A stretch of 64,000 bases of DNA from a virus. Below are positions 1 to 64,000 of this stretch, in pieces. The position numbers were made by a program, and so were the translations under genes. A model generated the notes under the pieces. It saw nothing but the letters and a program-made list of their open reading frames with translations. It did not search any database and had not been told where the DNA came from. The stretch lies in IMG/VR virus record IMGVR_UViG_3300049445_000358; one strand, 5' to 3'. Positions within the stretch are counted from its first letter, which is position 1. Each line of letters begins with the position of its first letter.

Positions 1-378
1 ACTGCCGGGTTCGACACATGCAAGGACTGCGGGGATAACCTGGCTAAAGCGGACATACAGCAGAAGCAGCAAAGGGTGGGTGTAGCATGGAACAAAGGCC
101 CGGAGATGTACCTCGGTTCGGAGAGTACTACAAGGCAAATACTGAAAACCGAAGGGGCCAGAAAACACCTGCCGGTAGACAGCGGAAGTGGTGGTTCATT
201 GCCGAAGCCCTCAAGTGGTTCCTCCTCTTTGCCCTCCTCGCGGTCGCGTCTCTCTACTTCTTCCCCCACCCCCACCACTAAACCCAAATACGTGTTCGAC
301 CATTGGGAATGGCCAACTGACGAATTAGGCCACAGATACAAACGCGCAGTCATGCGACTCCGCACACCAGAGGATTAA
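1..378 (+). CDS. Hypothetical protein, 5'-partial, CxxC near the N-terminus
   Basis: Frame 1 is open from base 1 (FDTCKDCG...WNKGPEMY) to the stop at 378; the S/P-rich middle overlaps ORF 87..281. Confidence 0.4.
   Translation, partial: TAGFDTCKDCGDNLAKADIQQKQQRVGVAWNKGPEMYLGSESTTRQILKTEGARKHLPVDSGSGGSLPKPSSGSSSLPSSRSRLSTSSPTPTTKPKYVFDHWEWPTDELGHRYKRAVMRLRTPED
87..281 (+). CDS. Small membrane protein
   Basis: 64 aa with hydrophobic segment WFLLFALLAVASLYFF. Confidence 0.45.
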   Translation: MEQRPGDVPRFGEYYKANTENRRGQKTPAGRQRKWWFIAEALKWFLLFALLAVASLYFFPHPHH

Positions 379-382
379 CATC

Positions 383-748
383 ATGCCAGACGGAACCGTA
401 GACGTCATCCCGTCCCCGATCACTTCCGACTCATGGGCGGTGCCGGGCAAAAATAGGGGCAACATCCTGTTAGCGGCAGGAATCTCAGCGGCAGTAACCG
501 CATGCCTCTTAGCAATTGTCTTCACGACACCAGACAATCAGGCTGCCCAAGACGAAGCAGCCATCAAGCAGGCGCTGGTCTGCATGCAGCAGTCCTTCCT
601 AAAAGACACAGGGAAGTTCGTCACTATTGACCAGGTGTACGGTATAGGCTACAAACAGGTCCAGTTCAACCTGGAGACCCTCCAGAAGATCGGTGACAGG
701 AATGCGGCACGTAAGACCTTCTTGGCAATCCACTGTGGCAGGCTCTAA
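383..748 (+). CDS. Membrane-anchored hypothetical protein
   Basis: TM segment ILLAAGISAAVTACLLAIVF followed by a soluble domain. Confidence 0.65.
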   Translation: MPDGTVDVIPSPITSDSWAVPGKNRGNILLAAGISAAVTACLLAIVFTTPDNQAAQDEAAIKQALVCMQQSFLKDTGKFVTIDQVYGIGYKQVQFNLETLQKIGDRNAARKTFLAIHCGRL

Positions 749-835
749 AACCCTCGGGACACGACCTCCGTTCCCCCTTCCCCCGCCCTGTGCCGGAGGC
801 CCCGCTATAGCACGGGCTACCTCACTTCAAAAGAA

Positions 836-911
836 CTAGGGCAATTAACCTGTCCATCTTCAAAGCTCCAAAAAATAACTCTTGATGTCCAATATGGACT
901 TATGTTATAAT
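836..911 (+). promoter_or_regulatory. Sigma70-type promoter P1 with an inverted 19-bp box upstream
   Basis: TTGATG(882-887)-18 nt-TATAAT(906-911), extended -10 TG, A-rich UP element; reverse complement of 836-854 is GACAGGTTAATTGCCCTAG. Confidence 0.8.
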
Positions 912-955
912 TAAAATAAAACAATTTGCCCAAAACCCTTAGAGGAGTAACAACC

Positions 956-1291
956 GTGGCTGTAGAACTCAATTGGGTTGCAATCCAGCGCCAGCGATAC
1001 CTGGTGGGGTTGGACGATAAAGGCGACGTCCGTGCGCTCGCTTACAACAAGGGCGATCTGCACGGGAAGAACGGCATCGACGATCCTACCGGCCAACGCT
1101 GGTACGGATTCACACTGCTGAAGGCACGTGAGCTCAAGGTGGAAGGTGACTCCCTGGACGTGAAGGATCTCATGAACGTCCACACCAGCTACGGAGAGGT
1201 GCCCGACTTTACCAGCATCCGCACCCTCATCGAGGAAGACCGGAAGGACGACGAAGCCCTCCCGGTCGTCAACCCCTTCAAGCGAGGCTGA
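956..1291 (+). CDS. Early hypothetical protein
   Basis: GTG start after AGAGGAG RBS; first gene after P1. Confidence 0.75.
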   Translation: MAVELNWVAIQRQRYLVGLDDKGDVRALAYNKGDLHGKNGIDDPTGQRWYGFTLLKARELKVEGDSLDVKDLMNVHTSYGEVPDFTSIRTLIEEDRKDDEALPVVNPFKRG

Positions 1292-1300
1292 GACACGACG

Positions 1301-1534
1301 ATGAGCCGTACCAAGTTCCTTATCGACGAGGCCTACCACAAGAGGTGGAACCTCGATCGGGAAGGACATTACTGGTACAACTCGGTCATGTACGGCAATG
1401 ACCTTCGGATGTCCGTGATACAGGTGTCCACAGGTCATACAGTCGAGTCCAGGTTGGTCAAGCTGGATGACCCTGATTGGGAACGCAAGAGCCAGATATT
1501 CCAGTCCGAGATGAAATCAGCCTACGGAGACTAA
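1301..1534 (+). CDS. Hypothetical protein
   Basis: ORF in a tightly packed operon. Confidence 0.65.
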   Translation: MSRTKFLIDEAYHKRWNLDREGHYWYNSVMYGNDLRMSVIQVSTGHTVESRLVKLDDPDWERKSQIFQSEMKSAYGD

Positions 1535-1537
1535 TCA

Positions 1538-1963
1538 ATGCCTTGGAGCGAGATAAAGGGAGTGCAGACCATCCCAAAGGGGAAGGCACTCCTGTTACCT
1601 GCCGAAGGGGATCCCAGGATGCTGGACAAGATTCCCAACTATGAGGAACGGCAGAAACTAATGTCCTGCGACTCGTTCGATCGTGTACAGATCGGCAAGC
1701 TCCTCCCTCTGGACGATCCTGATCACAACCTGACGATGATCGTCGACGACTTAGGATGGGAGTTCGACACTATCGACGCTGAAGGCAACATCGTCACGAT
1801 GGAGGAGATGTTCGAACATCCCGAGCGTGGGCCTTTCCAGAACAAGCCAACCAAACCGAAGAAGCCAGTCAATAAACTGGCTACGGTATTCTACCATGCG
1901 ATCTGCATTCCGGAGACCACCCACCAGATCGTCGGCGACGTCATCATCTGTCACGAGAGTTGA
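1538..1963 (+). CDS. DUF3846-like protein
   Basis: Pattern MIVDDLG...PVNKLAT...IVGDVII resembles the DUF3846 phage family. Confidence 0.55.
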   Translation: MPWSEIKGVQTIPKGKALLLPAEGDPRMLDKIPNYEERQKLMSCDSFDRVQIGKLLPLDDPDHNLTMIVDDLGWEFDTIDAEGNIVTMEEMFEHPERGPFQNKPTKPKKPVNKLATVFYHAICIPETTHQIVGDVIICHES

Positions 1964-1999
1964 CCAAGCAACGAGAAACAAGCCTGAGGAGAACGAGCA

Positions 2000-2344
2000 G
2001 TGGCACAGGCGAGCAAACAAAACACTGAAGGTCCGGGGTCCGAGGTCGAGTCGGGCATGGACGTGGACGAGATCGATCAGATCACGAAGGAGCTATTCGA
2101 CGCACCTACATGGTCAGCGAAGATCCGCCTGCTTCACAGGTATGAGTTCAAGAACTCCGCGATCGCCCACATCATATCGGAGTTAAGGGGCTACCCCATG
2201 AGCCCTCAACATGTAAACAATGTTCTGCAGCGTCCCCTAAAATCCGAGCAGGGGGCTCGCGGGGTTGGGAGGCCTCGCGCGCAGATCGACGAACGCACCA
2301 TCGCGCTCGTCCGTCGCCTCCCCAAACCAGTAGTCGAGGAGTAA
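2000..2344 (+). CDS. Putative HTH DNA-binding protein
   Basis: SAKIRLL...SAIAHIISEL...PQHVNNVL helical pattern; GAGGAG RBS upstream. Confidence 0.55.
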   Translation: MAQASKQNTEGPGSEVESGMDVDEIDQITKELFDAPTWSAKIRLLHRYEFKNSAIAHIISELRGYPMSPQHVNNVLQRPLKSEQGARGVGRPRAQIDERTIALVRRLPKPVVEE

Positions 2345-2347
2345 GTC

Positions 2348-2542
2348 ATGTCAGAGTTCAACGTGAAATTGATCTTGGAGCGTACGACTCCGGGAGCCCT
2401 ATTCTATCGCGAGTCAGACGGCCGGGGAGGGACCTACCAGTCTCCGAACAGCCCAGGCTGCAAGATCGGCACACAATACATCAGGAAGACCGCCTTTAAC
2501 GGCGAGGCGCCGAAGGAGATCACGATCACGGTCTCCTACTAG
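2348..2542 (+). CDS. Hypothetical protein
   Basis: Packed ORF with host-like codon use. Confidence 0.65.
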   Translation: MSEFNVKLILERTTPGALFYRESDGRGGTYQSPNSPGCKIGTQYIRKTAFNGEAPKEITITVSY

Positions 2543-2546
2543 CCCG

Positions 2547-3014
2547 ATGACGGAGGGCAAGGTAGACCCGGAGAAGATCTACTTCGGTGTCGTGCATAAA
2601 CAGAGCCTGACTGTCATCCGTGTGTTCATCTCTGCAGAGCAAGCACGGAACTACATCAAGCCTCTGGCCATGACAGGCGAGTATCAGATCGAACGGGTTT
2701 ACCTTGACCCTTACGTCGAAAAGACCTACATGTACAAGTTAACATGGTTAGATCGTCCCTCGTGCCGCTCCATTCGAGAGGCGTGGGAACAAAAGAAGAT
2801 TGAACGTTTGCGCATTTGGAAGCCCATACATAGACGCCCTTCAGATCATGTGTTAAAGGATTATCGTCTCCACGGTGAAGCCAAGAGGCTGGTAGAATGC
2901 TCCAAAGCAATGATAACGCAGACCGGTTCAAACTCTCTGAGGCCAGTAAGATCAAGCATGTTACGTTTGAGGACCTCAAAGACTGGTCCGACACGGCAAA
3001 CTACAGAACAGTAG
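2547..3014 (+). CDS. Hypothetical protein
   Basis: ORF; its 3' end overlaps the next ORF by ~117 nt. Confidence 0.5.
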   Translation: MTEGKVDPEKIYFGVVHKQSLTVIRVFISAEQARNYIKPLAMTGEYQIERVYLDPYVEKTYMYKLTWLDRPSCRSIREAWEQKKIERLRIWKPIHRRPSDHVLKDYRLHGEAKRLVECSKAMITQTGSNSLRPVRSSMLRLRTSKTGPTRQTTEQ

Positions 3015-3178
3015 ACCAAGCAGTTGAACGCTTATACACCAAGCTGTCCCTCGTGATCTTACGCTCGAGGGACAAGGGATTCCCACTAACGAACAGCGAG
3101 AAGGACCTGCTGTCCGACGTTGACCAAACCTTCAGAAGCATCTTCGACGCATTCCAGAACCGCAAGCGAGAAGGGTAA
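2897..3178 (+). CDS. Hypothetical protein
   Basis: ORF with plausible helical composition. Confidence 0.5.
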   Translation: MLQSNDNADRFKLSEASKIKHVTFEDLKDWSDTANYRTVDQAVERLYTKLSLVILRSRDKGFPLTNSEKDLLSDVDQTFRSIFDAFQNRKREG

Positions 3179-3185
3179 CACCATC

Positions 3186-3587
3186 ATGACGATAAAGATC
3201 TGCAGCGACTGTGTCGATCCCGAGCAGTGTGAAGACGTCGGCGAATGCCTCAACTACGGTACTGCCCCAGACGACGACAGTAAGGTCAAGAAGGGCGAGA
3301 CCACGTACGAAGTCTGTCCCGTGTGCAATGGCCTAGGCCAGACAGTCAACCCGAACATCGACGCCCACGGGCTAACTGCCGAGGACTTCCGAGACGATCC
3401 TGACTTCAAGCAGGAGTACTTCAGTGGGATGTACAACATCGCCTGTGGAGCCTGCAAGGGCAAGCGGGTCATAACCAAGGAACGTCTTGAGGAACTCGAG
3501 CAGAACGCTGAAGACCGCAAGCTGGCAGCCCGTGAGAACGGAGACTGGGAGTCCTACCGAGTCGCAGGCGACTACCGCTACGGCTAA
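3186..3587 (+). CDS. Zinc-finger protein (DnaJ-type CxxCxGxG repeats)
   Basis: CPVCNGLG and CGACKGKR motifs plus an N-terminal Cys cluster. Confidence 0.7.
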   Translation: MTIKICSDCVDPEQCEDVGECLNYGTAPDDDSKVKKGETTYEVCPVCNGLGQTVNPNIDAHGLTAEDFRDDPDFKQEYFSGMYNIACGACKGKRVITKERLEELEQNAEDRKLAARENGDWESYRVAGDYRYG

Positions 3588-3600
3588 AGGAGAGTTCAAC

Positions 3601-3801
3601 ATGGTATCGGATGAGGAGCAGCCTCTGCCTCCTGACTACAAGGAGCTCTTCAAGAAGTACCTTCAGGTTCGAGGCATTGTCAACATCGTCAACGACGTAG
3701 TTAACGAGTGTTCAGTGAGCGAAAGGTTCAGTGACCAAGAGTTCAGAACTCTCGTGCGTCTCGTCGAAGAGGTGAAGCATGAGTCTGGGTTTAGGCGTTG
3801 A
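3601..3801 (+). CDS. Hypothetical protein
   Basis: AAGGAG RBS, ATG at 3601. Confidence 0.6.
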   Translation: MVSDEEQPLPPDYKELFKKYLQVRGIVNIVNDVVNECSVSERFSDQEFRTLVRLVEEVKHESGFRR

Positions 3802-4624
3802 AGTTCTATACGGCAGTCTTGACGAGGTGGCTACTACTAGCCCGCGCTACTACGAAGGGAGGGTGATCACAGCCGCAGAGGCTGTGGGAACAGGACCACC
3901 AAAGAGGATACCGGCAGGTATCAAATGGCTAGACAACGTGCTGGGAGGAGGCTTCGCAGCTGGATCAGTCGTTATGGTCCATGGAGAGCCAGGCTCAGGC
4001 AAGTCAACCAGCCTCATGCAGGCAGCGTCTAACGTACCTGACTCTCTGTACATATCGTCGGAGGAGTCAGCACTGAGTCTTGGGCAGCGTGCTCTGAGGC
4101 TGAAGCTACGAGGCAACCTCCACCTCCTAGAGACCAACAACCTGGGAGAAGCGTTAAGGGCGGCCGACGGTAGAAGCCTCATCGTCGTCGACTCGATTCA
4201 GAGGATGAGAGGTAAAGCCACAGACACCATTACGGTGCTGGCTGACTTCGCAAAGAGGACTGGTACGTGCGTAGTAGTTACATGTCACGAGACCAAGTCG
4301 GGAAGATACGCAGGACCGGGATCGATCGAGCACGACGTAGACGTCTCGGTTAAGATCAGTAGGCAGAACCGATCAGTCGTAGCTGAAAAGAATCGATTCG
4401 GACCTACAGGTATCAAGTTCCCAATAGTCATGACCAACGAAGGAGTCTTCGATCCACAGTCCCAACCGAGCTCCAGTTCTACGCTACCACCTAAGAAGAA
4501 GGTATCACCAATCACGGTGTTCTTCGTCATCTACATAGTAGCGACCAGCCTGATACTGGCGATCGCTCTGAGCGGAGGACACGGGTCGCACGGGTCCTCA
4601 TCATCAGTCAGCCGATTGAGATAG
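3779..4624 (+). CDS. radA: RadA/Sms-like ATPase domain with a C-terminal TM helix
   Basis: LDNVLGGG, Walker A GEPGSGKST, SEES, Walker B VVDSIQ, HETKSGRYAGP, EHDVD, KNRFG; start codon uncertain. Confidence 0.85.
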   Translation: MSLGLGVEVLYGSLDEVATTSPRYYEGRVITAAEAVGTGPPKRIPAGIKWLDNVLGGGFAAGSVVMVHGEPGSGKSTSLMQAASNVPDSLYISSEESALSLGQRALRLKLRGNLHLLETNNLGEALRAADGRSLIVVDSIQRMRGKATDTITVLADFAKRTGTCVVVTCHETKSGRYAGPGSIEHDVDVSVKISRQNRSVVAEKNRFGPTGIKFPIVMTNEGVFDPQSQPSSSSTLPPKKKVSPITVFFVIYIVATSLILAIALSGGHGSHGSSSSVSRLR

Positions 4625-4631
4625 GGGAGAC

Positions 4632-4853
4632 ATGAAGAACAGGCTCAGTAGCAACCTGATTACCATCGCTACTAAACGGGTGGTAGTCAGGGTACCTATC
4701 GACTTCACCGACGAACAGCGTTCGAGAGTGCTCTCAGCTGTAGAGCGCCATCTTATCGACACGTTGTCGACCCTGACACCACAAGGGGCTCGCTACCAGA
4801 TTACTATCGAAAGCAACAACGAGGACGACGACGATGCAGACAAAACCTACTAG
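4632..4853 (+). CDS. Hypothetical protein
   Basis: GGGAG RBS, packed ORF. Confidence 0.6.
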   Translation: MKNRLSSNLITIATKRVVVRVPIDFTDEQRSRVLSAVERHLIDTLSTLTPQGARYQITIESNNEDDDDADKTY

Positions 4854-5304
4854 GATCAGAGACCGCATCTCACAAGCTCTGAGGAGCAAGGACCATAACG
4901 TCATCCCTGTCGAGTGGGATGCCGTCGAAGCTTCTGCTGCTGTACTGACCTCCATGATCAAGTCCGATCCAATCATCATGGACCGCCTGAACGAGGGTGG
5001 GCTAGTCGCTATCAGCCGAGGAGGTCTCGTTCCGGCAACCCTCCTGTCTCACATGCTGGATGTCCAGATCGCCTACATGATCGATCCCAATCAGTCCGCC
5101 ATTATGCCGAACAACCGTAAATACGTCGTAGTTGACGACATCTGCGACACCGGCAAGACCTTCGAGGCGGTTAGGGGGGCTATGCCTAACGTGTCGAGGG
5201 TCGCTCTGTTCTGTAAGCACGCAGGGGAGGAGGAATGCGACGCCTACGCAATGATCGTGCCTAACCACGTGTGGATCCACTTTCCTTGGGAGACGTTCGC
5301 TTAG
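4834..5304 (+). CDS. Type I purine phosphoribosyltransferase (Gpt/Hpt-like)
   Basis: AISRGGLVPA, PRPP loop VVVDDICDTGKT, C-terminal WIHFPWE. Confidence 0.85.
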   Translation: MQTKPTRIRDRISQALRSKDHNVIPVEWDAVEASAAVLTSMIKSDPIIMDRLNEGGLVAISRGGLVPATLLSHMLDVQIAYMIDPNQSAIMPNNRKYVVVDDICDTGKTFEAVRGAMPNVSRVALFCKHAGEEECDAYAMIVPNHVWIHFPWETFA

Positions 5305-5337
5305 TCTCTCATCAACTAACCACAGGAGAACCAGCCA

Positions 5338-5673
5338 GTGGCCAGACCGAAGGTAGTTAACCTACATAACCGCCGGCCCAATAACCTCCAGCGAGCCTTA
5401 TCCGGAGCTCAGGCTGAAGGCAAGTTCATCGATGTAGATCCCATCCTCGACGACATCCGGGGGATGATCACCGAGTCAGGTATGACTGCAGGGCAAGTCT
5501 GTAACTCAGTCTACCAAGCGAGCGACCATAAGGTAAACCCTCACTACCAGACGATCGAACGTTGGATGGACGGCAAGACGAAGCGTCCCTCCAACTTCCT
5601 GATCGACTGGGTCGCGTTCGCCCTCGGGTACCACCGGCCGTTCGTCAAAGTCCAAAAGCCCTCCCGGAGATAA
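5338..5673 (+). CDS. XRE-like HTH protein
   Basis: GMTAGQV...HYQTIERWMDGKTKRP...IDWVAFALGY. Confidence 0.65.
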   Translation: MARPKVVNLHNRRPNNLQRALSGAQAEGKFIDVDPILDDIRGMITESGMTAGQVCNSVYQASDHKVNPHYQTIERWMDGKTKRPSNFLIDWVAFALGYHRPFVKVQKPSRR

Positions 5674-5675
5674 GT

Positions 5676-5963
5676 ATGCCCTACCAACACTACTATGCGG
5701 TACGTCCGAAGTCTATGCCGGACCACTGCCGTATCGAGAAGGCTGACACTCCTGCTAAGGCCTATCAGATGGCTTTCGGCCGAGGTAACTCGAACGGAGC
5801 CTTCGAGGTAAAGGACCTAGGCACCCGGGTGTCCGTCATCCAGAACGACAAGCAGCGGATGATCCTGCTGGACAGTCCCGACGGGTGGAAGACCCTCGGC
5901 AAGACCATCGAAGAGCAAATCGCCGAGCGTCGGGCCAAGGCTGAGGCTGCGTCCAAGGAGTAG
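5676..5963 (+). CDS. Hypothetical protein
   Basis: ATG 2 nt after the upstream stop. Confidence 0.65.
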   Translation: MPYQHYYAVRPKSMPDHCRIEKADTPAKAYQMAFGRGNSNGAFEVKDLGTRVSVIQNDKQRMILLDSPDGWKTLGKTIEEQIAERRAKAEAASKE

Positions 5964-5978
5964 GAGTAGGAGTGTAAC

Positions 5979-6374
5979 ATGGTTGAGGATCGGTGGTCTG
6001 TGATCCCTCGAGACAGCTATGAAGTCGAGGTGATCGGCTACGACCTGAAATCGTCCATAAGGTCTGGAAAGACCTACGCTCAGGTCAGACTTCGGATCCT
6101 CAACCATGGCGAGTTCGAAGGGCGCTTGCTGTTCTTGAACATATTCAGCTATGCGTCCGCCTATCGTATGCTGAAGGCCTGCGGGATCCCAAAAGCCTCT
6201 CCCGACGACCTGACTGAGGACCTGATCAAGAAGTGTCTCAACCTCAAGATGGAGGTCAGCGTGGACCACCGTCGGTGGGAGGAACGCATCTACTTAGACA
6301 TCCGTGTACCTCAGCAGCCTGATGAGCCAGACAACGACGGTCGACTAGGACCAGCAGGTGTAGGATTCATCTAA
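5979..6374 (+). CDS. DUF669-like OB-fold ssDNA-binding protein (early copy)
   Basis: IPRDSYEVEV...SGKTY...GEFEGRLLFLN pattern; AGGAG RBS. Confidence 0.5.
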   Translation: MVEDRWSVIPRDSYEVEVIGYDLKSSIRSGKTYAQVRLRILNHGEFEGRLLFLNIFSYASAYRMLKACGIPKASPDDLTEDLIKKCLNLKMEVSVDHRRWEERIYLDIRVPQQPDEPDNDGRLGPAGVGFI

Positions 6375-6375
6375 C

Positions 6376-6633
6376 ATGACCACAAACGTCCGATTGAGAT
6401 TCGACAAGTTTAACGACGCAGTCGACAATGCAATGAATCTGGAGACTGGAGCATCCCTATATATATGGTACCACTCTGAGGACAAGAAGTGGATGCTCAC
6501 AAACTGGAATAGGATGGACGAGAAGCAAGGCAACGGCATCTTCATGTGCATCAGGCCAGTCTGCGACTTGTCTCCGGAGTGGTTGCACTCCGAATTCAAA
6601 CCAACAGAGGAGAAGGCTAATGGACCAGAATGA
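6376..6633 (+). CDS. Hypothetical protein
   Basis: Packed ORF. Confidence 0.6.
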   Translation: MTTNVRLRFDKFNDAVDNAMNLETGASLYIWYHSEDKKWMLTNWNRMDEKQGNGIFMCIRPVCDLSPEWLHSEFKPTEEKANGPE

Positions 6634-6889
6634 ACTCGACTGCTTGGACATCTCGAAGCTGCCCACGGTTCAACCTTCACATGCCGTACCACCGCGATAC
6701 GACCCCTTCTCATTGATGAGGGTTCCCGGCTTCTGGGAGGGGGCTATTCACGCAAGGGGAGGGACAGGTCCGGAGAACGACAACCTGCATCGGCTTCGCA
6801 TCCTGGCGGAGCGCAATGGCTCGGACATCACCGAGTCGGCAGAGTTTAGGCGCTGGCTCGGCTACGACCGGAGCAAATGGAGAGAGTGA
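6620..6889 (+). CDS. Hypothetical protein
   Basis: GGAG RBS; overlaps both neighbours. Confidence 0.6.
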   Translation: MDQNELDCLDISKLPTVQPSHAVPPRYDPFSLMRVPGFWEGAIHARGGTGPENDNLHRLRILAERNGSDITESAEFRRWLGYDRSKWRE

Positions 6890-7293
6890 TGGCTAAGACC
6901 AGACGAGGACAGAACTACCACTACACCTTCCGGGAGACCGAAGGTCCTTCAGCTAACCTCTCTACTCGGGGAGCATTCAACTGGGACTGCCATAAGCAGG
7001 AAGACGACGGAGACGGCATACCGGTCACCACCTACCACCTCTGGTGTACGAACCCGGACCTGTCGGACCTCCTGTGCGACTGTCCTGCGAGCTACCACCA
7101 CGCTCATCGGGGTGCCTGCAAGCACACCGGATGGCTCAGGAGGTGGAAGGCAATCCAAGATGAACGTGCAGCGGAGCTCGAGAAGCCCTCCAACCGTCGT
7201 CGTCGAGACCTCTTAAGCCCCATCTACTATGATGCGGCTCAAGACAAGTTCTACAACTTCCCACTATCCATCTACGACGATGAGGACGAATAA
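6889..7293 (+). CDS. SWIM zinc-finger protein
   Basis: CDCPASYHHAHRGACKH fits CxCx(n)CxH. Confidence 0.7.
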   Translation: MAKTRRGQNYHYTFRETEGPSANLSTRGAFNWDCHKQEDDGDGIPVTTYHLWCTNPDLSDLLCDCPASYHHAHRGACKHTGWLRRWKAIQDERAAELEKPSNRRRRDLLSPIYYDAAQDKFYNFPLSIYDDEDE

Positions 7294-7294
7294 C

Positions 7295-7561
7295 ATGCTA
7301 TCATTCAGACGTCTCGATGCGGTGGTCGTCCCTGATGGCCAGATCGGCATGATCGAAACCATCAAGGGCGAATACGCTACCATCCAGTTCGGGGCCGCAG
7401 GGCCTTTCAGGCGGTTCAAGCTCACCAGCCTCCGATGGGTTACATGCCAGGAGGTCAAGGACGCCGGCATGCACGGAACTGGCTTCAACATCGTGTCTGA
7501 CCGGCAGAAGAAAGCCCGAGCTGCCGAGCAACAGAGAAAAGAGACAGGAGGTGTCTACTAA
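7295..7561 (+). CDS. Hypothetical protein, possible SH3/KOW-like beta domain
   Basis: VVVPDGQIGMIETIKGEYATIQF. Confidence 0.55.
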   Translation: MLSFRRLDAVVVPDGQIGMIETIKGEYATIQFGAAGPFRRFKLTSLRWVTCQEVKDAGMHGTGFNIVSDRQKKARAAEQQRKETGGVY

Positions 7562-7562
7562 C

Positions 7563-8147
7563 ATGACGACTCAAAAGTGGGAGTGGATCAAGAAGGAGGA
7601 GCGTACTCTCGTCTTCATCGATGGGAGCAACCTCTATAACACTACCCGCCTTATGTCCTTCGACATCGACTACGGCAAGCTCCGCTCGGTCTTCAGCGAC
7701 AACTGTAACTTGACGCGGATGTACTACTTCACAGCCGTGGGCGAGAACCGAGAGTCAAGTCCGGTCCTCGGTCTAGTCGACTGGCTTGACCGTAATGGCT
7801 ACAATACCATTACCAAGCCAATACGTACCCAGTACAGTGGAGACACCAAAGGCAACATTGACATCGAGATTGCGGTCACAATGCTGAGAGCAGCACACAG
7901 AGGATACATGGACCGAGCCGTGCTATTCTCTGGTGACAGTGACTTCAGATGCCTGATCGAGGAAGTGCAGAACCTTGGGTCGAAGGTAACTGTGGTCTCC
8001 ACTCTAACAGTTAAACCCATACCTTGCGCAGATGAACTCATCCGGCAAGCAGATCACTTCTGTGATCTTGACTCTCTTCGTTCACTAACATTTAGGGATC
8101 CCCATGCCACAGTTCGAGGTAACCGTCGTTCGAACCACGACCCGTGA
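7563..8147 (+). CDS. NYN domain (LabA/DUF88, PIN-like) nuclease
   Basis: VFIDGSN, KGNIDIEIAV, LFSGDSDF, ELIRQADHF. Confidence 0.9.
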   Translation: MTTQKWEWIKKEERTLVFIDGSNLYNTTRLMSFDIDYGKLRSVFSDNCNLTRMYYFTAVGENRESSPVLGLVDWLDRNGYNTITKPIRTQYSGDTKGNIDIEIAVTMLRAAHRGYMDRAVLFSGDSDFRCLIEEVQNLGSKVTVVSTLTVKPIPCADELIRQADHFCDLDSLRSLTFRDPHATVRGNRRSNHDP

Positions 8148-8316
8148 AACCAAGATGGTGGTTGAGGCCCAAAATGCCACAGCTGCTCAAGGGGCTGCCA
8201 TGCTTGAGATGCAGGCTATCTTGGACGGCGAGATCGAGGACAGGTCTGCTGACGACTTCGAGTGGGAGCTCATCGAAGAGTCGGCAGACGTCGAAAACGA
8301 ACCAGAGGCACTATAA
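8104..8316 (+). CDS. Acidic hypothetical protein
   Basis: Packed ORF. Confidence 0.55.
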   Translation: MPQFEVTVVRTTTRETKMVVEAQNATAAQGAAMLEMQAILDGEIEDRSADDFEWELIEESADVENEPEAL

Positions 8317-8351
8317 TGGACGAGGACGAGAAGGTCGATCGACTGTAAGGG

Positions 8352-8540
8352 TTGTGGATTCCAGCTCTGGACCGACAGATCAACAGGGCTGAGGCGGAAG
8401 CCTTCCTAGCTATGTGGGAAGAGATGAAGGAGATCGACCGAGAAGAGGCCGAAGAAGAACGAGTTAAACACGAGACGGAGAGGTCCCACGGTGAAAATTG
8501 GCGACGTGGGATGGCAAGGAGAGGCAAACCCGTAACTTGA
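8352..8540 (+). CDS. Hypothetical protein
   Basis: Charged helical ORF, GTG start. Confidence 0.45.
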   Translation: MWIPALDRQINRAEAEAFLAMWEEMKEIDREEAEEERVKHETERSHGENWRRGMARRGKPVT

Positions 8541-8552
8541 TTGGAGAAAGTC

Positions 8553-9044
8553 GTGAAGAAGGCATTAAGTGCATTGGCCTTACTGGTGAACCTTGGCCTG
8601 GCCAGCCTAACCCCTGCCAAGGCTCAGACATACAACTACTTCCCGGCAGCGGGATCGCCGACGCAGTGGACTGTCTACCGGTCAGACGGCAACTACGCCG
8701 GCTACGACACCAACAACGGGTTCGTGCCAAATTGGAACACCTCGTACCTCTGGTACAGCGATCCGACAACGGCAACGAATCTAGCCTGGGCTCTGCAGAA
8801 CAAGCAACGGACGGGCGCCAGTGCGACGGCCCTGCAAAGAGCTTGGCAACCGGTCGGCTCGGGCGGGTACTTCAAGATCTTCTACCAGGACGGCAACCCG
8901 CCGACCCACGTTGAGATACTATGTACCCTCAGCTCTAACGGGTCGCAGTTCTTTTCGGGTTCCGGCTGCGGCTGGGGAGGCAGTGGGTACGAGACGCAGT
9001 TCAATGCGCCGGACAGCCTCTTCATCTCCCAACTGCCGAACTAA
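8553..9044 (+). CDS. Secreted/periplasmic protein
   Basis: GGAG RBS, GTG start, signal peptide KKALSALALLVNLGLASLTPAKA|QT. Confidence 0.7.
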   Translation: MKKALSALALLVNLGLASLTPAKAQTYNYFPAAGSPTQWTVYRSDGNYAGYDTNNGFVPNWNTSYLWYSDPTTATNLAWALQNKQRTGASATALQRAWQPVGSGGYFKIFYQDGNPPTHVEILCTLSSNGSQFFSGSGCGWGGSGYETQFNAPDSLFISQLPN

Positions 9045-9052
9045 CTAAGGGG

Positions 9053-9080
9053 AGAGGGTGGCTAGCACCACCCTCTTCTA
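9053..9080 (+). terminator. Possible terminator or processing hairpin
   Basis: AGAGGGTGG-ctagca-CCACCCTCT 9-bp stem; weak U tract. Confidence 0.45.
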
Positions 9081-9098
9081 ACCATACAGAGGTCCAAC

Positions 9099-9476
9099 AT
9101 GGATGCATACCAGGCGCAAGAGCTAACTAACAAGGCTCTGTCGGATAAAATGTCGAAGGAGCAGGCGGAGGCCCGCCAGAAGGAGCTTGACCGGCAGTCG
9201 GCCATAGCTGAGGCCAAACGAGGGGCTGCTGCTCATCTGGACTCCTTGGCAGACAGAATTGCCGAGGAGGCCAACAAGGGTTACCGGGAGATCCGGTTGT
9301 CCTACAACGAGGGGACGGACGCTCTGAAGTTCCAAGCTCTGGCTGAGGAAGCTCAGCATCGGGGTTTCCACACCAAGTTCCACGTGAGTGAAACTGACTA
9401 CGGTGACTCCGCAGCTCCAGCTTGGAGCACCGACTACTACCTAATCATCTCATGGGGTCCAGTCAATGTCAGGTGA
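9099..9476 (+). CDS. Hypothetical protein
   Basis: GAGG RBS, 125 aa. Confidence 0.7.
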   Translation: MDAYQAQELTNKALSDKMSKEQAEARQKELDRQSAIAEAKRGAAAHLDSLADRIAEEANKGYREIRLSYNEGTDALKFQALAEEAQHRGFHTKFHVSETDYGDSAAPAWSTDYYLIISWGPVNVR

Positions 9477-9699
9477 AGGTGAAGCAGCAGGCCGTCGAGT
9501 TGACGCCTATCTCCAAACGGTCAGCCGGCTCGAACCGGATATCAGCATGACCGACCCTGGGGCGTACGGGACGAGCATGGCCATCAGCCTCAAGCGGATC
9601 GCCGACCAGCTATCCTTTCTTGATCAGATCAACGATCACCTCAGGTCCATCCGTATCCTCCTTGAAGAGGAGGTAGCCTACAGAAGAGCGCGAGAATGA
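9466..9699 (+). CDS. Hypothetical protein
   Basis: Packed ORF. Confidence 0.6.
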   Translation: MSGEGEAAGRRVDAYLQTVSRLEPDISMTDPGAYGTSMAISLKRIADQLSFLDQINDHLRSIRILLEEEVAYRRARE

Positions 9700-9962
9700 A
9701 GACTAGTATCTTCGACTCGGAGGGTCTGCAAGACATTGCCAGGCGTCGGGCCGAAATAAACATATTGGAGGCACGTGGCTGTCAGAGGTGCGGCAATACG
9801 ATCGGTGTCGTTAGGTATCACCAGCGCACCATGTACAACTACGAAGGCACGCCAGGCGATAAGAACGACCCCAACATGGTGAGTCTATGCCCTCCCTGTA
9901 CCAAAGAGAACGACGAGTACTGGGAGGCCATGTGGGACGAGTACTACAGAGGGTGTCTCTGA
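9696..9962 (+). CDS. Small Cys-motif (zinc-binding, HNH-like) protein
   Basis: CQRCG ... LCPPC; ATGA overlap with the upstream ORF. Confidence 0.55.
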   Translation: MKTSIFDSEGLQDIARRRAEINILEARGCQRCGNTIGVVRYHQRTMYNYEGTPGDKNDPNMVSLCPPCTKENDEYWEAMWDEYYRGCL

Positions 9963-10357
9963 TGAAGTGGAACGAATCGCCAGTCGGAGAGTATTGGTAT
10001 CGCTATGAGGACAGGAGGTACGCTCCGCCTGTCAACGAGTACGACGAGGTCGTCGGAGTGGGGTCATTAAAGGTCCACCTCCGAGAGTTCCCAGTGGTAA
10101 GACACACCCCCAAAGGGGTGATACTAGGAGGGGCCTCAGACTCGTATCACCGCAACTTCGAGAGGTTCGTCTGTCACGAGTGGACCAAGAAATTTGCCTG
10201 CAAGACGATCGAGGAGGCCCAAGCGTCCTTCCTTGCCCGGAAGGCCCGCCAAATCCACATCTACCAAGCTCGACTTCGAGATGCCGAACTAGCCGTCAGC
10301 CTAATGAAGCGAATGCAGCTGACTGATGCCAAGGAGCTAGTAGATTTCAGATGGTGA
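9962..10357 (+). CDS. Hypothetical protein
   Basis: ATG overlaps the upstream TGA. Confidence 0.65.
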   Translation: MKWNESPVGEYWYRYEDRRYAPPVNEYDEVVGVGSLKVHLREFPVVRHTPKGVILGGASDSYHRNFERFVCHEWTKKFACKTIEEAQASFLARKARQIHIYQARLRDAELAVSLMKRMQLTDAKELVDFRW

Positions 10358-10360
10358 CTC

Positions 10361-10501
10361 ATGCTAACCCCTGAAGAACTACACGTCAGGTTCATGATCA
10401 CATGGCTAAGCTTGACTGCTGGCGGCATGTTCTTATTCCTGTTTGTTATATTCCTCTCCGTGTACATGGGCTGGATAGAAGGACCAAGGAGCCTAGACTA
10501 A
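10361..10501 (+). CDS. Small membrane protein (46 aa, not in the ORF track)
   Basis: MLTPEELHVRFMITWLSLTAGGMFLFLFVIFLSVYMGWIEGPRSLD fills the gap between genes. Confidence 0.55.
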   Translation: MLTPEELHVRFMITWLSLTAGGMFLFLFVIFLSVYMGWIEGPRSLD

Positions 10502-10502
10502 G

Positions 10503-10763
10503 ATGGTAATGAAGCCGGGAGCAGCTGAGGCTGCTAGGTTCACCTATGTAAGGCCGCTTGCTGAAGACTCATGTACTCACTTCCTATTTCCACACGTAGT
10601 ATTCAATAGGTCAGGGTACAAAGCGTTACTCCGATGCCGCTGCATGAAGCATAAGATCCTTGGGGAAAGGGAGTACTCGAGGCCTGAGGAGGCTCTGAAG
10701 GCTGCCGAAGTGTTATGTGACAGGTGGCTAGCAGAGAGGTCGACCAGCTATAAGCCTCCATAA
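10503..10763 (+). CDS. Hypothetical protein
   Basis: Packed ORF. Confidence 0.55.
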   Translation: MVMKPGAAEAARFTYVRPLAEDSCTHFLFPHVVFNRSGYKALLRCRCMKHKILGEREYSRPEEALKAAEVLCDRWLAERSTSYKPP

Positions 10764-10767
10764 GAAT

Positions 10768-10813
10768 GACCATATTTTTGGCCGAGATTACCTCGAGGCG
10801 AATATTTTATAAT
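10768..10813 (+). promoter_or_regulatory. Box-type promoter P2 (no canonical -35)
   Basis: GACCATATTTTTGGCCGAG box, TATAAT starting 40 nt after the box start; near-identical layout at 29235. Confidence 0.75.
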
Positions 10814-10845
10814 TGATAACAATTCAAACCTGTAGAGGCATACAG

Positions 10846-11307
10846 ATGGCGCGCACAACACAGAGGATGCCAGATCTCTCGAACGCTACAGCTGGCGGCA
10901 TCGTCGATATGTGTGCGCCGGACCAGGCTGAGTACAATCGGCTTGACAAGTTGACCAAATACTACAAAGCGGGACTGAAAGCCCGTCTCACTGAGGACAT
11001 GAGGATCGACGTGTACACCCACATAGTCCGAGGTGAGAACTTCACAGCAGTCATCTCGGAGAAGACCCGTACCGGGTTCTCCGTAGCAAGGGCTGTAGAG
11101 CTGGGGTACCTGACACAGGAGCAGATTGAAGAATGCATGGTTACCGGCGAACCATATCAGGAGTGCCGCTTTGCTCCGAACGAGAAGACGGACCAGCAGC
11201 TCAAGCAGGAGGTTGCCTATAATGCACCTTCAACCCGCCAGCAGAACTCTGACACCCTCACTGCAGCCCTGAAAGAATCATTGAAGTCCGAAGGAGTCAC
11301 GGAATGA
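10846..11307 (+). CDS. Hypothetical protein
   Basis: AGAGG RBS; first gene after P2. Confidence 0.7.
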   Translation: MARTTQRMPDLSNATAGGIVDMCAPDQAEYNRLDKLTKYYKAGLKARLTEDMRIDVYTHIVRGENFTAVISEKTRTGFSVARAVELGYLTQEQIEECMVTGEPYQECRFAPNEKTDQQLKQEVAYNAPSTRQQNSDTLTAALKESLKSEGVTE

Positions 11308-11687
11308 GCGACTATCTGGAAGAAGAGGTGGAAGAGGAGCTGTCTGCAGTTCCCATTCCCGGTCTGAGCAAGGAAGAACAGCTCAGGATCCGCATCTTGG
11401 ATACCTTGGAGATCTACCCGAGGTTGTCCCCCAGCATGCTCCAGGCGGGCATCGGGCCACATAACAGCCCTCGCATCTGGCGGCCCATCATGGAGCAGCT
11501 GATCAACTCGGGGATCATCATCCGTGGGCAAGAGTCCCACCAGAGTGAGCTCGGCCGCTACCGGACTATCATTGTATTGTCCCTGTCGGACAAGTACCGG
11601 GAAGAGCGTATCCAACAGCTGAGGGAGCAGGCCACCTCTCTGGAAGCTAGCAGCGAAAACGGAGAGCTACTTTCCCGTACTGTCTAG
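11304..11687 (+). CDS. Putative winged-helix DNA-binding protein
   Basis: RILDTLEIYPRLSPSML...IMEQLINSGII; directly upstream of the primase. Confidence 0.5.
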   Translation: MSDYLEEEVEEELSAVPIPGLSKEEQLRIRILDTLEIYPRLSPSMLQAGIGPHNSPRIWRPIMEQLINSGIIIRGQESHQSELGRYRTIIVLSLSDKYREERIQQLREQATSLEASSENGELLSRTV

Positions 11688-11729
11688 CCGGCTGTCTGTT
11701 CCGTACGTTACGACAGGACAACATAACCT

Positions 11730-14597
11730 GTGGCACAAGAAGGTCGTGGGGGAGCGCCCTCTGGGTTTATAGGCAGGTCGACACAGTCGGACCTGCACCG
11801 CATGACGACTACCGAGAATGAGAGGCTTAATGGTGCTAACGGTAAGGTAGAAGGGCAAGGTCCGACGTCAGGCCACATCGAGCTTGAAGCCGAGTCGAGT
11901 CTAATAGTCGTAAGAGATCTAAAGAAGTCGGGGTTAGAACCTAGGGACATCCAGGCTAGGATACTGGGGTCGCCAGAAAGGGCTGCTTGTAGAGTTCCGA
12001 TGAAGGCGGAAGGGTACGTCATACCTTACTTCGACATCTCGGGAGCTCCCCTGACATTCTACCGGTCTCGCATCTTGAACGCCGACTTCTCGACAAACGG
12101 CGTCAAATACAAGCAACCCGCGAAGACACCCAATCACATCTACTTCCCAAGGAACTTTCGGGCTACGTTGCAGCGCCATGTGCGATCTCCAGGTCCGAAA
12201 GTCTTGATCATCACAGAAGGTGAGAAGAAGTCCGCCTGTGCAGATAAGTTCGGCTATCCTACAGTAGCCCTCAGCGGTGTTGACTCTTGGCGATCACGTA
12301 CTATTGTTCTACCTGAAGACACCGAGTTCTACAGTCAAACCGACGATGACAGTGGAGGCGGAGGCAGGCGTAAAGGTCCGGTGAGAGCAAGACTCCCCTC
12401 AACTGATACGTCAGTACCTGAACTGGTGACATTGGCCAGAGGGTTTGGAGACCTCGTCGATACTATTACCCAGCATAAGCTCCACCCGATCATCGTGTAC
12501 GATTCTGATCGTGTTGGGACCGTCAAGGCCGAGGTTCAACGGGCGGCAACCATGCTAGCCTATGAGCTGGTGTTCTTGGGCATCCATGCGACTATGATCA
12601 AGCAGGTTGTCCTCCCGTCATTGATCCAAGAGCCAATACCGGAGGGAGCGGACGAGGACTCGGAGGAGTTCAAGACTGGCCTCGACGACTACATCATGGA
12701 CAGAGGACCGGAACAACTCCAGCGATTGATCGAACGGGCACTGCAAGACCCAAAGGCGTTCCCTCGGCATCCCAACCCGAAAGGGTTCATAAGTACCCAG
12801 CTCCAAGGGAAGATGAGCCGGAAGTCGATGCAGCAGGTTGCGTCGATGATCTTGACAGAGTTAGACGCCGGAGGTATGCGCCTCATCGACACGATCACCA
12901 ACATCCCATACTACTTCGATCGTGAGACAGCGATCCTCATACCTGCTAAACTCCAGGACAACAAGACCGTCCCGTTTCACGAGCAGAAGTTCGGGCAGCT
13001 ACTGTATAAGAAGTATGGCATCTCTGCGAACGATGCCAGAGTACTAACGTGGTTGGCATCACAATTCACTGGTGAGGAACCCCTCTCAGAAGTGACACCC
13101 CGTAGGGTACTGTGCCTCATTACCGATAAGGAGGATGCCCTTAATCCCACCGGTATTGCCTATCAAGCATCGGACTCTCAGTACTTCGCAATCAGCCCCG
13201 ACCCGAAGAACCCAATCGAAGTACTGACTAACGGGGCTAAGGGGATCCTATTTGAACAAGACCAAGTTGAACCTCTAGACATCGAACAAGTCCTCGAGCA
13301 CTTCGACCACCAACTCTCGGAGAGCATTCATGCTGGGAAGCTAAGCGGATGGTGGATGGAGGTCATCAACCAGTCGACCATCGGCATGGGAGCACCCGAA
13401 CAACCAGTCAATGACCAACCGAACTCTGATGGGTTGATCGACCTCTCAGAACCAGAACTCCCGCCTGATCAGAGAGCAGTCGTCACCGAGACAGGTAAGG
13501 AGATGCGAGCATATGCGGCTCTTCTCACGTACATTAGTCCTTTTCTTTTGCGCTGGCGCGGCCTCCAACTCCCTATTGAACTCACCGTTGGTCCGGCTGG
13601 TTCTGGCAAGTCAAGCTTGTACAGCCTCAGGCTTCAAGTTCTCACAGGAAGGCCTAAACTGCGCAACATCCCTACGGACATCAGGGACTGGCAAGCTTCT
13701 CTGGCCCACTCAGGCGGTCTACATGTGGTGGACAACGTCCACTTCATGAACCGGGAGCTCAAGCAGCGCATCTCGGACGAGCTATGTCGAGTGACCACTG
13801 AGCCCAACCCGCACATCGAAATGCGAAAGTACTTCACGAACACTGACGAGCTGAGGTTTCCTGTAAGAGCGGCATTTGCGTTCACAGCCATCCAGCCTCC
13901 ATTCCTCAATGAGGACTTGATCCAAAGGTCGGTCACTTTCAAGACAGCCTTTGTCGAGCGAGAGCCTGAAGGGGATTGGGTCACGGACACCCTGGAGGAA
14001 AGAGGCGGGAGGGAAGCTTGGGTCGCACACCACCTGGTGTTCCTGCATCTCTTCCTGAAACAAGTGTGGGAACCAGACTTCCGAACGCAACACCGGCTAG
14101 CCCATCTCGAACAAGCTCTGACAGTAGCATCCCGCGTGCTCGACTTAGACAACTTATCGCAAGAGGTCTTCGCGGACTACCACGAACATATGTCGGTGAT
14201 AGGCCAGGTCGATCCTACCAAGGACGTAACACCAGCGCCTATTGAGATCCAACAGTTAGTACCTCCATCGCCACCCCCGGGTCAAGTATTCGGTCAGACG
14301 CTCCTGCGAAACCAAGCAACACAGATTGCAGCAACGGACTGGGTGCTCCAGGGGATCAGAGACTTCTTAGCCCACAGATTCCCCAATCTCCAGGGCGAGT
14401 CAGAACGGTTTGGTGCGGGAGACGTTTCTGATTGGTGCATGGGTCAGGATGAGTACCAGGACAATGAGATCCTCACTAACTCCCGCAAGCTTGGGAAGTA
14501 CATGTCTGATAGGATCTCGACCTTGAGTATGGTCCTAAATATCAGGTCAGCTGGTTCGTTCCAGAACAAACAGACCTATCGCCAACACAGCAGGTGA
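11730..14597 (+). CDS. Toprim (DUF3854-like) primase fused to a P-loop helicase
   Basis: Toprim ITEGEKKS, LSGVDSW, YDSD, GLDDY; Walker A GPAGSGKS, Walker B VVDN; start uncertain. Confidence 0.8.
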   Translation: MAQEGRGGAPSGFIGRSTQSDLHRMTTTENERLNGANGKVEGQGPTSGHIELEAESSLIVVRDLKKSGLEPRDIQARILGSPERAACRVPMKAEGYVIPYFDISGAPLTFYRSRILNADFSTNGVKYKQPAKTPNHIYFPRNFRATLQRHVRSPGPKVLIITEGEKKSACADKFGYPTVALSGVDSWRSRTIVLPEDTEFYSQTDDDSGGGGRRKGPVRARLPSTDTSVPELVTLARGFGDLVDTITQHKLHPIIVYDSDRVGTVKAEVQRAATMLAYELVFLGIHATMIKQVVLPSLIQEPIPEGADEDSEEFKTGLDDYIMDRGPEQLQRLIERALQDPKAFPRHPNPKGFISTQLQGKMSRKSMQQVASMILTELDAGGMRLIDTITNIPYYFDRETAILIPAKLQDNKTVPFHEQKFGQLLYKKYGISANDARVLTWLASQFTGEEPLSEVTPRRVLCLITDKEDALNPTGIAYQASDSQYFAISPDPKNPIEVLTNGAKGILFEQDQVEPLDIEQVLEHFDHQLSESIHAGKLSGWWMEVINQSTIGMGAPEQPVNDQPNSDGLIDLSEPELPPDQRAVVTETGKEMRAYAALLTYISPFLLRWRGLQLPIELTVGPAGSGKSSLYSLRLQVLTGRPKLRNIPTDIRDWQASLAHSGGLHVVDNVHFMNRELKQRISDELCRVTTEPNPHIEMRKYFTNTDELRFPVRAAFAFTAIQPPFLNEDLIQRSVTFKTAFVEREPEGDWVTDTLEERGGREAWVAHHLVFLHLFLKQVWEPDFRTQHRLAHLEQALTVASRVLDLDNLSQEVFADYHEHMSVIGQVDPTKDVTPAPIEIQQLVPPSPPPGQVFGQTLLRNQATQIAATDWVLQGIRDFLAHRFPNLQGESERFGAGDVSDWCMGQDEYQDNEILTNSRKLGKYMSDRISTLSMVLNIRSAGSFQNKQTYRQHSR

Positions 14598-15394
14598 TGA
14601 GAGATACTATGGGAGTAATGTCGGATCTGGAAACACTGGCTGCGATCGACGACGGTCGTGTCATCATCTGGCCCTTCGATCGGCAATCACTCAATACCAG
14701 CTCGTACGACATTCGCCTTGGTGAATTCTACTACGAGGAACACCGTCCGTCCCTTGCCACGAGGGCCCGCGCTTTACTGACTCCGAAGCGCGCAATGGTT
14801 TTCAACCCGTACGACAAAGAGCATGTCGATCGAGTCTGGGGCAAGGACGAAGATTTCCTACGAGCAAAGCCAGCCAAGGAAGTCTTGAGGTCCTATATCT
14901 CGTCGGACTGGATGGGGATCGAACAGCGTGACCTCCTAACTACAGGGATTCATCCAGACGACCTCATCATCCTGGTGGGTCCGCGACGTACCATCCTAGC
15001 CCACTCCCAGGAGTTCATCGGGGGCGTACGCTACGCCACTTCCATGATGAAAGCAAGGTCGAGCTGGGGGCGAAGCTTCGTCGAGGTATGCAAGTGTGCT
15101 GGCTGGGGTGACATCGGGTTCTTCAATCGCTGGACAATGGAGATCACGAACAACTCCTACTGGTACTCCATCCCCCTAGTAGTAGGCAGGCGGATCGCAC
15201 AGATTGCCCTCCTGACCACTGGTGAGATCCAGGGAGACTCCTACTCGACGGAGCAATCCAAGTACCAGACGTCCGAGAAGCTCGATGACGTCATCACTAC
15301 TTGGCATCCCCGCCTACTCAAACCAGGCTTGTGGCGTGACAGAGACATCGTGCGGATGCCTGCAATGCCTGAGCAACTTCCTCTAGCGGCCTAA
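14594..15394 (+). CDS. dcd: dCTP deaminase family
   Basis: SSYDIRLG, ARSSWGR, AGWGDIGF, TMEITN, RRIAQI. Confidence 0.85.
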   Translation: MMRDTMGVMSDLETLAAIDDGRVIIWPFDRQSLNTSSYDIRLGEFYYEEHRPSLATRARALLTPKRAMVFNPYDKEHVDRVWGKDEDFLRAKPAKEVLRSYISSDWMGIEQRDLLTTGIHPDDLIILVGPRRTILAHSQEFIGGVRYATSMMKARSSWGRSFVEVCKCAGWGDIGFFNRWTMEITNNSYWYSIPLVVGRRIAQIALLTTGEIQGDSYSTEQSKYQTSEKLDDVITTWHPRLLKPGLWRDRDIVRMPAMPEQLPLAA

Positions 15395-15397
15395 TAC

Positions 15398-15862
15398 ATG
15401 CCCAACCACGGTAAGGGTCCTCCTAAGAAGCAGTTCTGCCCTAAAGGTCATGATACCTTTAAGGTAGGAAGGACCCGGAATGGCCGATGTAGAGATTGTA
15501 ACGACATTCGATATGCATCACGCACAGATCAAGAGCGCAGGGATGAACGACGTCGCCGAAGGTATAGGCAGCAGAGAGCCATAGTCGAGAAGTGTGCCCA
15601 AGTAGCCTCTAACTACCTATCATCGTTCCCTAACGACTTCATCGGTGCAGTAGAAGCGGCGTTCCAAGTTCTTCCTGATCATGCCCGTACGATGCTTGTA
15701 CCTTCTCCAGAGACAATAGCTGCCCTTAAGAGGCCCGACTATGAAGATTACTCTCTGCGGCTCCACCAAGTTCGAAGGTCTGTTCTTCGCTTGGGACAAA
15801 GCTCTAACGACAATGGGTCACATCGTCTACAGTCTGGGAGCCTTCCCAGCAGTAGAGAATAA
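15398..15862 (+). CDS. Hypothetical protein with an N-terminal zinc motif
   Basis: CPKGH...GRCRDC. Confidence 0.55.
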   Translation: MPNHGKGPPKKQFCPKGHDTFKVGRTRNGRCRDCNDIRYASRTDQERRDERRRRRYRQQRAIVEKCAQVASNYLSSFPNDFIGAVEAAFQVLPDHARTMLVPSPETIAALKRPDYEDYSLRLHQVRRSVLRLGQSSNDNGSHRLQSGSLPSSRE

Positions 15863-16181
15863 GGACCGAGAGAGCAAAGGCTATCTGACGGATGAACAGA
15901 AGGAGATCTTCGATCTAGTCTACTATGCCAAGATTGAGGAGTCCGACGCCATCCTAGTCCTCAATCCGGGCAACTACATCGGTGAGAGCTGCCGGCGAGA
16001 AATAGCCTGGGCCCGTATCCGGAATAAGAAGGTCTACTGGCTGAAGGCTCCAGTATTAGGACCTGGAGAAGCCTGGATCGAGGGAGAAACCAGCGTCGAT
16101 AGTATACCAGGCTTCCAACGGTACACCTATAAATATGGGCTGCCTGAGCAGTTCAATGGTGATGGTAGTGATCCCCGATGA
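15741..16181 (+). CDS. Nucleoside 2-deoxyribosyltransferase-like protein
   Basis: ITLCGST...KIEESDAILVLN...YIGESCRREIAWA. Confidence 0.65.
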   Translation: MKITLCGSTKFEGLFFAWDKALTTMGHIVYSLGAFPAVENKDRESKGYLTDEQKEIFDLVYYAKIEESDAILVLNPGNYIGESCRREIAWARIRNKKVYWLKAPVLGPGEAWIEGETSVDSIPGFQRYTYKYGLPEQFNGDGSDPR

Positions 16182-16444
16182 ACATCCAACGTATCCAAGG
16201 GGCCACAAGAGTCCTAGGTAAGTCGCAGGGCTACCTAGGTTTGCCAGTCAGAGACCAGGTTATGGACTGCCCTCCAGCTGGGATAGTCCCAACCATGACG
16301 ACAGCGTGGGAACCTACTCCGGACGAGCTGGAGGCTATAGCTAGAGGCGCTCCAGTCTACGTCAGAATCTTCGGTACAATGCATCCACCCATCACCGTAT
16401 ACGTAGGCGAACCCCCAGGGGACGAGGACAATGTTGGAACTTGA
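16178..16444 (+). CDS. Conserved phage hypothetical protein
   Basis: AWEPTPDELEAIARGAPV...HPP; ATGA overlap. Confidence 0.7.
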   Translation: MNIQRIQGATRVLGKSQGYLGLPVRDQVMDCPPAGIVPTMTTAWEPTPDELEAIARGAPVYVRIFGTMHPPITVYVGEPPGDEDNVGT

Positions 16445-16808
16445 TCCGGGCCACAGGTACCTCCTGGACATCCTAGACGGGCCTCCCGATGAGAAGGTCG
16501 TCAAGGAATATGTCAAGCGTGAAGGGCCGAACTACCCAGGCAACGTAGGCCATCATTCAGGTCCGACGCTGCAGGAGAACTGGCGTGCCGATATCGCACG
16601 GCTCCAACACGTGAACTCCCAGATCCCGTGCAACGAAACCTTAGCTGCTATCAGCCTTCTGAGGCAAGCTATGTTCCTACTGGAAAGCAGAGCCAAGAGG
16701 ACTCACGGGCAAGTTCTGCCTTGTGTTGACCTTGACACGATCGAGCATTATCCCACCTGCAAAACCTGCGGTCATATCCTCTGCACCATCCACCAAGGGG
16801 CTTTATGA
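16431..16808 (+). CDS. Hypothetical protein
   Basis: Packed ORF, C-terminal CKTCGH. Confidence 0.65.
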   Translation: MLELDPGHRYLLDILDGPPDEKVVKEYVKREGPNYPGNVGHHSGPTLQENWRADIARLQHVNSQIPCNETLAAISLLRQAMFLLESRAKRTHGQVLPCVDLDTIEHYPTCKTCGHILCTIHQGAL

Positions 16809-17338
16809 TGCCAGCCAAACCAGATCTGTGTGTCGACTTCGACGGTGTCATCCACTCCTACACCTCAGGATGGCATGGATCACACATCGTAGCTGACCCT
16901 CCTGTCCCAGGAGTCTTCCAATGGCTCTATAGGGCTCAACAGTACTGGAGGGTGAATATCTATTCCTCACGCTCAAAAGAAGCGGCAGGCATTCAAGCGA
17001 TGAAGCTCTACTGTAAGGAACATGCGACCAAAGAGCTACAAACACCATCTGCGATCAAGGACTTCCTGCAGAACCTACAATGGCCGACGCAGAAGCCTGC
17101 AGCCAACATGACGATCGATGATCGAGCATTCTGCTTCCAAGGCAACTGGGACGATCCGGCTCTCGACCCTCGAGTGCTTCTGCAGTTCAAACCGTGGAAC
17201 AAGCGCGGCCCGGAGACTCGTACCCTTCCGTTTCACATTCAACACTTGATCGACGCCATCAACATTGACCAGAAGGACCTGGCTATCCACTTGGAGGCCT
17301 CCATCCTCAAGGAATTGTACGGACCTGTGACAAGGTGA
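16805..17338 (+). CDS. HAD-superfamily phosphatase
   Basis: Motif I DFDGV, motif II YSSR, KP...IDDR. Confidence 0.8.
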   Translation: MMPAKPDLCVDFDGVIHSYTSGWHGSHIVADPPVPGVFQWLYRAQQYWRVNIYSSRSKEAAGIQAMKLYCKEHATKELQTPSAIKDFLQNLQWPTQKPAANMTIDDRAFCFQGNWDDPALDPRVLLQFKPWNKRGPETRTLPFHIQHLIDAINIDQKDLAIHLEASILKELYGPVTR

Positions 17339-17355
17339 CCCGACCAATTTCCACG

Positions 17356-17423
17356 GACCATAATTTTACCCTAGAGGAACCGCAAAATAACTCTTGCGTG
17401 CCCCTTAGGATCTATTGTATAAT
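17356..17423 (+). promoter_or_regulatory. Promoter P3 with upstream box
   Basis: Box GACCATAATTTTACCCTAG (17356-74); AAAATAACTCTTG shared with P1; TTGCGT-18-TATAAT. Confidence 0.8.
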
Positions 17424-17483
17424 CTATTTGTAAGTTGGAGCTTACAAGCTTCAATGGGTACTAGATCAAGGAGAGGACAAGTT

Positions 17484-18029
17484 ATGGCACAAGGACAACA
17501 GGATCGCCCGCAGGAAGCCATTCGCGAACCGGGTGCAGGGGCGTCGACCACGACCACATCGCCGGCGGCTTTGGCGACGGGATCGATGGCGAATACGGGA
17601 ACGGTTGCCCCGACGACTGCGGCTCCGACCGACGGCAAGCCGGCGCCGACCGAAGAGCAGCTGCGTGCGGCTCGCGAGGTCGTTGCTCGGGCGAAGCAGG
17701 CGGGCGTCAAGCTGACGGCGTCGGGTGGGGGTCAGGCCCGCATCATGCTGCCGAACGGCGAATCGCGCGCTGCCTACATCAAGCGCCGGTGGGCCGAGAA
17801 GGCGGAACGCGCCACGATCGTGAAGGAGATCCAGAGCGCCGGCCCGCCGCACGACAAGTGCACCTACCAGATCGTCTTCGCCGCGACCAAGGGCCTCCCC
17901 GGCGGTCCCGACAAGGACAAGCCGACGGGCGATGACGGCAAGACCTATTCGCTGCAGCCGCCGAAGCCTGGCGCGTCGCCGGCAGCCTCGCAGACGAACC
18001 AGGGTGCATCGGCAGCCGCCGCGGAGTAA
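17484..18029 (+). CDS. Probably abundant DNA-binding or nucleoid protein with low-complexity A/T/P tails
   Basis: AAGGAG RBS, GC3-rich codons, core SRAAYIKRRW...TYQIVFAAT. Confidence 0.65.
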   Translation: MAQGQQDRPQEAIREPGAGASTTTTSPAALATGSMANTGTVAPTTAAPTDGKPAPTEEQLRAAREVVARAKQAGVKLTASGGGQARIMLPNGESRAAYIKRRWAEKAERATIVKEIQSAGPPHDKCTYQIVFAATKGLPGGPDKDKPTGDDGKTYSLQPPKPGASPAASQTNQGASAAAAE

Positions 18030-18529
18030 CGAATCACTGGCCAGTGAGCTGAAGTACGGGCCGCTATGGGTTGGAGGCTAGCGCCTCCTTCCCTGCTCTC
18101 GTACGTTGGTCGGAAACAAACCATCGGCAAGGCCAGCGACCCGTACTCAGCGACGAGTCCAACGTTGTCAAGGTCCGACGTCATGAACAGGATGCACGCC
18201 CCGGTACGCAGCCTGCAAGCATCGCCGAGGGCTCCTTTGATGGAGGTAGGCGAGGAAGCGGTAGGCTGTGGGCATAAGTCCTAGGCAAACCCGGGGTATT
18301 GGAGGACGGCGGTTTGCGTGTGCTCCCTAGGTTGACCATGCTACGACCGTTCCCGAGGCTTTGGGGGTTGTGCCTGACGAACAGATGACGCTGCGTGAAA
18401 CAACCTCCACTGTTTTAGTAGGGACGGCTTCGGAGGGTGTGCCGTAAACACCTTCCACTCTGACGTGATGTGCCGCTATCGAGCTAGCGACATGTTACTC
18501 CTCAAAACTTGGCCCGGTAGCTGTAACTT
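18030..18529 (+). ncRNA. Candidate structured non-coding RNA (~500 nt)
   Basis: No convincing CDS; several nested stems and an H-type pseudoknot (see findings). Confidence 0.55.
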
Positions 18530-19087
18530 ATGGACTCGCCCCAGGCGCTAACACTTGCTGAGTTAGTCGGCGAAGGAGCGGTTTCGCAGCTGCCGGGCTC
18601 TTCTTTTTTCGAGTTCTACCAAAAGGTAAAGGGGCGACCACCAGTCGAAACCCTACCGTACGAGATTATAGGCTTGGACCCTGGAGAGACCACAGGCGTC
18701 AGTGTTTGGACCAGGACAGGCTCGGAATTCCAGGTGCAGTCATTCCAGATCAACACCTCCATCATCGAATGGGGCGTTGACAAGTTTAACATCCTACTCC
18801 AACGTTCTCCAGGCAAGTGTGTAGTCATAGAGAACTACCGCGTGTATAGTTGGAAGGCCAAGATACATAGCTGGCAGGAGCTCCTCACTCCCCGGTTGAT
18901 CGGGGTGGCTGAGACCTTCTGCCGTCTGGGTTCGATCCCGATCGTCAAGCAGATGGCACAACAAGGGAAGTCGTTCGCAACTGACGACAAGCTAGAACAA
19001 TGGGGCCTCTACCTTAAGGGGAGACCTCATGCCATGGATGCTACACGTCACGTCTGTCAGCTACTACTCTTCGGAGAATGGAAGTAA
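18530..19087 (+). CDS. ruvC: RuvC-like Holliday junction resolvase
   Basis: IIGLDPGETTG, VVIENY, HAMDA. Confidence 0.8.
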   Translation: MDSPQALTLAELVGEGAVSQLPGSSFFEFYQKVKGRPPVETLPYEIIGLDPGETTGVSVWTRTGSEFQVQSFQINTSIIEWGVDKFNILLQRSPGKCVVIENYRVYSWKAKIHSWQELLTPRLIGVAETFCRLGSIPIVKQMAQQGKSFATDDKLEQWGLYLKGRPHAMDATRHVCQLLLFGEWK

Positions 19088-19830
19088 TGATGCAAAGGAG
19101 CAAGTCAGCAATCGTAGCTTTGCTCCTAGCCACAACGGCTTGCGGAGGATCACCCTTGGCTCCGCTTCAGCCGGGAAAGGTCAGGATCTCCGACCCTATG
19201 CAGTACCTGGCTCAATCGCGAGCACCCGACGGTAACGTAGCAACTCCCCTACACGACTACGACCCGATAGCTTATCGCAGGTTCGACTTCGGGCACTCTC
19301 AAGCGTCAGACAGCTTCCTGACTGGCCCGACTTCGGCGATCACAACCTGGAGCTACTCTCCCTGGAATGAGTTCACCGACGCCAACGGTGATGGTGGGGA
19401 GACCTATGAGCTCCAGGGCGATAAGGTGTTGATCACCAGCACGAAGCATATGGGCATCCCTACGACAGCCATCTCATGGGTCGCCCTACGTACCGACACC
19501 GTAGATTGCTCGCAGGGTTGGACGACCTACTCTCCACTCGAGCGAGGGTGTAGAGTAGCAGTCACATACCCGAACATCGGACCAGTAGACACGATCGTCA
19601 GTGAGCATCTCAACCCAGTTGAACAGTTTGTTGAACGCATATTCCTGGGACGAGGCTGGGGCAGACTAGCATGGCAGACGTTCCGAGCCTCGGGACAGCC
19701 AGTCAAGGACCGTTGCCCCGACTTCGGATGGAGCACCTATGCGAGCTGGGCTCTAACCGATTGTCGGTATGCCCTCAATGTCGAGCAGGCATCAGGCAAT
19801 CTAACAGGAAAGAATCTCTGGCACCCCTAG
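19078..19830 (+). CDS. Lipoprotein
   Basis: Basic N-terminus, hydrophobic core and lipobox LATTA-C; true start probably 19087 or 19090. Confidence 0.7.
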   Translation: MEVMMQRSKSAIVALLLATTACGGSPLAPLQPGKVRISDPMQYLAQSRAPDGNVATPLHDYDPIAYRRFDFGHSQASDSFLTGPTSAITTWSYSPWNEFTDANGDGGETYELQGDKVLITSTKHMGIPTTAISWVALRTDTVDCSQGWTTYSPLERGCRVAVTYPNIGPVDTIVSEHLNPVEQFVERIFLGRGWGRLAWQTFRASGQPVKDRCPDFGWSTYASWALTDCRYALNVEQASGNLTGKNLWHP

Positions 19831-19853
19831 TAAGCGAGCGGGATAACCTAACC

Positions 19854-20423
19854 ATGCAGTCCGATAATGAGAGAGCTTGGGAACGGAGTAAGCGAGAGGG
19901 CGTCAACCCGAAAGACCTGATCGGGGTCACCAAAGTCCCCTTCCAAGTCGTTCCTTGGCCGGCTGTCGCTTACATGTCGTTCTGCATGTATGATGGAGGA
20001 GTCAAGTACGCTCCCGTCAACTGGCGTGACATCGCCGTCAAGCTAAGCATCTACGCCGAAGCTGGGCTAGGCCACTTCGCTTCGATCCTCGACGGCAAGG
20101 ACTATGATCCCGTCACTGCATTACACCATGCGGGCTATGCTATGTCGTGCGGAGCGATCATCCTTGATGCCTTGATCACCGACAGCCTCATCGACGACCG
20201 CTTTGCAGTGCGTCGCCAACGTCCAGGGGCTCTGGCATCACGCGACATCGTCGGCTACCCAGAAGGCAGGCCAGGTGCCATCAAGGAGATGATCGCCAAG
20301 CCTCTCCGTCTCGATCCTATCGGTTCTATACCGGTACCTCCGCCTCAACCGTCAGCAGATCCCGAACCGGTACCTGCACCTGAGAGTCTGGTCCCAGACG
20401 GAGGTCGGGAGGAGCCGTTCTAA
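19854..20423 (+). CDS. DUF5664-type dATP/dGTP pyrophosphohydrolase domain protein
   Basis: NPKDLIGVTK...GGVKYAPVNWR...DPVTALHHAGYA...DDR. Confidence 0.75.
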   Translation: MQSDNERAWERSKREGVNPKDLIGVTKVPFQVVPWPAVAYMSFCMYDGGVKYAPVNWRDIAVKLSIYAEAGLGHFASILDGKDYDPVTALHHAGYAMSCGAIILDALITDSLIDDRFAVRRQRPGALASRDIVGYPEGRPGAIKEMIAKPLRLDPIGSIPVPPPQPSADPEPVPAPESLVPDGGREEPF

Positions 20424-20464
20424 CCTGCTCAACTAGCCAAAAACCAACCTGAGGAGTAACCACT

Positions 20465-20785
20465 ATGAAGATCAGAGCCCTCAAATATGGGACTCTAGAG
20501 GTAGTCGGAGCCGTCGAAATCCAGGACATGCAGATGTCCAGCGCCCATGCCTTCAAGCTTGAGGACAAGCCGGTCCCAGAGATGGTAGCTTGTGGCAAGA
20601 CTCCCTACTGGATCGACGACGAGAACAATCCTATTGTCGAGTACGACGGAGGCACCTGGGATATGCGCTCCACTCGGATGGAGTTCTTCCTGGAGGTCCC
20701 GGAGGAGTTCATCGGCCGACTGCCTGGCTGGATCCGCATGCCTCCTAAACCGATCATGGTCCTCGGCGACTTTACAAACTGCTGA
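20465..20785 (+). CDS. Hypothetical protein
   Basis: GAGGAG RBS. Confidence 0.7.
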   Translation: MKIRALKYGTLEVVGAVEIQDMQMSSAHAFKLEDKPVPEMVACGKTPYWIDDENNPIVEYDGGTWDMRSTRMEFFLEVPEEFIGRLPGWIRMPPKPIMVLGDFTNC

Positions 20786-20796
20786 CGGCTAGTCCG

Positions 20797-21129
20797 ATGG
20801 CAAATCCTGAGGCGTACACGACCTATCTCGGGAATTCCTACTACGAATGGACTTCCTTCGAGAGAGGGTTTGATGTACCGACAGCCTTCATGGAGTCTGT
20901 TCGAGTTGGCTTCCACATGCCGAGGTGTGACATGTGCCAGGACTTCCCTGAGAAGCTCGAGATAGGTAGGCTCGTTAGGCCACTCATCCACGAGCCCTCA
21001 GGGCGAATTATCCACATGCAGCATCTCGATACCGAAGTTCGGATCGAATGCCACGGCCATCGCTGGAGCTTCCAAGGGTCCCAAGCTGCTGCCTACCTAA
21101 ACGCCATGTTCGAGCCTGGACCCGGCTAG
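20797..21129 (+). CDS. Hypothetical protein
   Basis: CDMC...CHGH. Confidence 0.6.
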   Translation: MANPEAYTTYLGNSYYEWTSFERGFDVPTAFMESVRVGFHMPRCDMCQDFPEKLEIGRLVRPLIHEPSGRIIHMQHLDTEVRIECHGHRWSFQGSQAAAYLNAMFEPGPG

Positions 21130-21132
21130 CTA

Positions 21133-21645
21133 ATGGCAACCGGTAAGGCAGTAGACCGCTACAAGGACAAGCGTACGCTTGATTGGCGTAGGCGCACTAC
21201 GTATACGATCTGGTACCACATTGTACGCAGGTGCTACGAGCCTATGCATGACTCGTACTGGGAGTATGGAGGAAGAGGGATATGTGTACATGAAGAATGG
21301 CTCTATTCTCCATACTCTCAACAGCCGAGGACAAAGGCTGAGGCTTTCCGAAACTTCGTGCGAGACGCAGGTCTTCGCCCAGGACAACACGTCTCATTCG
21401 ATCGCATTGAGGTCAACGGCCATTATGAGCCGGACAATACCCGTTGGGCAAACGGTCACGTTCAGGCCAGAAACAAGCGGAACAGTCTATACATTGACGA
21501 CCCAGATAATCCCGGCACCAAAATTCCGGTTGCCGACCTAGCCGACCGTATGAAAATCCCATATCAGAAGCTCAGGTACATGCTGAAGTCCCAAGGACGC
21601 TGGCCAGGAGATGTCAACGATGGAGAGGTGGATCAAGGTGAGTGA
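21133..21645 (+). CDS. Free-standing HNH-type homing endonuclease
   Basis: RRCY...YGGRGICV...W...DRIEVNGHYEPDNTRWA...QARNKR. Confidence 0.8.
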   Translation: MATGKAVDRYKDKRTLDWRRRTTYTIWYHIVRRCYEPMHDSYWEYGGRGICVHEEWLYSPYSQQPRTKAEAFRNFVRDAGLRPGQHVSFDRIEVNGHYEPDNTRWANGHVQARNKRNSLYIDDPDNPGTKIPVADLADRMKIPYQKLRYMLKSQGRWPGDVNDGEVDQGE

Positions 21646-21835
21646 CCTGCCTGACCTATACCAGGTCTGGTGTCAGGAGTTCACAGCAGGTCTAATAATC
21701 GACACATCGGACAACCGCTGTGTCAGTGCAGCACCAATACTAGCGACACGACACAAGTTCATCGGTAAGTCCCTCAAGTACATTCAAAACGTCTGCCACA
21801 ACAGACGCTGGACGCTGGAGAAGCTCAGCCAATAA
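21611..21835 (+). CDS. Hypothetical protein
   Basis: Packed ORF, start uncertain. Confidence 0.5.
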   Translation: MSTMERWIKVSDLPDLYQVWCQEFTAGLIIDTSDNRCVSAAPILATRHKFIGKSLKYIQNVCHNRRWTLEKLSQ

Positions 21836-21847
21836 AGGAGGAGTGAC

Positions 21848-22171
21848 ATGGCACAGTCAGTTGACCTGAGTGAGAAGAGGTATTGGTACAAAGAGACAGT
21901 CGTCAAGTTCGGCAAGTTCAAGGGTGAGGATTACACCTGTGGACAGATCATGGCACTGGAGCCCTCATACCTGATCTGGTGCGACGAGAACATCGAATGG
22001 TTTAACCTCGACGAGGACTTCCGGATGGAAGTCGAAGAAGCCGTCGAGCGTGAACGGGAACACAAAAGGTCAGAGCGTCGAGGCAGTCGAGGTCGTCGGG
22101 CTCCGACTATCGTCGACCTGACTACCGGTCGCGAGTCCAACGGCATAGACGACGACGAGATCCCCTTCTGA
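21848..22171 (+). CDS. FGKxKG-domain protein (ExoX C-terminal/DUF3820-like) with an SSB-like acidic tail
   Basis: KFGKFKG...PSYLIWC; ends DDDEIPF; AAGGAGG RBS. Confidence 0.7.
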   Translation: MAQSVDLSEKRYWYKETVVKFGKFKGEDYTCGQIMALEPSYLIWCDENIEWFNLDEDFRMEVEEAVEREREHKRSERRGSRGRRAPTIVDLTTGRESNGIDDDEIPF

Positions 22172-22185
22172 GCAGCAGGACTAAC

Positions 22186-22284
22186 ATGATGTGTTGGGCA
22201 ATCGGTATACTGTTTATAATAGCTGTACTCGTCGCAGCATTTGCCTTCCCCGATAAAGGAGGAGACTACAGTTCTCGCAGATAG
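22186..22284 (+). CDS. Small membrane peptide (32 aa, not in the ORF track)
   Basis: MMCWAIGILFIIAVLVAAFAFPDKGGDYSSRR; AGGA RBS. Confidence 0.5.
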   Translation: MMCWAIGILFIIAVLVAAFAFPDKGGDYSSRR

Positions 22285-22321
22285 TCCATAGTCCTCAAGG
22301 GAGAAGAGCCGGGTTCAGCCC

Positions 22322-22397
22322 GGCTATATTTTTGCCCTATCTCCTAAAAGGCCCCAAAAAATACCTGTTGAGGTCCCATAGGAACTTATTATATAAT
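22322..22397 (+). promoter_or_regulatory. Promoter P4 with upstream box
   Basis: Box GGCTATATTTTTGCCCTAT; TTGAGG(22368)-18-TATAAT(22392). Confidence 0.8.
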
Positions 22398-22453
22398 ATA
22401 CTCAAGAATCTTAATTTACCACTACGACATCAACCAAGAGAGGAGCGAGTAGC

Positions 22454-22897
22454 ATGCGCGTATTTCGGCAGGGCGATGTCCTGATTCGGGAAGTCCCGAA
22501 GGATCATATCCCAATGATGCTAAGCGGGACGCAGACGGTCAAGCGCGACCAGCGCACTGGCAAGGTGACGTTGGCGTACGGGGAGGTCACCGGCCACCAC
22601 CACACCTTCTCGGATAAGTCGAAGGTCAACATGTTCGCGAAGGCCGGCGAGGCCGAGATGTTCGAAGGCCCCTCAGGCGGCAATAGCGGAGCTCGCGAGC
22701 TGGCTAAGCTCCGTCACGGGGTCGAAAGCGATCCCCTGATGGATCCGACCCTCCGCCGCTTCATCGACGTCCAGTCGGAAGTGGCCTTACTGGAGCACCA
22801 GGAGCACACCACGATCGAGGTGCCCAGGGGTTTCTACGAGGTTGTGATCCAGCGGGAATACGCTGGTCGTCAGGAAATCAGGCGCGTGGCGGATTAG
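22454..22897 (+). CDS. His-rich partner of the DUF6745 protein
   Basis: RQGDVL, LAYGEVTGHHH, LEHQEH, GFYEVVIQREY, C-terminal RRVAD. Confidence 0.8.
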   Translation: MRVFRQGDVLIREVPKDHIPMMLSGTQTVKRDQRTGKVTLAYGEVTGHHHTFSDKSKVNMFAKAGEAEMFEGPSGGNSGARELAKLRHGVESDPLMDPTLRRFIDVQSEVALLEHQEHTTIEVPRGFYEVVIQREYAGRQEIRRVAD

Positions 22898-23011
22898 CTG
22901 TCGCTCGCACGAACGAACGGCAGCTACGCCTGATTTGGCGGGAGGGGCCTTACCGATGTCACTGCGATCTGAGGGTTGCGCAGCTAGCGTGTCACGCTGG
23001 GACTTGTAGGC

Positions 23012-24445
23012 ATGGACTCCTCCCGTCACCTCGAGGATTTTGTAGCATCTCTCAGTAAAGGAGAGATTGTCCTCTCATACCTGAACCTTGCTGGGATCGA
23101 ACGAAAGGCGATCGCACACATGAACGAAGTTGTCGACTACTTCTTCAATACACAGCCTGCAGACCGTGCGACAGCGGAGAGGGCTATCCTCACTTTCCAC
23201 CACCATGCTAACGTCCATGGAAACCAAAATGAGTGGCTGGACCAGAAACCACAGTTCATCTGGTGTCAGTCTCCCCAAGCGATGGTCGTCATCTCCAAGG
23301 TCCTCAGCGACATCCATGAAGGCACTCGGCCAGTAAAGCCCTCAGGGATGCGTCCAGGCCCGGGCGCCAAGATCCACGCACCTGCGCGACTTCAGAACTC
23401 GGTCCGGGGAGACACTCCTGTCGAGTATCTAATCGGACAGGCCACAGATGTCTTTGACTCCCGAGGACTGGACATCAGCTTAAGGGCTATGGGGACAGTC
23501 TCAGGACACTGGTCCTCGACCGTGGAGAACGAGACGCTAGACAGCCTGTTTCGCGGAACCAGAAGAGGAGGCTCGGTCCTACGAGGAACTTGGCCATGGA
23601 GCCTGGAGAACATTGCAAGCCAAATCAGGTTCTCGATTAAGACCAACCCGGATACTACCTTGTACTCTGAGCAGGGGGGTAACGGGAAAGACGGGGAGTT
23701 AGTTGAACGCAGCCTAGCAGCTACCGAACCACATCTGTCACAGATCAAGCTTGACCCCAAGTTCTACGGGCGGAGGCTCAAGCTGAGGCATGCATGGTTA
23801 GGACAACATGCAGTAGACGATCACTCCTATACAGATCTTGCATGGGCGCTACGTAGGTCATGTAACTGGGTCATGGACTATGGCTCATTCGTGTTCTGCT
23901 GCGAGCGTCCTGCAGAGATTCACTACCAAGACCTCGGCACAGGAACTACAAGGTATCGGCTCCACAATGAGAATGGGCCTGCAGTTAGGTTCCACGACGG
24001 CTGGCAGATGCATGTGCTTAGTGGAGTCGGTGTACCAGACTTCGTTGTCGAGAAACCCCACTTGATCACTACATTCAAGATCAACCGAGAAGGGAACCAG
24101 GAAGTCCGGCGGATCATGATCGACCGCTTCAAGTTCGGCGAGCAGCCCTCAGGGATCGCCGCTTACGTGATCGCCTGTGGAGCAAAGCGCATCAGCCATG
24201 ACGAACGCTGGGGAACCCTCTGGAGGTTCAGGAACGCACAGCTTGCGAGATCGATGGGCGAGATCGAGGACGAGACATACGTCATGCTCGAGGTCGTTAA
24301 TCGCTCTCCAGAACCCGATGGGTCGTTCAAACGCTACTACTTGCGGGTTCCGCCTAACATGCGCACGGCACATCAAGCGGCAGCCTGGACATTCGGGTTC
24401 ACCGGTGCAGAGCTCGACCTCTACTACCCCTTACAGGAGTCGTAA
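23012..24445 (+). CDS. DUF6745 domain protein
   Basis: CERP...LHNENGPAVRFHDGW...NQEVRRIMI...VNRSPEPDGSFKRYYLRVPP...AAAWTFG...P-x-x-ES. Confidence 0.8.
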   Translation: MDSSRHLEDFVASLSKGEIVLSYLNLAGIERKAIAHMNEVVDYFFNTQPADRATAERAILTFHHHANVHGNQNEWLDQKPQFIWCQSPQAMVVISKVLSDIHEGTRPVKPSGMRPGPGAKIHAPARLQNSVRGDTPVEYLIGQATDVFDSRGLDISLRAMGTVSGHWSSTVENETLDSLFRGTRRGGSVLRGTWPWSLENIASQIRFSIKTNPDTTLYSEQGGNGKDGELVERSLAATEPHLSQIKLDPKFYGRRLKLRHAWLGQHAVDDHSYTDLAWALRRSCNWVMDYGSFVFCCERPAEIHYQDLGTGTTRYRLHNENGPAVRFHDGWQMHVLSGVGVPDFVVEKPHLITTFKINREGNQEVRRIMIDRFKFGEQPSGIAAYVIACGAKRISHDERWGTLWRFRNAQLARSMGEIEDETYVMLEVVNRSPEPDGSFKRYYLRVPPNMRTAHQAAAWTFGFTGAELDLYYPLQES

Positions 24446-24448
24446 CAG

Positions 24449-25363
24449 ATGTCCTTCAGGCAACCAATGCTTGCAGTAGATACGTCTCTAATGTATCTGG
24501 AGAGCCTCTTCGTAACCACCAACGATGCCTTCTACATGTCAACTAAGTTTGACGGAATTAGGGGGTCCGTAGTTGACGGAGTTCTAGTCTCCAGAACCCT
24601 GAAGTTTATCCCTAACTACTACATCCGGTCGATCCTAAGTCGGCCAGAATTCGAAGGCTTAGATGGCGAGTTGGTGGTAGGGGCACCTTGTGGCGAAGGA
24701 GTTATGTCCCGATCGAGCTCGGGAGTGATGTCAAGAGAAGGCAGACCCGACTTCAAGTTTTACGTATTTGACAAGCATGATCTTGACGGAGTCTTCATGG
24801 ACCGTCACGAGTACCTACAGACCAGACCTTGGATGGGACATCCCGGGGCGGAGTTCATCGAGTTAGTAGATCAGCATCTGGTGACCTCAATCGATCAGGT
24901 GGCGGAACTGGAAGAACGGTTTGTAACCGAGGGGTATGAAGGGGCGATTCTCAAGTGGGTAGCATCTCCTTACAAGCAGGGAAGGTCGACCCTGAGAGAA
25001 CGTTACATGATGAAGCTAAAGCGCTTCAAGGACTCTGAGGGTACAGTTACCGGCTTTGAGGAGTTGATGCACAATGACAACGAGGCGACAATCGACGATA
25101 GAGGCTACACTAAGAGGAGTAGCCATAAGGACAATAAGCGACCTGGCAACACTCTTGGAAAGCTCGTCATACAAGATCTCCACAGACCCGAGTGGACTCC
25201 TAAAGTTGGAACTGGCTTTGATGCCGAAACCAGGAAGGAGATCTGGGACAACCAGGAACAGTACCTCGGCAAAATCGCCAAGTATAAATACCTCCCAGTC
25301 GGAACCCTCGAGCAACCCAGACACCCAGTCTTCCTCGGCTTCCGTGACTCCTCCGACCTCTGA
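24449..25363 (+). CDS. lig: ATP-dependent DNA ligase (minimal type)
   Basis: KFDGIR, LDGEL, YVFD, EGAILK, KLKRF, OB-fold GTGF. Confidence 0.92.
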   Translation: MSFRQPMLAVDTSLMYLESLFVTTNDAFYMSTKFDGIRGSVVDGVLVSRTLKFIPNYYIRSILSRPEFEGLDGELVVGAPCGEGVMSRSSSGVMSREGRPDFKFYVFDKHDLDGVFMDRHEYLQTRPWMGHPGAEFIELVDQHLVTSIDQVAELEERFVTEGYEGAILKWVASPYKQGRSTLRERYMMKLKRFKDSEGTVTGFEELMHNDNEATIDDRGYTKRSSHKDNKRPGNTLGKLVIQDLHRPEWTPKVGTGFDAETRKEIWDNQEQYLGKIAKYKYLPVGTLEQPRHPVFLGFRDSSDL

Positions 25364-25513
25364 GGAGTGTCCTGGAGTCCGAGGTAAATGTTGGGATCTA
25401 GGGCCGTCGTTTCCTACATGCCCGGCAAAGGACTGTCCAAAGATAGGAGCGGGCCGATCAGGTTACCGAGCACCGCTGGGACCTAGCTTCATCACCAGAA
25501 ATGTGAGCCGTCA

Positions 25514-25960
25514 ATGAAGACCTCCAACCGTGGTGTACAGAAGAAAGCAAAGACGTGGAGACTGACCCCAAAGGGTGAGGAGGCCGTAGATCGTCTCGTA
25601 CCTCAAGAGTGCAAGTACATAAGGGTACCTGCCTTTGGGGTAGCAGCTGCTCGGATGCGCGAGATCCGATTGTGGCTTGGCCAGTTCGATGATCGAAAGC
25701 TCGAGCAGATCCTCAGGGCCAATGTCGCCGGGATTATGGGACCCAACAATAGGGTGGCAGCAAGACTTGAGGGGGAGAAGGCAGGTGACTACGAGTTCTC
25801 CGGGAGGGAAGATGCCATCGAACAACTCGTCTCGCTCGGGTTCTCCCACTCCTACTCCCCAGGGCAGCTTGAGGCGAGGGCGTCGGAAGAGCTCCGACTC
25901 CAACGACTATACACTGGAGGAACTGAAGGAGATCAAGGACCTAGTGCTGGGTCAAGTTGA
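25514..25960 (+). CDS. Hypothetical protein
   Basis: ORF 148 aa. Confidence 0.55.
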   Translation: MKTSNRGVQKKAKTWRLTPKGEEAVDRLVPQECKYIRVPAFGVAAARMREIRLWLGQFDDRKLEQILRANVAGIMGPNNRVAARLEGEKAGDYEFSGREDAIEQLVSLGFSHSYSPGQLEARASEELRLQRLYTGGTEGDQGPSAGSS

Positions 25961-26108
25961 GTTCCTTGATTCGGAGCTTGACAATCCCCAGAACACTACA
26001 GACCTAGAGTTCGAGCGGACGAAACATCTAAGGCAGTACGAGATATGCAGTCGAATTCTAACCAAGACAGTCGAGAAGATCAAGCAGCTCGTTTCATCAG
26101 GGGAATGA
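25869..26108 (+). CDS. Hypothetical coiled-coil protein (TTG start assumed)
   Basis: The helical C-terminal part of ORF 25677..26108 looks coding; its TGA overlaps the Fic ATG. Confidence 0.4.
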   Translation: MRRGRRKSSDSNDYTLEELKEIKDLVLGQVEFLDSELDNPQNTTDLEFERTKHLRQYEICSRILTKTVEKIKQLVSSGE

Positions 26109-26605
26109 TGCAGTCGGAGGCCCTTGAGGACTTCATCCGTGAAAGTAATATCATAGAGGGCATTATCAAGCCGAAGGACATCCAAGAGACGGCCGCTTAC
26201 ATGTCTCTCTTAGGGCTGAAGAGAATGACGTTGCACATTCTCAACAGGTTCCAAGAGATAATCGCTCCAGACAAGCCTCTCAGACGTCTAAAGGGCATGG
26301 ACGTCTATGTCGGCAACCATATTCCTCCGCCAGGAGGATCAAACATCGTCGAGATGTACGAAGAGATCATCCTGATGGCCAACCAGGATGAAGATCCTTG
26401 GAAGGTCCATCTCCTCTTCGAGGATCTACATCCGTACATGGACGGCAACGGTCGTACTGGTCGAGCCTTGTGGATGTGGCAGATGCACAAGCAGGGCCGC
26501 GATCCGTTCCAGCGGTCATTCCTCCACCAGTTCTACTACGACACCCTCTCACGCACCAGGGCAGGAATAGCCTATGCAAAGCCAGCTGACCCCGGCCAAG
26601 GTTAA
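26105..26605 (+). CDS. Fic/Doc family protein
   Basis: Motif HPYMDGNGRTGR; ESNIIEG. Confidence 0.9.
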   Translation: MMQSEALEDFIRESNIIEGIIKPKDIQETAAYMSLLGLKRMTLHILNRFQEIIAPDKPLRRLKGMDVYVGNHIPPPGGSNIVEMYEEIILMANQDEDPWKVHLLFEDLHPYMDGNGRTGRALWMWQMHKQGRDPFQRSFLHQFYYDTLSRTRAGIAYAKPADPGQG

Positions 26606-27239
26606 CACGGACGAAGGGTGCGGAGATTGCGCCCTATGTTGCAAGCTGCTGCACATCGACCCGGAGCCTGCTGTTGCCCAGATGACCCAGGGGCAGGTAG
26701 ACTTCCCCGAGAAGCCCTGGAACACCTGGTGCAAGCACTGCAAACCGGGACACGGAGGAGGCTGCCGGATCTACCCTGTGAGACCTCAGGCTTGCGTGAC
26801 CTTCCAATGCATCTACCTACAGTCCTTAACTCGGGATGACGTACCCAAACTGGAGTACAACCTTAAGCCGAAAGTTTCTCACGTAGTACTGATGGGTTCG
26901 GTACAGGACAATATGGTTCTGTTCGCCCACTGTGACCCGGCCTACCCGAGAGCCTGGCGTAACGAGCCAATGCGCTCGCACCTGATCAATGTCTCCAACC
27001 TAGGATGCACTGTTATCATCGTAGTAGGGCGAGACCACTACGTGATGACGAAAGGCCGACCGACGGTGAAGATGACGGAGGAGCAGGCCCTTGAACTATC
27101 TAAGAATAAGTTCATCAAGCAGGGGTCGGACGGACAGCTCCATATCGGGCTTCTGGATTCCACAGTTGCATCTACTGATAGTCGGCTTGTCCCGCGCCCT
27201 GTACCTCGGGCCGACTACGACTACGACAACAAGAGATAG
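26574..27239 (+). CDS. CxxCxxCC (YkgJ-like Zn/Fe-binding) protein
   Basis: CGDCALCC...WCKHC...CRIYPVRPQACVTFQC. Confidence 0.75.
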   Translation: MQSQLTPAKVNTDEGCGDCALCCKLLHIDPEPAVAQMTQGQVDFPEKPWNTWCKHCKPGHGGGCRIYPVRPQACVTFQCIYLQSLTRDDVPKLEYNLKPKVSHVVLMGSVQDNMVLFAHCDPAYPRAWRNEPMRSHLINVSNLGCTVIIVVGRDHYVMTKGRPTVKMTEEQALELSKNKFIKQGSDGQLHIGLLDSTVASTDSRLVPRPVPRADYDYDNKR

Positions 27240-27241
27240 CT

Positions 27242-28636
27242 ATGAAGCCTTTACTGGTCACACCCCGAGACTATCAGATCGAGGGGGCCCAGAAGCTTGT
27301 CAAGAATAAGAAGGTTATTCTTGGCGACGAGATGGGCGTCGGCAAGACAGGTACAGCAGCTCTGGCTTGGCGCGAGATCGGGATGAAGGGGCCTGCTCTG
27401 CTGATCGGGCGTCCTGCAGCTCAAGCTGTATGGATCCAGCAGGCCGATCAATGGGGCATCCAGCCTCCGATGACCATTACAGGTACTCCCAAGCAGCGAC
27501 AGGCTATCTGGGAGGACATGGACTATACCTGGTTTGGGTCCTGCACCATCCAGGTCCTACGCAACGACCTCAACAGCGGGATTGCACCTAAGGGTCTGCC
27601 TGTACTCATCTACGACGAAGTTCATCGAGCCAATAACCGCAAATCAGAAAACTGGGCTACCCTGAAGAAGGTAGCGTGCGAGTACTTCTGGGGCCTAACA
27701 GGGTCGCCAATGCGTAAAGGGTTCTGGGATCTCTGGGCGCTGTTAAACCTCTGCGATCCTAAGGCCTTCTCGTCCTACTGGAACTACGTCCAGACCTTCG
27801 GCTTAACGCAAAGGGACGAGATGGATCATTGGGAGGTCTTATGCCTCAATCCTGCAGCAGCAACAGCCTTTGGCAGGAAGATCTATCCCCACTTCATCCG
27901 CAGGGAGAAAAAGGACGTCCTTCCTGAGCTACCTCCGAAGCAGCGCATTCTAGACCGTCGCATCCCAGAGATGCAACCACGGCAGCTAAAGCTTTATAAA
28001 CAGCTGGAGTCCGAGCTCATCGGGGAGCTTAGTGACGGCGAAATCATCATCGCCCAGAACCAGCTTGTCAAGCTCCTCAGGCTAAGGCAGATCCTGTGTA
28101 CGCCGAAGATCCTCGATCCTTCATTCCCAGAGTGGGGCGCAAGCCTGGAGTACCTGGGGGATATGATCGAGGAGACACAAGACCACCATTTCGTAGTATA
28201 CACTCCATTTGCAGAAGCCATCCAGTACATTTCTGCATTCCTCTCAACGAGACTGCCCGACACGCCTGTATTCTCATTCAGAGGGGGTGTGATGAACCCC
28301 CAGCAGATCGTCGACCATGCAAAGAGCTTCAAGGAGACCAGAGGCATCGCGGTCTGCTCAATCGCCTTCGCTGAGTCGTTCGAGCTGACTCCCGCTGAGT
28401 GGGCCTACTTCAATGGGTTCAGTTGGAGTTTAATCGAGAACCTCCAAGCGGAAGATCGTCAGCATAGGATGACGACTACGGCCAGTATCTCGTATTACTA
28501 CCCGATGCATGTTGGGGGTGTAGACCTTGAGCTGATGGCTCCTGTCCTCGACGAGAAAGCCGGCCACACCCTCGACGTCTATCGTACGCACAAACGTCTC
28601 AGAGACGTCCTAATCCGAGCTCGCGACAACAGGTGA
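27242..28636 (+). CDS. SNF2-family (SF2) helicase
   Basis: GDEMGVGKT, YDEVH, LTGSP, QAEDRQHR. Confidence 0.88.
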   Translation: MKPLLVTPRDYQIEGAQKLVKNKKVILGDEMGVGKTGTAALAWREIGMKGPALLIGRPAAQAVWIQQADQWGIQPPMTITGTPKQRQAIWEDMDYTWFGSCTIQVLRNDLNSGIAPKGLPVLIYDEVHRANNRKSENWATLKKVACEYFWGLTGSPMRKGFWDLWALLNLCDPKAFSSYWNYVQTFGLTQRDEMDHWEVLCLNPAAATAFGRKIYPHFIRREKKDVLPELPPKQRILDRRIPEMQPRQLKLYKQLESELIGELSDGEIIIAQNQLVKLLRLRQILCTPKILDPSFPEWGASLEYLGDMIEETQDHHFVVYTPFAEAIQYISAFLSTRLPDTPVFSFRGGVMNPQQIVDHAKSFKETRGIAVCSIAFAESFELTPAEWAYFNGFSWSLIENLQAEDRQHRMTTTASISYYYPMHVGGVDLELMAPVLDEKAGHTLDVYRTHKRLRDVLIRARDNR

Positions 28637-28640
28637 CCGA

Positions 28641-28838
28641 ATGGCGGATGTAACGACAAGAGCTATCAGTCTCAGCGAGGAAGATCGGCAGCTGACCTTA
28701 CTAGCTCTGGCTTTATGTTCTTTACTGAGACCGGGGTTCGATACAGCTCTGAGGCTAATTGCTGACCAGCTTCAGGGCGGATACATGTTCGAAGAGTTCA
28801 AAAGGTTTAATAGCGACGTAGTAAAGCCGAAGCCGTAG
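28641..28838 (+). CDS. Hypothetical protein
   Basis: Packed ORF. Confidence 0.55.
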   Translation: MADVTTRAISLSEEDRQLTLLALALCSLLRPGFDTALRLIADQLQGGYMFEEFKRFNSDVVKPKP

Positions 28839-28857
28839 TTCATCATGAAAGTCCGTC

Positions 28858-29214
28858 ATGGCATTGATCTACCGCAGGCTCGCTTTGATAGCGGGGGCCC
28901 GAGCTGAGATCCAGCCCTTGGCGAGAGCCTGGGGAGTACTCATCTGGGGTCACATTGGGAGGTACAACCTGAGAGCACTGGAGTGCTACCCCCAGCTCAA
29001 AGAGGCCCGAGCGAGACGGAGAGAGGTAAACGGTGACGGTGTTGCGTTGGTAGAGTCCGTAGAGAACATTCTTTATCCCCTTTCAGCCTATACAGCAATG
29101 TACGATACTGAAGTACACAAGCCTCCGCCCCTACCTCCGACGGAGAAGGACCTCCAGCCCTTTAGCCGCGTGGAAGATGTCTACGACCTGCCTAGGTTAC
29201 GGAAACGCGGTTGA
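28858..29214 (+). CDS. Hypothetical protein
   Basis: ORF 118 aa. Confidence 0.55.
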   Translation: MALIYRRLALIAGARAEIQPLARAWGVLIWGHIGRYNLRALECYPQLKEARARRREVNGDGVALVESVENILYPLSAYTAMYDTEVHKPPPLPPTEKDLQPFSRVEDVYDLPRLRKRG

Positions 29215-29234
29215 CACAGTTTTCGACAAAGGTA

Positions 29235-29280
29235 GACCATAAAATTGACCTAGATTTCCCTAAGGCATTCGTTATATAAT
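29235..29280 (+). promoter_or_regulatory. Box-type promoter P5
   Basis: GACCATAAAATTGACCTAG box, TATAAT starting 40 nt after the box start; colinear with P2. Confidence 0.78.
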
Positions 29281-29320
29281 ATAGATCATGTGAACTTGGT
29301 GTTAAACCTGTAGGGTGGGC

Positions 29321-30553
29321 ATGAACAACGAAGAGTTCGAATTCGACACTACAGCCCGAGAGGAACTAGACCCCATCGATATCTTCGGTGAGGCAAGGAA
29401 CTCTATCGGCCTGTATATCGAATCCACGTTCTCCTCAGCCACCAAGAAACGGACCGCCTACATCAGAACCTCCGATCGGATCACCTACCGTAGGTGCCGG
29501 AGGAAGTGGAACTGGGCCGACTCCAAGCGTCGCAATCTCCAATCAAACCAGGCTGCTAGCCCTCTGTGGCTAGGCTCGGGGTTACACTACTGCTTCGAAG
29601 ATTTCCACGGCCCACGTAACCACGAGCATCCTCGTGACGCTTTGCAGGCATACTACGATGCCACTCTGAACTCCGGTCTCCAGATTCCCTCCGACGCCGA
29701 AGACCTATTGGTACTAGGCAAAGGGATGATGGACTACTACGAGGGGTGGCTCGAACACCGCGATCCTCTTACCACATTCGTTGTCGATGGAGAACCTCAG
29801 GTCGAGGTACAAATCTTCATTGAGATCCCCAAAGAGCATCTTATCCCGTATTGCCCAGATCCGAGTATCTTAGACGAATACGACCAAATCCTCTACAGTT
29901 TAACAATCGACCGTGTCATTATCGACGAATTGGGGAGGTTATGGGTCGTCGAGTACAAGTCCGCCAAGAACTTCCAGTGGATGCATCTCGAGACCGACCA
30001 ACAGGTGACATCATATACGTGGGGTACAGGTATTAAATACCCGGGCTACCAAATTGCAGGGACGATCTACCAGCAACACAAGAAACAGATCCTTCAGCCG
30101 CCTGCGTTCCTAGCCTCCACTAAGCTGTTCTCGACCTCAAAGAGACAAAAGACCTCCCGAGCGATGTATATCAATGCGCTCAGGAACCTGTACGGCAATG
30201 ACGAAAGAGTCTGGCCGGCAGAAAATAGGCTCTTCCTCCAGTTCCTCGATACACAAGAATCACATACGGCAGACCATCTCATCCGACGTGACTACGTCGA
30301 ACGGAATGAGAATCAGGTAGCTTCTGAGTACCAGAAGATCTTGATGGAGATTCCAGAGATGCTTAACCCCAACACACCCATCTACCCCAATCCAACTCGT
30401 GACTGCTCGTGGGACTGCCCCTTCCAGACGCCGTGCATCGGCATCGATTCTGGCGAGGACTACGAGCATGAGCTCGAAGTGACTACTATGCGTCGTGATG
30501 CTCCGGAAACCTTCTGGCGCAATCATCTTCTCCTGCCCCAGCTCGTCAGCTAA
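29321..30553 (+). CDS. PD-(D/E)XK (RecB/Cas4-like) exonuclease
   Basis: YRRCRRKW, IDRV...VVEYKS, Q..SY, C-terminal CSWDCPFQTPC. Confidence 0.82.
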   Translation: MNNEEFEFDTTAREELDPIDIFGEARNSIGLYIESTFSSATKKRTAYIRTSDRITYRRCRRKWNWADSKRRNLQSNQAASPLWLGSGLHYCFEDFHGPRNHEHPRDALQAYYDATLNSGLQIPSDAEDLLVLGKGMMDYYEGWLEHRDPLTTFVVDGEPQVEVQIFIEIPKEHLIPYCPDPSILDEYDQILYSLTIDRVIIDELGRLWVVEYKSAKNFQWMHLETDQQVTSYTWGTGIKYPGYQIAGTIYQQHKKQILQPPAFLASTKLFSTSKRQKTSRAMYINALRNLYGNDERVWPAENRLFLQFLDTQESHTADHLIRRDYVERNENQVASEYQKILMEIPEMLNPNTPIYPNPTRDCSWDCPFQTPCIGIDSGEDYEHELEVTTMRRDAPETFWRNHLLLPQLVS

Positions 30554-30567
30554 CTCCAGGTATCTAA

Positions 30568-31674
30568 ATGCCAGATGCTCTCGATCCTGCAGCTTCTTTG
30601 CCGGAAGATGGCCCGGAGACAAAAGCCACAGAGGCAAAGGTTGAGGTTATGCCTCCTACCAATGGGGCAGCAGCTCCTGCAACGGTTGCACCGCAGGTTG
30701 TGGCTCCACCACAGGACACCCAGGTTAAGCCATCCAACCTGCCGCCGTTCATCATTCAGTCGAACCAAAATGCTGTTCGTTGGCTCAAGGCGTTGATCTA
30801 CGGCGAGTACGGATCAGGCAAGACCTTCTTGGTCGGTACAGCATCCGAGATCGATGTCTTCCGAGATGTTCTGTTTATCTCGACGGACGTAGGCGAGCTA
30901 ACCCTCTTCGATCCGGACTCCCAGTACCACTTCGACATGATCGACATCGTGTCGGTCTTCGACTATAAGACGCTCGGCCAAGTCCATGAATTCCTAAAAG
31001 CCCACTGTGCTTTACGCGATCGGGCATCGAACGGCGACAAAGACGCCATCGACCAGCTGATGCGTCTGCAGAAGTTTGTCATGCCCACCATCCCGGACCC
31101 CGATCGGCTACGGCTATACAAGACGGCGATTGTTGACAGCCTCGCCGAGGCCGAGAACCAGTGCATGATGCAGTTGCTCGGTGTCGGCGCCAAGACGATG
31201 ATCGACGAGGAGGTTCAAGCTGAGGGTTGGGACCAGTACCGCATGCAGAGGAACATGATTCATCGGCTCATCCGAAACTTCCGGAATCTCCCGATGAACA
31301 TCCTCTTCACCTGCCCGAGACAGTACAAAGAGAACGAGCAGAAGAGGCGCATCTATGGGCCGATGATGACGGGCAAGCTGGCCTCAGAGGTCCAAGGATT
31401 CGTTGACCTAGTAGGTCACCTAGTCGTTGGTGACCTGCAGAGCCAAGAAGCGGAAGAAGGAGAAGTCCCGGACGTGTTAGCTCCGAGGCGCCTATACATC
31501 CAGCCAGGGACACGTCACGCAGCCAAAAGTCGATTCACAAGGTACAAGAAGCCTTACTTCGACAATCCTACAATCAAGTTCATCGGTGAATCAGTCGGCC
31601 TCTTAGAGGGAGGAATGCACTCGATGGCTCCCATCGCAGTGTCCAACCCCAGGAGAGCGACAACGAAATCCTAG
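30568..31674 (+). CDS. AAA ATPase (Sak4/AAA_24-like recombination protein)
   Basis: LIYGEYGSGKT, IVDSL, AKSR; P/A-rich N-terminus. Confidence 0.8.
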   Translation: MPDALDPAASLPEDGPETKATEAKVEVMPPTNGAAAPATVAPQVVAPPQDTQVKPSNLPPFIIQSNQNAVRWLKALIYGEYGSGKTFLVGTASEIDVFRDVLFISTDVGELTLFDPDSQYHFDMIDIVSVFDYKTLGQVHEFLKAHCALRDRASNGDKDAIDQLMRLQKFVMPTIPDPDRLRLYKTAIVDSLAEAENQCMMQLLGVGAKTMIDEEVQAEGWDQYRMQRNMIHRLIRNFRNLPMNILFTCPRQYKENEQKRRIYGPMMTGKLASEVQGFVDLVGHLVVGDLQSQEAEEGEVPDVLAPRRLYIQPGTRHAAKSRFTRYKKPYFDNPTIKFIGESVGLLEGGMHSMAPIAVSNPRRATTKS

Positions 31675-31761
31675 GCATCCAGCCTAGGATGAGCCCCGGG
31701 GCCTCTCCTCAGGAAGGCATTTCGGGTGTCTCCTTTAGCAGCCTTGAACGAGGATACGTAA

Positions 31762-32343
31762 ATGGCAAAAGGTGCGTTTAGCGAATTCGAACCCGGCGGC
31801 GGTGCTGGTGGGAGCGAAGGCGAAGACGGCGACAACAGCGCCGAGATGGACTACGAAGACGGCGGCGGGATGATGGTGGATCTCTCGGGCACTTCCGAGA
31901 ACATCCAGTACAAGCTCGTCCCACGCGGCATCTACGACGCCGAGCTGATCGAGATGGAATACGGCCAGTCCCAGCGGTCCCAGAACAATATGTGGACCAC
32001 CATCTGGGAGCTCGACAGCGAGGAATTCGCCGACGAGAAGGGCAATCGCAGCCGGCAATGGATGCACTTGACCTTCACCGATGGAGGCCTGCCGCGCATC
32101 AAGCGCTTCCTGACTCGAGTCGGCGGTGACGACGAGCTCGTCTCCTACGCTCGGTCGTTGCTGACGACCAAGTTCGATCCGCAGGCCGTCGCCGACGAAG
32201 GCAAGCTGATCGGTGCCCGCGCACGTCTCCGGATTGATATCCGGCGCTACGAGGGCCAGAACCGCAACAACGTGCGGGAGATCCTACCGCCGGGTGCCGA
32301 CCAGTCGGGTGCCGCGGCGAAGGGAGCCTTCGCGAACGTCTAG
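31762..32343 (+). CDS. DUF669-like ssDNA-binding protein
   Basis: VPRGIYDAEL...RNNVREIL; acidic Gly-rich N-terminus; follows the AAA ATPase. Confidence 0.7.
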   Translation: MAKGAFSEFEPGGGAGGSEGEDGDNSAEMDYEDGGGMMVDLSGTSENIQYKLVPRGIYDAELIEMEYGQSQRSQNNMWTTIWELDSEEFADEKGNRSRQWMHLTFTDGGLPRIKRFLTRVGGDDELVSYARSLLTTKFDPQAVADEGKLIGARARLRIDIRRYEGQNRNNVREILPPGADQSGAAAKGAFANV

Positions 32344-32582
32344 CCCTATCGGGGAGCTAGACGTCGTCGCGTGGGTGTGAACGGGGTCCGTTAATCATGC
32401 ATCGAGAGTTCGCCAGGCGAGATTCAGGTACGTGTGTAGGGATCTGGTGCCCCCGGATCGCGAAGCGTAGCCTGATGAGCTGAGTGAGGATGCGCGTGTT
32501 GAGCGTACACCGGAGCGGGAGTACCAGTCCTAAACCGCCTCGCCCCGTTCGCTCCGAAACCAGATTGTTAGGATGGAACGAA
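32344..32582 (+). other. Structured intergenic region upstream of the que cluster
   Basis: Stems CTAGC/GCTAG, AACGG/CCGTT, GATC-TGG/CCG-GATC, CGGAGCG/CGCTCCG. Confidence 0.4.
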
Positions 32583-32843
32583 ATGCCTCCACTCAACGAT
32601 TTATCTGAGGTCCTGAAGGTCCTCCCACCAAAACCGGCTGAGCCGAGGAAGGGATCGGTCTGGACGAACAACAGCAACAAACACCAGTACATTGTTGTCG
32701 GATACATCTTCGACGGCACCAACAGCGTCGATGCCTGGAAGGTCCTCTATATCAAGGTTGAGGATCACTGGCCTGACCCCCAAGTCCCCTTCTGCCGGGA
32801 TGTCCCGGAGTTCCTCGAGAAGTTCACCCGGATGGGAGGGTAA
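32583..32843 (+). CDS. DUF1653-like small protein
   Basis: HQYIVVG...VLYI...FCRDVPEFLEKF; start uncertain (ORF track gives 32484). Confidence 0.55.
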   Translation: MPPLNDLSEVLKVLPPKPAEPRKGSVWTNNSNKHQYIVVGYIFDGTNSVDAWKVLYIKVEDHWPDPQVPFCRDVPEFLEKFTRMGG

Positions 32844-32849
32844 CCAGCA

Positions 32850-33602
32850 ATGAAGACCTTGGCGTATGTCCTCCTCTCAGGGGGCATTGACTCGACCACC
32901 TGCGTCGCGGAGGCTGTTGCAGCCGTAGGGCGGCGCAATGTCCGATGTGTGTCGATCGACTACGGCCAGCGACACATTCGCGAGCTGGAGTCGGCACGAG
33001 CGGTGGCAGGGTACTATGCCCGGCCTCACACCATCCTACCAGTCTCGTTCCCGCGCTCTATGCTGACGGACCCGTCCATCGAGGTTCCGAACATCTCATA
33101 CGCGGAGATCCAGGGGGTGTCCCCTACCTACGTTCCGTTTCGGAACGGGCTATTCCTGGCGACGTTGGCATCACATATCGCAGGTATCCACTTCGACCCA
33201 ACGAAGATGACTCTCCCGATGGAGAGTACGATCCCAGGCGACAACGTACCCAACCCCGAATACAACGCCGACGTTACGTTGTACTTCGGCGCGCACGCGG
33301 AGGACGCGCAGAACTGGGCGTACCCAGACTGCACACCCGAGTTCGTCGGAGCGATGGCCAACGCGCTGTACGTCGGCACATACCACAAGCTCCGGTTGGT
33401 GACCCCCTTCGTACACTCGACGAAGTCCCAAATCATCCAGCGGGGTAAACAGCTCGGCGCACCGTATTACCTGACCTGGTCCTGCTACAAGGGCGGTGAG
33501 GTACACTGCGGTACCTGTGCAACCTGTCTCGCACGAAGGGACGCCTTTATCGAGGCAGGCGTCGAAGACCCGACCATCTACATGGCCGAAGCTGCCGAGT
33601 AA
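32850..33602 (+). CDS. queC: 7-cyano-7-deazaguanine synthase
   Basis: LSGGIDS, DYGQRH, YVPFRN, YPDC, TWSCY...HCGTCATC. Confidence 0.95.
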   Translation: MKTLAYVLLSGGIDSTTCVAEAVAAVGRRNVRCVSIDYGQRHIRELESARAVAGYYARPHTILPVSFPRSMLTDPSIEVPNISYAEIQGVSPTYVPFRNGLFLATLASHIAGIHFDPTKMTLPMESTIPGDNVPNPEYNADVTLYFGAHAEDAQNWAYPDCTPEFVGAMANALYVGTYHKLRLVTPFVHSTKSQIIQRGKQLGAPYYLTWSCYKGGEVHCGTCATCLARRDAFIEAGVEDPTIYMAEAAE

Positions 33603-33651
33603 CTACACTACACTACGTATCCAACACCCGAGGGGAGGTTCAGGGCCGTAT

Positions 33652-34236
33652 ATGACGTTCAAGATCGACCGTTGCATCGAGATCGACGCAGGACACCGTG
33701 TGCCGACCCACGGGTCGAAGTGCGCAAATCCTCACGGGCATCGGTATAAGATCTTCGCCGAGTGTCAGTCGGCCAGCCTCACCCGAGAGCATCAGGGTGG
33801 AGCATACATCCATCTTCCTGGAGGCGATAAGGACGAGCAGCGGGATATGGTCATGGACTTCGGCTTCCTGAAGGAAGTCATGATGCACCATATAGACCGG
33901 ATGTGTGATCATGGCATGATCCTCTGGTGCGACGACCCTTGGGCGGCTATGATGCTGGACCCTTACCAGAACAACCCTATCGGAGTCCTACAAAGTTTGA
34001 CCCACGTGAGGGATGAGACCCTACCATTCCTCTTCGACGTCGTCGAGAAAGGCCACGATCCTCTTGCTCCACGCAAGCTGTTGATTGTGCCGTTCATTCC
34101 GACGGCAGAGCGCCTCGCAGAATTCTGGTACAACCTCATGAAGGAGGATGTCCATGTTCGGTCGAATGGGGTCGCCTATCTCAATCGCGTTAGCGTCTGG
34201 GAAACGCCGAACTGCTGCGCGTCCTACCCAGCATAA
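33652..34236 (+). CDS. queD: 6-carboxy-5,6,7,8-tetrahydropterin synthase
   Basis: DAGHR...CANPHGHRY, PTAERLA, VWETP. Confidence 0.92.
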   Translation: MTFKIDRCIEIDAGHRVPTHGSKCANPHGHRYKIFAECQSASLTREHQGGAYIHLPGGDKDEQRDMVMDFGFLKEVMMHHIDRMCDHGMILWCDDPWAAMMLDPYQNNPIGVLQSLTHVRDETLPFLFDVVEKGHDPLAPRKLLIVPFIPTAERLAEFWYNLMKEDVHVRSNGVAYLNRVSVWETPNCCASYPA

Positions 34237-34256
34237 GGAATACGTGGAGCCGGTCA

Positions 34257-34592
34257 ATGGTTGCGAAGTTCTCTGTCGGGGAGAGGGTGATTGGCCTACA
34301 GCACTCCCGAAGTCTGGCCCTGTTCGACATCCAGGAGATCTACCTGAATGCTGAGGGGAGTGCCGTCTACAAAGCCGTAAGGTGCTCGAACAACTCTCCT
34401 GAGTTCGTCGAGGAGGTTAACCTCAGCAAGTGCAACGGCAAGTACGTTGAATACGGAGGAAGTGTCTGGGACATTGAGTCAGTCCACCGGCCTGTCTTAA
34501 CGGCTCCTCCGGGTGAAGTCTCTGACGACACGAAGCTCGCCCTTAGCGACCTGGTCGAGTACCTGAATCGCAAGCACATAAGCAGAGGGTAA
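34257..34592 (+). CDS. Hypothetical protein inside the que cluster
   Basis: GGAG RBS, 111 aa. Confidence 0.6.
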   Translation: MVAKFSVGERVIGLQHSRSLALFDIQEIYLNAEGSAVYKAVRCSNNSPEFVEEVNLSKCNGKYVEYGGSVWDIESVHRPVLTAPPGEVSDDTKLALSDLVEYLNRKHISRG

Positions 34593-34596
34593 CACT

Positions 34597-35352
34597 GTGG
34601 CTAACACCGCAAAGAACATCCCGGTCATGGAGATCTTTGGACCCACCATCCAGGGTGAGGGAGCTCTAACAGGTCAGGTCTCCTACTTCATCAGGACCGG
34701 TGGCTGTGCCTATCGGTGCACCTGGTGCGACCAGATGGAAGCGGTTCTGCCGAAGGAAATCAAGAAGAACGCCACCTACCTGTCTGAGTCGCAGATCGTC
34801 GAGAAGGTCATGACTCTGCTACCTCCAGACGGTGTGCCAAACGGGTCGGACGTCTGGATGACGCTGAGCGGAGGCGACCCGCTCATGTGGAACCTCGAGT
34901 ACGTTGTCGGCTCCCTCCAGATAGCAGGAATGAAGGTAGCTGTTGAGACTCAGGGGACTCTGAACCCTATGTGGCTCCAGTACGTAGACCTCATCACCTG
35001 CTCACCAAAGCCTCCGTCCTCTGGGATGAGCCACAAGATCAACCATAACACTATCGAAAGCTACCACCGCTTGTTCGGCAAAGACAGGGTTGTCCTGAAG
35101 GTCGTCGTCTTCGATGAGAAGGACCTCGACTTCGCCCAGGCAATCCACGAGAAGTGGCCTACGACACCTTTCTACCTGAGCGTAGGCACTCCGACAGAGC
35201 AAGAGTGCCCAGACGACGACAAGATGAAACAAGCAATCCTCAAGAGGTACAGATGGCTCGCGGACGAGTTTCTCAAAAGACCAGCACTGTGGGGAGCAAC
35301 AATGGGTCCGCAGATGCACACCTTTCTGTACGCCCGCGAGAAGGGAAGGTAG
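34597..35352 (+). CDS. queE: 7-carboxy-7-deazaguanine synthase (radical SAM)
   Basis: EIFGPTIQGEG, CAYRCTWCD, SGGDP, ETQG, PQMH. Confidence 0.95.
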   Translation: MANTAKNIPVMEIFGPTIQGEGALTGQVSYFIRTGGCAYRCTWCDQMEAVLPKEIKKNATYLSESQIVEKVMTLLPPDGVPNGSDVWMTLSGGDPLMWNLEYVVGSLQIAGMKVAVETQGTLNPMWLQYVDLITCSPKPPSSGMSHKINHNTIESYHRLFGKDRVVLKVVVFDEKDLDFAQAIHEKWPTTPFYLSVGTPTEQECPDDDKMKQAILKRYRWLADEFLKRPALWGATMGPQMHTFLYAREKGR

Positions 35353-35357
35353 CGGCC

Positions 35358-36029
35358 GTGAATGAAGCTACATCTCCCGGATACGAGTACCGTCGCCCTT
35401 CTCAGTCTCCCATCAGGGAGATGATCGAGAAGAAGCTCCCTCCCGAAGGACAACGGGATAGGGATGCAGCACACTCGATACGTGCCGCTCTCGAGCAGCT
35501 CGGGATGGACTGTGACCCAGGAAATCCGTCTATCGCCAATACGCCGGAACGATTCATCAAGTACCTCAAGGAATTCTTCCAGCCGTTCGATGCAATCGAG
35601 CTCCTCGGAGAAGGCTTCGATGCGGTACACGACAACACGTCGATCAGCAGCATCGTCGCCCAGGCGCATATTCCGTTCACGGCGGTATGTGAGCATCACC
35701 TCCTCCCGTTTCAGGGAGAGGCTTTCGTTGGTTACATACCTAACCAGCGCGTCATCGGATTGTCCAAGATGGCACGTCTTGTTCATGCTGTCGGACACGA
35801 GCGTCCGGGTCTCCAGGAAGCGATGGGCGAGAAGATCGCCGACCTCCTTTATCAGGGGATCGACGCCAAGGGAGTAATGGTCGTTCTCCAGGCTAAACAC
35901 GGCTGCATGTCATGTAGAGGGGTTCACACGCCTGAGGTCGTCACTGTCACCTCCTGCGTTCGAGGGCTCTTCCGCGACGTCGTAGCTGCTCGTGAAGAAT
36001 TCCTCTTCCTCACAGGTTTCCGTCGTTGA
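35358..36029 (+). CDS. folE: GTP cyclohydrolase I
   Basis: TPERF, CEHHLLPF, GLSKMARL, LQE, HGCMSCRGV. Confidence 0.95.
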   Translation: MNEATSPGYEYRRPSQSPIREMIEKKLPPEGQRDRDAAHSIRAALEQLGMDCDPGNPSIANTPERFIKYLKEFFQPFDAIELLGEGFDAVHDNTSISSIVAQAHIPFTAVCEHHLLPFQGEAFVGYIPNQRVIGLSKMARLVHAVGHERPGLQEAMGEKIADLLYQGIDAKGVMVVLQAKHGCMSCRGVHTPEVVTVTSCVRGLFRDVVAAREEFLFLTGFRR

Positions 36030-36262
36030 CTCTGTCTACCCCTCTGAAAGAGCGCCTGGCTTTCTGGTGGAAGTTCCCCAGTAAGGGGATCTTCCACTAC
36101 GATCCAGACAAGGGTGAGGGGTCCTTCGCTGAGTCCTATGACCCCTTCAAAGACGAGATGCGCATGAGATACTCTCAGTTCGGATACGTCACGGGGCACG
36201 GCAATATCACTCTCGCAGGTTACCGAATCTATGTCGAGCCAATCCCGAAGTACAAAGACTAA
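36026..36262 (+). CDS. Hypothetical protein
   Basis: Start overlaps the folE stop. Confidence 0.55.
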   Translation: MTLSTPLKERLAFWWKFPSKGIFHYDPDKGEGSFAESYDPFKDEMRMRYSQFGYVTGHGNITLAGYRIYVEPIPKYKD

Positions 36263-36549
36263 TGCCGACACCTAAGGTTAAGGCTGCAGATGTTCTCCCG
36301 TGGTGTGCTGTCTGCGACAAGCGAGTAGACAGCATAGAGGAGATCCGTCAGCCTCATGTCAGGAAGACTCTATACATCGTACGATGTCACGGCCAGGAAG
36401 AGCGTACCGTCCTGGGCGACGAGACGATCCTCGATGCCTATTCGATCGAGGTTGGTACGGCGTTTGCAACCAGAAGGTTAGGAGCCCACGATGTCGACAC
36501 CAAGGGACGAACAAGGGATCGAAGACGAGATCCAGGCCAAGGGACTTGA
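36262..36549 (+). CDS. Hypothetical protein with CxxC
   Basis: WCAVCD...CHG; TAATG coupling. Confidence 0.6.
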   Translation: MPTPKVKAADVLPWCAVCDKRVDSIEEIRQPHVRKTLYIVRCHGQEERTVLGDETILDAYSIEVGTAFATRRLGAHDVDTKGRTRDRRRDPGQGT

Positions 36550-36823
36550 CGCCCCGCGTCTGTCGCCGGAGAAGATCGATGCGACAATCGCCGAGACCCA
36601 ATACTACGTCTTCCCCAACACCGTAACGACCGTGTGCTGTCTGACGCTGCAGAACGGTTACACAGTGATCGGGAAATCGGCGCCGGCATCCGAGGACAAC
36701 TTCGACAAGGAGCTCGGCGAGAAGATTGCCTTTGCGAATGCCCGCGAACAGATCTGGGCGCTCGAAGGCTACCTGCTCAAGCAGGAGCTCCACGAGGAGG
36801 CTGAGGGCGAAGCGGAAGCATAG
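36491..36823 (+). CDS. Phage gp49/gp66-family protein
   Basis: TVCCLTLQNGYTVIGKSAPAS..NFD.ELG..IA..NA..QIW.LEGYLLK. Confidence 0.85.
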   Translation: MSTPRDEQGIEDEIQAKGLDAPRLSPEKIDATIAETQYYVFPNTVTTVCCLTLQNGYTVIGKSAPASEDNFDKELGEKIAFANAREQIWALEGYLLKQELHEEAEGEAEA

Positions 36824-36890
36824 CCAAATCCCGCGGAACCCTCCGAAACTACTGTGCTAGGGGACCCCGTTATAGCATGGTCGATCGCGC

Positions 36891-37220
36891 ATGAAAATGA
36901 GGCAATGGTCAGAGGATGGGTACCGCAAGTGCTCGTTCTGCGACAATCAGATCGGGCAGTGCATGGGCATGGTCATGGCGGGGGATTTTGTCCTGGTCAT
37001 GCGTGGACAAATCCACCCACAGCAGATGCGCGAGCGCTGTGGTTCATGCGCTGCCCGACATACCACGGCCAGAGAGGGGGATAGGGGCCCCTTCCCCTTC
37101 TTCTGGGCGTTCCTATACGACGAGTTCTTCAGGAAAGTAAGCTGGCACCTACAGTTACGGCTCAGGAGAGTCAAGCACCCAGTGATGTTTCCCACCGAGG
37201 ATAGCTCGGTGTCTTTTTGA
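36891..37220 (+). CDS. Hypothetical protein with two CxxC motifs
   Basis: CSFCD ... CGSC. Confidence 0.5.
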   Translation: MKMRQWSEDGYRKCSFCDNQIGQCMGMVMAGDFVLVMRGQIHPQQMRERCGSCAARHTTAREGDRGPFPFFWAFLYDEFFRKVSWHLQLRLRRVKHPVMFPTEDSSVSF

Positions 37221-37283
37221 CCGGGGACCGCGCACCTGGCGGGGCCTCTTACTAGGCGATGACCCAAACGGAGACCAAAGAAC

Positions 37284-37502
37284 ATGGCCCAGTGTGAATA
37301 CCACCCAGACAAGGAATGCAGGTTCCTACACTTGTGTCAGGGAGTGGGTTGCTCTCACGAAGGCTTCGAAGTGAGGAAGTATCCTACTCGCAGGTCTCCC
37401 TGGCAATCGGGCTACAAGCCTGAACCGCCTCCGATGCAAAGTTCCGACGGAGGTCGTGCCCTCGGCGGCAAAGAGACTCCGAGCAAACCCAGAAGGGAGT
37501 AA
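37284..37502 (+). CDS. Hypothetical protein
   Basis: GGAG RBS, Cys/His-rich N-terminus. Confidence 0.45.
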   Translation: MAQCEYHPDKECRFLHLCQGVGCSHEGFEVRKYPTRRSPWQSGYKPEPPPMQSSDGGRALGGKETPSKPRRE

Positions 37503-37506
37503 GAAC

Positions 37507-38478
37507 ATGGCATACCAGCTGCCAGTAGCCGAGATCGTGTTAGACTCAGCCCATCCTATGGGCGACGAGTACCGCACGACGACTGTCCGAGGCAACATCC
37601 ACAAGTTCGTCCTAGCCGAGCGCAACCGTCACAGGATGTTCTCGCTCTCCGACCGGTCGAGTCGAGCAATCCCGACCAAGCGTCTCATCGACGAGATCCT
37701 AGGTGGAACAGGTTTGGCGATGCCTGTTGAGTTCCGTCGCAACATTCCAGGCATGGCTGGCGGCGAACCCTTTACCGGTGAAGAGCTTCTACTAGCCCAG
37801 CAGAGATTTGAGGACGACGCTAGGGCTGCATGTGTAGGGGCCCGAACTGCAATGGAGGCGAACGAGGCGAAGGAGACAGTTAACCGCCGCCTCGATCCGT
37901 ACTCTTGGACCTATACGGTGATGACCGCCACTCGAGACTGTTGGCTGAACTTCGCTGGTCTCCGGCTCGACAAGTTTGCCCAGCCCGAGATCCGCGTGTT
38001 CGCCGAGTCCTTCTGGCGCGCCTGGAACGAATCGACCCCCAAGCTTCTCAAACCCGGCCAATGGCATACCCCGTTCGTCGACGGCGAAGACTGGATAAGC
38101 ATCGAAGAGATGGCCTCCAGACCTGGAGAGGGCTACATGCCCGAACACGATACTTTGAATAAGGCGATCAAGCTGTCGGTGGGCCGGTGTGCACATACCT
38201 CCTATGTCGATTTTGAGACTGGGAACAGGATGACAGTTGAGAAGGCAATCGGCCTGTATGACAAGCTGATCACCTTTCGCCCGCTCCATGCCTCGCCCTC
38301 TGAACACCAATGCACTCCGGACGAGCTGGCAAATCCGATCATCACCTACCGAGCAGAGCCTATGTGGATGCACCCCAAGCTCCATGGGAACCTGCCGGGA
38401 TGGATTCAGCACCGGAAGCAGCTGCCTGGTGAACGTGTTGCTCCACTACCCGAGGGCTACGTCTATCGTGCGCATTAG
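37507..38478 (+). CDS. thyX: Flavin-dependent thymidylate synthase
   Basis: RHRMFSLSDRSSR fits RHRx7S; AQPEI; HASPSEH. Confidence 0.85.
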   Translation: MAYQLPVAEIVLDSAHPMGDEYRTTTVRGNIHKFVLAERNRHRMFSLSDRSSRAIPTKRLIDEILGGTGLAMPVEFRRNIPGMAGGEPFTGEELLLAQQRFEDDARAACVGARTAMEANEAKETVNRRLDPYSWTYTVMTATRDCWLNFAGLRLDKFAQPEIRVFAESFWRAWNESTPKLLKPGQWHTPFVDGEDWISIEEMASRPGEGYMPEHDTLNKAIKLSVGRCAHTSYVDFETGNRMTVEKAIGLYDKLITFRPLHASPSEHQCTPDELANPIITYRAEPMWMHPKLHGNLPGWIQHRKQLPGERVAPLPEGYVYRAH

Positions 38479-38483
38479 ATTAG

Positions 38484-38852
38484 ATGCCTAGGAAGCGTAT
38501 CACCACAGTAGGTCAGGATTATACGATCCTGGCTAAGCAGATACCAGACAAGGCGATAGCGAAGGCCTACGGCCTGACTGAACGCCAGATCTGGTCGAGG
38601 CGCTATACTCTTACCTCTCGCAGCAGGGTCGAGCCGAAGAAACCGTCTCCCCTGAAAGGTCGTGAAGAAGAGATCAGGTACCTGCTAAACGTTGAACGAC
38701 TGTATCTATCACAGGCAGCAGACCGACTAGGGGTTTCTCTTGGGACCCTTTCCGGGTATGTTCGAAGGCATAGGCTCCGGCAACAGGCCGTTGTGAGGCG
38801 CTTTGACCATCCTAGGGTTATGGTTACTAGACAACAAGACCAACACAGCTGA
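38484..38852 (+). CDS. Double-HTH regulator-like protein
   Basis: IAKAYGLTERQI and LSQAADRLGVSLGTL. Confidence 0.6.
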   Translation: MPRKRITTVGQDYTILAKQIPDKAIAKAYGLTERQIWSRRYTLTSRSRVEPKKPSPLKGREEEIRYLLNVERLYLSQAADRLGVSLGTLSGYVRRHRLRQQAVVRRFDHPRVMVTRQQDQHS

Positions 38853-38859
38853 GGATAAC

Positions 38860-41800
38860 ATGAAGATCGTTCGCCGATTCACTACTGCAGGGACACCTGT
38901 CGAAGAACAGATTGTCTGGAAGCGGATGGCCTCCCACATCGAAGACATGAGAACTGGGAAGGTCATACACCATCAAGACGACGTTGAAGTCCCGGAGCAG
39001 TGGTCGCAGACGGCGACGAACATGCTATCCCAGAAGTACTTTCGGAAGCGCGGCGTCCCAACAAGGACTATCCGCTTCAACTCTCCTGAAGAATCGGATA
39101 TGCCCGGCTGGATACAGCGTTCAATCCCGGCTATGGATGCCGAGTACATCGGCGAGACCTCTGGGAAGCAGGCCTTTCACCGGTTGGCTGGCTGCTGGAC
39201 GTACTGGGCCTGGAAGATGGGACTCATCAAGGATGGGGTATCAGCCCGGAATTACTATGACGAGATGTACTGGATGCTTGCCATGCAGTACGCTGCACCC
39301 AATTCGCCTCAGTGGTTCAATACCGGACTGCATTGGGCCTATGGCATCGAGGGACCGGATTCCGGTCAGTGGACGGTACTCTGGGACGGGAACATCGCAG
39401 ATGGAGTTACATATCCTTACGTTGACCGAGTATATGATTCATACTCCAGGCCTCAGCCGCACGCATGTTTTATCCAGCCAGTCCAGGATGATCTTGTCAA
39501 TGAAGGCGGCATTATGGACCTATGGGTTCGGGAGGCGCGTCTTTTCAAGCACGGCTCTGGCACCGGTACAAACTTTTCTAGTCTCCGTGGTGAAGGGGAA
39601 GGACTCTCGGGTGGAGGTCGTTCCTCCGGTCTCATGTCCTTTCTACAGATCGGTGATCGAGCGGCTGGTTCAATTAAGTCTGGCGGTACCACTCGAAGAG
39701 CTGCCAAGATGGTCTGTATCGATGTGGACCATCCAGACATCGGAGAGTTCATCGAGTGGAAGTCCGGAGAAGAAAACAAGGCCTCAGACATCGCCGTGGG
39801 GTCGAAAGTCACAGCACGACATCTGAGAGGCATCCACGAGGCAGTTCTGAGATGGGGAACCAGTTCGGTTCTCTATAAGGAGCGTGTAAATGCTGCACGT
39901 GATGATGGCGTCCCTGACTCGATTATCAACCGGGTGCGCTACGCTGCAGAGCGAGACGAGCCGTTCAAATGGGAAGTCTACGAGGCTAACTCTTGGGAGG
40001 GAGTCCCGATCGAGACGGTCTCAGGGCAGAACGCAAACAACTCGATCAGGATCACCTCGAAGTTTCTACAAGCCGTCGACGAAGATAAGCCTTGGGACTT
40101 GATCGCCAGGACTACTGGCAAGCCGATGAAGACCGTATCGGCCAAGGGTCTCTGGGACAAGATCGTTCGAGCTGCCTGGACTACCGCTGACCCAGGTATG
40201 CAGTTCCATGACGTGATCAACGACTGGCACACCTGCAAAGCGGATGGAGACATCAATGCCTCTAATCCATGCTCCGAATACATGTTCCTCGACGATACTG
40301 CTTGCAATCTTGCTTCGCTCAACCTGGTTAAGTTCCGTGGGTCTAATGGTGGTGTGGATGTTAACGCATACATCCACGCCTTGAGGCTGTGGACAGTCAC
40401 TCTGGATATCTCAATCCAGATGGCTTCGTTCCCGTCCCGGAACATTGCACACAACACTATGCAGTATCGGACGCTGGGGTTAGGCTACGCCAATCTCGGC
40501 GGCCTCTTGATGCGTTCAGGCATCCCATACGACTCTGAGGTGGGGCGCAACTTCGCAGCAGCTTTGACCTCTCTAATGACAGCTGTAGCGTACAGCACCT
40601 CCGCAGAGATGGCTGGCGAGATCGGCCCGTTCCCAGCATGGGAGCGCAACAAACACTACATGGCCGTTGTGATGGGCATGCATGCTGCTGCCCTGGACGG
40701 CCTTCAGACGGACGAGTGGTCTGGGCAGTTGCTAGTTGCAGCTCAGCGCTACTGGAGTTTGGTCGTAAATGATGCAGGGACTGTTGGCTTCCGCAATGCA
40801 CAGGGGACGTTGCTAGCCCCAACAGGCACTATCGGACTCCTGATGGACGTCGACACAACAGGCTGCGAACCCGAGACCTCCCTAGTGCGCTACAAGAACT
40901 ACGCCGGAGGCGGCTCGGATAAGTTCGTGTGTCAAGCAGTCGAAGAAGGCCTCATTAAGCTCGGCTACAACGGCGACCATCTGAAGGCCGTTCTCAAGTT
41001 CGTCGAGGAGAACGGGCACCTAGCAGTTGCGACTGAGAATCACGTCGCAGGTATCTGGTCGGAGCACCTCCCAGTCTTCGACTGCGCTCTAGACCGTAAG
41101 GAGACCACCAGATATATTCGGCCGATGGCCCACATCGAGATGCTGGCGGCCATCCAGCCGTTCCTGTCTGGAGCGGCGAGCAAAACGTGCAATCTGCCTG
41201 AGACAGCAACCTACGAAGACGTCGACATGCTTTACCGGGCTGCTGAGCGGTTGAAGTGCAAGGCTGTCGCCCTATACCGAAACAACTGCAAGCTCACCCA
41301 ACCAGTCCAAACCGAGCAGCAGCCGGCCGTCGAGCGCCCAGACGACCAGCCCTTCATCCCTGAGACCGATCTAGTACGTCACACATCCATAGAGGAGCTC
41401 CGAGCAGAGAGGACGCACAGCAACGGCCATGACAAGACGAACGGATCGATGCAGAGGGGCGAGAGGAAGTACCCTCCCAACAGGCGATATGGACCGGCAC
41501 AGAAGGTTCGCATCAACGACCAAGTGATCCATATCCGAACCTCCGAGTACCCTGACGACCACTCGTTCGCTGAAGTGTTCGTCGATATGGGCAAGGACGG
41601 GTCGATGCTGCAGGCGGTCCTAGGTCAGTGGGCTAAGGCTGTCTCACTTGCAAGGCAGTACGGAGCGCCGACTGAGAAGCTCGTTGAGTCGTTCCTGCAT
41701 ACCCGATTCGAGCCTGCTGGGTTCGTTCAGGAGCACGACCACATTAAGTCATGCACCTCCGTCATCGATCTGGTTGCTCGCGAGATCGGCTTTACCTACC

Positions 41801-42048
41801 TCAAGCGTATGGACTTAGTCCAGGTACCCCCTGACACAGACCACGCGATGCACTTCAATCCGGTTGCATTCCAACCACAGCATCAGACAGAACATTCTTC
41901 CCTGATGGGGACTGCTGGAGTTGTAGCGTCGCCAGTTCGGATGGTTGCGTCCGGTAACGCTTGCAGTGTCTGTGGCAACGAGATGGAGTGGGACGGTACC
42001 TGCCTCAGATGTCGCCGTTGCGGCAACAATACCGGTTGCGGGAGTTAG
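38860..42048 (+). CDS. nrdJ: Class II (B12-dependent) ribonucleotide reductase with TSCPD and zinc-ribbon C-terminus
   Basis: PNSPQWFN, QPHACFI, NPCSEY, ACNLASLNL, LAPTGTIG, C-terminal CSVC/CRRC. Confidence 0.95.
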   Translation: MKIVRRFTTAGTPVEEQIVWKRMASHIEDMRTGKVIHHQDDVEVPEQWSQTATNMLSQKYFRKRGVPTRTIRFNSPEESDMPGWIQRSIPAMDAEYIGETSGKQAFHRLAGCWTYWAWKMGLIKDGVSARNYYDEMYWMLAMQYAAPNSPQWFNTGLHWAYGIEGPDSGQWTVLWDGNIADGVTYPYVDRVYDSYSRPQPHACFIQPVQDDLVNEGGIMDLWVREARLFKHGSGTGTNFSSLRGEGEGLSGGGRSSGLMSFLQIGDRAAGSIKSGGTTRRAAKMVCIDVDHPDIGEFIEWKSGEENKASDIAVGSKVTARHLRGIHEAVLRWGTSSVLYKERVNAARDDGVPDSIINRVRYAAERDEPFKWEVYEANSWEGVPIETVSGQNANNSIRITSKFLQAVDEDKPWDLIARTTGKPMKTVSAKGLWDKIVRAAWTTADPGMQFHDVINDWHTCKADGDINASNPCSEYMFLDDTACNLASLNLVKFRGSNGGVDVNAYIHALRLWTVTLDISIQMASFPSRNIAHNTMQYRTLGLGYANLGGLLMRSGIPYDSEVGRNFAAALTSLMTAVAYSTSAEMAGEIGPFPAWERNKHYMAVVMGMHAAALDGLQTDEWSGQLLVAAQRYWSLVVNDAGTVGFRNAQGTLLAPTGTIGLLMDVDTTGCEPETSLVRYKNYAGGGSDKFVCQAVEEGLIKLGYNGDHLKAVLKFVEENGHLAVATENHVAGIWSEHLPVFDCALDRKETTRYIRPMAHIEMLAAIQPFLSGAASKTCNLPETATYEDVDMLYRAAERLKCKAVALYRNNCKLTQPVQTEQQPAVERPDDQPFIPETDLVRHTSIEELRAERTHSNGHDKTNGSMQRGERKYPPNRRYGPAQKVRINDQVIHIRTSEYPDDHSFAEVFVDMGKDGSMLQAVLGQWAKAVSLARQYGAPTEKLVESFLHTRFEPAGFVQEHDHIKSCTSVIDLVAREIGFTYLKRMDLVQVPPDTDHAMHFNPVAFQPQHQTEHSSLMGTAGVVASPVRMVASGNACSVCGNEMEWDGTCLRCRRCGNNTGCGS

Positions 42049-42074
42049 GGTAGGCCCTCCCATTATTTACCCTC

Positions 42075-42104
42075 TTGCAATGACCAAGGCACATATGGTA
42101 TAAT
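42075..42104 (+). promoter_or_regulatory. Promoter P6 of the dpdA-polymerase operon
   Basis: TTGCAA-18-TATAAT with extended -10 TG; upstream CCATTATTTACCCTC resembles the box. Confidence 0.8.
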
Positions 42105-42110
42105 AAGATA

Positions 42111-42410
42111 ATGGCTGATCCAATAGACCTCTGGGCAGTAGACCTCGACAAACCTGTGGAGGTTCTAGCCCGATACTGGAACGAATTTAACTGCTGGAGC
42201 TGGCCTGAAGAGCTGCTCAGCCTCAAGCCTGAAGGGTATGATGATATGCCCCTCAGTGAGAGGCACATCATCATTAGGCCCGCAATGCATGCGATCAGCG
42301 ATAAGGTACCTGAGAAAGAATTGCTCCGGTACCACCATCTGCACAATCTATCGAGAACCGAGACCGAGTTTGAAGCTTGGTGGGCTAAGTCTGAGGCAGG
42401 AGACATCTAA
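42111..42410 (+). CDS. Hypothetical protein
   Basis: Starts 6 nt after the -10 element (possibly leaderless); TAATG-coupled to the next gene. Confidence 0.65.
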   Translation: MADPIDLWAVDLDKPVEVLARYWNEFNCWSWPEELLSLKPEGYDDMPLSERHIIIRPAMHAISDKVPEKELLRYHHLHNLSRTETEFEAWWAKSEAGDI

Positions 42411-43258
42411 TGGCTTTGTTTGCACCTATTGGTCCTGCTCGCCTCCTGAGGAAGATTCGTGAGCTACATGGCGACAGGATGTTAGGGAAGTACCACTTGG
42501 TGCTTGCCCATGATATCGTCGCCAACCCGGATGAGTGGAGAAACTGCCGCACACTCCCTCCAGACTCGACTGTCATCATCGACAATTCGATCATCGAGCT
42601 CGGAGCTCCCGTCGATGTGGATACGATGGTAGAAGCCTATGGGATTCTTGGCCCTGACTACCAGTGTATCATCGTACTGCCGGATAAGTTCGACGATCCG
42701 GTTGTTACCCTAGAGCAGTCGGCTGACTACCTCGAGAAGTTGAAGTCCAGGCCGGAGCTCGGCGGTGTCGAGTACATGTACGTCGTCCAGGGCGATAGGT
42801 TGTCGGACTTCTCAGAGTCGTTTCTCTGGTCCAGCCTGGATCACATCGTTGATCGGGGAGCTCGATGGATCTCAGTACCTCGGCGAGTATGTGACAAGTT
42901 CGGCACAAGGATGGTAGGGCTCTATCCTCTGTTGAACTACAGGCTCAGAAGGCCGATAATCGACATTCATCTGTTGGGGTTCAGCGAGAACGTCCTCGAC
43001 GATGCCTGGTGTACAGCCTGTCCAGGAGTTACGGGGATTGATTCGGCAGTACCTGTTCGACTCGGCCAAGCAGGTCGCTCGATCGACTTACTACACAAAG
43101 GAGATCAAGCAGGGCCAAGAGGGACCTTCTGGGAGGACCCCCATGGCCACCTGAACCTCATGGTCGGCGAGAACCTCCTAGCTGTCAGAGTCTGGTTCGA
43201 AGCTGCACATAAGAACCTTCCCAGATATATCCCCGAAATCAAGGAGGAGTGGCTGTAA
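42410..43258 (+). CDS. dpdA: TGT-fold DpdA-like 7-deazaguanine DNA transglycosylase
   Basis: TGT-ordered motifs IIDNS, VLPD, VVQG, IHLLG, GIDS; no C-terminal CxCxxC zinc site. Confidence 0.72.
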   Translation: MALFAPIGPARLLRKIRELHGDRMLGKYHLVLAHDIVANPDEWRNCRTLPPDSTVIIDNSIIELGAPVDVDTMVEAYGILGPDYQCIIVLPDKFDDPVVTLEQSADYLEKLKSRPELGGVEYMYVVQGDRLSDFSESFLWSSLDHIVDRGARWISVPRRVCDKFGTRMVGLYPLLNYRLRRPIIDIHLLGFSENVLDDAWCTACPGVTGIDSAVPVRLGQAGRSIDLLHKGDQAGPRGTFWEDPHGHLNLMVGENLLAVRVWFEAAHKNLPRYIPEIKEEWL

Positions 43259-46006
43259 ATGCCCAAACTCCTAGCAGGTCCAGCGTGGGACTTCGCTGAC
43301 ACGGATATGCCGAAGTGTCTTGGATGCCCTTACGGGGGAGCCAAGTGTGGTTCGCGCGGGAGGATGGATGCACCGATAGTCTTTGTGGGCGAGGCACCCG
43401 GCCAAGAAGAGATCAGACCAGGCCAACGGCTGCCTCTAATAGGTCCTTCAGGAGAGGTATTCTGGGGTACATTCCCTCCCTTACAGACGCTCAGGGATGA
43501 GGGCATGGACCCGAATGGGTTCCTCATCCTCAATGCAGCTCAGTGCAGACCTCCGAGGACCAAGAACCAGCAGAAGAATATCGCCAACGTCAAGAGGGCA
43601 ATGGTCACATGTCGTGACCGTCTGCTAGAGCAGGTAGCCAGGCATCCCCGTAAGCTCGTAGTAGCAATGGGGAACTTTGCCCTCTGGTCCTTGACAGGGA
43701 ATATGAACTATAAGATCACCCAGGTTCGAGGTCAACCTATTCCTAGTCCCTTGGCTGAACATGGGATCCTGCCGGTAGTTCATCCCGCAGGCATCATGCG
43801 TGGTACTGGCAACTATCGTCAGTACAAGATGGACATGAACTACGCCCTTGACATCCTCCGGGGACATCCTCTCAAAAGCCCCGTCAAGACATTCTACCTG
43901 GTATGCGATACACCCGACAGGGTCCGTCGAGCAATCAAGAAGTTAGTCAAGGCACCAGTTATCGACTGTGACATTGAGACGACGGGGTTCAACCCCAGAG
44001 TCGATGACATACTGGCTCTAGGGATGTCGAAGGACCCCCGGCTGGTGTACATCTTCCCAGGAGCGATTCGATCGATTGACCGGATGATCGAGTTGCAGGC
44101 CCACGAGACGTGGATGGACGGTCAGCCATCCATGATTCCATACCTGAGAGGCTTCTTCCGGAAGTACCGCGGGCATATGAAGTTCTCCGCCGCCGGCAAG
44201 CCGATAGGCAAGGGTAAGCTCTGCTGGCATAACGGCAAGTTCGACATCTCATTTATGAGGGCTCCCGGCTCGGGTCTGGAAGACGAGGACCTCTCTATTG
44301 GCCAAGAGGCAGAGGTTGCGGTCGACGAAGATACGATGTTGATGTCCTATGTGCTCGACGAGAACAGAGGCATCCACGATCTAGAGCAGGTTGCTTCGGA
44401 CCTACTGGGAGCACCAGACTACAAGTTCATTATCAAGCAGTGGGTTCCTAGGAAGAAAGATTCGTATTGTAGGATCCCCCGTACGATCCTGTACAACTAT
44501 TTGGCATTGGACGTCGGCTCGACAGGCGGCATTCGAGACATCATGCGTCGCCGAGTACGGGAGGATCCGGTACAAGAGAAACTGTACCAGCATCTCCTCC
44601 GATTCTCGGAAACGGCGTATTGGATCGAACGCCGTGGCATGCCCGGGAACAGGTTCGCTCTGGAGAGGCAGCAGAGACGCCTCCAGAAGGTCCTCGACGA
44701 GTCCATAGCAGTGGTTCAGGAGGAGGCTGAGAAGCTCGGTGTTGATAAGTACATCAATCCAGGCTCCCCACAACAGATGGCCTGGATCTTCTTCGACGTC
44801 CTGAAGTATGACATCCCCGAAGGGCATGAGCGTTCTACCCAGAAGGAGGTAGTAGCGAAGCTACCTCAGTCGCCGATTGTCAAAGCGTACAGGGCTTTCA
44901 AGGTAGCCCAGAAGGCTAAGGGGACGTATGCAGATGCCCTCCTCAGAGCGATCGATCCCGTTACTGGACGAATTCATCCGGGACTACTTATCCATGGAAC
45001 GCGCACTGGCAGACTTTCGCACAAGGTCGTCGCTAACATCCCTCGAGACAAACGCCTTAGGGGCATGTTCGCATTCGAGGTCCCTCAGCAGTCCCGAATT
45101 CTCGAACTACCCAAGCCTTACCTCATTACTAAAGGCTTCTCGGGTGAGCCGGCTGTCATCGGAGGCATGGCTCGAGGGGGCCGGCTATTCCTCAAAGCCG
45201 ACCTTGATCAGGCGGAGCTTCGAGTACTTGCTGCCATGTCAGGAGACCCCGAGCTCTGTGCCATCTACCTCTCCAACACACGCAAGCTCCACAGAGAAGT
45301 CGCATGCGAGATCTGGGGATCGCCAGGGACGACAGAAGGCAAGAAGAGCGGTGAGTTCAAGTGGGGCAACGAAGAGTACATGAGGGCAAAGGCTCTCAAC
45401 TTCGGGATCATCTACGGTCGAGAAGAGTTTTCCATCGCAATGGAGTTCGGCATCCCTGTCGGTGAGGCTAAAGGCTACATCGACATGTGGAAGAACAAGT
45501 TCCCGGTTGCGTGGAAGTTCATCGAGGATTGTCGAAAGAAGCCCCTCGAGATGAAGACCATGGTGACTCCTTTCGGAAGGAAGAAGAGGCACTGGATCGT
45601 CACGAGAGAGAACGTTCATGGCCTCCAGAACGAGGCTGCGAACTTCCCAGAGCAGTCGATCGCCAATGACATTGTCCTCGAAGCGTCGAATCAATTAGCT
45701 GTGCCTTTCCGCAAACTTGATGTACACACTGTCTTTTTGGTGCACGACGAAATCTTACTGGATGTTCCTGACGACATCGGTGTCGTAAGGGAAGCTCGCC
45801 ATATGGTTGCGGAAGCTTTAGAACAAGCGCCGAAGACCTGGGGCATTACCAGAGTGCCATTCAAGGCAGACACCTCAGTCGGTCGCCGTTGGGGTGTTTA
45901 TCGAGGCACCGACCGCAAGGGGGCTTGGAACGAGTATCTCCAGTCTAAGATTCACCTCGTCACCGACGCAGAATACACCGAGCTGGGCAGAGGAGCCGCC
46001 GACTAA
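43259..46006 (+). CDS. polA: Family A DNA polymerase with an N-terminal UDG family-4-like domain and 3'-5' exonuclease
   Basis: CLGC/GEAPG/CRPP/HPA; DIET, HNGKFD, YLALD; DLDQAELR, RAKALNFGIIYG, VHDE. Confidence 0.93.
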   Translation: MPKLLAGPAWDFADTDMPKCLGCPYGGAKCGSRGRMDAPIVFVGEAPGQEEIRPGQRLPLIGPSGEVFWGTFPPLQTLRDEGMDPNGFLILNAAQCRPPRTKNQQKNIANVKRAMVTCRDRLLEQVARHPRKLVVAMGNFALWSLTGNMNYKITQVRGQPIPSPLAEHGILPVVHPAGIMRGTGNYRQYKMDMNYALDILRGHPLKSPVKTFYLVCDTPDRVRRAIKKLVKAPVIDCDIETTGFNPRVDDILALGMSKDPRLVYIFPGAIRSIDRMIELQAHETWMDGQPSMIPYLRGFFRKYRGHMKFSAAGKPIGKGKLCWHNGKFDISFMRAPGSGLEDEDLSIGQEAEVAVDEDTMLMSYVLDENRGIHDLEQVASDLLGAPDYKFIIKQWVPRKKDSYCRIPRTILYNYLALDVGSTGGIRDIMRRRVREDPVQEKLYQHLLRFSETAYWIERRGMPGNRFALERQQRRLQKVLDESIAVVQEEAEKLGVDKYINPGSPQQMAWIFFDVLKYDIPEGHERSTQKEVVAKLPQSPIVKAYRAFKVAQKAKGTYADALLRAIDPVTGRIHPGLLIHGTRTGRLSHKVVANIPRDKRLRGMFAFEVPQQSRILELPKPYLITKGFSGEPAVIGGMARGGRLFLKADLDQAELRVLAAMSGDPELCAIYLSNTRKLHREVACEIWGSPGTTEGKKSGEFKWGNEEYMRAKALNFGIIYGREEFSIAMEFGIPVGEAKGYIDMWKNKFPVAWKFIEDCRKKPLEMKTMVTPFGRKKRHWIVTRENVHGLQNEAANFPEQSIANDIVLEASNQLAVPFRKLDVHTVFLVHDEILLDVPDDIGVVREARHMVAEALEQAPKTWGITRVPFKADTSVGRRWGVYRGTDRKGAWNEYLQSKIHLVTDAEYTELGRGAAD

Positions 46007-46239
46007 TGGAATCAGGAATAGAGTTCCGCCGTACCTGGAAGCGAGGAGCTAACGGCGAGTGGCAAGAGGTCGAGTTTGAACGGCTCCGGGTCGGAGACGT
46101 GTTCAAGCTGGAGGACACCTCCAAAGGCGTAACCTACCTTACGGGTAAGGTCGGTACTACGCCACAACCCTGTGAGCCCCCAGGAAACTGGACCTTCGAA
46201 TCGGACGGCCTCGAGTGGCACGATAAGGACCCCGACTAA
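46006..46239 (+). CDS. Hypothetical protein
   Basis: TAATG coupling. Confidence 0.65.
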   Translation: MESGIEFRRTWKRGANGEWQEVEFERLRVGDVFKLEDTSKGVTYLTGKVGTTPQPCEPPGNWTFESDGLEWHDKDPD

Positions 46240-46673
46240 TGCGTGCCCCCGCCCCCGCTCGGGCGAGACCAACCCTGCACCCGGACAATGGAGTTCGAGA
46301 GGCTCGAGAGATCGTATTCCGCAACGGGGGTCGAGGATCAGGTAGGACGTTCTATATGATCACGTCCATCGACCCCGATGTCCCAACAGTGATCGTCACT
46401 CACGATCCGGGAGTCGGTCGCTATATCGGCGACCTCATCAAGGTGCACCGCCCAGAGATAAACTACACCGACTACGGCTCAGGGAAGACTAAGATCATCA
46501 CGGTGAAACGCGACGAGGACCTCCGGTTACTACGAGGATGGTCAGGAGCAGTCAAAGTTGATCACGCAGTACTCGACAACATAGACAGACGGGTGCTTGG
46601 ACTATTGGAAGCCGTCTGTGAGAAGGTCGCTGTTGAGAAGGCAGACAGGGATCGAGCTAGACAGGGTAGATAG
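46239..46673 (+). CDS. Hypothetical protein with a degenerate P-loop
   Basis: GGRGSGRT; TAATG coupling. Confidence 0.55.
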   Translation: MRAPAPARARPTLHPDNGVREAREIVFRNGGRGSGRTFYMITSIDPDVPTVIVTHDPGVGRYIGDLIKVHRPEINYTDYGSGKTKIITVKRDEDLRLLRGWSGAVKVDHAVLDNIDRRVLGLLEAVCEKVAVEKADRDRARQGR

Positions 46674-46676
46674 AGG

Positions 46677-46913
46677 ATGGACGACGATCTGGCTTCAGAG
46701 TTCTTTAAGGTATCGGCTGCTTGGCATGGTCGTAGTGACGAGCGTATGACCACGAACCAAGCTATCACGCGCCTGAACCATGTTGCCTCGCAGGCGGAAA
46801 ACCCAGGACTTGCTGGGAGGGCCCGCTTATTACTGGACCAGATCGTTTACGGAAGAAATCATCGACCAGCAAGGATTATGACCAATGGCCGCACCGATCC
46901 ACGTCGTTACTAG
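46677..46913 (+). CDS. Hypothetical protein
   Basis: GAGG RBS. Confidence 0.6.
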   Translation: MDDDLASEFFKVSAAWHGRSDERMTTNQAITRLNHVASQAENPGLAGRARLLLDQIVYGRNHRPARIMTNGRTDPRRY

Positions 46914-47133
46914 CGAAGTTTGTGGGCGCTGCAAGTTCTCAAGAGCCAATCCGGCGCCTTCTCCCGGACTTGAACTGATCTGCAAACGGATGCCTCCACA
47001 CGCCTCGGCTACCCTGATGGGTCGTCAGCCTGATGGTCAGCCTCTCTTCATGTACACTTCATACTACGCCTGTGTAGGCGAGCACGAGGAAGGCTGTGGT
47101 GAATGGAAGCCGAAGATCACCATCACCAACTGA
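46885..47133 (+). CDS. Cys-containing hypothetical protein
   Basis: CGRCKF...CKRMPP...CGEWK; last + strand gene. Confidence 0.6.
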   Translation: MAAPIHVVTSEVCGRCKFSRANPAPSPGLELICKRMPPHASATLMGRQPDGQPLFMYTSYYACVGEHEEGCGEWKPKITITN

Positions 47134-47145
47134 CCGTCGCCGATA

Positions 47146-48108
47146 TCAGGGGTGGGTGAAGGGCTGGAAGAATACGCTGGCTGGGCCCGAAGCGGGTAGG
47201 GCTGTCACAACGGCGTAGCCGTTCATCTTAGACACTCCCGAAGCTCCTTGGACAATGGCGTAGGAGTTTATCTTAGACACTCCCTCGCCTGTAGCTTCAA
47301 CGATGCCATAAGAGTTGAGCTTGCTCACCCGGTCGTCAGCGTTCTCGACGATCCCGAAAGAATTGATCTTAGGGACGGCTGCAGGGGCTGCCTCAGCGTT
47401 GTCAGTTAAGATCGAGAACGTTGCGATCCCGGGCCAGTATGTCGCTCCCGACTTGAAGTAGCCCTGCGACTTACTGCCTGTTCCGACGTTGCCTCCGGAG
47501 TCACCAGCTATCAACGAGTCGTTAGTGGTTATCCTTGTGAAAGTAGGAGCCGTAGTGCTATTGGTGCTTGGTCCGGTAGCAGGGCTGACCCGAGACCAGG
47601 CAAAGCTAAGTAGAGATGCCTGTGATGACACGACAGTAGTCGACAGATTCTCGTTGTCGGTAGCGGTGGTGATTTGGCTGATAGCATGACTGTCGATAGT
47701 ACCGGTCTGAGTGATCGCGTTGTGCGACGTTGCTACACCCATCGTGAAGCTAGTTGTTCCGGAGAGGGTGACCGCAATGGTATTCGATCCTGACGCAGGA
47801 TTGACCAGGTACCAGACCTCGAAGTCCTGGTTATTGCTCTCCTGCGCCGCTGTGATTCCATCCAGCTTAGTCAGGGCAACACCGTTGTAGGTGATGCCTG
47901 TGACCGTCCGAGAGGCCGAGTTGAACGTCGAAACAGCAACGGCGAGGAAGCGGTTCGACCCGGAGGTCGTGTGCGACCAGCTGAAGCTAGAGACGTTCGT
48001 CGACCAGCTTCCTCCGTTGCTCTTCGAGGCAGCATCGAAGGCTGCCTTAGCAGATAGAGGCCATAATAAGGCTACAAGTAGGACAGCGAGTAGTAGACGC
48101 TTGATCAT
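47146..48108 (-). CDS. Signal-peptide-bearing beta-rich (fibre/adhesin-like) protein with C-terminal repeats
   Basis: MIKRLLLAVLLVALLWPLSAKA|; S/T-rich body; 4x VSK(I/L/M)NSY repeats. Confidence 0.75.
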   Translation of the reverse strand: MIKRLLLAVLLVALLWPLSAKAAFDAASKSNGGSWSTNVSSFSWSHTTSGSNRFLAVAVSTFNSASRTVTGITYNGVALTKLDGITAAQESNNQDFEVWYLVNPASGSNTIAVTLSGTTSFTMGVATSHNAITQTGTIDSHAISQITTATDNENLSTTVVSSQASLLSFAWSRVSPATGPSTNSTTAPTFTRITTNDSLIAGDSGGNVGTGSKSQGYFKSGATYWPGIATFSILTDNAEAAPAAVPKINSFGIVENADDRVSKLNSYGIVEATGEGVSKINSYAIVQGASGVSKMNGYAVVTALPASGPASVFFQPFTHP

Positions 48109-49208
48109 GGGGTGCTCTTCACGCCGATGTTAAAGCCAGCTGCAGTAAGGTCCGAGACTGCCCAGGCGCCTCCACCGTTTGGATTGGTCGCCCAGACGTT
48201 GTAGTAGTTGGCAAAGCTGGTTGTGACTGTGACATCCGACGAGTTCGAGTCGACACTTCCGGTACGGAGGTTGTGCTCAATGTGTTGTGGTCCGCTAGCC
48301 CCTCGCTGCCCACGGAACGATGTTACGACTGCATTGACGGAGAAGCTGCCTGAGGGGAAGGTTGTATTTGCATTCCCGAACTTGACACCGCACTGGTTCA
48401 ACTGGTTGTTGGTCGCGCTGCTGATGAAGGTGCCGTCGTTAAAGGTGGTCGAGTTGACGATCGCGGTACAGGGGTTGGTCCCGGTCCACGCTGTCGCATT
48501 ACCTGCTGAAGCAGGCTCCATCGTGACCAGAGCCATTGCTCGAGTATCAGCATCCGCTGCGATCGTCTCTGAATAGGTGTCGGTGGTATTCGTCATCGCG
48601 CCGTAGGCGATCTGGTTTAGCTGGGTGCGACTGTCAGTGGTGACGTCGCCACTGAAGGTACAGATCGAGGCACTGTTGACGTAGAGCGTCGCCTGTCCGG
48701 AGACCGCATAGTTGATGAATAGGTCTACCTGAGTGACACCGATCGTTGGTAGCGCACCGGAGGTGCAGGTAGCAAGGTCAGTAAACGTGCCACCAGTCGA
48801 CCGCTTCGAGAGCTTGACCTGCCCTGCGGTACCGGTCCCACGTACCAAGATTGCAGGGTTCCCGTCTGAGGCATAGACGACTACCATCTGGCCGCCGGAC
48901 ACTGTAGCAGTACCGTCCACGTTCCCATACTGGAAGTGCAGCCAGAGAGTGCCAGTGTTGGTGAAAGTCGGAGAGATCCAGCGGTACGGATTTGGATCGG
49001 TGGAGCTCTGGCTGTTCAGAACGATCGGCGCACGGGAGTAAGCAGCTCTGAACCGGGTCGTAGTTGTGGTAACATTGCAATTAGTTGCGCAGGTACCTGC
49101 TCTCGTGAAGTCGGCGTCCTCATTGCCGGCGAACAGGATCGTGGCTTCAACTGGACTGTTGACGGCTAGCAGCAGTACCAGAAGCAGGAAGGATAAGAGG
49201 CGCCTCAT
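48105..49208 (-). CDS. Signal-peptide-bearing beta-rich protein
   Basis: GGAG RBS; MRRLLSFLLLVLLLAVNSPVEA|. Confidence 0.75.
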   Translation of the reverse strand: MRRLLSFLLLVLLLAVNSPVEATILFAGNEDADFTRAGTCATNCNVTTTTTRFRAAYSRAPIVLNSQSSTDPNPYRWISPTFTNTGTLWLHFQYGNVDGTATVSGGQMVVVYASDGNPAILVRGTGTAGQVKLSKRSTGGTFTDLATCTSGALPTIGVTQVDLFINYAVSGQATLYVNSASICTFSGDVTTDSRTQLNQIAYGAMTNTTDTYSETIAADADTRAMALVTMEPASAGNATAWTGTNPCTAIVNSTTFNDGTFISSATNNQLNQCGVKFGNANTTFPSGSFSVNAVVTSFRGQRGASGPQHIEHNLRTGSVDSNSSDVTVTTSFANYYNVWATNPNGGGAWAVSDLTAAGFNIGVKSTP

Positions 49209-49209
49209 G

Positions 49210-49761
49210 TTATGCTCCATCACCAGTAACGGTAAATGTTGAAGTAGAGAAGACAGACACACCCAAGTATGAATTCTGTCCGAAGGTCTTGGTAAACGAA
49301 TGTGGGTTTGCAGCAAACGTTGCGCCACCACCTGCAGACACTGTTACTTGACCTCCTGCGGTAGTTTGCAACAGGGCGATGTTGCATCCTACAACAAGGG
49401 ACGAAGGAACGGTCACTGCGACTGGCGACGAATTGGTGAACTTAACTGTTGTGCCACAGTCTGCAGCAGCCAGGGTATAAGTAGTACCCGACTGGGTCGT
49501 GACTGTCCCTATGACAGTCCCGAAAGTATTCGTGCCGGACCAGGTATTGTTGCCCGACGAAGAGGGAGCTGCCGTACAGGTGAAGATCCCAGTGCCTGCC
49601 AGTGCTGAGGCAAAGCTCCCAGCGGAACAAGTGAATACCAGTACCGGACTTACCTTCTGGACTGTCTGGGCTAACAGAGCCCCGACAAGGCCTACCGACA
49701 GCAGGCCGGCAATTACGATGGCACGAAGCCGAAGCTTGGGCTTTCCCGTTCCCGTTCTCAT
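49210..49761 (-). CDS. Fibre-like protein with an N-terminal signal/anchor
   Basis: LRAIVIAGLLSVGLVGALLA|Q; TTYTLAAADCG domain shared with the upstream fibre; ATGA overlap. Confidence 0.7.
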   Translation of the reverse strand: MRTGTGKPKLRLRAIVIAGLLSVGLVGALLAQTVQKVSPVLVFTCSAGSFASALAGTGIFTCTAAPSSSGNNTWSGTNTFGTVIGTVTTQSGTTYTLAAADCGTTVKFTNSSPVAVTVPSSLVVGCNIALLQTTAGGQVTVSAGGGATFAANPHSFTKTFGQNSYLGVSVFSTSTFTVTGDGA

Positions 49762-50549
49762 GTCAGAGTCCATCCGCCTTGGGATTGCGTTACGACCCAC
49801 GTGCCGGCTGCGTGGCATTCAAGCATTATGAACCACCCCTTGGTGTTCCCCTCGATAGTACCTCCTGGAGCACTATCCGAACCAGACCAGGTTATTACGT
49901 CTGTGCCGTTGGCGGCGAAGCGTAGAATCTGGTTCACGATGACAGAGAGGCCGTAGTTGAGTCCGATCACTGCAGCAGGAAGCGATCCGATGACTGTCCC
50001 TCCGGCTCCTACGTTTGTGTAGCGGGTTCCGCTCTCTCCGGCCGAAACAGAGAAGTTAGCTGTCTTAGCGACTACCGGGACAGTAGTGGCTGTGCTTCCC
50101 GCAGCTCCTCTGATAGCGAAGTAGTTGACACCATCCGAGTGGATGGTCGCCCCTTGGTTCTGTTGTAGAATTAGGGTGGCTGCCCCATTGATAGTCGAGG
50201 GGCCTGCTGCCGTAATTGTGGCTGCTCCCACTCCGATGTTGATCACCCACAGCTTCGAATCCGGCGGCATGAAGATACCGCTGGAAGAGTTAGCTGCAGC
50301 CAGAGCTACTGCGACCGGGGACGCATTGTTGAAGACAACGATCTTGCCAGCGTCCGTGTACAGGACGGTGTAGGAGGTGCCTGCCGTCGTGATGACAGGG
50401 GTGCCATCAACCTGATGGCCTCCAAGCAGAGTTCCATCACCGACGAACAAGCGGTCGAGGTCTTGATCAACGAGGAGCTCGCCGTCATTGGGCACGAGGG
50501 CCAGACGAGCAGCAGAACCTCCACGCCTAAAGTCAATTTTGCCTGGCAT
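49758..50549 (-). CDS. Tail fibre protein with an Mtd_N-like N-terminus
   Basis: IDFRRG...GELLVDQDLDRLFVGDG..GG. Confidence 0.7.
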   Translation of the reverse strand: MPGKIDFRRGGSAARLALVPNDGELLVDQDLDRLFVGDGTLLGGHQVDGTPVITTAGTSYTVLYTDAGKIVVFNNASPVAVALAAANSSSGIFMPPDSKLWVINIGVGAATITAAGPSTINGAATLILQQNQGATIHSDGVNYFAIRGAAGSTATTVPVVAKTANFSVSAGESGTRYTNVGAGGTVIGSLPAAVIGLNYGLSVIVNQILRFAANGTDVITWSGSDSAPGGTIEGNTKGWFIMLECHAAGTWVVTQSQGGWTLT

Positions 50550-52798
50550 CAGAAGGTCCCCAAATCAATCTCGACGTCGGTAGGTGAGCAGTCGCCGAAG
50601 CCTCCCAGATTCAGATCCCACTCAGCATCTGCTGCGTTGAGATCTACCTCCTGACCAGCTTGCAAAGCCAGAACGATAGGATTGCTGCTCTGTGTTGATC
50701 CGATCCCCAGAGGAGTATACGGATAGACTGTGACCGACGATAGATCCTCGAGCCCTTGTCCGTACAGATTGAATGACTGGTACTTCGAGTACAGAAGAGA
50801 CCCGATGAAGTCTGGCGGGAGGGAGTCTTCGAAGACTGCGTCGTCGATGCGGAGGAACTGACTGTCTGTGGGATGAGCACAAGGAGTAGTACCGAACATC
50901 CCTCTATATAAACCTGTGAGATCGTAGGCGTTCTGACCTGTTAAGGTAGCAGTGGTATAACCGATGAACTCAACGTCGCCGTCTGGGTCTTTGACAGCGC
51001 ACACACTTAGACCTGAAGCAGCCTGTGCATCCGTCACAGACTCCAGATTGCCGTTGCTCATTATTAACGATACCGACAGGGTGTTTGTATTGTCGGGGTT
51101 AGAGCCAGTATAGTCCGGGAGAGAGGCAGTAGTCACCCCCTGACGAGATGGACCTCCCTTGGTGCCGAACTGGATGTAGGTCGCATCATCGTCTGAGACG
51201 TAGACGTTCGCTCCTCCCCAATTGGGATCCGAAACACCTGCTGTACCTCCTGAGATGCCGACCATGATGGTCGGTAAGGACTTGCCTCGGAAGGTGAGAA
51301 GCTCCGGAGTTGGCTCCAAGATGATCGGCGGATTGACGGGACCGGGGGCCACTCCTGTATCGAATAGTGTCGGAGGCACGCTTTGCTGCTGTGGGTACAG
51401 GATCGTGGAGGTGGCTCCTATCGGGAACTCCTCGCAGACAAAGGTCAGTACCCCCTTCTCATCCTCTTCGATGGTCTGGACGCGCACAGGGAACTTGTTC
51501 AGTCCCAGAGTCGCATCCGTGAGCGAGACTGCATCCATGGGCTCTAAGACGCAGTACTGCCATCCGAGCTTGAAGGTGAATGTCCTACGGATGGCAATGT
51601 TACGCTTGAGCTGGATGTGCGCGCTGACAGAGGCATAGTTGATATGGGTGAATTCATCAGCGAGGCCCATACGATCGACACGAGGACCGTATGTCTCAAC
51701 CTGATTCTCGTCTTTCGCCTCAGCAACCGAATCGTTATAGAGGAGGTACCGGTCTCGGAAGTCGATCCTGATGACATTCTTGACATCTACAGGGTCAACT
51801 CGGCTTACGGTAACCGGGTCTTCTCCTTCGTCGGCCTGGATGAAGTCCAAGTCGGTAAGGTCGAAGAGTATGGGATTCTTAGGACTGTAGTACTTCAGGG
51901 CCCTATCAGCATGAGCTGCGTCATAGCCAGGATTGGTCCCGTCGTACTTGTCCCAGTACGGGATGAACTTAAGTATCGTCCCTGTCCACACAGGAGCAAT
52001 CAACATGTTCTTGCACCAGCGGTCCAAGATGCTGGAGGCAGGTTCTACGTTGTTCAGGACGACAGACATCCCGAAGCCAACAGCCTGACAGTAGGTGGAG
52101 ACTGCATTGTCTCCGATAGCAGGGTTGGTAGCATCTGCAGACGAGAACAGACTTGTGGAATCCACGAAGGATGTTGGTACGGGAACGCCATACCGAGTAT
52201 TGGTCAACAGATCATAGATGCACTCTGCTGGATCGGCATCCATCAACACTTGAGTGCTATCTGGCGCAGTGTACAGGTTAAGTGGGCAGGTACCAGCAAA
52301 GATACCTTTCGGAACGAAATTGAGTTGGGGGATTGTAGCTGAGGAATCCAACGGCCAATGATAGAAACCTATAAAGGCTGTGAAGGTGTAGTTGTAGACG
52401 TCGTCCGGATGATCCAGTAGAGGAGGCCATACTGCCTGGTCTTGCGTCCCGAAGAACAGCTCGAAGACCTTGCCGTCAGGGGCAGTGCTAGGGGTGTAGG
52501 TGGCTTGGTCGTCGAAGACGATATACAGGTCCGAGATGTCTCCTTCACCTAGGGCCCCCATGAATGAGGCAAAGTACTTGAACCCAGTTGTCTCGTTCTT
52601 GCCTCCCGACAGGAGTCCTTTGCCTCCACCTGACTTAATAGCCTGCGACTGAAAATCGTTCGCATAGATGACATTCATGGTCACTCGGGGAGTGCCATAA
52701 ATGATCGGGATGGGTAGGATGTTGACAGCCGTCTGGATCTGGAGACCCGTGAACTCCGGGATCGCCTTCTTCTTGGACGGCGCGAACAAGAACCCCAT
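50549..52798 (-). CDS. Tail tip / central tail protein (GTA-like, lambda J-like)
   Basis: PIPIIYG, DPAECIYDLLTN.RYG, LEPMD.V.L; position after NlpC/P60. Confidence 0.8.
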   Translation of the reverse strand: MGFLFAPSKKKAIPEFTGLQIQTAVNILPIPIIYGTPRVTMNVIYANDFQSQAIKSGGGKGLLSGGKNETTGFKYFASFMGALGEGDISDLYIVFDDQATYTPSTAPDGKVFELFFGTQDQAVWPPLLDHPDDVYNYTFTAFIGFYHWPLDSSATIPQLNFVPKGIFAGTCPLNLYTAPDSTQVLMDADPAECIYDLLTNTRYGVPVPTSFVDSTSLFSSADATNPAIGDNAVSTYCQAVGFGMSVVLNNVEPASSILDRWCKNMLIAPVWTGTILKFIPYWDKYDGTNPGYDAAHADRALKYYSPKNPILFDLTDLDFIQADEGEDPVTVSRVDPVDVKNVIRIDFRDRYLLYNDSVAEAKDENQVETYGPRVDRMGLADEFTHINYASVSAHIQLKRNIAIRRTFTFKLGWQYCVLEPMDAVSLTDATLGLNKFPVRVQTIEEDEKGVLTFVCEEFPIGATSTILYPQQQSVPPTLFDTGVAPGPVNPPIILEPTPELLTFRGKSLPTIMVGISGGTAGVSDPNWGGANVYVSDDDATYIQFGTKGGPSRQGVTTASLPDYTGSNPDNTNTLSVSLIMSNGNLESVTDAQAASGLSVCAVKDPDGDVEFIGYTTATLTGQNAYDLTGLYRGMFGTTPCAHPTDSQFLRIDDAVFEDSLPPDFIGSLLYSKYQSFNLYGQGLEDLSSVTVYPYTPLGIGSTQSSNPIVLALQAGQEVDLNAADAEWDLNLGGFGDCSPTDVEIDLGTF

Positions 52799-53340
52799 TA
52801 GACTGGTTCCTCCGCATCTGTCTGGAACTCTGGCAGGACGTAGCCCTTGCCTTCAGGACACCAGTACGAGAAGAACCTCGGACGACGTTTTGCAAGGTTG
52901 TAGTTGGACACGAAGCTGTCTGAGCGGCATTTCCCAGGAGGGTTCGCATGGATGAGGTTAGGCCATTCGGTAACTATGCCTCCGTGTGCCCAGCAGTGAC
53001 CGAACTTGAACAGGACGACATCTCCAGGCTTGGGAGGCCCTTCAACTTCTCCTGCCCAAGTGAGAACAGCTTCAAGATAGAGCTCAGTACGTTGGTGGAT
53101 CGCCCACTGAGCAGGATAGGGTCTAGGATCGAACCAGGGAATCAGCCCTACCCGGCTGAAGATCTCGATGAGGATCATGGCACAATCGACGCCTACATCC
53201 TTGATCGATCCGTTCGAGACATAGGGAGTCCCGACCCAAGTGAAGGCCTCAGCCACGAGGAGTTTCCTCGCCTCTTCCTCGGTTGGTGTCGGAGTCGGGG
53301 TTAGCCCGGGAGGATTTGTGTCGACTGTCTGATCGGACAT
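52798..53340 (-). CDS. NlpC/P60 tail-associated peptidase
   Basis: AFTWVGTPY, GVDCA, PGDVVLF, HGGI, IHA. Confidence 0.9.
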   Translation of the reverse strand: MSDQTVDTNPPGLTPTPTPTEEEARKLLVAEAFTWVGTPYVSNGSIKDVGVDCAMILIEIFSRVGLIPWFDPRPYPAQWAIHQRTELYLEAVLTWAGEVEGPPKPGDVVLFKFGHCWAHGGIVTEWPNLIHANPPGKCRSDSFVSNYNLAKRRPRFFSYWCPEGKGYVLPEFQTDAEEPV

Positions 53341-53555
53341 TCAGCTAACATGCACTGATGTTTGGGGGTACCATTGACGAGGGGAGCGGAACAGCGGCTG
53401 CATCTATCCGTAAATGATTTCACTACCTCTTCGTGGAGGGAATCGATCGTACCAGGAGGCAGTCTCTTCAGGAACGCCTTGAAGAGTGCCAAAGCTCTTT
53501 CGCCCCTCTCCAGAGGAGGCAAGTCTGGCGACAAGAACTTATCTAGATCGACCAT
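53301..53555 (-). CDS. Small hypothetical protein
   Basis: CSRCS...HQC; fills the gap in the tail operon. Confidence 0.5.
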   Translation of the reverse strand: MVDLDKFLSPDLPPLERGERALALFKAFLKRLPPGTIDSLHEEVVKSFTDRCSRCSAPLVNGTPKHQCMLAECPIRQSTQILPG

Positions 53556-53562
53556 CGGGGTG

Positions 53563-54468
53563 CTATGCAGCCACGACCACGGGAGGTACCTTCGGGAATC
53601 CTCGGAAGCTGACTAACCTGTTGAACTTGAGCTCGCATGCTCCCCCACGACCCATCTTGGTGCAGCCCGCACTGGCCTCAAAAGTATCTCCAGGGTTCGG
53701 CAGTTGAGCTAGAGGGTAGGCCAGACCGAATGTAGTTCCGTCGTTACTTTCGATGGCTACCTGTACATTGATGAGTGGCCCAGATGTGAACTTCAAACGG
53801 CCTAGCGCGTAGTAGGGGACCCCATCGGCTCCAGTGACGGGAGAGATAGCCGTCGTTGGATTGATGTCTTGGGGAGAGGCCACGCCTACGGTGTAGGTCG
53901 AGGTGAAGTCTGCCCTGACCGCTCCGCATCCCGGCTCGTACAGAGTCCAGAGACAGCCCTGCTGGTAAGTGTTGCGAGGCATGTCTATGTCGAGCAGAGA
54001 CATGGGCGACTTGACCTTCATCTCGCAGAAGGTCCGACCCATACGGTCGATAGTTGAGACGAAGCCCAAGAACAGAGGTATGATTGCTACAGGCTGCTCG
54101 AGGTAGTCTCGATAGGCTACTTGCTGGCCCGCTGCCCAGAAGACTCGATCCCGTTGGATGGTTGCACCGTCCAGGAGGCCTGATTGAACTGCAGTGAAGA
54201 ACTCTGCACCGGCTAGCTGCTCTCCAGGGAAGGCTGAGATCTTCACGGTCAGTTCATCGACCTTGAAGCCTACTCCGAGATTGTACTGGAGGCCTTCGAT
54301 ACGTAGGGCATTAGCCTTGTAGGTGTGGCTATTGAGGTTGAGATCCAGATCGATGCTCGTGAAGTAGTCTGCCGCTCCATCGTTGAGGGTGAACGTGTAG
54401 AGTTCAGCTATCGCGAACCTGTGCTGGGTCAGGATCAGCTGGATCATCTCGGGAGGAACGTCTTTCAC
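53563..54468 (-). CDS. DUF2163 / BR0599-type baseplate hub protein
   Basis: CLWTLYEPGCG, AGCTK...CELKFN...FRGFPKVP. Confidence 0.85.
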   Translation of the reverse strand: MKDVPPEMIQLILTQHRFAIAELYTFTLNDGAADYFTSIDLDLNLNSHTYKANALRIEGLQYNLGVGFKVDELTVKISAFPGEQLAGAEFFTAVQSGLLDGATIQRDRVFWAAGQQVAYRDYLEQPVAIIPLFLGFVSTIDRMGRTFCEMKVKSPMSLLDIDMPRNTYQQGCLWTLYEPGCGAVRADFTSTYTVGVASPQDINPTTAISPVTGADGVPYYALGRLKFTSGPLINVQVAIESNDGTTFGLAYPLAQLPNPGDTFEASAGCTKMGRGGACELKFNRLVSFRGFPKVPPVVVAA

Positions 54469-54482
54469 CCTTCCTGCTCCCC

Positions 54483-55142
54483 TTACCGTTTGTCGCTACG
54501 GAATTTGCAGGACTGCAGAGTCCACATGTGGTGCATGAACTGTTCGAAGTCTTGAATGTCCTCGATGAACCTGCAGTAGTAATAGTACGAGTAGTCCATG
54601 GTGATGACTACGCCATCAGACACCGGAGTTGTGAATACTACGTTGATCAAGTCGGAGTCGATGTCCCAGTTTGCAGGGTCGTCCAATACGCCATCGAGGT
54701 ACACGTTCATAGGCTGTAGGAGGTTAGCTCCTCCGACAGGCTCAATGAACCAGGTGCTCCAAGTCCTCATCAAACGGAACGTTGTACGAGTGCCATCGCC
54801 TGTCGCGATGTGCTGATTCAGTCGGCGGTTGTCTTTCGGGTTGTTGTAGAAGAACCTTCCATACTGGCCTCGGCAGGCTACGAACAAGCCCGAGATCTCT
54901 TGGAGCTCCTTCATGCCTGCGACAAAGTGACCGGTATCCTTATCGACGTTCTGTGTCTCGTCCGCCAAGAGCTCGAACGTAATCTCGAACTCCCAAAGCG
55001 GATAGGCTTGCCTAGCAGAAATCTGCTCGACGCCTTTAACTGTAGTCTGTACTATCGAGGCATAGGTTGGCTTAACGTGAACAGAGAAGCCTGGCCTCAA
55101 GGTAGGAAAAACCGGAGTCGGTGTGGGATAAGTGAACGCCAT
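54483..55142 (-). CDS. DUF2460 (distal tail) protein, copy 2
   Basis: YPLWEFEITFE, FVACRGQYGRF, GDGTRTTFRL, YYCRF. Confidence 0.8.
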   Translation of the reverse strand: MAFTYPTPTPVFPTLRPGFSVHVKPTYASIVQTTVKGVEQISARQAYPLWEFEITFELLADETQNVDKDTGHFVAGMKELQEISGLFVACRGQYGRFFYNNPKDNRRLNQHIATGDGTRTTFRLMRTWSTWFIEPVGGANLLQPMNVYLDGVLDDPANWDIDSDLINVVFTTPVSDGVVITMDYSYYYYCRFIEDIQDFEQFMHHMWTLQSCKFRSDKR

Positions 55143-56413
55143 TACGGCCACCAGTCAACGATGAGATTTGCATCACCGGGCCTAAAGGGATTACCTCCGT
55201 ATGCGTCGTTTGCTGCAGGGAAGATGTTACCTCCTCCAAGTCCCGTCGTACCGTCGCACCTGATCTCCATATGCATGGTCAACGGGCTGAGAGGGTTTAT
55301 CTTGGCTGAAGGAATGTCAGTCCTACCTCTTGTGACCTCCAAGAACTGAGTTGTGTCGGTGATATCCATATCGATGTGGATTTCTATCGGAGGATCGATA
55401 CAGTTGGTGAACACAACCCTCATATAGCAGGCTGTAATGTTGTAAGTGGTCACGATAAACTTTGTGAAGTAAGTCCTACAGGTGACTCGGAAGGACCCTG
55501 TATCGGGTACCTGTATATTACCTGAGACAACCGTGAATAGGTTGCTCGGGAACCCTGTATCAACATCAGGCCTCTGGAACTGCCAGCCGTTGGCTACATA
55601 TGGAGCTCCGATGGCCGTGCCAAGATCTGGTGCGTATAGCCATACCTCTTGAGTTGGAGGAGGATCAGTTTGGGGCGTCGTGATAATCGGATCTTCATCC
55701 GGGATATGCTTTGGAAGGAAGATTGTACTCCCAGGTGGAGGAGGTGGGTCAGGCAAAGTACTCCTGAACTTCAAGGAAGGAACACGCCACCAACCGTAGG
55801 CGAACTCCTCTAAGTCGAGCATATCCTCGATGAAGCGACAGTAGTAGAAGAACGAGAAGTCGGCTGTAATCTCGACTCCCGGTGCAGGAGGATTTACGAA
55901 CTTAAGAGTACGGAGGTCTGTATCGATCCACCAGTTGTTTGGCTGTAAGACGATAACCCCGTTGAAGTACACGTTGAAGGTTTTGCCTACCCGGACATCT
56001 GCAATGCCGATAGGCTCGACGATGGCGTAAGGAGCAAACCCCCAAGTCCTGCTTAGCACAAAATCCTTAACAACTCCGTCACCTGAGCCTATGAGCTGCC
56101 CGACGCGAGAGTTGTCGTCTGGGTCCTGGTAGATGAAGGTTCCGTATTGCCCGTTCAACAGAAGCCAGAACTCAGACAGAGTCTGCATCTCTGTGTATCC
56201 CAGCACGTCTGAGAACGGAGAAGGATTTTTGCCCTCGTCCCTCAGGACCTCATACGTTAGTTCGAACTCCCACAGTGGATAGGGCATCTGATAGTTGGTC
56301 ACCTCTCGCCCTGAAGGAGGTGAGCTCACTATCGAAGCGAACGTGGGCTTCTTGTGCACAGAGAAGCCTACATGGATCAGAGGCTCGGCCGGGAAGAGAG
56401 GGATATCGGTCAT
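55142..56413 (-). CDS. DUF2460 protein, copy 1, with a ~200 aa C-terminal extension
   Basis: YPLWEFELTYE, GQYGTF, GDGVVKDF, YYCRF; then a Pro-rich linker and a beta domain. Confidence 0.8.
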   Translation of the reverse strand: MTDIPLFPAEPLIHVGFSVHKKPTFASIVSSPPSGREVTNYQMPYPLWEFELTYEVLRDEGKNPSPFSDVLGYTEMQTLSEFWLLLNGQYGTFIYQDPDDNSRVGQLIGSGDGVVKDFVLSRTWGFAPYAIVEPIGIADVRVGKTFNVYFNGVIVLQPNNWWIDTDLRTLKFVNPPAPGVEITADFSFFYYCRFIEDMLDLEEFAYGWWRVPSLKFRSTLPDPPPPPGSTIFLPKHIPDEDPIITTPQTDPPPTQEVWLYAPDLGTAIGAPYVANGWQFQRPDVDTGFPSNLFTVVSGNIQVPDTGSFRVTCRTYFTKFIVTTYNITACYMRVVFTNCIDPPIEIHIDMDITDTTQFLEVTRGRTDIPSAKINPLSPLTMHMEIRCDGTTGLGGGNIFPAANDAYGGNPFRPGDANLIVDWWP

Positions 56414-56425
56414 GACTTCGGTCAG

Positions 56426-59400
56426 CTAGAAGCCTGCAGGCCTCCAGCCGTTCCGAGCGGCGTTTTCAGCCCAGCGCATCATGGAGTTGCTGTTCCTCCT
56501 CATCAATCCTTCAAAGGACGAGCGTGTCGCAAATGGATGGTACCCCGAGACATTGGCGTTGTAGTTCAAAGTGGTCGTGTTGCTACCTCCACCTCCACTT
56601 CTGTTACCTCCTGAGGCGGTGTTGTGGATCATGTTCTGTACGCCGTCAGAGAGATCTGCTGGTAGGACCATCTCCCTGGGATGGATGACAGCTAGGGTAC
56701 CTCCACGGCCGTCATCAACCTTCATGCCTCCGGCGGCTGAAGGGACGACCATACCTGCATAACCGAAGAGGCCTCCGATGAACGGGATCGCCTTAAAGAG
56801 TGAACCGATACCCCCGAGAGCAGAACCGACTCCCGATGTAGCAGCCCCAGCAGCGTGGGCTTGTAGAGCTGCCTCGTCTGTTACAACAGCAGCAGTGTGA
56901 CCAGTTTCAGCGGCCTGCCCTAGAACCTTCGCACCAGTCAGGGCCGTCTCAGTAGTAGCTGCGGTACCCTTGACTGCAACGCCAGTTGCCGTAACTGCTG
57001 TGTCCGTATTCTTGGTCGCCGTACCGAGTGTTGTTGCAGCCTGTTCGATGACCTTAGCACTCGCGAGTTTAGTGCTTCCCCCGAACAGCAGATCAAATCC
57101 GCTTGACAGGTTCTTGATAGCACTTGGTAGACCTGTAACCAGCGAGAGGGCTCCACCAAGTACTCGCATCCTGGGGCTCACCAGCGCCAAACCGCCTGCT
57201 AAGGCTGACAGCCCTGAGCCCACTCGGGTTAGAGCATCCCAGGTACTACCTGTGCTTGTGCTTGTTGAACTCGACGATGAGGTACCACCGGAGCCTGTGG
57301 TACTGGGCGTCCCGGTGTCCTTGTTACCCCCGCCCGTCCCAGTGCCTGTACCTTTGGACTCGATGGTAGTCGTCAGCTTTGTCAGAGCTTGGGTGTTCTT
57401 GCTGATTTCTGAAGCCGACGATTGGGTCGAGCGGCTGTCTTCGGTTGTTGCAGTCGTACCCTTCTGGGCTTCTGCTGTATTGCTTCTGGTTACGTTAGCA
57501 TCGTCCGACATAGCCGTTTTGGCTTGAGTCGTCTCTGTCGAGAGACCCTTAACGGCTGTGCTGTTCTCGTTGACTGCTTGCTTGAGGGCCGCTGCATCAG
57601 GGTCGCTGCCTCCTCCACTGCCCCTTCCTGACCATCTGCCTCCTCGGGCTTCAACAGGCTCGATATGCCAGGGCTCTTTCTTCTCGCTCCAGTTCTCAAG
57701 CGGAGCCCACAAGCCTTGCTTGGCTAAGAAAGGCCGCATCCTCTCGAGTTCTGCCTGCGACAGCTGCTCTCCGCCAGCACCTCTCAGGTCGTTGGCTAGG
57801 CCAAGCTGCTCAACCTGGTCTCCGTACCCATGTAGTGAACCGCCGGGCTTGGCGTGTCCGATGCCTGCAACCTGTTGAGATACAGGTCGGAAGAGACTCC
57901 CCTTTGAGACATCCATGCCGGACGACCGAGCATCAGCCAAGGCTGCATCAAGCCGAGTATGGAAGTCCTGAGCCAGCTCTGGGCTGTCTCTGCCGACAGT
58001 TGGAGATGGTACATTAACTGAAGACGGTCCCGTGATATTGAAGGTACTGGTACCACGGAGTGTAGGTGAGGTTAGATCGCGCTCGCCTGAGGCACCACCA
58101 CGGAGCTCAGCGGGAGTCGGGCCAGCTCCTCCAGGACCTCCCCTCGAGATCTGGGCACCAGCTCCGATACTCTTAGCCTGATCGATCTTGGTGGTCAGGT
58201 CTTTGATCGCTTGGGTGTTCAGCTCAACGTAGTTGCCGGACTTCTTGGTGACCTCAGTCAGGTTCTGTTGTGCCGTCTTGAGGCTCTCGTCAGTCTTGCC
58301 CGGGCCTAGGCCGATAGCCTTGGTAACCCAGCTTGAAATAACCGAGCCGAGAGTGGTGTCTTTACCCGCTTCGGTCTCTACACCTAACGACTTGGCAAGC
58401 TGCTGTCCCGCAAGCTGGCTCGCTATGGAGCCTCCGAGACCAACGACCCCTCTTATCAGGGCCTGTCTCAGCTGCTGGGCCGCTTGCACCCGAGTCATTG
58501 TCCTGTCTAGGGCGCCCGTAATGACCTGCTCGATAGCTGACCCGACTTGATCGAACGATCGCTTGAACGCCTCCGCCATCTGCTTCGACGATTTATCGGC
58601 AGCAGCGGCGATCTTGTCCTGCTCGGATGCTACTGCCCGAGCGTAATCAGCCTCCAGCTGTAATCGTTTAAGTTGGAACTCCTCCCTGACGTCCTGCTTG
58701 AGGTTTTCGTTCGCGAGGATCGCGTCGTACTGGGCTGCTAGTTGGGTGTATAACTGAGCGGTATACTCAATCTGGTAACCTGCTGCCTGGGTCGCAGTGA
58801 TTTTATGCTCACGAACCTGAGCTTCCATATTTCTACGGAATGTCTCAAGATACGCATTGTCGATACGGCTCTTCATCTCCGTTTGACGCATGGTCTCACG
58901 GATCTGATCGTCGACAGCTCGCTGAGCAGCGCGAGCCATCTCAGTTTGGACTTCAGCCCACTGGTTACCGGTCTTACCGAACAGACGTGCCGCCTCGGAA
59001 GCCCACTCCTGGTAGATCTGCCGAATCTGTGTCCAGTTCTTACTGGCTTCCTGGAGCTTCTGACGCTCTGCAGCAGCGAAGCGTTGGTAGTTCTGTTCGG
59101 CTATCTGATTGGCAAGGGCTGACTGCTTCGACTGCTCTGCACTGTACCTTTCAGGCTGACTTGCATCCTCTCCTCTGGCACGCATTCCGGAGAGGATCTC
59201 TCTCTGAAGGCGCATCTGAGTATTGAGGTCGCTGGCAGCTTCGATCTGCTTGCGATGCTGAAGCTCGACGAAAAGGTTGAACTGCTGATCAGCTGCTGCT
59301 CTAGCTGCGTCCGTCTCCCGATTGAAGCCCTCAAGGGCTTGGGTGGTGTGCTCTCCCCAATATTCGGCATTATAGGCAGCCTGCCTACGGCGGATCTCAG

Positions 59401-60784
59401 CAATCTTTGTCTGATTGTTCTCAGCCGCCCGAACTTCTTCTTCGAAGCCTAACTGGGCCCGCTTAAAGGTATCCTGTTCGTCTTTGCCCTTGATAGTTGA
59501 GCTCTCGACTGTCAGGTTCCTGATAGTCCTGGTGATATCTGCCAGGTTCTTGGAGATCTCGAGTCGCTTACCTTCTGAGGCGGTGGTCCCCTCTGTGAGG
59601 CCCTGCATCTCCTTCTCGAGCTCAGCCCGACGCTCGGATAGGACCGTTATGGCTCGAAGGATATCGGCTTGCTTGGATAGCTCAGGAGAACCCTGGACAA
59701 CAGCAGCCCCCGCAGCCCTCTGCAGAGGTGACTCTGCCGGAGCCATATCGTTCGGGTTAGGCTTAAGCTTCGAAACATCCAGTCCGCCTAGTACATCTAA
59801 GCCTGGAGGGGGAGCCATCCCCTGCATACCGCTTACCAGGTTTAGGTACGCCTGCAACTGGACTGTAGTGTCGCGTACGCTCTCTCCTGCTTTGCCAAAC
59901 CGGTCATCAAGAGCTTGGAGGATGACTGCTAGCCCTGCAGACTCTTCGCCACTTTTGTTTAGCCGCGAAGCCAGGTTTGCAAGCTCGGGGCTTATGGCTT
60001 TGATGTCTTCGGCGCCCTTCAAGAACGATGAAGATGTTGTCCCGAACATCTTCTCGAACTTTTCAGTGCCGGCAGACAGACTCATATTGTTGATCGACGC
60101 GAAGGCCTGAACCAAGTTCATGATCTTCGGTCGTTGGGCATTCGCTGCATCGCCGATCTTGTCGACGTATTGCATCACCTCGCGAGCAGAACCAGATGAC
60201 TGGTTGAATCGGCTTGTGAAAGTATCGCGCCATCCTTCAACATCGGACTTGGATACATTCAGTCCTTGTCCGAGAAGGAGTAGATTGTTGTAGGTGTCTC
60301 TGACTGCAGCGGAGCCCTGATAGGCTTCGTAGGCGAAGTAAGCAGTCGCTGCAGCAGCGGCTAGTGCTGCACCTCCGGCAACAGCAAAGCCTCCGGACAT
60401 CATTCCGGTAAGGGCGTTGACTGCGGTACCTAGACCTCCCATCCTCTCCGTCATGACCACGAGAGAGCCTGGGATGCGGCTGAAGTTGCCGGTCATCATC
60501 TCATGACCGAGCACGATTATTTCACGTATCGCCCCCGAAGTGGCGAACGTGAACTGGTTCATAGGACCAGCTGGTGGTACTATATTGAGGGTTGCGTTAC
60601 CTGCAGCAGCGGCTGCATTACCCATCTGGGTGAACGCATTGGCAGCCGCGTTGGCTGCATTGGCGGCTTGGTTGGTAGCGTTGGTGAACTGCTGGGTATA
60701 GGCAGCGCCTTGCTGCATCCCCTGGTTGAATTGACCAAGAGTCGCAGTGACGTTTACATTAATCCCGCCGCCACCACCAAGCAT
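56426..60784 (-). CDS. Tape measure protein with an internal M15-type peptidase domain
   Basis: 1452 aa A/Q-rich helical protein; lambda-H-like N-terminus; SLH...AND...EPWH. Confidence 0.9.
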   Translation of the reverse strand: MLGGGGGINVNVTATLGQFNQGMQQGAAYTQQFTNATNQAANAANAAANAFTQMGNAAAAAGNATLNIVPPAGPMNQFTFATSGAIREIIVLGHEMMTGNFSRIPGSLVVMTERMGGLGTAVNALTGMMSGGFAVAGGAALAAAAATAYFAYEAYQGSAAVRDTYNNLLLLGQGLNVSKSDVEGWRDTFTSRFNQSSGSAREVMQYVDKIGDAANAQRPKIMNLVQAFASINNMSLSAGTEKFEKMFGTTSSSFLKGAEDIKAISPELANLASRLNKSGEESAGLAVILQALDDRFGKAGESVRDTTVQLQAYLNLVSGMQGMAPPPGLDVLGGLDVSKLKPNPNDMAPAESPLQRAAGAAVVQGSPELSKQADILRAITVLSERRAELEKEMQGLTEGTTASEGKRLEISKNLADITRTIRNLTVESSTIKGKDEQDTFKRAQLGFEEEVRAAENNQTKIAEIRRRQAAYNAEYWGEHTTQALEGFNRETDAARAAADQQFNLFVELQHRKQIEAASDLNTQMRLQREILSGMRARGEDASQPERYSAEQSKQSALANQIAEQNYQRFAAAERQKLQEASKNWTQIRQIYQEWASEAARLFGKTGNQWAEVQTEMARAAQRAVDDQIRETMRQTEMKSRIDNAYLETFRRNMEAQVREHKITATQAAGYQIEYTAQLYTQLAAQYDAILANENLKQDVREEFQLKRLQLEADYARAVASEQDKIAAAADKSSKQMAEAFKRSFDQVGSAIEQVITGALDRTMTRVQAAQQLRQALIRGVVGLGGSIASQLAGQQLAKSLGVETEAGKDTTLGSVISSWVTKAIGLGPGKTDESLKTAQQNLTEVTKKSGNYVELNTQAIKDLTTKIDQAKSIGAGAQISRGGPGGAGPTPAELRGGASGERDLTSPTLRGTSTFNITGPSSVNVPSPTVGRDSPELAQDFHTRLDAALADARSSGMDVSKGSLFRPVSQQVAGIGHAKPGGSLHGYGDQVEQLGLANDLRGAGGEQLSQAELERMRPFLAKQGLWAPLENWSEKKEPWHIEPVEARGGRWSGRGSGGGSDPDAAALKQAVNENSTAVKGLSTETTQAKTAMSDDANVTRSNTAEAQKGTTATTEDSRSTQSSASEISKNTQALTKLTTTIESKGTGTGTGGGNKDTGTPSTTGSGGTSSSSSTSTSTGSTWDALTRVGSGLSALAGGLALVSPRMRVLGGALSLVTGLPSAIKNLSSGFDLLFGGSTKLASAKVIEQAATTLGTATKNTDTAVTATGVAVKGTAATTETALTGAKVLGQAAETGHTAAVVTDEAALQAHAAGAATSGVGSALGGIGSLFKAIPFIGGLFGYAGMVVPSAAGGMKVDDGRGGTLAVIHPREMVLPADLSDGVQNMIHNTASGGNRSGGGGSNTTTLNYNANVSGYHPFATRSSFEGLMRRNSNSMMRWAENAARNGWRPAGF

Positions 60785-60802
60785 CTCACTACCTCGTCGA
60801 TC

Positions 60803-61198
60803 TTAGCCTACGTACTCGCCGTTAGGTTGGTTCTTGAGCCATTCGCCTATACGAATGACATTCGTGTAAGGATCGTCTGCTTCAGTTAGCGCAGGAGAAC
60901 CTCCCTGCATGTTCTGCTTAAGCTTGGCTTGAAGGTTTGTAGCTGCCTCCTGTTTATCCGGGTCCCAACTGAAGTACCCAACAGCCCACTGGCGAAGTGA
61001 AGGTCGCCTCTTCCACTCCGCCAGCAAAGCCTTATATCTTCTGTAGGACCATCTCCTGTTGATGCGATCCCAGGATCCTCCCTCGACGCCTTCAGAGACG
61101 AGTCGGGCGATTATTGCATCAAAGTCGGGGAGTCCGTCTCCATCAGGAACTCCTCCAGGGTCAGGTGCCCGTTGGACGGAGTCTGTGATGCTTTTCCC
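60803..61198 (-). CDS. Tail assembly chaperone frameshift extension (GT-like)
   Basis: The -1 frame is entered at the slippery site G GGA AAA (61198-61192). Confidence 0.7.
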   Translation of the reverse strand, partial: GKSITDSVQRAPDPGGVPDGDGLPDFDAIIARLVSEGVEGGSWDRINRRWSYRRYKALLAEWKRRPSLRQWAVGYFSWDPDKQEAATNLQAKLKQNMQGGSPALTEADDPYTNVIRIGEWLKNQPNGEYVG

Positions 61199-61758
61199 TC
61201 GCCGCTGAAGGAGGGATTCGACCCAGCCGATTCCGCCTCCCCGTTTGAACCCGAGGAGGCCTCGGCTTCCCCCGGCGAGGGCTCCGACTCCGGCAGCTTG
61301 GGTGCCCATTCCTCCTCCGTCAGGAGGGAGGACTTGATCATTAGGGCACCATAGGAGGCCGTCAGCATTCGCCATTGACTCGTCTTTAAGTCCTTGCACA
61401 GCTCGGCATGCTTACGGTCCATCGCATCAGCCTGGGTACCCTCGGAGGCGAGGGCTCTCTCGGCTACCTCCTCGTCGGACGTGAGGATGACAGAGAGGAT
61501 CCGGAGGATCGCGTCGATGCGCTCGACCACATCCCGTCCTGCTGCGACGAATCCCATGTACCCCCAGACCTGGCGGATTATGTGGAAGTGCAGCTCGGGG
61601 ATCTGGTACTTCTTGTCTCCGACTACGAAGACAACGTACTCATCCGTCTGCTCGACCTTCTTAAGATCCGCCAGGATCTGCTCGCGAGCCTTACGCAGGT
61701 CTTCCTGGGTAGGTCCCTGCGTATTATAGGACGCCGTCAAGACTGGAAAGTCGGACAT
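61111..61758 (-). CDS. Tail assembly chaperone (G-like)
   Basis: Between tail tube and TMP; GGAG RBS. Confidence 0.8.
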   Translation of the reverse strand: MSDFPVLTASYNTQGPTQEDLRKAREQILADLKKVEQTDEYVVFVVGDKKYQIPELHFHIIRQVWGYMGFVAAGRDVVERIDAILRILSVILTSDEEVAERALASEGTQADAMDRKHAELCKDLKTSQWRMLTASYGALMIKSSLLTEEEWAPKLPESEPSPGEAEASSGSNGEAESAGSNPSFSGEGKASQTPSNGHLTLEEFLMETDSPTLMQ

Positions 61759-61806
61759 CCGAGTCTATGCTCCTGTGTTCAGCCGGCTGGTTGTCGGCTG
61801 CGGTGG

Positions 61807-62568
61807 TTACTGGTTCGTGCTCAGCTTGAAGGTCGAGCCGTCGAAGCCGGCGAACGCACCGAACCCGAAGTCGTTGATCACGAAGTTGTCGACCGTAGTC
61901 GGCAGACCGATGTTCGTGCCAACGCAGTTGTAGAGGGTCAGGTTCAGAGAGTTGCCGCCGTACGGCTGGTAGAAGTCCCCTCGGAATACGGGCGTCGTAC
62001 CCATGAACGGATTTCCGCCGTCCAAGGTGAAGCCGCCGGCGACCGTATACTCGTACGAGATCTGGATAGGCAAGACCGCCGGACTCGTTGGGACGTCACC
62101 GGTGAAGAAATTGTAGACGCCTCCTGTGGCTGCCTTGTATTGGCCGGCGGACAGTGTGGCGGTCGTATTGACCTTGGTCATCCTGGCGCCGGTGCTGGGA
62201 ACAAATACGCCGAGGTCGAAGGTCCAGGTCGCTCCTTGCGAAGCCGTAATGGTGGCCGCGATATTGCGAGCCTCCGCGAACTGCGTCAGAGTCTGCCCGG
62301 CAGCAACGGTCTGACCGAAGAATAGAGAGTTGTAGACCGGCGTCGAGATCAAGGCGTATTTGCCCTTACCCTCGATCTTGGTCTTGCCCCGGGCAACGGC
62401 AATCGGGAACTGACCCTGCGAGTACAGGTCACGCAGATCACCGGTGAAGGTAATCGTGATGTCCTGCAGAGCCATCAGCTGCACTGGCGTTGCGTCGGCG
62501 ATGTCGGTGCGGGTGACGAAGAAGACCCCCGATCCGAAGCCGAGTTGCATCTGGGTAGTGGCGACCAT
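61807..62568 (-). CDS. Major tail (tube) protein
   Basis: FGSG..., LQDITITF...LYSQGQFPIAVARGK; GAGGAG RBS; GC3-rich codons. Confidence 0.8.
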   Translation of the reverse strand: MVATTQMQLGFGSGVFFVTRTDIADATPVQLMALQDITITFTGDLRDLYSQGQFPIAVARGKTKIEGKGKYALISTPVYNSLFFGQTVAAGQTLTQFAEARNIAATITASQGATWTFDLGVFVPSTGARMTKVNTTATLSAGQYKAATGGVYNFFTGDVPTSPAVLPIQISYEYTVAGGFTLDGGNPFMGTTPVFRGDFYQPYGGNSLNLTLYNCVGTNIGLPTTVDNFVINDFGFGAFAGFDGSTFKLSTNQ

Positions 62569-62613
62569 GTCTTAACTCCTCAGAGGTCTTTTGGCGTTGT
62601 AGTAGTTAGTTAG

Positions 62614-63129
62614 CTATGGCCATAGGATCTTGATGGGGACACAGACCATGGCCTGCGAGTCTGTATCTCCAGTGTACCTCAGAATAGCCCCTTGAATCTT
62701 CACGTATTGGACAAGGTTGCCCAATGTACAATTGTTCGGGAAACCAAAGCCAGCTGCATCACCGTCGATGGCGCTCTCGATCGCCTCCAACATCCAGGTG
62801 ACATACCTGGTTCCGAGCTCTTCCGAGTCTCCGGAATTGACGCTGCACCAGCCGAAGATCCGAGCTCCCAGCCAGCGGACGGGCGGCATGTGGAAACCTG
62901 GCTGCTCGTATATTTCCGGCATACCTTCGAACTGAGCCAAGAACGGCATGCTCTCCTGAGGGATCTGATTTCCATCAACGAACCTCCGAGCCGATCCCTG
63001 CCAGGTGCTGTGTCCCCGAATCTGCTGAGGGAACTGGGACTCCTTCAGTAGGTCAAACAGAGCCTGGAAGATCTGCTCACGAGAGGTGGCTAGCGAAGCA
63101 GTCGAAGTAGGCGATATCCGGAGTGTCAT
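62614..63129 (-). CDS. Tail terminator / completion protein
   Basis: REQIFQALFDLL...; synteny. Confidence 0.65.
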   Translation of the reverse strand: MTLRISPTSTASLATSREQIFQALFDLLKESQFPQQIRGHSTWQGSARRFVDGNQIPQESMPFLAQFEGMPEIYEQPGFHMPPVRWLGARIFGWCSVNSGDSEELGTRYVTWMLEAIESAIDGDAAGFGFPNNCTLGNLVQYVKIQGAILRYTGDTDSQAMVCVPIKILWP

Positions 63130-63140
63130 ATCTGCGCCTG

Positions 63141-63725
63141 CTAGCCCTTCACGAGGCCGACGCCGGAGTTGAGACCCGACCTGTTGATCGCCCTTATGAC
63201 TGCCAGCTCGATGTCATTGTTGGCCTCTCTAGCCATCTCCGTGAGCGCACTCAGTAGGTAGTAGTACGGGGCCATCTTGCCGCCTGGATGGTGCACCTGG
63301 AAGGCAACGACAAACTCATCCATCGTAGTCTCACCGCCCTGCTGGAACTCCTTCAGGGTGGAGGTAGGGAATACCAGAGCACTGGCGTTACGAGGCTTGA
63401 TGAGATGTGCAGGAATTACTCCACCCATCTCCAGGATGTTGGCGTAGGGGACCTCTTCATGGTCGACCCATACCTCACCTATGACGGTCTCGCCCTCATC
63501 GTACACAGCAGTCGATAAGGCCTGCGCCAGATGAACATGACCAGGTCTCGTAGCGCTATGCAGGTCCGAGAACATCTCACCTATGTTGGTCTCAGCCGCT
63601 GCCTTCAACTTGCCGGTAATCACACGCATCGCCGCCATCACCTCTTGCTTTGTGAGGGCAGGCAGCTCTCTGAACTTCTCCTGCAGAGAAATGACATTTA
63701 CGTCTACGCGGATTCCGTCGGCCAT
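63141..63725 (-). CDS. HK97 gp10-like tail completion protein
   Basis: VPYANILEMGG, HHPG...YL..AL; synteny. Confidence 0.7.
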   Translation of the reverse strand: MADGIRVDVNVISLQEKFRELPALTKQEVMAAMRVITGKLKAAAETNIGEMFSDLHSATRPGHVHLAQALSTAVYDEGETVIGEVWVDHEEVPYANILEMGGVIPAHLIKPRNASALVFPTSTLKEFQQGGETTMDEFVVAFQVHHPGGKMAPYYYLLSALTEMAREANNDIELAVIRAINRSGLNSGVGLVKG

Positions 63726-63733
63726 ACTACATG

Positions 63734-64000
63734 CTAGATCGGTAGGGTTGATTTGAAAGGTTGGAGCTGACGCTTGATCTGCGCTGGTATATCGGACAAG
63801 TCGTATCGGACGGTCACCTGCTGCTGAACGGTTCTCGACATCTCACCCACGCGCGACCGGTAGGCAAGACGCTCTGCTACGTATTGCAGAGCAGCCTCTT
63901 CCAAGGCGGCCGGGATGAAGCCGTAGGTAATCAGAACTGAAGCGGCCGCGTCATCCTTGTAGAACTCATAGATCCCAGGTTCACTCAGAGGAGAGCCTTC
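63734..64000 (-). CDS. Head-tail adaptor, 5'-partial
   Basis: ...ITYGFIPAALEEAALQYVAERLAYRSRVGEMS...LQPFKSTLPI*. Confidence 0.65.
   Translation of the reverse strand, partial: EGSPLSEPGIYEFYKDDAAASVLITYGFIPAALEEAALQYVAERLAYRSRVGEMSRTVQQQVTVRYDLSDIPAQIKRQLQPFKSTLPI

What the first reader, a model, noticed from the sequence alone, without database searches (positions are those of the whole stretch)
18030..18529. ~500-nt structured non-coding element in an otherwise gap-free genome
Seen: a perfect 14-bp palindrome TCACTGGCCAGTGA (18034-47); a 12-bp long-range stem 18048-60/18141-52 enclosing the hairpin GGAGGC-TAGC-GCCTCC; stems GATGC/GCATC and TCGCC/GGCGA enclosing CTCC/GGAG; nested CCTAG, GCAAACC/GGTTTGC and GGCAT/ATGCT stems; and a 9-bp stem 18363-71/18400-08. 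Elsewhere genes abut or overlap, so this space appears to be under selection. I recognise no tRNA, tmRNA, RNase P or group I core. Inference: an undescribed large phage ncRNA transcribed from P3; an origin or packaging element is the alternative.
Basis: partly seen in the sequence, partly recalled or inferred. Interest (0 to 1): 0.75.

Follow-up and report, generated by a model that had tools for sequence, protein, structure and literature searches.

The report
Conserved structured RNA between phage genes
A 500-base gene-free stretch in an uncultured soil phage folds into helices that matching mutations preserve in two related phages, so it is probably a new structured RNA of unknown job, sitting where sister phages carry a terminator, a tRNA or a tmRNA.

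Summary
The gap 18030-18529 is real and non-coding. It lies between a GC-rich, probably HTH-type gene (17484-18029) and a RuvC-like gene (18530-19087).

On its own it folds only marginally better than shuffles (z -1.76). Two related metagenomic phages carry a homologous element, L003 (about 65% identity) and L008 (partial). In these, most major helices are kept by compensatory changes:
- Consensus-fold z is -10.2 on the + strand and -5.7 on the - strand.
- The adjacent RuvC coding region, as a control, gives -0.8.
- 22 double-compensated pairs are seen, against 4-8 in slid controls.

Several are replaced by better-supported pairings, including a 3' pseudoknot and a hairpin that pairs only on the + strand.

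Rfam 15 and ARAGORN find nothing: no tmRNA, RNase P, intron, ROOL, GOLLD or HEARO. The element has no promoter, terminator, iterons or AT-rich core. No RNA data could be found.

The slot between these two genes is variable across about 30 distinct relatives. Most hold only a terminator hairpin. One holds a permuted tmRNA, one a tRNA-Pro, and others hold unrelated structured inserts.

Best reading: a new structured RNA co-transcribed from P3. It is either a cis-acting intercistronic leader or a processed stable RNA. Function is unproven.

The parts
17394..17423 (+). Promoter P3 (TTGCGT, 18-nt spacer, TATAAT), the nearest upstream promoter of the unit that contains the element
Evidence: Read directly from the sequence printed. 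The consensus scan does not flag it, because its -35 hexamer matches only 3 of 6.
17484..18029 (+). Upstream gene 'P1': 181 aa, 66-70% GC against about 53% around it, P/A/T-rich tails, and a conserved core that is probably helix-turn-helix
   Evidence: ORF and translation. The gene call at this ATG appears in L172/L173. GC profile. Core homologues lie upstream of the RuvC-like gene in about 30 distinct loci. The only family hints are sub-threshold HTH_7/HTH_23/CENP-B_N hits in distant homologues and weak Atlas structure matches to HTH proteins.
18030..18529 (+). The structured non-coding element as a whole
   Evidence: No conserved frame. Homologous to L003:48-788 and L008:1-291. Consensus-structure z is -10.2 (+), -5.7 (-), against -0.8 for the coding control. 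No Rfam hit.
18034..18047 (+). Hairpin H1: 5-bp stem with a self-complementary GGCC loop, directly after the P1 stop codon
   Evidence: L003 has TACC-GGCC-GGTA and L178 has TTCCT-GGCC-AGGAA. The stem changes, palindromy is kept and the loop is conserved.
18054..18146 (+). 5' domain. Long-range helix H2 (18054-65 with 18135-46) encloses hairpin 18068-18093 and the conserved UGGUCG...ACCA hairpin at 18107-18123
   Evidence: (I7). GGG/CCC becomes GAG/CUC in L003 and L008, and L008 extends the helix to 11 perfect pairs. The hairpin has 2 compensatory pairs. Model R1 built on this domain finds only window, L003 and L008 among 34 sources.
18149..18173 (+). 25-nt segment absent from L003. It holds the palindrome CAACGTTG. 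It overlaps a 16-nt stretch (18162-77) that has an inverted copy near the genome's left end, and a 15-nt stretch (18169-83) that has a direct copy at window 11856
   Evidence: Alignments. Repeats.
18198..18297 (+). Central multi-helix domain. H5 (18198-204 with 18291-97) encloses H6 (18207-12 with 18265-70), inner hairpins (18224-51) and the sequence-conserved junction 18271-18290
   Evidence: H5 has 1 compensatory pair and H6 has 3. In L008 the matching strands GUCCGG and CCGGGC pair with a further G-C swap (read). The motif UCCUAGG-N-AAA-SC-N-GGG is shared by window, L003 and L008. Sixteen exact matches in IMG/VR were chance, with nothing similar around them.
18316..18341 (+). Hairpin with four compensatory pairs between window and L003
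   Evidence: GCGUGC/GCAUGC in the window against CCUGUC/GGCAGG in L003.
18363..18408 (+). Helix H7: 9 bp closing a 28-nt loop that differs at only 2 positions between window and L003
   Evidence: There are 2 compensatory pairs and a conserved G-U at the third pair. L008 has the equivalent 9-bp helix (GGCGGUUGA/UCAACCGCC) with a short unrelated loop.
18424..18456 (+). Predicted H-type pseudoknot: S1 is 18424-28 with 18441-45, and S2 is 18432-40 with 18448-56
   Evidence: S2 has 2 compensatory pairs and 1 one-sided kept change. S1 is identical in both sequences, so it is untested. The pseudoknot reading is my own from the sequence.
18465..18498 (+). 3' hairpin H9: 8 + 4 bp with a conserved UCGAGC loop. 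It contains three G-U pairs, so it pairs on the + strand only
   Evidence: 2 compensatory and 4 one-sided kept changes, none broken. The 3' block has z -5.2 on + against -1.7 on -.
18494..18512 (+). Tail motif GUUACUCCUCAAAACUUGG, 18 nt before a start codon that has no Shine-Dalgarno sequence
   Evidence: Single copy in the window. Variants occur at the same place in L003, L170, L171, L178, L180 and L182. In L180 and L182 its CUCC(U) can pair with a GGAG 6-7 nt before the AUG (read).
18530..19087 (+). Downstream RuvC-like (Holliday-junction resolvase-like) gene, first gene after the element
   Evidence: PHROG matches are phrog_1981 (3e-15) and phrog_1770 Holliday junction resolvase (7.7e-5). 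147 homologues were found. An in-frame TAA lies 3 nt upstream, so 18530 is the first possible start.

Best explanation
The stretch is a genuine, evolutionarily maintained structured RNA on the + strand. It is made as part of the transcript that starts at promoter P3 and runs through the P1 gene into the RuvC-like gene and the replication and recombination genes behind it.

I think it most likely acts in cis, as a long intercistronic leader. In this reading the 5' hairpins cap the P1 message. The branched middle is a folded domain under selection. The 3' module sets how much of the SD-less RuvC-like gene, and the genes behind it, is expressed. That module consists of the pseudoknot, a + strand-only hairpin and the CU-rich tail 18 nt before the start codon. 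Control could be at translation initiation or through processing and stability.

Shown here:
- The stretch is non-coding.
- It has homologues.
- Its helices are compensated.
- It has no known-family match.
- It has no promoter or terminator of its own.

Inferred:
- That it is transcribed.
- That it acts in cis.
- That the 3' module controls translation.
For: **Non-coding**
- No frame is kept in L003 or L008.
- Indels against L003 are 1, 2, 25 and about 290 nt.

**Conserved structure**
- Consensus-fold z is -10.2, against -0.8 for the adjacent coding control in the same genome pair.
- Helices predicted from the window alone keep 22 pairs through changes on both sides in L003. Slid controls keep 4-8.
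- In helices common to both strands' folds, 31 pairs changed and only 3 became non-wobble mismatches.
- L008 independently covaries in H2, H5 and H7.

**Strand**
- The + strand scores better overall.
- The 3' block is structured only on the + strand: z -5.2 against -1.7.
- H9 holds three G-U pairs.

**Cis role**
- No promoter-like or terminator-like site lies inside the element.
- It is on the same strand as both neighbours.
- The tail motif sits 18 nt from the AUG and recurs in six other lineages.
- In two of those (L180, L182) it is complementary to a well-placed SD.
- In most of about 30 distinct relatives the same junction holds a terminator-like hairpin that abuts the start codon. The junction is therefore an expression boundary.
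Against: - There are no expression data at all.
- Only two homologues exist, one of them partial, so covariation rests on few independent events.
- The strand-neutral wobble test is weak: G.T 9 against A.C 5, and 2 against 3 in the reverse direction.
- 500 nt with a dozen helices and near-invariant loops is far more than known translational operators need.
- The window and L003 have no SD for the tail motif to sequester.
- A relative carries a stable RNA gene (a tmRNA) in the same slot, which fits a trans-acting RNA as well.
Confidence: 0.45

Rival explanations
1. A stable, processed, trans-acting non-coding RNA of a new class. It would be cut out of the P3 transcript the way tRNAs and tmRNAs are, and would act on the host or on the phage's own programme. 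Possible roles are a decoy, a scaffold or a self-assembling RNA.
For: - Its size and complexity are large.
- The 28-nt loop is nearly invariant, and the junction motif is conserved in three lineages at about 65% overall identity.
- In L013 the same slot holds a permuted tmRNA (ARAGORN, and Rfam RF04321 at 113 bits). In L154 it holds tRNA-Pro. The slot therefore does host stable RNAs that must be processed from a longer transcript.
- Several loops are self-complementary (GGCC; UCGA within UCGAGC). This is the kind of sequence that makes kissing contacts in ROOL, GOLLD and OLE (PMC12286853). That link is my inference.
Against: - It has no promoter, terminator or recognisable processing signal of its own.
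- No RNA data exist.
- The family is tiny, and the interior is replaced by unrelated sequence in sister phages. That fits a local function better than a conserved machine.
Confidence: 0.3
2. A DNA-level element: a replication origin, a single-strand priming signal, or a protein-binding site in the replication module, perhaps bound by the HTH-like P1 protein.
For: - It lies in the replication module next to a probable DNA-binding protein.
- It has perfect palindromes (18034-47 and CAACGTTG at 18160-67).
- The - strand also shows conserved pairing, z -5.7.
- Some relatives carry iteron-like tandem repeats in this slot: L092 has 4 x GTGCAGGAC, L008 has 3 x GATTGA, L154 has 4 x CCCTTA.
- 15-16-nt pieces of the element recur elsewhere in the genome.
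Against: - The window element has no tandem repeats.
- It has no AT-rich segment: GC is 0.58-0.61, above the genome mean.
- There is no GC-skew turn.
- Covarying helices span 60-100 nt and are nested with a pseudoknot, unlike cruciforms.
- The 3' block pairs only on the + strand.
- The palindrome's half-sites change while the P1 segment ...SAGPPHDKCTYQIVF... is the same in the window and in L177, whose palindrome differs.
Confidence: 0.1
3. A decaying remnant, such as a former tmRNA or mobile insert, with no present function. Its stems would be left over from the ancestor.
For: The slot is a hotspot with different occupants: a tmRNA, a tRNA, small ORFs, a Hint-domain gene. The loop of H7 reads ...CGA ACA GAU GAC GCU GCG UGA (RTDDAA-stop), with a synonymous C/U change in L003, which vaguely resembles a tmRNA tag.
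Against: - Compensatory changes show ongoing selection for pairing.
- There is no similarity to the L013 tmRNA (local alignment z -0.6).
- There is no T-arm, no CCA, and no ARAGORN or Rfam tmRNA hit in window, L003 or L008.
- The tag-like loop is absent in L008.
Confidence: 0.07
4. One or more small proteins are encoded here.
For: ORFs of 72, 68, 52 and 43 aa exist on the two strands.
Against: None is conserved. Translated similarity to L003 and L008 is limited to patches of 24 aa or fewer, in all frames and on both strands. The 72-aa ORF is cut after 16 codons in L003.
Confidence: 0.03

Closest known systems
ROOL and GOLLD (large ornate RNAs of phages and prophages; Rfam; PMC12286853, PMC5737381)
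   Same: - Several hundred nucleotides long, with many helices and a pseudoknot.
- Encoded in phages.
- Function unknown.
- ROOL and GOLLD often lie near tRNA islands. This slot holds a tRNA or a tmRNA in sister phages.
- GOLLD has a conserved 3' part and a variable 5' part. Here the two ends are shared more widely than the interior.
   Different: - There is no match to any Rfam 15 model, including at E up to 10.
- The family is tiny, with three sequences.
- It has no promoter or terminator of its own.
- It abuts a start codon.
- Oligomerisation is untested.
Phage-encoded two-piece (permuted) tmRNA, as in L013 and in phage Melnitz (PMC9004378)
   Same: - Same genomic slot in a related phage.
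- Same strand.
- Similar size, 360 against 500 nt.
- Contains pseudoknot-type folds.
- Has a helix with a G-U at the third pair, and a short frame ending Ala-Ala-stop.
   Different: - No T-arm, no CCA, and no ARAGORN or Rfam hit.
- The G-U and the tag-like loop are not kept in L008.
- No sequence similarity to the L013 tmRNA.
Structured intercistronic or leader RNAs that set downstream expression in phages and operons: the T4 gene 32 leader pseudoknot, T7 RNase III sites, HK022 put and Bacillus EAR antitermination RNAs (named from my own knowledge, not checked here)
   Same: - Lies between co-directional genes inside an operon.
- On the same strand.
- Has a pseudoknot and hairpin just upstream of a start codon.
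- In some relatives a CUCC segment can sequester the SD.
   Different: - Those elements are 40-130 nt, while this one is 500 nt with about a dozen helices.
- No protein partner, cleavage site or terminator to bypass has been identified in this phage.

Membership tests
tmRNA (one-piece or permuted) | tRNA-like domain with a T-arm, recognised by ARAGORN or the Rfam tmRNA models | tested here: not met
   ARAGORN finds nothing in the window, L003 or L008. Rfam gives no tmRNA hit at E up to 10 or 5. The same tools find the L013 tmRNA easily.
tmRNA (one-piece or permuted) | Acceptor stem with G3-U70 followed by a discriminator base and CCA | tested here: not met
   Helix 18363-71/18400-08 has a G-U at its third pair in window and L003. 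It is followed by ACUG or GUUC, not ACCA. The pair is C-G in L008.
tmRNA (one-piece or permuted) | Tag reading frame ending in a hydrophobic Ala-Ala-stop | tested here: inconclusive
   RTDDAA-stop at 18378-18398 is kept in L003 with one synonymous change. It is only 6 codons long, lies inside the acceptor-like hairpin loop, and is absent in L008.
RNase P RNA | Match to the Rfam RNase P models; P4 helix formed by CR-I and a downstream CR-V | tested here: not met
   The junction motif AGG-N-AAAG-C-N-GGGGCU resembles CR-I; this is recalled, so only a lead. No RNase P model scores at E up to 10. The covarying partner of the GGGG strand lies upstream at 18198-204, not downstream.
ROOL / GOLLD / HEARO / OLE / raiA and other catalogued large RNAs | Score at or above the Rfam gathering threshold | tested here: not met
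   There are 0 matches in the 64-kb window at gathering thresholds. Only noise appears at E up to 10 on 17300-19200 and in L003, L008, L092, L170 and L171.
Group I / group II intron | Interrupts a gene or RNA whose exons join into one product; matches the intron models | tested here: not met
   The flanks are two separate genes with their own stop and start, and they abut directly in many relatives. There are no Rfam intron hits.
preQ1 or other known riboswitch | Aptamer matching a known class | tested here: not met
No riboswitch model scores.
Intrinsic terminator, the usual occupant of this slot in relatives | GC-rich hairpin followed by a U-run | tested here: not met
   There are 0 terminator-like sites in 17000-19500 on either strand. 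Relatives such as L012, L015, L024 and L106 have one that abuts the AUG.
Replication origin | Iterons, an AT-rich unwinding segment and a strand-skew switch | tested here: not met
   There are no tandem repeats. GC is 0.58-0.61. The cumulative GC skew does not turn at 20.5 kb of the genome. Origins without these features cannot be excluded.

The most novel reading that the evidence does not exclude
This may be the founding member of a new class of large modular phage RNAs, 250-750 nt long. They would share a 5' module (hairpin plus RCUGA) and a 3' module (hairpin plus CUCCU..AAACUUGG), with a fast-evolving folded interior. They would occupy a 'stable-RNA slot' that sister phages fill with a tmRNA or a tRNA. 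Such an RNA would be processed from the operon transcript and act in trans. Possible roles are a translation-related or anti-defence decoy, or a self-assembling RNA that uses its palindromic GGCC and UCGA loops.
Probability: 0.25. Interest if true: 0.8.

Novelty: new variant of a known kind. Interest (0 to 1): 0.55.

Why it matters
Large structured RNAs without a known function are rare, and several of the best known (ROOL, GOLLD) are phage-borne. This element adds a candidate of about 500 nt with real comparative support and no catalogue match. It comes from a soil phage lineage whose DNA is probably 7-deazaguanine-modified.

Its setting is informative. A single junction between two syntenic genes holds a bare terminator, a tRNA, a permuted tmRNA or unrelated folded RNAs in different relatives. 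That makes it a natural experiment on how phages acquire and exchange RNA genes or long regulatory leaders.

If the element is only a leader, it would be an unusually large one for a bacterial virus.

Tried and rejected
**Searches that found nothing**
- Megablast and blastn of 17000-20000 and 17415-19087 against 50,697 phage records: no match.
- Single-protein scans of IMG/VR with either flanking protein: nothing.
- Sequencing runs: 24 DNA holders in soil and rhizosphere, and no RNA holder listed. A second search with kind rna listed none.
- Laying contigs of four runs gave identical sequence, so no microdiversity to exploit.
- Earlier-findings look-ups by place (relatives) and by words gave nothing on this element.

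**Motif and model searches**
- Motif scan of IMG/VR with TCCTAGGNAAASCNGGG: 16 hits, all chance.
- Motif scan with TACTCCT-N0-3-AAACTTGG: 117 hits, none next to a RuvC or P1 homologue.
- Model R1 of the 5' domain over 34 sources: only window, L003 and L008, plus one marginal hit in L030 at E 0.05, away from the slot.
- GTDB genome scan with the RuvC alignment: only distant hits, so no host clue.

**Hypotheses dropped**
- Degenerate tmRNA: dropped for the reasons given in the membership test.
- RNase P-like: dropped for the same reasons.
- ωRNA of an IscB/IsrB-type nuclease. I considered this because a RuvC-fold gene follows. I dropped it because the protein is a 185-aa resolvase-like family that mostly lacks any upstream RNA, and HEARO does not score.
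- Long-range closing helix GGAGUAAC (18023-30) with GUUACUCC (18494-501) (I2). I set it aside because CAUGUUAC pairs locally in the covarying hairpin H9.
- A sigma-70-type promoter on the - strand using the TTGACA complementary to 18165-18170: no acceptable -10.

**Left weak**
- The L170/L171 insert also shows some conserved structure (z -2.8 and -3.6) but gives no strand call.

Full report
**Setting**

The window is part of an 80,218-bp IMG/VR virus record. It is a siphovirus-like soil or rhizosphere phage. The + strand carries a replication and nucleotide-metabolism module, which includes:
- a DUF3854 protein, possibly the primase-helicase (my inference)
- a Dcd-like protein
- a MazZ-like dNTP pyrophosphohydrolase
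- a ligase
- an SNF2 helicase
- a PD-(D/E)XK nuclease
- a class II ribonucleotide reductase
- a UDG-PolA fusion

The finding lies between two genes. Upstream is a 181-aa gene (17484-18029, 'P1'). Its GC content of 66-70% stands out from about 53% around it. Downstream is a 185-aa RuvC-like gene (18530-19087; phrog_1770 Holliday junction resolvase). Promoter P3 (TTGCGT-N18-TATAAT, 17394-17423) lies just upstream of P1.

**The observation**

The palindrome, the long-range stem, the GGAGGC hairpin and the 9-bp stem are at the stated places.

The stretch is the largest ORF-free gap among co-directional genes. The other gaps are 145-177-nt AT-richer promoter islands and a 396-nt convergent gap.

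Taken alone, the fold is not remarkable. MFE is -201.5 kcal/mol with z -1.76, and the reverse strand gives z -1.74. A list of stems in a 58-60% GC sequence is therefore not evidence by itself.

**Homologues**

The flanking RuvC-like protein has 147 relatives in the protein collection. I fetched the contigs of the closest ones and scanned IMG/VR, JGI metagenomes and GTDB genomes. This gave the upstream regions.

- Two contigs carry a homologous element. L003 is 61-65% identical over the aligned blocks (BLAST segments are 69-76% identical) and has about 290 nt inserted after window position 18410. L008 is partial, because the contig ends inside the element.
- The copies of this same phage in other samples are identical.
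- A covariance model of the 5' domain finds only these three among 34 sources.

**Not coding**

The 72-aa ORF is interrupted after 16 codons in L003. Six-frame comparison gives only short patches, in every frame and on both strands. Indels are 1, 2, 25 and about 290 nt.

**Conserved structure**

I folded the window-L003 alignment with RNAalifold. The null was 200 column shuffles that keep gap and identity patterns.

| Region | z, + strand | z, - strand |
|---|---|---|
| Whole element | -10.2 | -5.7 |
| 5' 384 columns | -7.5 | -5.5 |
| 3' 119 columns | -5.2 | -1.7 |
| RuvC coding region, same genomes (67% identity) | -0.8 | -1.6 |

To avoid circularity, I predicted helices from the window sequence alone and scored them in L003. 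They keep 22 pairs through changes on both sides, against 4-8 when the 3' partner is slid by 1-3 columns.

Among Watson-Crick pairs common to the folds of both strands:
- 43 are unchanged
- 11 are doubly compensated
- 14 became wobble-type
- 3 became true mismatches

The best-supported helices are listed under parts. L008 adds independent covariation in H2, H5 and H7. This is read, because the MAFFT alignment misplaced L008's 5' strand.

These are GAUGC/GCAUC, GCAAACC/GGUUUGC and GGCAU/AUGCU.

**Which strand, RNA or DNA?**

The + strand is favoured for three reasons:
- It has the larger z overall.
- The 3' block is structured only on the + strand.
- Hairpin 18465-18498 holds three G-U pairs, and its one-sided changes in L003 all stay paired through wobble.

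A strand-neutral count of one-sided transitions is only weakly in favour: G.T 9 against A.C 5, and 2 against 3 in the reverse direction.

The covarying helices span 60-100 nt, are nested, and include a probable H-type pseudoknot. This fits a folded RNA better than cruciform DNA. There are no iterons, no AT-rich segment and no skew turn.

**What it is not**

Rfam 15 gives no match at gathering thresholds in the whole window. Only noise appears at E up to 10 around the element and in the homologous loci. ARAGORN finds no tRNA or tmRNA.

I took the tmRNA idea seriously for three reasons:
- A related phage (L013) carries a permuted tmRNA exactly in this slot. Phage-borne two-piece tmRNAs are known (PMC9004378).
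- Helix H7 has a G-U at its third pair.
- The H7 loop reads RTDDAA-stop.

It fails on four counts:
- There is no T-arm or CCA.
- Neither the G-U nor the loop is kept in L008.
- Local alignment to the L013 region is at background (z -0.6).
- No tmRNA model scores.

The conserved junction motif resembles RNase P CR-I. That resemblance is from memory. The partner strand is on the wrong side, and no RNase P model scores.

**The slot**

The order P1 then RuvC-like is conserved in about 30 distinct loci. In most, the two genes are 40-130 nt apart, with a terminator-like hairpin and U-run that abuts the start codon. In others the slot holds:
- a tmRNA (L013)
- tRNA-Pro plus extra folded sequence (L154)
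- small ORFs (L025, L026, L041, L102, L119; read from the sequences)
- a Hint-domain gene (L174)
- other 250-540-nt inserts with long stems and no detectable similarity to the window interior (L004, L092, L170/L171, L176, L178, L180, L182)

Two things are shared more widely than the interior:
- A hairpin right after the P1 stop, followed by RCUGA (window, L003, L178, L180, L176, L170).
- A 3' hairpin followed by (G)UUACUCCU...AAACUUGG shortly before the AUG (window, L003, L170, L171, L178, L180, L182).

In L180 and L182 the CUCC(U) of the 3' motif is complementary to a GGAG 6-7 nt before the AUG. This gives an SD-sequestering hairpin. The window and L003 have no SD at all.

**Mechanism**

The element has no promoter or terminator of its own. 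It lies on the strand of both neighbours and ends 18 nt from a start codon. It occupies a junction that in relatives is an expression boundary.

I therefore favour a cis-acting intercistronic leader, at 0.45. In that reading the 3' module controls initiation or processing for the RuvC-like gene and the genes behind it.

The main rival, at 0.30, is a processed stable RNA acting in trans. Three things argue for it:
- The element's size.
- Its near-invariant loops.
- The tmRNA and tRNA that occupy the same slot in sister phages.

A DNA-level role (0.10), a decaying remnant (0.07) and small proteins (0.03) are less likely.

Nothing here shows transcription. No RNA run could be listed.

**Novelty and score**

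There is no catalogued family, so this is a new RNA family within the known kind 'structured phage RNA'.

The evidence base is thin. It rests on three sequences, with no expression data and no function. The element is real and unusual in size. I score interest at 0.55.

Noticed in passing
L013:1259-1621 (IMGVR_UViG_3300045413_000166): A related phage carries a permuted (two-piece, beta-proteobacterial type) tmRNA with tag ANDSVYAVAA in the slot between the P1 homologue and the RuvC-like gene. Its 3' end overlaps the RuvC-like start region.
   Followed up: partly
L154:2537-2931: Another relative has tRNA-Pro(UGG) in the same slot. It is preceded by about 240 nt of folded sequence with a 4 x CCCTTA repeat and the motif GGTGGGATGAAGC, which L170 and L171 also carry.
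   Followed up: partly
L003, L008-L011, L092, L170, L171, L180-L182 (contig ends): Contigs of many independent relatives, including ones of 27 kb, stop inside this intergenic region or within about 800 nt upstream of the RuvC-like gene. This could mean population heterogeneity at the slot, or poor assembly of the GC-rich low-complexity P1 gene.
   Followed up: no
window 17484-18029: The P1 gene is a compositional island, 66-70% GC against about 53%. It has P/A/T-rich tails and the conserved core ...GERRVDYIKRR..GEIAKELGVPYQIVFAATK. Sub-threshold HTH hits suggest a small DNA-binding protein, widespread in this phage group.
   Followed up: partly
whole genome (runs X2, X9, X16): Three separate soil and rhizosphere runs each give a contig of 99,229-99,230 bp that contains this region without a single difference. 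The 80,218-bp record rated 100% complete may therefore be short, or the longer contigs may carry terminal redundancy.
   Followed up: no
window 18162-18183; genome 248-263; window 11856-11870: A 16-nt piece of the element (ACGTTGTCAAGGTCCG) has an exact inverted copy near the genome's left end. The overlapping 15-nt CAAGGTCCGACGTCA has a direct copy inside ORF 11730-14597 (the DUF3854 protein). Each is expected fewer than 0.1 times by chance. The first piece lies largely in the 25 nt that L003 lacks.
   Followed up: partly
L092:335-620; L008:60-90: Relatives carry iteron-like tandem repeats in the slot: L092 has 4 x GTGCAGGAC and CACCAA repeats, and L008 has 3 x GATTGA. The window has none.
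   Followed up: no
window 46750-47145: The second-largest ORF-free gap is 396 nt at GC 0.56. It lies where the rightward replication block meets the leftward structural block. I did not examine it.
   Followed up: no
L174:1231-1968: One relative has a 245-aa Hint_2-domain gene inserted directly after the P1 homologue.
   Followed up: no

What the first reader, a model, noticed from the sequence alone, without database searches (positions are those of the whole stretch)
22322..24445. Promoter-driven two-gene DUF6745 module of unknown function with a structured spacer
Seen: dedicated promoter P4, then a codon-optimised His-rich protein (GHHH, HQEH; likely metal-binding cupin-like), then a 114-nt multi-hairpin spacer (AGCTGTCG/CGGCAGCT, CGCC/GGCG, GCGATC/GGTTGC, AGCGT/ACGCT), then the DUF6745 protein. 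From recall, this pair recurs in bacteria and phages with conserved C-termini (R-V-x-D; P-x-x-E-S/T) and no assigned function. Inference: a two-component enzyme or effector system with stoichiometry set by the RNA spacer, possibly anti-defence or protein-modifying.
Basis: partly seen in the sequence, partly recalled or inferred. Interest (0 to 1): 0.65.

Follow-up and report, generated by a model that had tools for sequence, protein, structure and literature searches.

The report
Conserved phage gene pair: small His-protein plus DUF6745
An uncultured 80-kb soil phage carries a tightly linked, very widespread but unstudied pair of genes, a tiny histidine-rich protein and a DUF6745 protein, here separated by an RNA leader predicted to hide the second gene's start codon; the pairing is real, but its job is still unknown.

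Summary
A terminator-like hairpin and a sigma-70-type promoter (one of five similar AT-rich islands) precede a 147-aa His-rich ORF, a 114-nt spacer and a 477-aa DUF6745 ORF (Pfam E 5e-38).

The recalled gene pairing is strongly confirmed.
- 71 of 80 IMG/VR loci found with the small protein have DUF6745 directly beside it on the same strand.
- 43 of 65 uncut bacterial loci keep the pair.
- Microcystis phage Ma-LMM01 (gp175/gp174) and a Mycobacterium abscessus prophage (genes 37/38) have it.

The small partner belongs to a large unnamed family (8,524 clusters, no Pfam model). It has near-invariant RQGDV, GExTGHxH, HxEH and QxEY motifs and a C-terminal Asp in 256 of 257 members.

Neither protein matches a solved fold, so "cupin-like" is not supported.

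The spacer is lineage-specific. In 173 pairs the median gap is 2 nt. With the first codons of DUF6745 included, the spacer folds significantly (z -3.1). A 14-bp helix buries the start codon. The one sister phage with a spacer has the same architecture (z -5.4).

Function is unproven. My best guess is a two-subunit host-interaction or counter-defence complex.

This scan has noted DUF6745 many times on other DNA. This copy lacks the family's usual tetrapeptide-repeat tract.

The parts
22307..22335 (+). Intrinsic-terminator-like hairpin (8-bp stem, 6 G-C pairs) plus T-run. It closes the upstream transcription unit.
   Evidence: sequence
22323..22469 (+). AT-rich island holding promoter-like P4. 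A-tract at about 22354-22360, -35 TTGAGG at 22368-22373, -10 TATAAT at 22392-22397.
   Evidence: It is one of five such islands, and three of them share the same layout.
22440..22445 (+). Strong Shine-Dalgarno GAGGAG, 8 nt before the small gene's ATG.
   Evidence: read directly
22454..22897 (+). Small partner gene, 147 aa. Family phrog_27831, no Pfam model. Predicted all-beta fold. Invariant R5 Q6 G7 D8 V9, G43 E44 T46 G47 H48 H50, H115 E117 H118, Q133 E135 and C-terminal V145/D147. Residues about 60-100 are a lineage-specific, low-confidence insertion.
22895..22926 (+). Hairpin H1, which begins at the small gene's stop codon (9 + 3 bp). No U-run follows, so it is not a classical terminator. 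A hairpin with a different stem sequence and the same loop core lies at the same place in L248.
22936..23028 (+). Three-way-junction leader. The closing helix P1 pairs 22936-22949 with 23014-23028 (14 bp, one bulge). Inner hairpin P2 spans 22964-22979 and inner hairpin P3 spans 22984-23000. The AUG at 23012 and codons 2-6 of DUF6745 are paired in the minimum-free-energy fold.
   Evidence: z -3.14; and (all 37 consensus pairs kept in both sequences, 4 with changes on both sides; L248, z -5.44)
22955..23008 (+). Possible 17-codon leader ORF. It would use GGGAGGGG as Shine-Dalgarno and ends at UAG, 3 nt before the DUF6745 AUG. It is speculative, because the peptide is not conserved: L248 reads the conserved bases in another frame.
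   Evidence: read
23012..24445 (+). DUF6745 gene, 477 aa. Conserved N-domain at residues about 25-110 (motifs TxPADR and FIWCxSPQ). Non-repetitive, low-confidence middle at residues 119-190. PF20530 C-domain at residues 261-467. The protein ends Y-x-P-x-x-E-S.
24449..25363 (+). ATP-dependent DNA ligase gene, starting 4 nt after the DUF6745 stop. It is probably in the same transcript. The order small gene - DUF6745 - ligase is kept in L248.

Best explanation
The region is the head of a host-sigma-70-type operon of an 80-kb uncultured soil phage. The operon opens with a conserved two-gene cassette.

Gene 1 encodes a small all-beta protein of a very large unnamed phage family. Four invariant histidines, several invariant acidic residues and an invariant C-terminal aspartate make it most likely a metal-binding and probably catalytic subunit.

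Gene 2 encodes a DUF6745 protein. It has conserved N- and C-terminal domains joined by a middle segment that differs between lineages. In about two thirds of phage copies the middle is a tetrapeptide-repeat tract. A protein-atlas cluster of cyanobacterial proteins carries leucine-rich-repeat domains together with DUF6745. In this phage the middle is a roughly 70-residue non-repetitive linker.

The two proteins most likely act together as one complex. DUF6745 would be the scaffold or targeting part and the small protein would supply the chemistry. The role would be accessory and in phage-host conflict (counter-defence or host takeover), not core replication.

In most relatives the genes overlap and are presumably translationally coupled. 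In this lineage a 114-nt leader replaces the overlap. Its closing helix pairs with the DUF6745 start codon and codons 2-6, so DUF6745 should be made at a lower or gated level than its partner.

Shown: the anatomy, family membership, gene linkage, motif invariance, and the predicted leader fold shared with one sister phage. Inferred: complex formation, metal binding, catalysis, the host-conflict role and translational repression.
For: Linkage.
- In 80 IMG/VR loci found through DUF6745, every locus with enough upstream DNA except one has the small gene adjacent on the same strand.
- In 80 loci found through the small gene, DUF6745 is directly downstream in 65 and directly upstream in 6.
- In bacterial genome contigs 43 loci are adjacent.
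- The median gap is 2 nt over 173 pairs.
- The pair is present in Ma-LMM01 as gp175/gp174 and in prophiGD102-1 as genes 37/38.

Enzyme-like conservation. 21 columns are invariant in a 40-sequence alignment at about 45% identity. The motifs occur in 252-256 of 257 members. The family holds 8,524 clusters at 50% identity.

Variable middle and targeting idea. 77 of 113 short-partner pairs have a tetrad tract. A protein-atlas structure hit is a cluster of cyanobacterial proteins that carry LRR and DUF6745 domains. In T4-like loci without an adjacent DUF6745 the small gene sits beside arrays of tetrapeptide-repeat mini-genes.

Accessory status. The neighbours vary: Gam, ERF, RecT, HNH, methylases, HTH proteins.

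Leader. The spacer is as conserved at the DNA level as the flanking coding sequence (63-69% against 54-62%) and contains an 18-nt identical block.
Against: - There is no experimental or structural link to any function. Foldseek and VIA-align found no convincing match for either model (best Z 3.4 and 4.6). Sequence searches of the PDB were empty.
- PADLOC and NCBIfam gave no hits, and no paper mentions DUF6745.
- I could not inspect model coordinates, so clustering of the histidines into one site was not verified.
- No fused small-DUF6745 protein was found.
- In this lineage both proteins are essentially invariant across about 60 public assemblies. There is no sign of an arms race here.
- Partner-less DUF6745 genes are common in Obscuribacterales/Melainabacteria and cyanobacterial chromosomes (22 loci). 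DUF6745 can therefore work without the small protein.
- The module always sits among DNA replication and recombination genes.
- The leader covariation rests on two sequences only.
Confidence: 0.45

Rival explanations
1. The pair is a DNA-metabolism accessory of the replication/recombination module, for example a repair, modification or nucleotide-processing enzyme with a regulatory subunit. It is not a host-conflict factor.
For: In the window the pair lies between an HNH endonuclease and the DNA ligase, in an operon that also holds an SNF2 helicase. The synteny with ligase is kept in L248. In Ma-LMM01 it lies between a DNA polymerase and a uracil-DNA glycosylase. Neighbours in 113 flanking ORFs include Gam, ERF, RecT, DnaB, RusA, HNH and methylases. 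In prophiGD102-1 it follows RepA and ERF.
Against: No third gene is a consistent neighbour. Neither model shows a nucleic-acid-binding or nucleotide-binding fold. A hypervariable repeat or LRR middle segment is atypical for DNA enzymes. Early or middle regions of phages also hold most anti-defence genes, so location does not discriminate.
Confidence: 0.2
2. The pair is a prophage-type defence, superinfection-exclusion or toxin-antitoxin-like cassette. The small upstream gene would neutralise or regulate the larger downstream one.
For: The layout is that of a small upstream gene overlapping a larger downstream gene. The pair is frequent in bacterial chromosomes and prophages. It has a variable middle segment.
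Against: The small protein is the more conserved of the two and looks enzyme-like, unlike a typical antitoxin. DUF6745 occurs alone, even as three tandem copies, in Melainabacteria, so it is unlikely to be a toxin needing an antidote. There are no PADLOC hits. The pair is present in apparently lytic phages within replication operons.
Confidence: 0.1
3. This rival concerns the spacer only. The 114-nt spacer acts through a short leader ORF (termination-reinitiation coupling), or it is an RNase processing or stabilising site, or it is a neutral insertion remnant. It is not a start-codon-masking structure.
For: A 17-codon ORF with a GGGAGG Shine-Dalgarno ends 3 nt before the AUG. L248 has an 18-codon ORF that ends 2 nt before its AUG. 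The spacer alone is not unusually stable. Most family members need no spacer.
Against: The leader peptide is read in different frames across the conserved 18-nt block, so the constraint is on the nucleic acid. The closing helix is kept with G-U/A-U and compensatory changes, and both leaders fold far better than shuffles. The leader ORF's own Shine-Dalgarno lies inside helix P1.
Confidence: 0.15
4. The small protein is a minimal cupin-type metalloenzyme.
For: An HxH motif lies on one beta strand and further His and Glu residues lie on a neighbouring hairpin. One JGI annotation of a homologue reads 'cupin superfamily' (P0125).
Against: None of 40 members hits a Pfam cupin family even at E 10. 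The best cupin structure match is Z 2.2 at rank 37. The order of the motifs does not follow the two-motif cupin signature. The weak structural neighbours are NAD-kinase C-terminal beta sandwiches.
Confidence: 0.1

Closest known systems
DUF6745 (Pfam PF20530; weak hit to phrog_31813)
   Same: The C-terminal 200 residues match well above the gathering cut-off. The protein has the same N-terminal TxPADR...WCxSP motif and the same Y-x-P-x-x-E-T/S end as the family.
   Different: The family has no known function. This copy lacks the tetrapeptide-repeat middle found in about two thirds of phage copies, and no detached repeat mini-genes exist anywhere in the 80-kb genome.
Microcystis phage Ma-LMM01 gp175 + gp174 (and MaMV relatives); Mycobacterium abscessus prophage prophiGD102-1 genes 37 + 38
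   Same: The two families occur in the same order on the same strand, inside replication or early regions. gp175 is 32% identical to the small protein. gp174 is DUF6745 (E 1.3e-14). Gene 37 is phrog_27831.
   Different: Those pairs are separated by 23 nt (Ma-LMM01) or overlap by 8 nt (prophiGD102-1). Their small proteins lack the insertion of about 40 residues. All are annotated 'hypothetical protein'.
Mycobacteriophage Tweety gp54 (tetrapeptide-repeat, mutationally tunable counter-defence against Phrann gp29/gp30; PMC2884959, PMC9262239)
   Same: At the family level the architecture is alike: unique N and C domains flank a variable tetrapeptide tract. The location is similar too, in the early right-arm region near WhiB genes.
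   Different: It is not homologous. Tweety gp54 gives no PF20530 hit, and the hhalign probability is 0.1%. Tweety gp53 is not a phrog_27831 protein. The window's DUF6745 has no repeats. This is an analogy only.
Start-site-masking mRNA leaders and long-distance interactions, such as the MS2 coat-replicase interaction and RNA thermometers (from general knowledge)
   Same: A helix sequesters the start codon and the first codons of the downstream cistron.
   Different: The masking strand lies in an untranslated spacer, so translation of the upstream gene would not obviously open it. No Rfam family matches. Only two examples are known.

Membership tests
DUF6745 (PF20530) | Profile match above the curated gathering score | tested here: met
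   130.9 bits against a cut-off of 27, E 5.1e-38, residues 261-467. The whole-genome search gave 132.9 bits.
DUF6745 (PF20530) | Family-typical termini: N-terminal TxPADR / WCxSP motif and a C-terminal Y-x-P-x-x-E-T/S end | tested here: met
   Alignments A2 and A3. 74 of 90 homologues end in ET or ES, and the window's protein ends in QES.
DUF6745 (PF20530) | Internal tetrapeptide-repeat tract. This is typical of the family but is not part of the Pfam definition. | tested here: not met
   The window protein's tetrad score is 0.14-0.15, against 0.5 or more in 77 of 113 short-partner pairs. No repeat mini-genes exist in the genome.
Small partner family (phrog_27831; no Pfam model) | Profile match plus the motifs RQGDV, GExTGHxH, HxEH, QxE[YFW] and a C-terminal Asp | tested here: met
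   phrog_27831 E 8e-16. All motifs are present. They occur in 252-256 of 257 members.
Small partner + DUF6745 gene pair | Adjacent genes on the same strand | tested here: met
   In the window the small gene lies 114 nt upstream of DUF6745 on the + strand.
Cupin superfamily | Double-stranded beta-helix fold with the two-motif signature (GX5HXHX3-4EX6G, then GX5PXGX2HX3N) | tested here: inconclusive
   None of 40 members has a Pfam cupin hit. The best cupin structure is Z 2.2. The motif order differs, but the model is of moderate confidence (pLDDT 78).
Tweety gp54-type repeat counter-defence proteins | Sequence homology to gp54 or Che8 gp57 | tested here: not met
   There is no shared Pfam family, and the hhalign probability is 0.1%.
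Known anti-phage defence systems (PADLOC-DB) | Match to any defence-protein model | tested here: not met
   Neither protein matches any family at E up to 1.
Start-codon-masking translational leader | The start codon and early codons are base-paired in a fold more stable than chance, and this is kept in relatives | tested here: met
   z -3.14 and -5.44. All 37 consensus pairs are kept, 4 of them with changes on both sides, in 2 sequences. The functional effect cannot be tested here.
Rfam RNA families | Covariance-model match | tested here: not met
   No match at E up to 1 in 22150-23150.

The most novel reading that the evidence does not exclude
The small His-protein and DUF6745 form a previously unrecognised and very widespread two-subunit phage system. 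A minimal metalloenzyme of a new fold would be aimed at host proteins, probably immune proteins, by a scaffold with an exchangeable recognition segment (tetrapeptide tract, detached mini-proteins or LRR). The window would hold a fixed-specificity variant whose scaffold subunit is throttled by a new start-codon-masking RNA leader.
Probability: 0.25. Interest if true: 0.8.

Novelty: new variant of a known kind. Interest (0 to 1): 0.5.

Why it matters
The small partner family has about 8,500 clusters at 50% identity and no Pfam model. DUF6745 has hundreds of phage and bacterial copies. Together they form one of the more common conserved gene pairs in environmental phages with no assigned function, no solved fold and no literature.

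The near-absolute invariance of a His/Glu/Asp set and of the very last residue points to chemistry that could be found with simple experiments. Cultured carriers exist to do them in: Ma-LMM01 and a Mycobacterium abscessus prophage.

The window adds two useful contrasts to the family. One is a repeat-less scaffold. The other is an RNA leader that replaces translational coupling. If the pair is a targeting-plus-enzyme counter-defence device, it would be a new class of phage anti-immunity factor. If not, it is still a large unannotated family that deserves a name.

Tried and rejected
The contigs of the closest homologues (P0002/P0092 and others) could therefore not be fetched. Their pairing is suggested only by equal contig lengths.
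- Nucleotide search of the phage collection found no match.
- tblastn of the window's DUF6745 against cultured phages found none. A more typical family member found only two records.
- Foldseek against the PDB and VIA-align wide searches gave nothing convincing for either model. BFVD returned only other DUF6745 proteins.
- PDB sequence-profile searches were empty.
- Pfam at E 10 on 40 small-family members showed no consistent family.
- NCBIfam and PADLOC gave nothing.
- A search for fused long forms of the small protein found one 267-aa protein and no DUF6745 fusion.
- Homology to Tweety gp54 was rejected.
- Rfam gave no match for the leader.
- Exact-motif scans of IMG/VR for the leader's conserved blocks found no further copies.
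- No second copy of the promoter or leader sequence exists in the window.
- No tetrad-repeat mini-genes or extra DUF6745 copies exist in the whole 80-kb genome.
- The hint that long-insert small partners go with repeat-less DUF6745 rests on only 5 non-independent pairs. I do not rely on it.
- A multimer prediction of the pair could not be run.
Full report
**What is there.** The window is part of an IMG/VR virus record of 80,218 bp rated complete. Earlier notes of this scan describe it as an uncultured soil phage with preQ0/DpdA genes (not re-tested).

At 22307-22325 a G+C-rich hairpin followed by a T-run looks like an intrinsic terminator. Next comes a 147-bp AT-rich island in a genome of 55% G+C. 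It contains TTGAGG-18-TATAAT at 22368-22397, a 10-of-12 match. Only five such islands exist in the window. Those at 824, 17405 and 22323 share an A-tract, TTGnnG and TnTATAAT. So 'P4' is a credible member of the phage's set of host-type promoters, although this is a consensus match only.

A strong GAGGAG Shine-Dalgarno precedes a 147-aa ORF (22454-22897) with GHHH and HQEH motifs. A 114-nt spacer follows, and then a 477-aa ORF (23012-24445) that matches Pfam DUF6745 at E 5e-38. The small gene has the highest GC3 of 15 ORFs sampled, 0.79 against 0.56-0.73.

The ATP-dependent DNA ligase gene starts 4 nt after DUF6745. No plus-strand terminator-like site follows until the next AT-rich island at about 29.2 kb. 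The cassette therefore heads a longer unit that also encodes a Fic-domain protein, a CxxCxxCC protein and an SNF2 helicase.

**Is the pair real?** Yes, and strongly so.
- The small protein's only hits among cultured phages are Microcystis phages. In Ma-LMM01 its homologue gp175 (32% identity) is followed by gp174, which is itself DUF6745 at E 1.3e-14.
- An alignment-based scan of IMG/VR with DUF6745 confirmed 236 relatives. Of the 80 loci kept, every one with enough flanking DNA except one (L072) has the small gene directly adjacent on the same strand. In five it lies downstream rather than upstream.
- The reciprocal scan with the small protein confirmed 374 relatives. Among the 80 kept, DUF6745 is directly downstream in 65, directly upstream in 6 and nearby in 3. 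One locus is cut by a contig end, and five lack DUF6745 within 3.5 kb.
- At least three of those five (L097, L105, L144) carry tetrapeptide-repeat mini-genes next to the small gene instead. This agrees with earlier notes of this scan on detached DUF6745 repeat libraries.
- In bacterial genome contigs 43 loci keep the pair and 14 are cut by a contig end. The other 22 have DUF6745 alone, nearly all in Obscuribacterales/Melainabacteria and cyanobacteria.
- A Mycobacterium abscessus prophage also has the pair, genes 37/38.

**The two proteins.** The small family is large: 8,524 clusters at 50% identity with E up to 1e-3. It has no Pfam model. Conservation is striking for a protein with a median length of 109 residues.
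- RQGDV occurs in 255 of 257 members.
- GExTGHxH occurs in 254.
- HxEH occurs in 256.
- QxE[YFW] occurs in 252.
- An Asp is the very last residue in 256.

The AlphaFold model (pLDDT 78) is all-beta. The window's lineage has an extra low-confidence insertion of about 40 residues. No solved structure matches. The best Z is 3.4, a cupin reaches only Z 2.2, and the weak recurring neighbours are NAD-kinase C-terminal sandwiches. I read the invariant His, Glu and Asp set as a metal or active site. I could not inspect coordinates to confirm that these residues cluster.

The DUF6745 model (pLDDT 79) has three parts:
- a helical N-domain with TxPADR and FIWCxSPQ motifs;
- a disordered middle at residues 119-190;
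- an alpha/beta C-domain with many near-invariant residues (LHxxxGPA, NxEVRRIM, DHDExxGTLW, EVVNxxPEPDGSFKxYxLRVPP).

It has no structural match either. In about two thirds of phage pairs the middle is a tetrapeptide-repeat tract. A protein-atlas structure hit is a cluster of cyanobacterial proteins that carry LRR and DUF6745 domains. In this phage the middle is non-repetitive, and the genome has no repeat mini-genes. Both proteins are essentially invariant across about 60 public assemblies of this phage.

**The spacer.** Across 173 small-to-DUF6745 pairs the median gap is 2 nt, and 138 pairs overlap or lie within 20 nt. The 114-nt spacer is therefore a lineage peculiarity and not part of the module's definition.

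Folded alone it is unremarkable (z -1.38). With the first 24 nt of the DUF6745 ORF added, the fold reaches z -3.14, and none of 200 shuffles does as well. The fold has these elements:
- a hairpin that starts at the small gene's stop codon (22895-22926);
- a three-way junction whose 14-bp closing helix pairs 22936-22949 with 23014-23028, so the AUG and codons 2-6 are paired;

The only relative with a comparable spacer is L248, a soil metagenome contig. Its DUF6745 is 44% identical, its spacer is 124 nt, and ligase follows as it does here. L248 folds into the same architecture with z -5.44. All 37 consensus pairs are kept in both sequences, four of them with changes on both sides. The spacer is at least as conserved as the flanking coding DNA (63-69% against 54-62%) and holds an 18-nt identical block that the two possible leader ORFs read in different frames.

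Two sequences do not make a covariation test, and no further copies were found. Several other pairs with 60-105-nt spacers also fold stably, but that control used only mononucleotide shuffles. My reading is that the leader lowers or gates DUF6745 translation relative to its partner. That is inference.

**Function.** Nothing here demonstrates a function.

The following favour a two-subunit accessory, host-directed system:
- near-obligate linkage with overlapping genes;
- an enzyme-like small subunit;
- a scaffold whose middle segment is replaced by different repeat types in different lineages;
- variable neighbours with no third partner;
- absence from most cultured phages.

Tweety gp54 is the nearest published analogue. 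It is a tetrapeptide-repeat protein and a tunable counter-defence factor (PMC2884959, PMC9262239). It is not homologous, and this copy has no repeats.

The following count against that reading, or favour the rivals:
- the constant replication/recombination neighbourhood;
- partner-less cellular DUF6745 genes;
- the lack of variation in this lineage;
- no PADLOC hits.

**Verdict.** No paper in the library mentions DUF6745. This scan has noted the family many times on other DNA. This instance is a repeat-less variant with an RNA leader in place of translational coupling.

Noticed in passing
window 26045-26605 (+): A 186-aa ORF in the same apparent operon carries a Fic/DOC domain (PF02661, 30.3 bits against a cut-off of 24) with the motif HPYMDGNGRTGR. 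It may be an AMPylating host-takeover protein.
   Followed up: partly
window 22186-22284 (+): A 32-codon ORF encodes a hydrophobic, transmembrane-like peptide (MMCWAIGILFIIAVLVAAFAF...). It lies just before the terminator-like hairpin at 22307.
   Followed up: no
window 824-989, 10745-10853, 17405-17496, 22323-22469, 29209-29326: These are five AT-rich islands in a genome of 55% G+C. Three of them share an A-tract, TTGnnG and TnTATAAT. They are probably the phage's host-RNA-polymerase promoters and would define its transcription units.
   Followed up: partly
L097:2764-3018, L105:2016-2891, L144:23-293: In T4-like viral contigs where no DUF6745 lies next to the small partner, the gene sits beside arrays of tetrapeptide-repeat mini-proteins (ATRA/DATR units). 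A 126-aa protein with two H-x-T motifs (phrog_12204) is also there; the motifs resemble those of 2H phosphoesterases.
   Followed up: partly
many IMG/VR loci, e.g. L004, L012, L086, L088, L091: A large share of viral contigs end inside the DUF6745 gene, a few hundred bases after the small gene. The repeat tract probably breaks short-read assemblies, so the family is under-counted as full-length genes.
   Followed up: no
P0013 (metagenome protein, 442 aa): This DUF6745 protein begins MYRQGDV, which is the N-terminal motif of the small partner. It may be a deletion that fuses the partner's first codons to DUF6745, or it may be a gene-calling artefact.
   Followed up: no
L226:4030-7895: An Obscuribacteraceae MAG carries three tandem DUF6745 paralogues and no small partner. 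This suggests a cellular, partner-independent branch of the family.
   Followed up: partly
window 22454-24445: The exact small protein occurs on 68 public contigs, and the exact DUF6745 protein occurs on 60 (the longest is 100,662 bp). This phage, or near-identical ones, recurs in many public assemblies.
   Followed up: partly
window 21133-21645 (+): An HNH endonuclease (phrog_3377, E 1.5e-26) lies two genes upstream of the cassette. It may be a mobile homing element.
   Followed up: no

Follow-up and report, generated by a model that had tools for sequence, protein, structure and literature searches.

The analysed DNA is a stretch of 64,000 nucleotides (the window) from an uncultured soil phage whose genome of 80,218 bp was rated 100% complete. 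The que, transglycosylase, polymerase, and accessory genes and the promoter described here all lie on the + strand. As the initial annotation had claimed, queC, queD, queE, and folE form a cluster, located at 32850–36029 and identified by profile matches. QueC (32850–33602), a preQ0 (7-cyano-7-deazaguanine) synthase of 250 residues, matches PF06508 (E = 1.2e-47) and TIGR00364 (E = 1.4e-40) and contains no fused glutamine amidotransferase. QueD (33655–34236) is a 6-carboxytetrahydropterin synthase (PF01242, E = 1.5e-24); its ORF opens at 33496, overlapping queC, with the probable start at M54 (33655). Compared with its relatives, it carries two insertions, but it keeps the CxxxHGH motif, with His72, Cys76, and His80 invariant in alignment A3, and its gene is the only one of PTPS type in the whole genome. 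QueE (34597–35352), a radical-SAM 7-carboxy-7-deazaguanine synthase, matches TIGR03365 (E = 6.3e-65) with 219 bits against a curated cut-off of 206. FolE (35421–36029) is a GTP cyclohydrolase I (PF01227, E = 4.6e-47); the folE ORF opens at 35154 and its true start probably lies at about 35352–35421 (either 35352 or 35421), PF01227 covering residues 107–285 of the long ORF. Between queD and queE sits an ORF of 111 codons (34257–34592), for which no match was found in Pfam, PHROG, or NCBIfam and no homologue at related loci. FolE, QueD, QueE, and QueC are established as the families that convert GTP into the free base preQ0, and the preQ0 pathway in the window is, as judged from its sequence, complete.

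Several genes of nucleotide metabolism accompany this cluster. A Gpt-like xanthine-guanine phosphoribosyltransferase (PRTase; 4834–5304, 156 residues) matches PF00156 and E. coli Gpt (1a95, E = 6e-14), as well as NF006613 (E = 2.4e-23) below the equivalog cut-off. A DUF5664/dGTP_diPhyd_N protein (19854–20423), a predicted dNTP pyrophosphohydrolase, matches PF18909 above the cut-off (E = 2.9e-14 and 2.7e-16); activity on dATP, dGTP, and dUTP has been reported for this family (PMC12884076). A class II (B12-type) ribonucleotide reductase (RNR) with a TSCPD domain (38803–42048; PF02867, E = 6.5e-116; PF08471; PF12637) is encoded between the que cluster and the transglycosylase gene described below. 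These profile matches agree with the assignments first made for the three genes. The NDT-like protein proposed at the same time (15741–16181, 146 residues, starting with MKITLCGS) was missed by the Pfam NDT models but was recovered by fold: its model (pLDDT 85) matches in Foldseek almost only DNPH1, MilB/BcmB, and nucleoside 2'-deoxyribosyltransferases, albeit weakly (E ~3e-4), making it a candidate (deoxy)nucleotide N-glycosidase or transferase. The PRTase is the one accessory gene that shows broad conservation with the family. Its homologues adjoin FolE in StAshley, L008, and L009 and lie two small ORFs from FolE in phage immuto; in L013 a PF00156 gene, classed as a PRTase by Pfam domain alone, directly follows FolE, and a PF18909 gene lies within the RNR–FolE–PRTase block. 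DUF5664 and the NDT-like gene occur only sporadically and are absent from StAshley, Youna2, BSP7, immuto, and F379, although a homologue of the latter with 39% identity is located between queC and queD in the metagenomic phage L007. Both recycling of guanine into preQ0 synthesis and nucleotide-level incorporation fit the accessory genes equally well.

After the RNR stop codon (42048) comes a sigma-70-like promoter (42075–42104; TTGCAA-18-TATAAT with a TG-extended −10 element). It is the only site with at most one mismatch in the 64-kb window, where 0.01 would be expected, and its −10 element ends 7 nt upstream of the start codon (ATG) of the first gene, a 99-residue ORF (P0002, 42111–42410). 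P0002 has no match in Pfam, PHROGs, or NCBIfam, no similarity to the small ORFs that precede DpdA3-like genes at other loci, and no conservation in relatives. A TAATG sequence with a 1-nt overlap at 42410 joins it to the gene of a 282-residue protein (P0001, 42410–43258), which in turn abuts a polymerase gene at 43258/43259. The latter (43259–46006) encodes a family A polymerase of 915 residues with an N-terminal UDG domain (PF03167, E = 6e-19), a 3'-5' exonuclease domain (PF01612, E = 1.8e-5), and PolA (PF00476, E = 5e-54). Thus, the arrangement originally described, with a promoter about 6 kb past the que cluster followed by a small ORF, a TGT-fold gene, and the polymerase in tight packing, is present in every part.

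P0001 has no match in Pfam, PHROGs, NCBIfam, or PDB sequences, and its assignment comes from structure prediction, fold search, and profile comparison. The AF2 model (pLDDT 96.6) is a single (β/α)8 barrel lacking the zinc subdomain. The best 50 Foldseek matches in the PDB all belong to the TGT superfamily, nearly all of them bacterial TGT (E = 2e-8), and VIA Z values were 16.5–14.1 for ArcTGT, TGT, Cap10, DpdA, and QTRT2 (ranks 1–5) against 13.8 or less for other TIM barrels. Profile comparison by hhalign aligned P0001 over its full length with DpdA3 of Flavobacterium phage immuto (98.8%, E = 1.3e-16) and also matched it to DpdA3 of Campylobacter phage F379 (97.7%), whereas comparison with E. 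coli TGT alone was not significant. P0001 has no detectable sequence similarity to canonical TGT. BLAST searches from immuto DpdA3 reached CP220 (E = 3e-50), Youna2 (E = 2e-9), and BSP7 (E = 1e-4), and BLAST links P0001 with the Youna2 and BSP7 proteins. The alignment contains eleven invariant residues (Asp58, Asn59, Glu63, Arg167, Gly190, Asp197, Asp198, Asp211, Ser212, Pro215, and Arg237), which map to the C-terminal ends of the barrel strands in the predicted model. The divergent TGT-fold enzyme postulated in the initial annotation can thus be placed as a DpdA3-type transglycosylase, on structural and profile evidence and with no hit in a sequence library.

The clade of P0001 is sister to the characterised DpdA3 enzymes, separate and well supported (99/93), and comprises about 4,900 clusters at 50% identity. 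Its cultured members include Brevundimonas phages StAshley and MaInes, Bacillus phage BSP7, and Weizmannia phage Youna2. In every relative sampled (three cultured phage lineages and six metagenomic contigs), queC, queD, queE, and folE co-occur with the DpdA3-like gene in the order que genes, DpdA3-like gene, UDG-PolA. The characterised DpdA3 systems (PMC10516641) share with P0001 a minimal TGT barrel of about 260–280 residues without a zinc subdomain, missed by the Pfam TGT model; the motifs DNSxxEL, PD, VxQG, HLLG, and (I/L)D(S/T)xxP; and a gene location among FolE, QueD, and QueE genes and near a polymerase. Phage immuto also has a Gpt-like PRTase. Yet, sequence identity is only about 22%, and the P0001 clade differs in having the full preQ0 route including QueC, in lacking QueF, DpdL, and DpdN, and in always placing its gene directly upstream of UDG-PolA. 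Among the DpdA1 systems of Queuovirinae (PMC6884629), Enterobacteria phage 9g carries dG+ and Escherichia phage CAjan dPreQ0. Unlike P0001, DpdA1 is detectable as a TGT and has proven activity on DNA, where it modifies no more than about 30% of G. The order QueE/QueC/QueD/FolE, transglycosylase, polymerase is shared with 9g, as is a similar replication module (Cas4/PD-(D/E)XK exonuclease, DUF669, and a Sak4/AAA_24 protein), but genes for RNR, PRTase, dNMP kinase, DUF5664, and an NDT-like protein are all absent from 9g. The slot between que genes and polymerase is held in 9g by DpdA1, an experimentally proven DNA transglycosylase (PMC6884629).

UDG-fused family A polymerases have been described in SPO1, SP-10, Shanette, YerA41, and phiLo (PMC13697223), with the same UDG, exonuclease, and PolA architecture; beyond the clade, the best matches of the polymerase in cultured phages include Bacillus phages Shanette, JL, and CP-51. 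The described phages modify thymidine, whereas the lineage in which the fusion is fixed here is predicted to modify guanine, and the fusion needs no functional link to deazaguanine. The window also recalls the pool enzymes of Z-genome phages (DUF5664/MazZ-type pyrophosphohydrolase and DmtZ) through its PF18909 and NDT/DNPH1-fold proteins; in PurZ0 phages, this pair of activities converts a free base into a non-canonical dNMP (PMC12884076). However, PurZ and DatZ are absent, the base targeted would be G instead of A, and the two genes, candidates by sequence and fold, are neither adjacent nor conserved across the DpdA3-like clade.

Since the preQ0 genes are complete and a DpdA3-type enzyme is present, the phage DNA is very probably 7-deazaguanine-modified; we assign a probability of roughly 0.85 to modification by this enzyme. 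Action on DNA is not known for any DpdA3-type enzyme, and attempts to demonstrate it in E. coli were unsuccessful (PMC10516641). That the que and TGT-fold genes serve instead tRNA queuosine or preQ of host or phage, pterin supply, or Cap10-like protein conjugation appears highly improbable: although the nearest solved folds are TGT, ArcTGT, and Cap10, with Z values slightly above bacterial DpdA, the homology of P0001 is specific to the phage DpdA3 family, its gene is flanked by DNA-replication genes in all relatives, the protein has neither the zinc part nor the C-terminal RNA-binding part of tRNA TGTs, and CBASS genes are absent nearby. Moreover, DpdA occurs in every phage shown to bear deazaguanine DNA, and the family has been proposed as a signature (PMC10516641). 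As to the base, the absence of preQ1 and G+ genes noted in the window extends to the complete 80,218-bp genome, which has no QueF, ArcS (DUF5591), class-II GATase, canonical TGT, second QueD (DpdL-type), or formyltransferase; the predicted base is therefore preQ0, and the phage DNA would carry dPreQ0. The CAjan combination, FolE, QueD, QueE, and QueC with DpdA, gives dPreQ0 (PMC6884629). These absences also weigh against the idea that unassigned phage ORFs produce a preQ0 derivative (ADG, CDG, or a more heavily decorated form), which we regard as unlikely. The characterised DpdA3 phages carry dADG, dDG, or fdPreQ1, with preQ0 insertion shown for none (PMC10516641), and several ORFs at conserved positions inside or beside the que cluster have no assigned function. 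The candidate makers would include the 111-residue ORF, which relatives lack, and a CxxCxxCC protein (PF03692, 26574–27239), which recalls the CxxxCxxCC motif of DpdM (PMC10516641) but shows no similarity by tblastn to DpdM-bearing phages, its sole match being a Rhizobium phage.

Different routes are conceivable for entry of the base into DNA. Exchange on DNA after synthesis is shown for DpdA1, DpdA2, and bacterial DpdA, and an analogous post-replicative exchange with guanine recycling is our preferred version, held at about even odds. Substitution at the nucleotide level, raised initially as a possibility, is a more tentative reading: the DpdA3-type enzyme or, by analogy with DmtZ, the NDT/DNPH1-like protein would swap guanine for preQ0 on dGMP, DUF5664 would supply dGMP and deplete dGTP, and a phage or host kinase would yield dPreQ0-TP for incorporation by PolA, with near-complete replacement of G; in a variant, the Gpt-like PRTase would make a preQ0 ribonucleotide that the adjacent RNR reduces. 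Nucleotide enzymes do flank DpdA3 or DpdA3-like genes in unrelated phage lineages: a kinase fusion (HD+AAA_33) upstream and a kinase-like AAA_28 gene downstream in Campylobacter F379, a MazG-like PRA-PH gene and a thymidylate kinase in immuto, DNMK and then a DCD/dUTPase-like gene in Aeromonas Ahp1, an AAA_18/33 gene in Chryseobacterium MA9V-3, and a P-loop protein in BSP7 and Youna2. DNMK adjoins FolE-PRTase in StAshley, L008, and L009, and L013 has DUF5664 and the NDT-like gene in one block, while 9g has, per its record annotation, none of these enzymes except dUTPase. Complete replacement of G is typical of dNTP-pool routes, unlike post-replicative exchange. It reaches 100% in CP220, phiST, and immuto, and infected cells contained free dADG nucleoside (PMC10516641). 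DUF5664 acts on dGTP as a hydrolase, and an NDT-like enzyme passes deoxyribose-5-phosphate from one base to another (PMC12884076); a route through modified dGTP had been suggested before (PMC6884629). However, no dNMP kinase could be recognised in the phage's own genome, the relatives named above lack DUF5664 and the NDT-like gene, guanine-to-GTP recycling explains the set of kinase, PRTase, and hydrolase equally well, and the small P-loop neighbours could be DpdB-like ATPase helpers. To our knowledge, no TGT-superfamily enzyme uses a free nucleotide, and the DpdA3-like enzyme occupies the slot of the DNA-acting DpdA1. Coupling to the polymerase, also suggested initially, holds as conserved synteny and translational packing and nothing beyond. 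A physical complex in which the transglycosylase rides on UDG-PolA and exchanges G as DNA emerges is improbable; the two genes abut, share a promoter, and stay adjacent in phages ranging from those of Bacillus to soil and alphaproteobacterial ones, but the adjacency is inherited synteny of the whole replication module, recurs with DpdA1 in 9g with a clamp gene between, and does not extend to the true DpdA3 genes of immuto and Campylobacter phages.

In the preferred post-replicative version, the 282-residue barrel protein would be co-transcribed with the replicative UDG-PolA, whose UDG domain would be an ordinary uracil-proofreading addition. Asp58 (DNSxIE) and Asp211 (GIDSAVP) would displace guanine from 2'-deoxyribose and install preQ0 in the synthesised phage DNA. 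The freed guanine may be recycled by the Gpt-like PRTase to GMP and GTP, re-entering at FolE, while DUF5664, converting dGTP into dGMP, and the DNPH1/NDT-like protein, releasing guanine from dGMP, could feed host deoxyguanylate into the loop. Collectively, these observations are best explained by a module for 7-deazaguanine modification of the genome in a lytic soil phage, centred on a DpdA3-type enzyme. Modification of DNA with 7-deazaguanines is a known anti-restriction strategy, and DNA carrying dPreQ0 would resist restriction enzymes that read guanine.

The 282-aa protein encoded on the plus strand at 42410–43258 is invisible to standard annotation. Searches against Pfam, PHROGs and NCBIfam, as well as phmmer and profile searches of the PDB, were all empty, and the canonical TGT family (PF01702) matched neither this protein nor any other in the complete genome. 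DpdA3 likewise has no direct Pfam match, and HHpred alone detects it (PMC10516641). The public gene call of the protein is truncated, starting later and giving 259 aa; conservation of the N-terminal FAPxxP motif establishes 42410, and thus 282 aa, as the correct start. AlphaFold2, supplied with an alignment of the protein and 63 metagenomic homologues (64 sequences in all), predicted a (β/α)8 barrel of eight strand–helix units with a pLDDT of 96.6. The zinc-binding subdomain (CxCxxC...H) is absent, and the chain stops after the barrel.

The model has a TGT-type (β/α)8 barrel. In a Foldseek search of the PDB, the top 50 matches all belonged to the TGT superfamily, nearly all of them being tRNA-guanine transglycosylases (E ~2e-8). 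VIA, which is independent of Foldseek, placed archaeosine TGT (ArcTGT), bacterial TGT, Cap10, DpdA (the DNA preQ0 insertase), and QTRT2 at ranks 1–5, with Z values of 16.5–14.1; generic TIM barrels reached Z ≤ 13.8, so that the margin is modest, as is expected of TIM barrels. Rank 3 among the BFVD viral models was taken by a 259-aa protein, possibly CGPG_00065, from Cellulophaga phage phiST; DpdA3 was defined in this phage.

Eleven residues are invariant in the 64 sequences: D58, N59, E63, R167, G190, D197, D198, D211, S212, P215, and R237. The active sites of TIM barrels lie at the C-terminal ends of the strands, and in the model the motif residues D58/N59, G190, and D211/S212 are located at or just past such ends. 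D58 (in DNS) is found at the C-terminal end of strand 3 and D211 (in GIDSAVP) at that of strand 8, and the two align with the DNS and DTS motifs of the DpdA3 of Flavobacterium phage immuto_2-6A. Judged from motif order and position, D58 and D211 are candidates for the TGT acid/base and nucleophile. Comparison with E. coli TGT alone was uninformative: hhalign of the family alignment against this single sequence gave a probability of 1%, with the VxQG stretch alone aligned, and no DpdA was reached when phages were searched by tblastn with the E. coli protein. The pI and net charge were considered as a proxy for DNA binding and discarded as non-discriminating, the family median pI being 5.7 and that of E. 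coli TGT 6.0.

The affiliation to DpdA3 is settled, at the level of sequence profiles, by alignment with the immuto_2-6A and Campylobacter proteins. The family alignment matched the annotated DpdA of immuto_2-6A over its full length (hhalign probability 98.8%, E 1.3e-16, 233 columns) and F379_130 of Campylobacter phage F379 with a probability of 97.7% (E 1.8e-12). The motifs DNSxxEL, PD, VxQG, HLLG, and (I/L)D(S/T)xxP are common to the window family and DpdA3. In addition, immuto DpdA3 matches CP220 at E 3e-50, Youna2 at 2e-9, and the BSP7 group at 1e-4, and the latter two were also reached by searches with the window protein. A maximum-likelihood tree, midpoint-rooted and without an outgroup, contains three groups. 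The first comprises the characterised DpdA3 proteins (immuto and Campylobacter) together with two members on long branches, which belong to Chryseobacterium and Aeromonas phages, and the second is formed by the Bacillus-phage group. The third is a soil clade of 65 rows (support 99/93), which includes the window protein and that of Brevundimonas phage StAshley. The family profile retrieves 4,894 cluster representatives (50% identity) at E ≤ 1e-3 and 606 at E ≤ 1e-30. Even in cultured phages, namely StAshley, MaInes, the BSP7-like Bacillus phages, and Weizmannia phage Youna2, the protein is annotated as hypothetical.

The genomic setting is conserved in the relatives examined. The loci of nine relatives were read (StAshley, Youna2, BSP7, and six metagenomic contigs at 31–45% identity), and all nine have the order queC/queD/queE (and folE), DpdA3-like gene, UDG-fused PolA. 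PolA is usually followed by RNR and often by a dNMP kinase, FolE, and PRTase. Genes for 7-deazaguanine synthesis thus accompany the DpdA3-like gene in the window and in 9/9 relatives. The window locus is very probably a DpdA3-type 7-deazaguanine DNA-modification module (probability about 0.85). Systems of this kind, and DpdA3 as a subfamily, were already published in 2023 (PMC10516641); the window gene belongs to a sister clade, large and so far unannotated, in which the enzyme occurs together with the full preQ0 route.

Assembled contigs of soil and rhizosphere metagenomes are the sole source of the phage, which recurs in many such metagenomes; a check of public sequencing runs for modification signals listed these contigs and no raw-read or nanopore runs. 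Its record of 80,218 bp is rated 100% complete, and the window spans bases 2513–66512. The que genes are located on the plus strand within a long early/replication block: QueC (32850–33602), QueD (an ORF from 33496 to 34236 with a probable start at 33655), a 111-aa ORF without assignment, QueE (34597–35352), and FolE (ending at 36029). All four enzymes of the FolE-QueD-QueE-QueC route to preQ0 have family-level matches. QueE exceeds its NCBIfam equivalog cut-off, and QueC, QueD, and FolE lie above the Pfam and below the equivalog cut-offs. QueD retains the CxxxHGH signature and is the sole PTPS-type gene of the whole genome. Compared with the QueD of related phages, it carries two insertions of ~16 and ~45 residues that leave the signature intact, and its relatives in the soil clade have CxxxHGY at this position.

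The complete genome contains no match to PF14489, PF17884, or PF13537, which represent QueF, ArcS/DUF5591, and class-II GATase, respectively, and no second QueD-like gene (DpdL). QueC is unfused, i.e., not Gat-QueC. The initial annotation had noted the lack of QueF, ArcS, and Gat-QueC in the window, and this is now borne out for the entire genome. Because these enzymes, a canonical TGT, and a second QueD are all missing and QueC is unfused, the pathway should end at preQ0. No formyltransferase was present among the Pfam matches of the ~70 ORFs scanned, and DpdN, like the other markers of the preQ1, G+, dDG, mdPreQ1, and fdPreQ1 variants, went unrecognised in these searches. A 221-aa protein at 26574–27239, adjoining a Fic-domain protein (26045–26605), has a PF03692 CxxCxxCC metal-binding domain with a motif recalling DpdM; its assignment as DpdM is unsupported, since tblastn found a homologue in a Rhizobium phage and no DpdM-bearing phage. 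In having the full route to preQ0, the window phage departs from the DpdA3 phages characterised so far, in which QueC is missing or the pathway leads on to preQ1 derivatives (PMC10516641).

Between FolE and the promoter-like site lie a gp49/66-family gene, ThyX, an HTH protein, and a class II RNR. The best sigma-70-type site of the window follows RNR at 42075–42104 and precedes three genes: a 99-aa ORF (42111–42410), the 282-aa ORF overlapping it by 1 base, and an abutting 915-aa gene for a UDG + exonuclease + PolA protein (43259–46006). The layout first described for this region, with four que/folE genes, a promoter, and a packed trio with overlapping or abutting ends, is thus correct as written. 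The −10 element ends 7 nt ahead of the ATG (42111) of the 99-aa ORF; if the site is a true promoter, its mRNA would have little or no leader. Megablast of 42111–46006 against phages gave no match. The 99-aa product was rejected as a conserved partner, since the small ORFs that precede the DpdA3-like gene in relatives are not similar to it. A ~77-aa ORF at 46006–46239, downstream of PolA, has a counterpart of 48% identity (9765–10001) in the metagenomic contig L012, where it stands upstream of the DpdA3-like gene; this ORF moves within the module.

The proposed coupling to the polymerase holds as synteny, with the order of que genes, transglycosylase, and polymerase. Prediction of a complex between the DpdA3-like protein and PolA residues 200–915 returned a score of 0.00, which is no verdict and counts as evidence neither way. 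The same order is found in Enterobacteria phage 9g, a DpdA1 phage, within a similar exonuclease/DUF669/AAA_24 replication module; because of this likeness, gene order indicates that the coupling is old, inherited synteny. UDG–PolA fusions have already been described in SPO1-like and SP-15-like phages (PMC13697223). The scanned ORFs included no dUTPase, in keeping with a need for the UDG that is fused to the polymerase. The window also encodes a dCTP deaminase-like protein of 266 aa with a long N-terminal extension (14594–15394) and a long ThyX of 340 aa (37456–38478). No glycosyltransferase was seen in the window; in the clade member L007, a 258-aa gene after RNR (16029–16805) has a weak match to glycosyltransferase family 2 (E 6e-4).

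Of the nucleotide-metabolism genes named in the initial annotation, the PRTase and DUF5664 are both present. The PRTase (4834–5304) is a diverged xanthine-guanine PRTase, clearly homologous to Gpt (E. coli Gpt, E 6e-14; NF006613, E 2.4e-23) and below the NF006613 equivalog cut-off (82.4 vs 138 bits); its substrate base would be guanine or preQ0. PRTase homologues occur near FolE in StAshley, in the metagenomic contigs L008 and L009, and in immuto. DUF5664/dGTP_diPhyd_N (19854–20423) scores 53.3 and 55.7 bits against a PF18909 cut-off of 27, and members of this family hydrolyse dATP, dGTP, and dUTP (PMC12884076). The NDT-like protein is the ORF at 15741–16181, a candidate member of the NDT/DNPH1 superfamily: Foldseek of its model gave almost only DNPH1, MilB/BcmB, and NDTs, as weak matches (E ~3e-4, TM 0.45–0.58), and the Pfam NDT models are silent. 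Its E87, a candidate for the catalytic glutamate, is invariant in a GxSxxxEIxWA-type motif, and a 39% identical homologue is located between queC and queD in L007. In contig L013, a second clade member with DUF5664, this gene lies between RNR and FolE-PRTase; a Pfam PRTase gene directly follows FolE and is itself directly followed by a weak PF15891 gene. StAshley, Youna2, BSP7, immuto, and F379 have neither DUF5664 nor the NDT-like gene.

The ORF at 16805–17338, between the NDT-like gene and DUF5664, was rejected as the NDT-like gene. It encodes a 177-aa HAD-type phosphatase-like protein with a DFDGVIH motif and may act as a (deoxy)nucleotidase alongside these nucleotide-pool genes. No dNMP kinase was found in the window genome by tblastn with the kinases of five relatives and a Walker-A scan, which turned up RadA-like, primase/helicase-like (DUF3854), and AAA_24 proteins only. 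Two genes next to true DpdA3 can be re-assigned: that annotated as polyA polymerase in F379 (L005:4837–5859) is an HD phosphohydrolase fused to an AAA_33 kinase, and that annotated as hydrolase in immuto_2-6A (L004:6282–6806) is a MazG-like PRA-PH pyrophosphohydrolase.

Two readings of how the deaza base enters the DNA are to be weighed. Post-replicative exchange on DNA, in which G would be swapped for preQ0, stands at roughly even odds. The PRTase, kinases, DUF5664, and DNPH1-like hydrolase would then channel the guanine set free, together with deoxyguanylate of the host, back to GTP as the substrate of FolE. Exchange of this type on DNA is proven with DpdA1, DpdA2, and the DpdA of bacteria. 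Counting for it are homology with enzymes that modify polynucleotides, the genomic slot held in common with DpdA1, the patchy occurrence of DUF5664 and of the NDT-like gene, and the missing kinase in the window genome. A more tentative proposal is that guanine is swapped at the nucleotide level and the product then incorporated by the polymerase. Its key pattern is that nucleotide kinases and dNTP phosphohydrolases flank DpdA3 and DpdA3-like genes in unrelated lineages. Campylobacter phages have an HD–kinase fusion and a second kinase-like gene there, immuto has a MazG-like gene as well as a thymidylate kinase, Aeromonas phage Ahp1 has a DNMK, and Chryseobacterium and Bacillus phages have P-loop genes. 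According to its record annotation, the DpdA1 phage 9g has none of these kinases or hydrolases.

Moreover, 100% of G is replaced in the three characterised DpdA3 phages, and action of DpdA3 on DNA has never been demonstrated (PMC10516641). It is conceivable, though less likely than not, that DpdA3-type enzymes, the window's included, are nucleotide-pool actors rather than DNA transglycosylases. They might swap guanine for preQ0 on dGMP or operate beside the NDT/DNPH1-like transferase, while DUF5664, MazG-like, or HD hydrolases would remove dGTP, dedicated kinases would make the triphosphate, and the polymerase would produce a genome in which all G is substituted.

A DpdA3-type enzyme together with the complete preQ0 route, as seen in this clade, is a chemically uncharacterised combination. 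Several members of the clade are in culture and so offer a workable way of deciding between DNA and nucleotides as the substrate of DpdA3-type enzymes. Because the family lacks a Pfam or PHROG model yet spans ~4,900 clusters, 7-deazaguanine DNA may go unnoticed by current annotation in a sizeable fraction of the phages of soil and water, with relevance to the evasion of restriction and CRISPR, to defence glycosylases targeting deazaguanine, and to sequencing bias.
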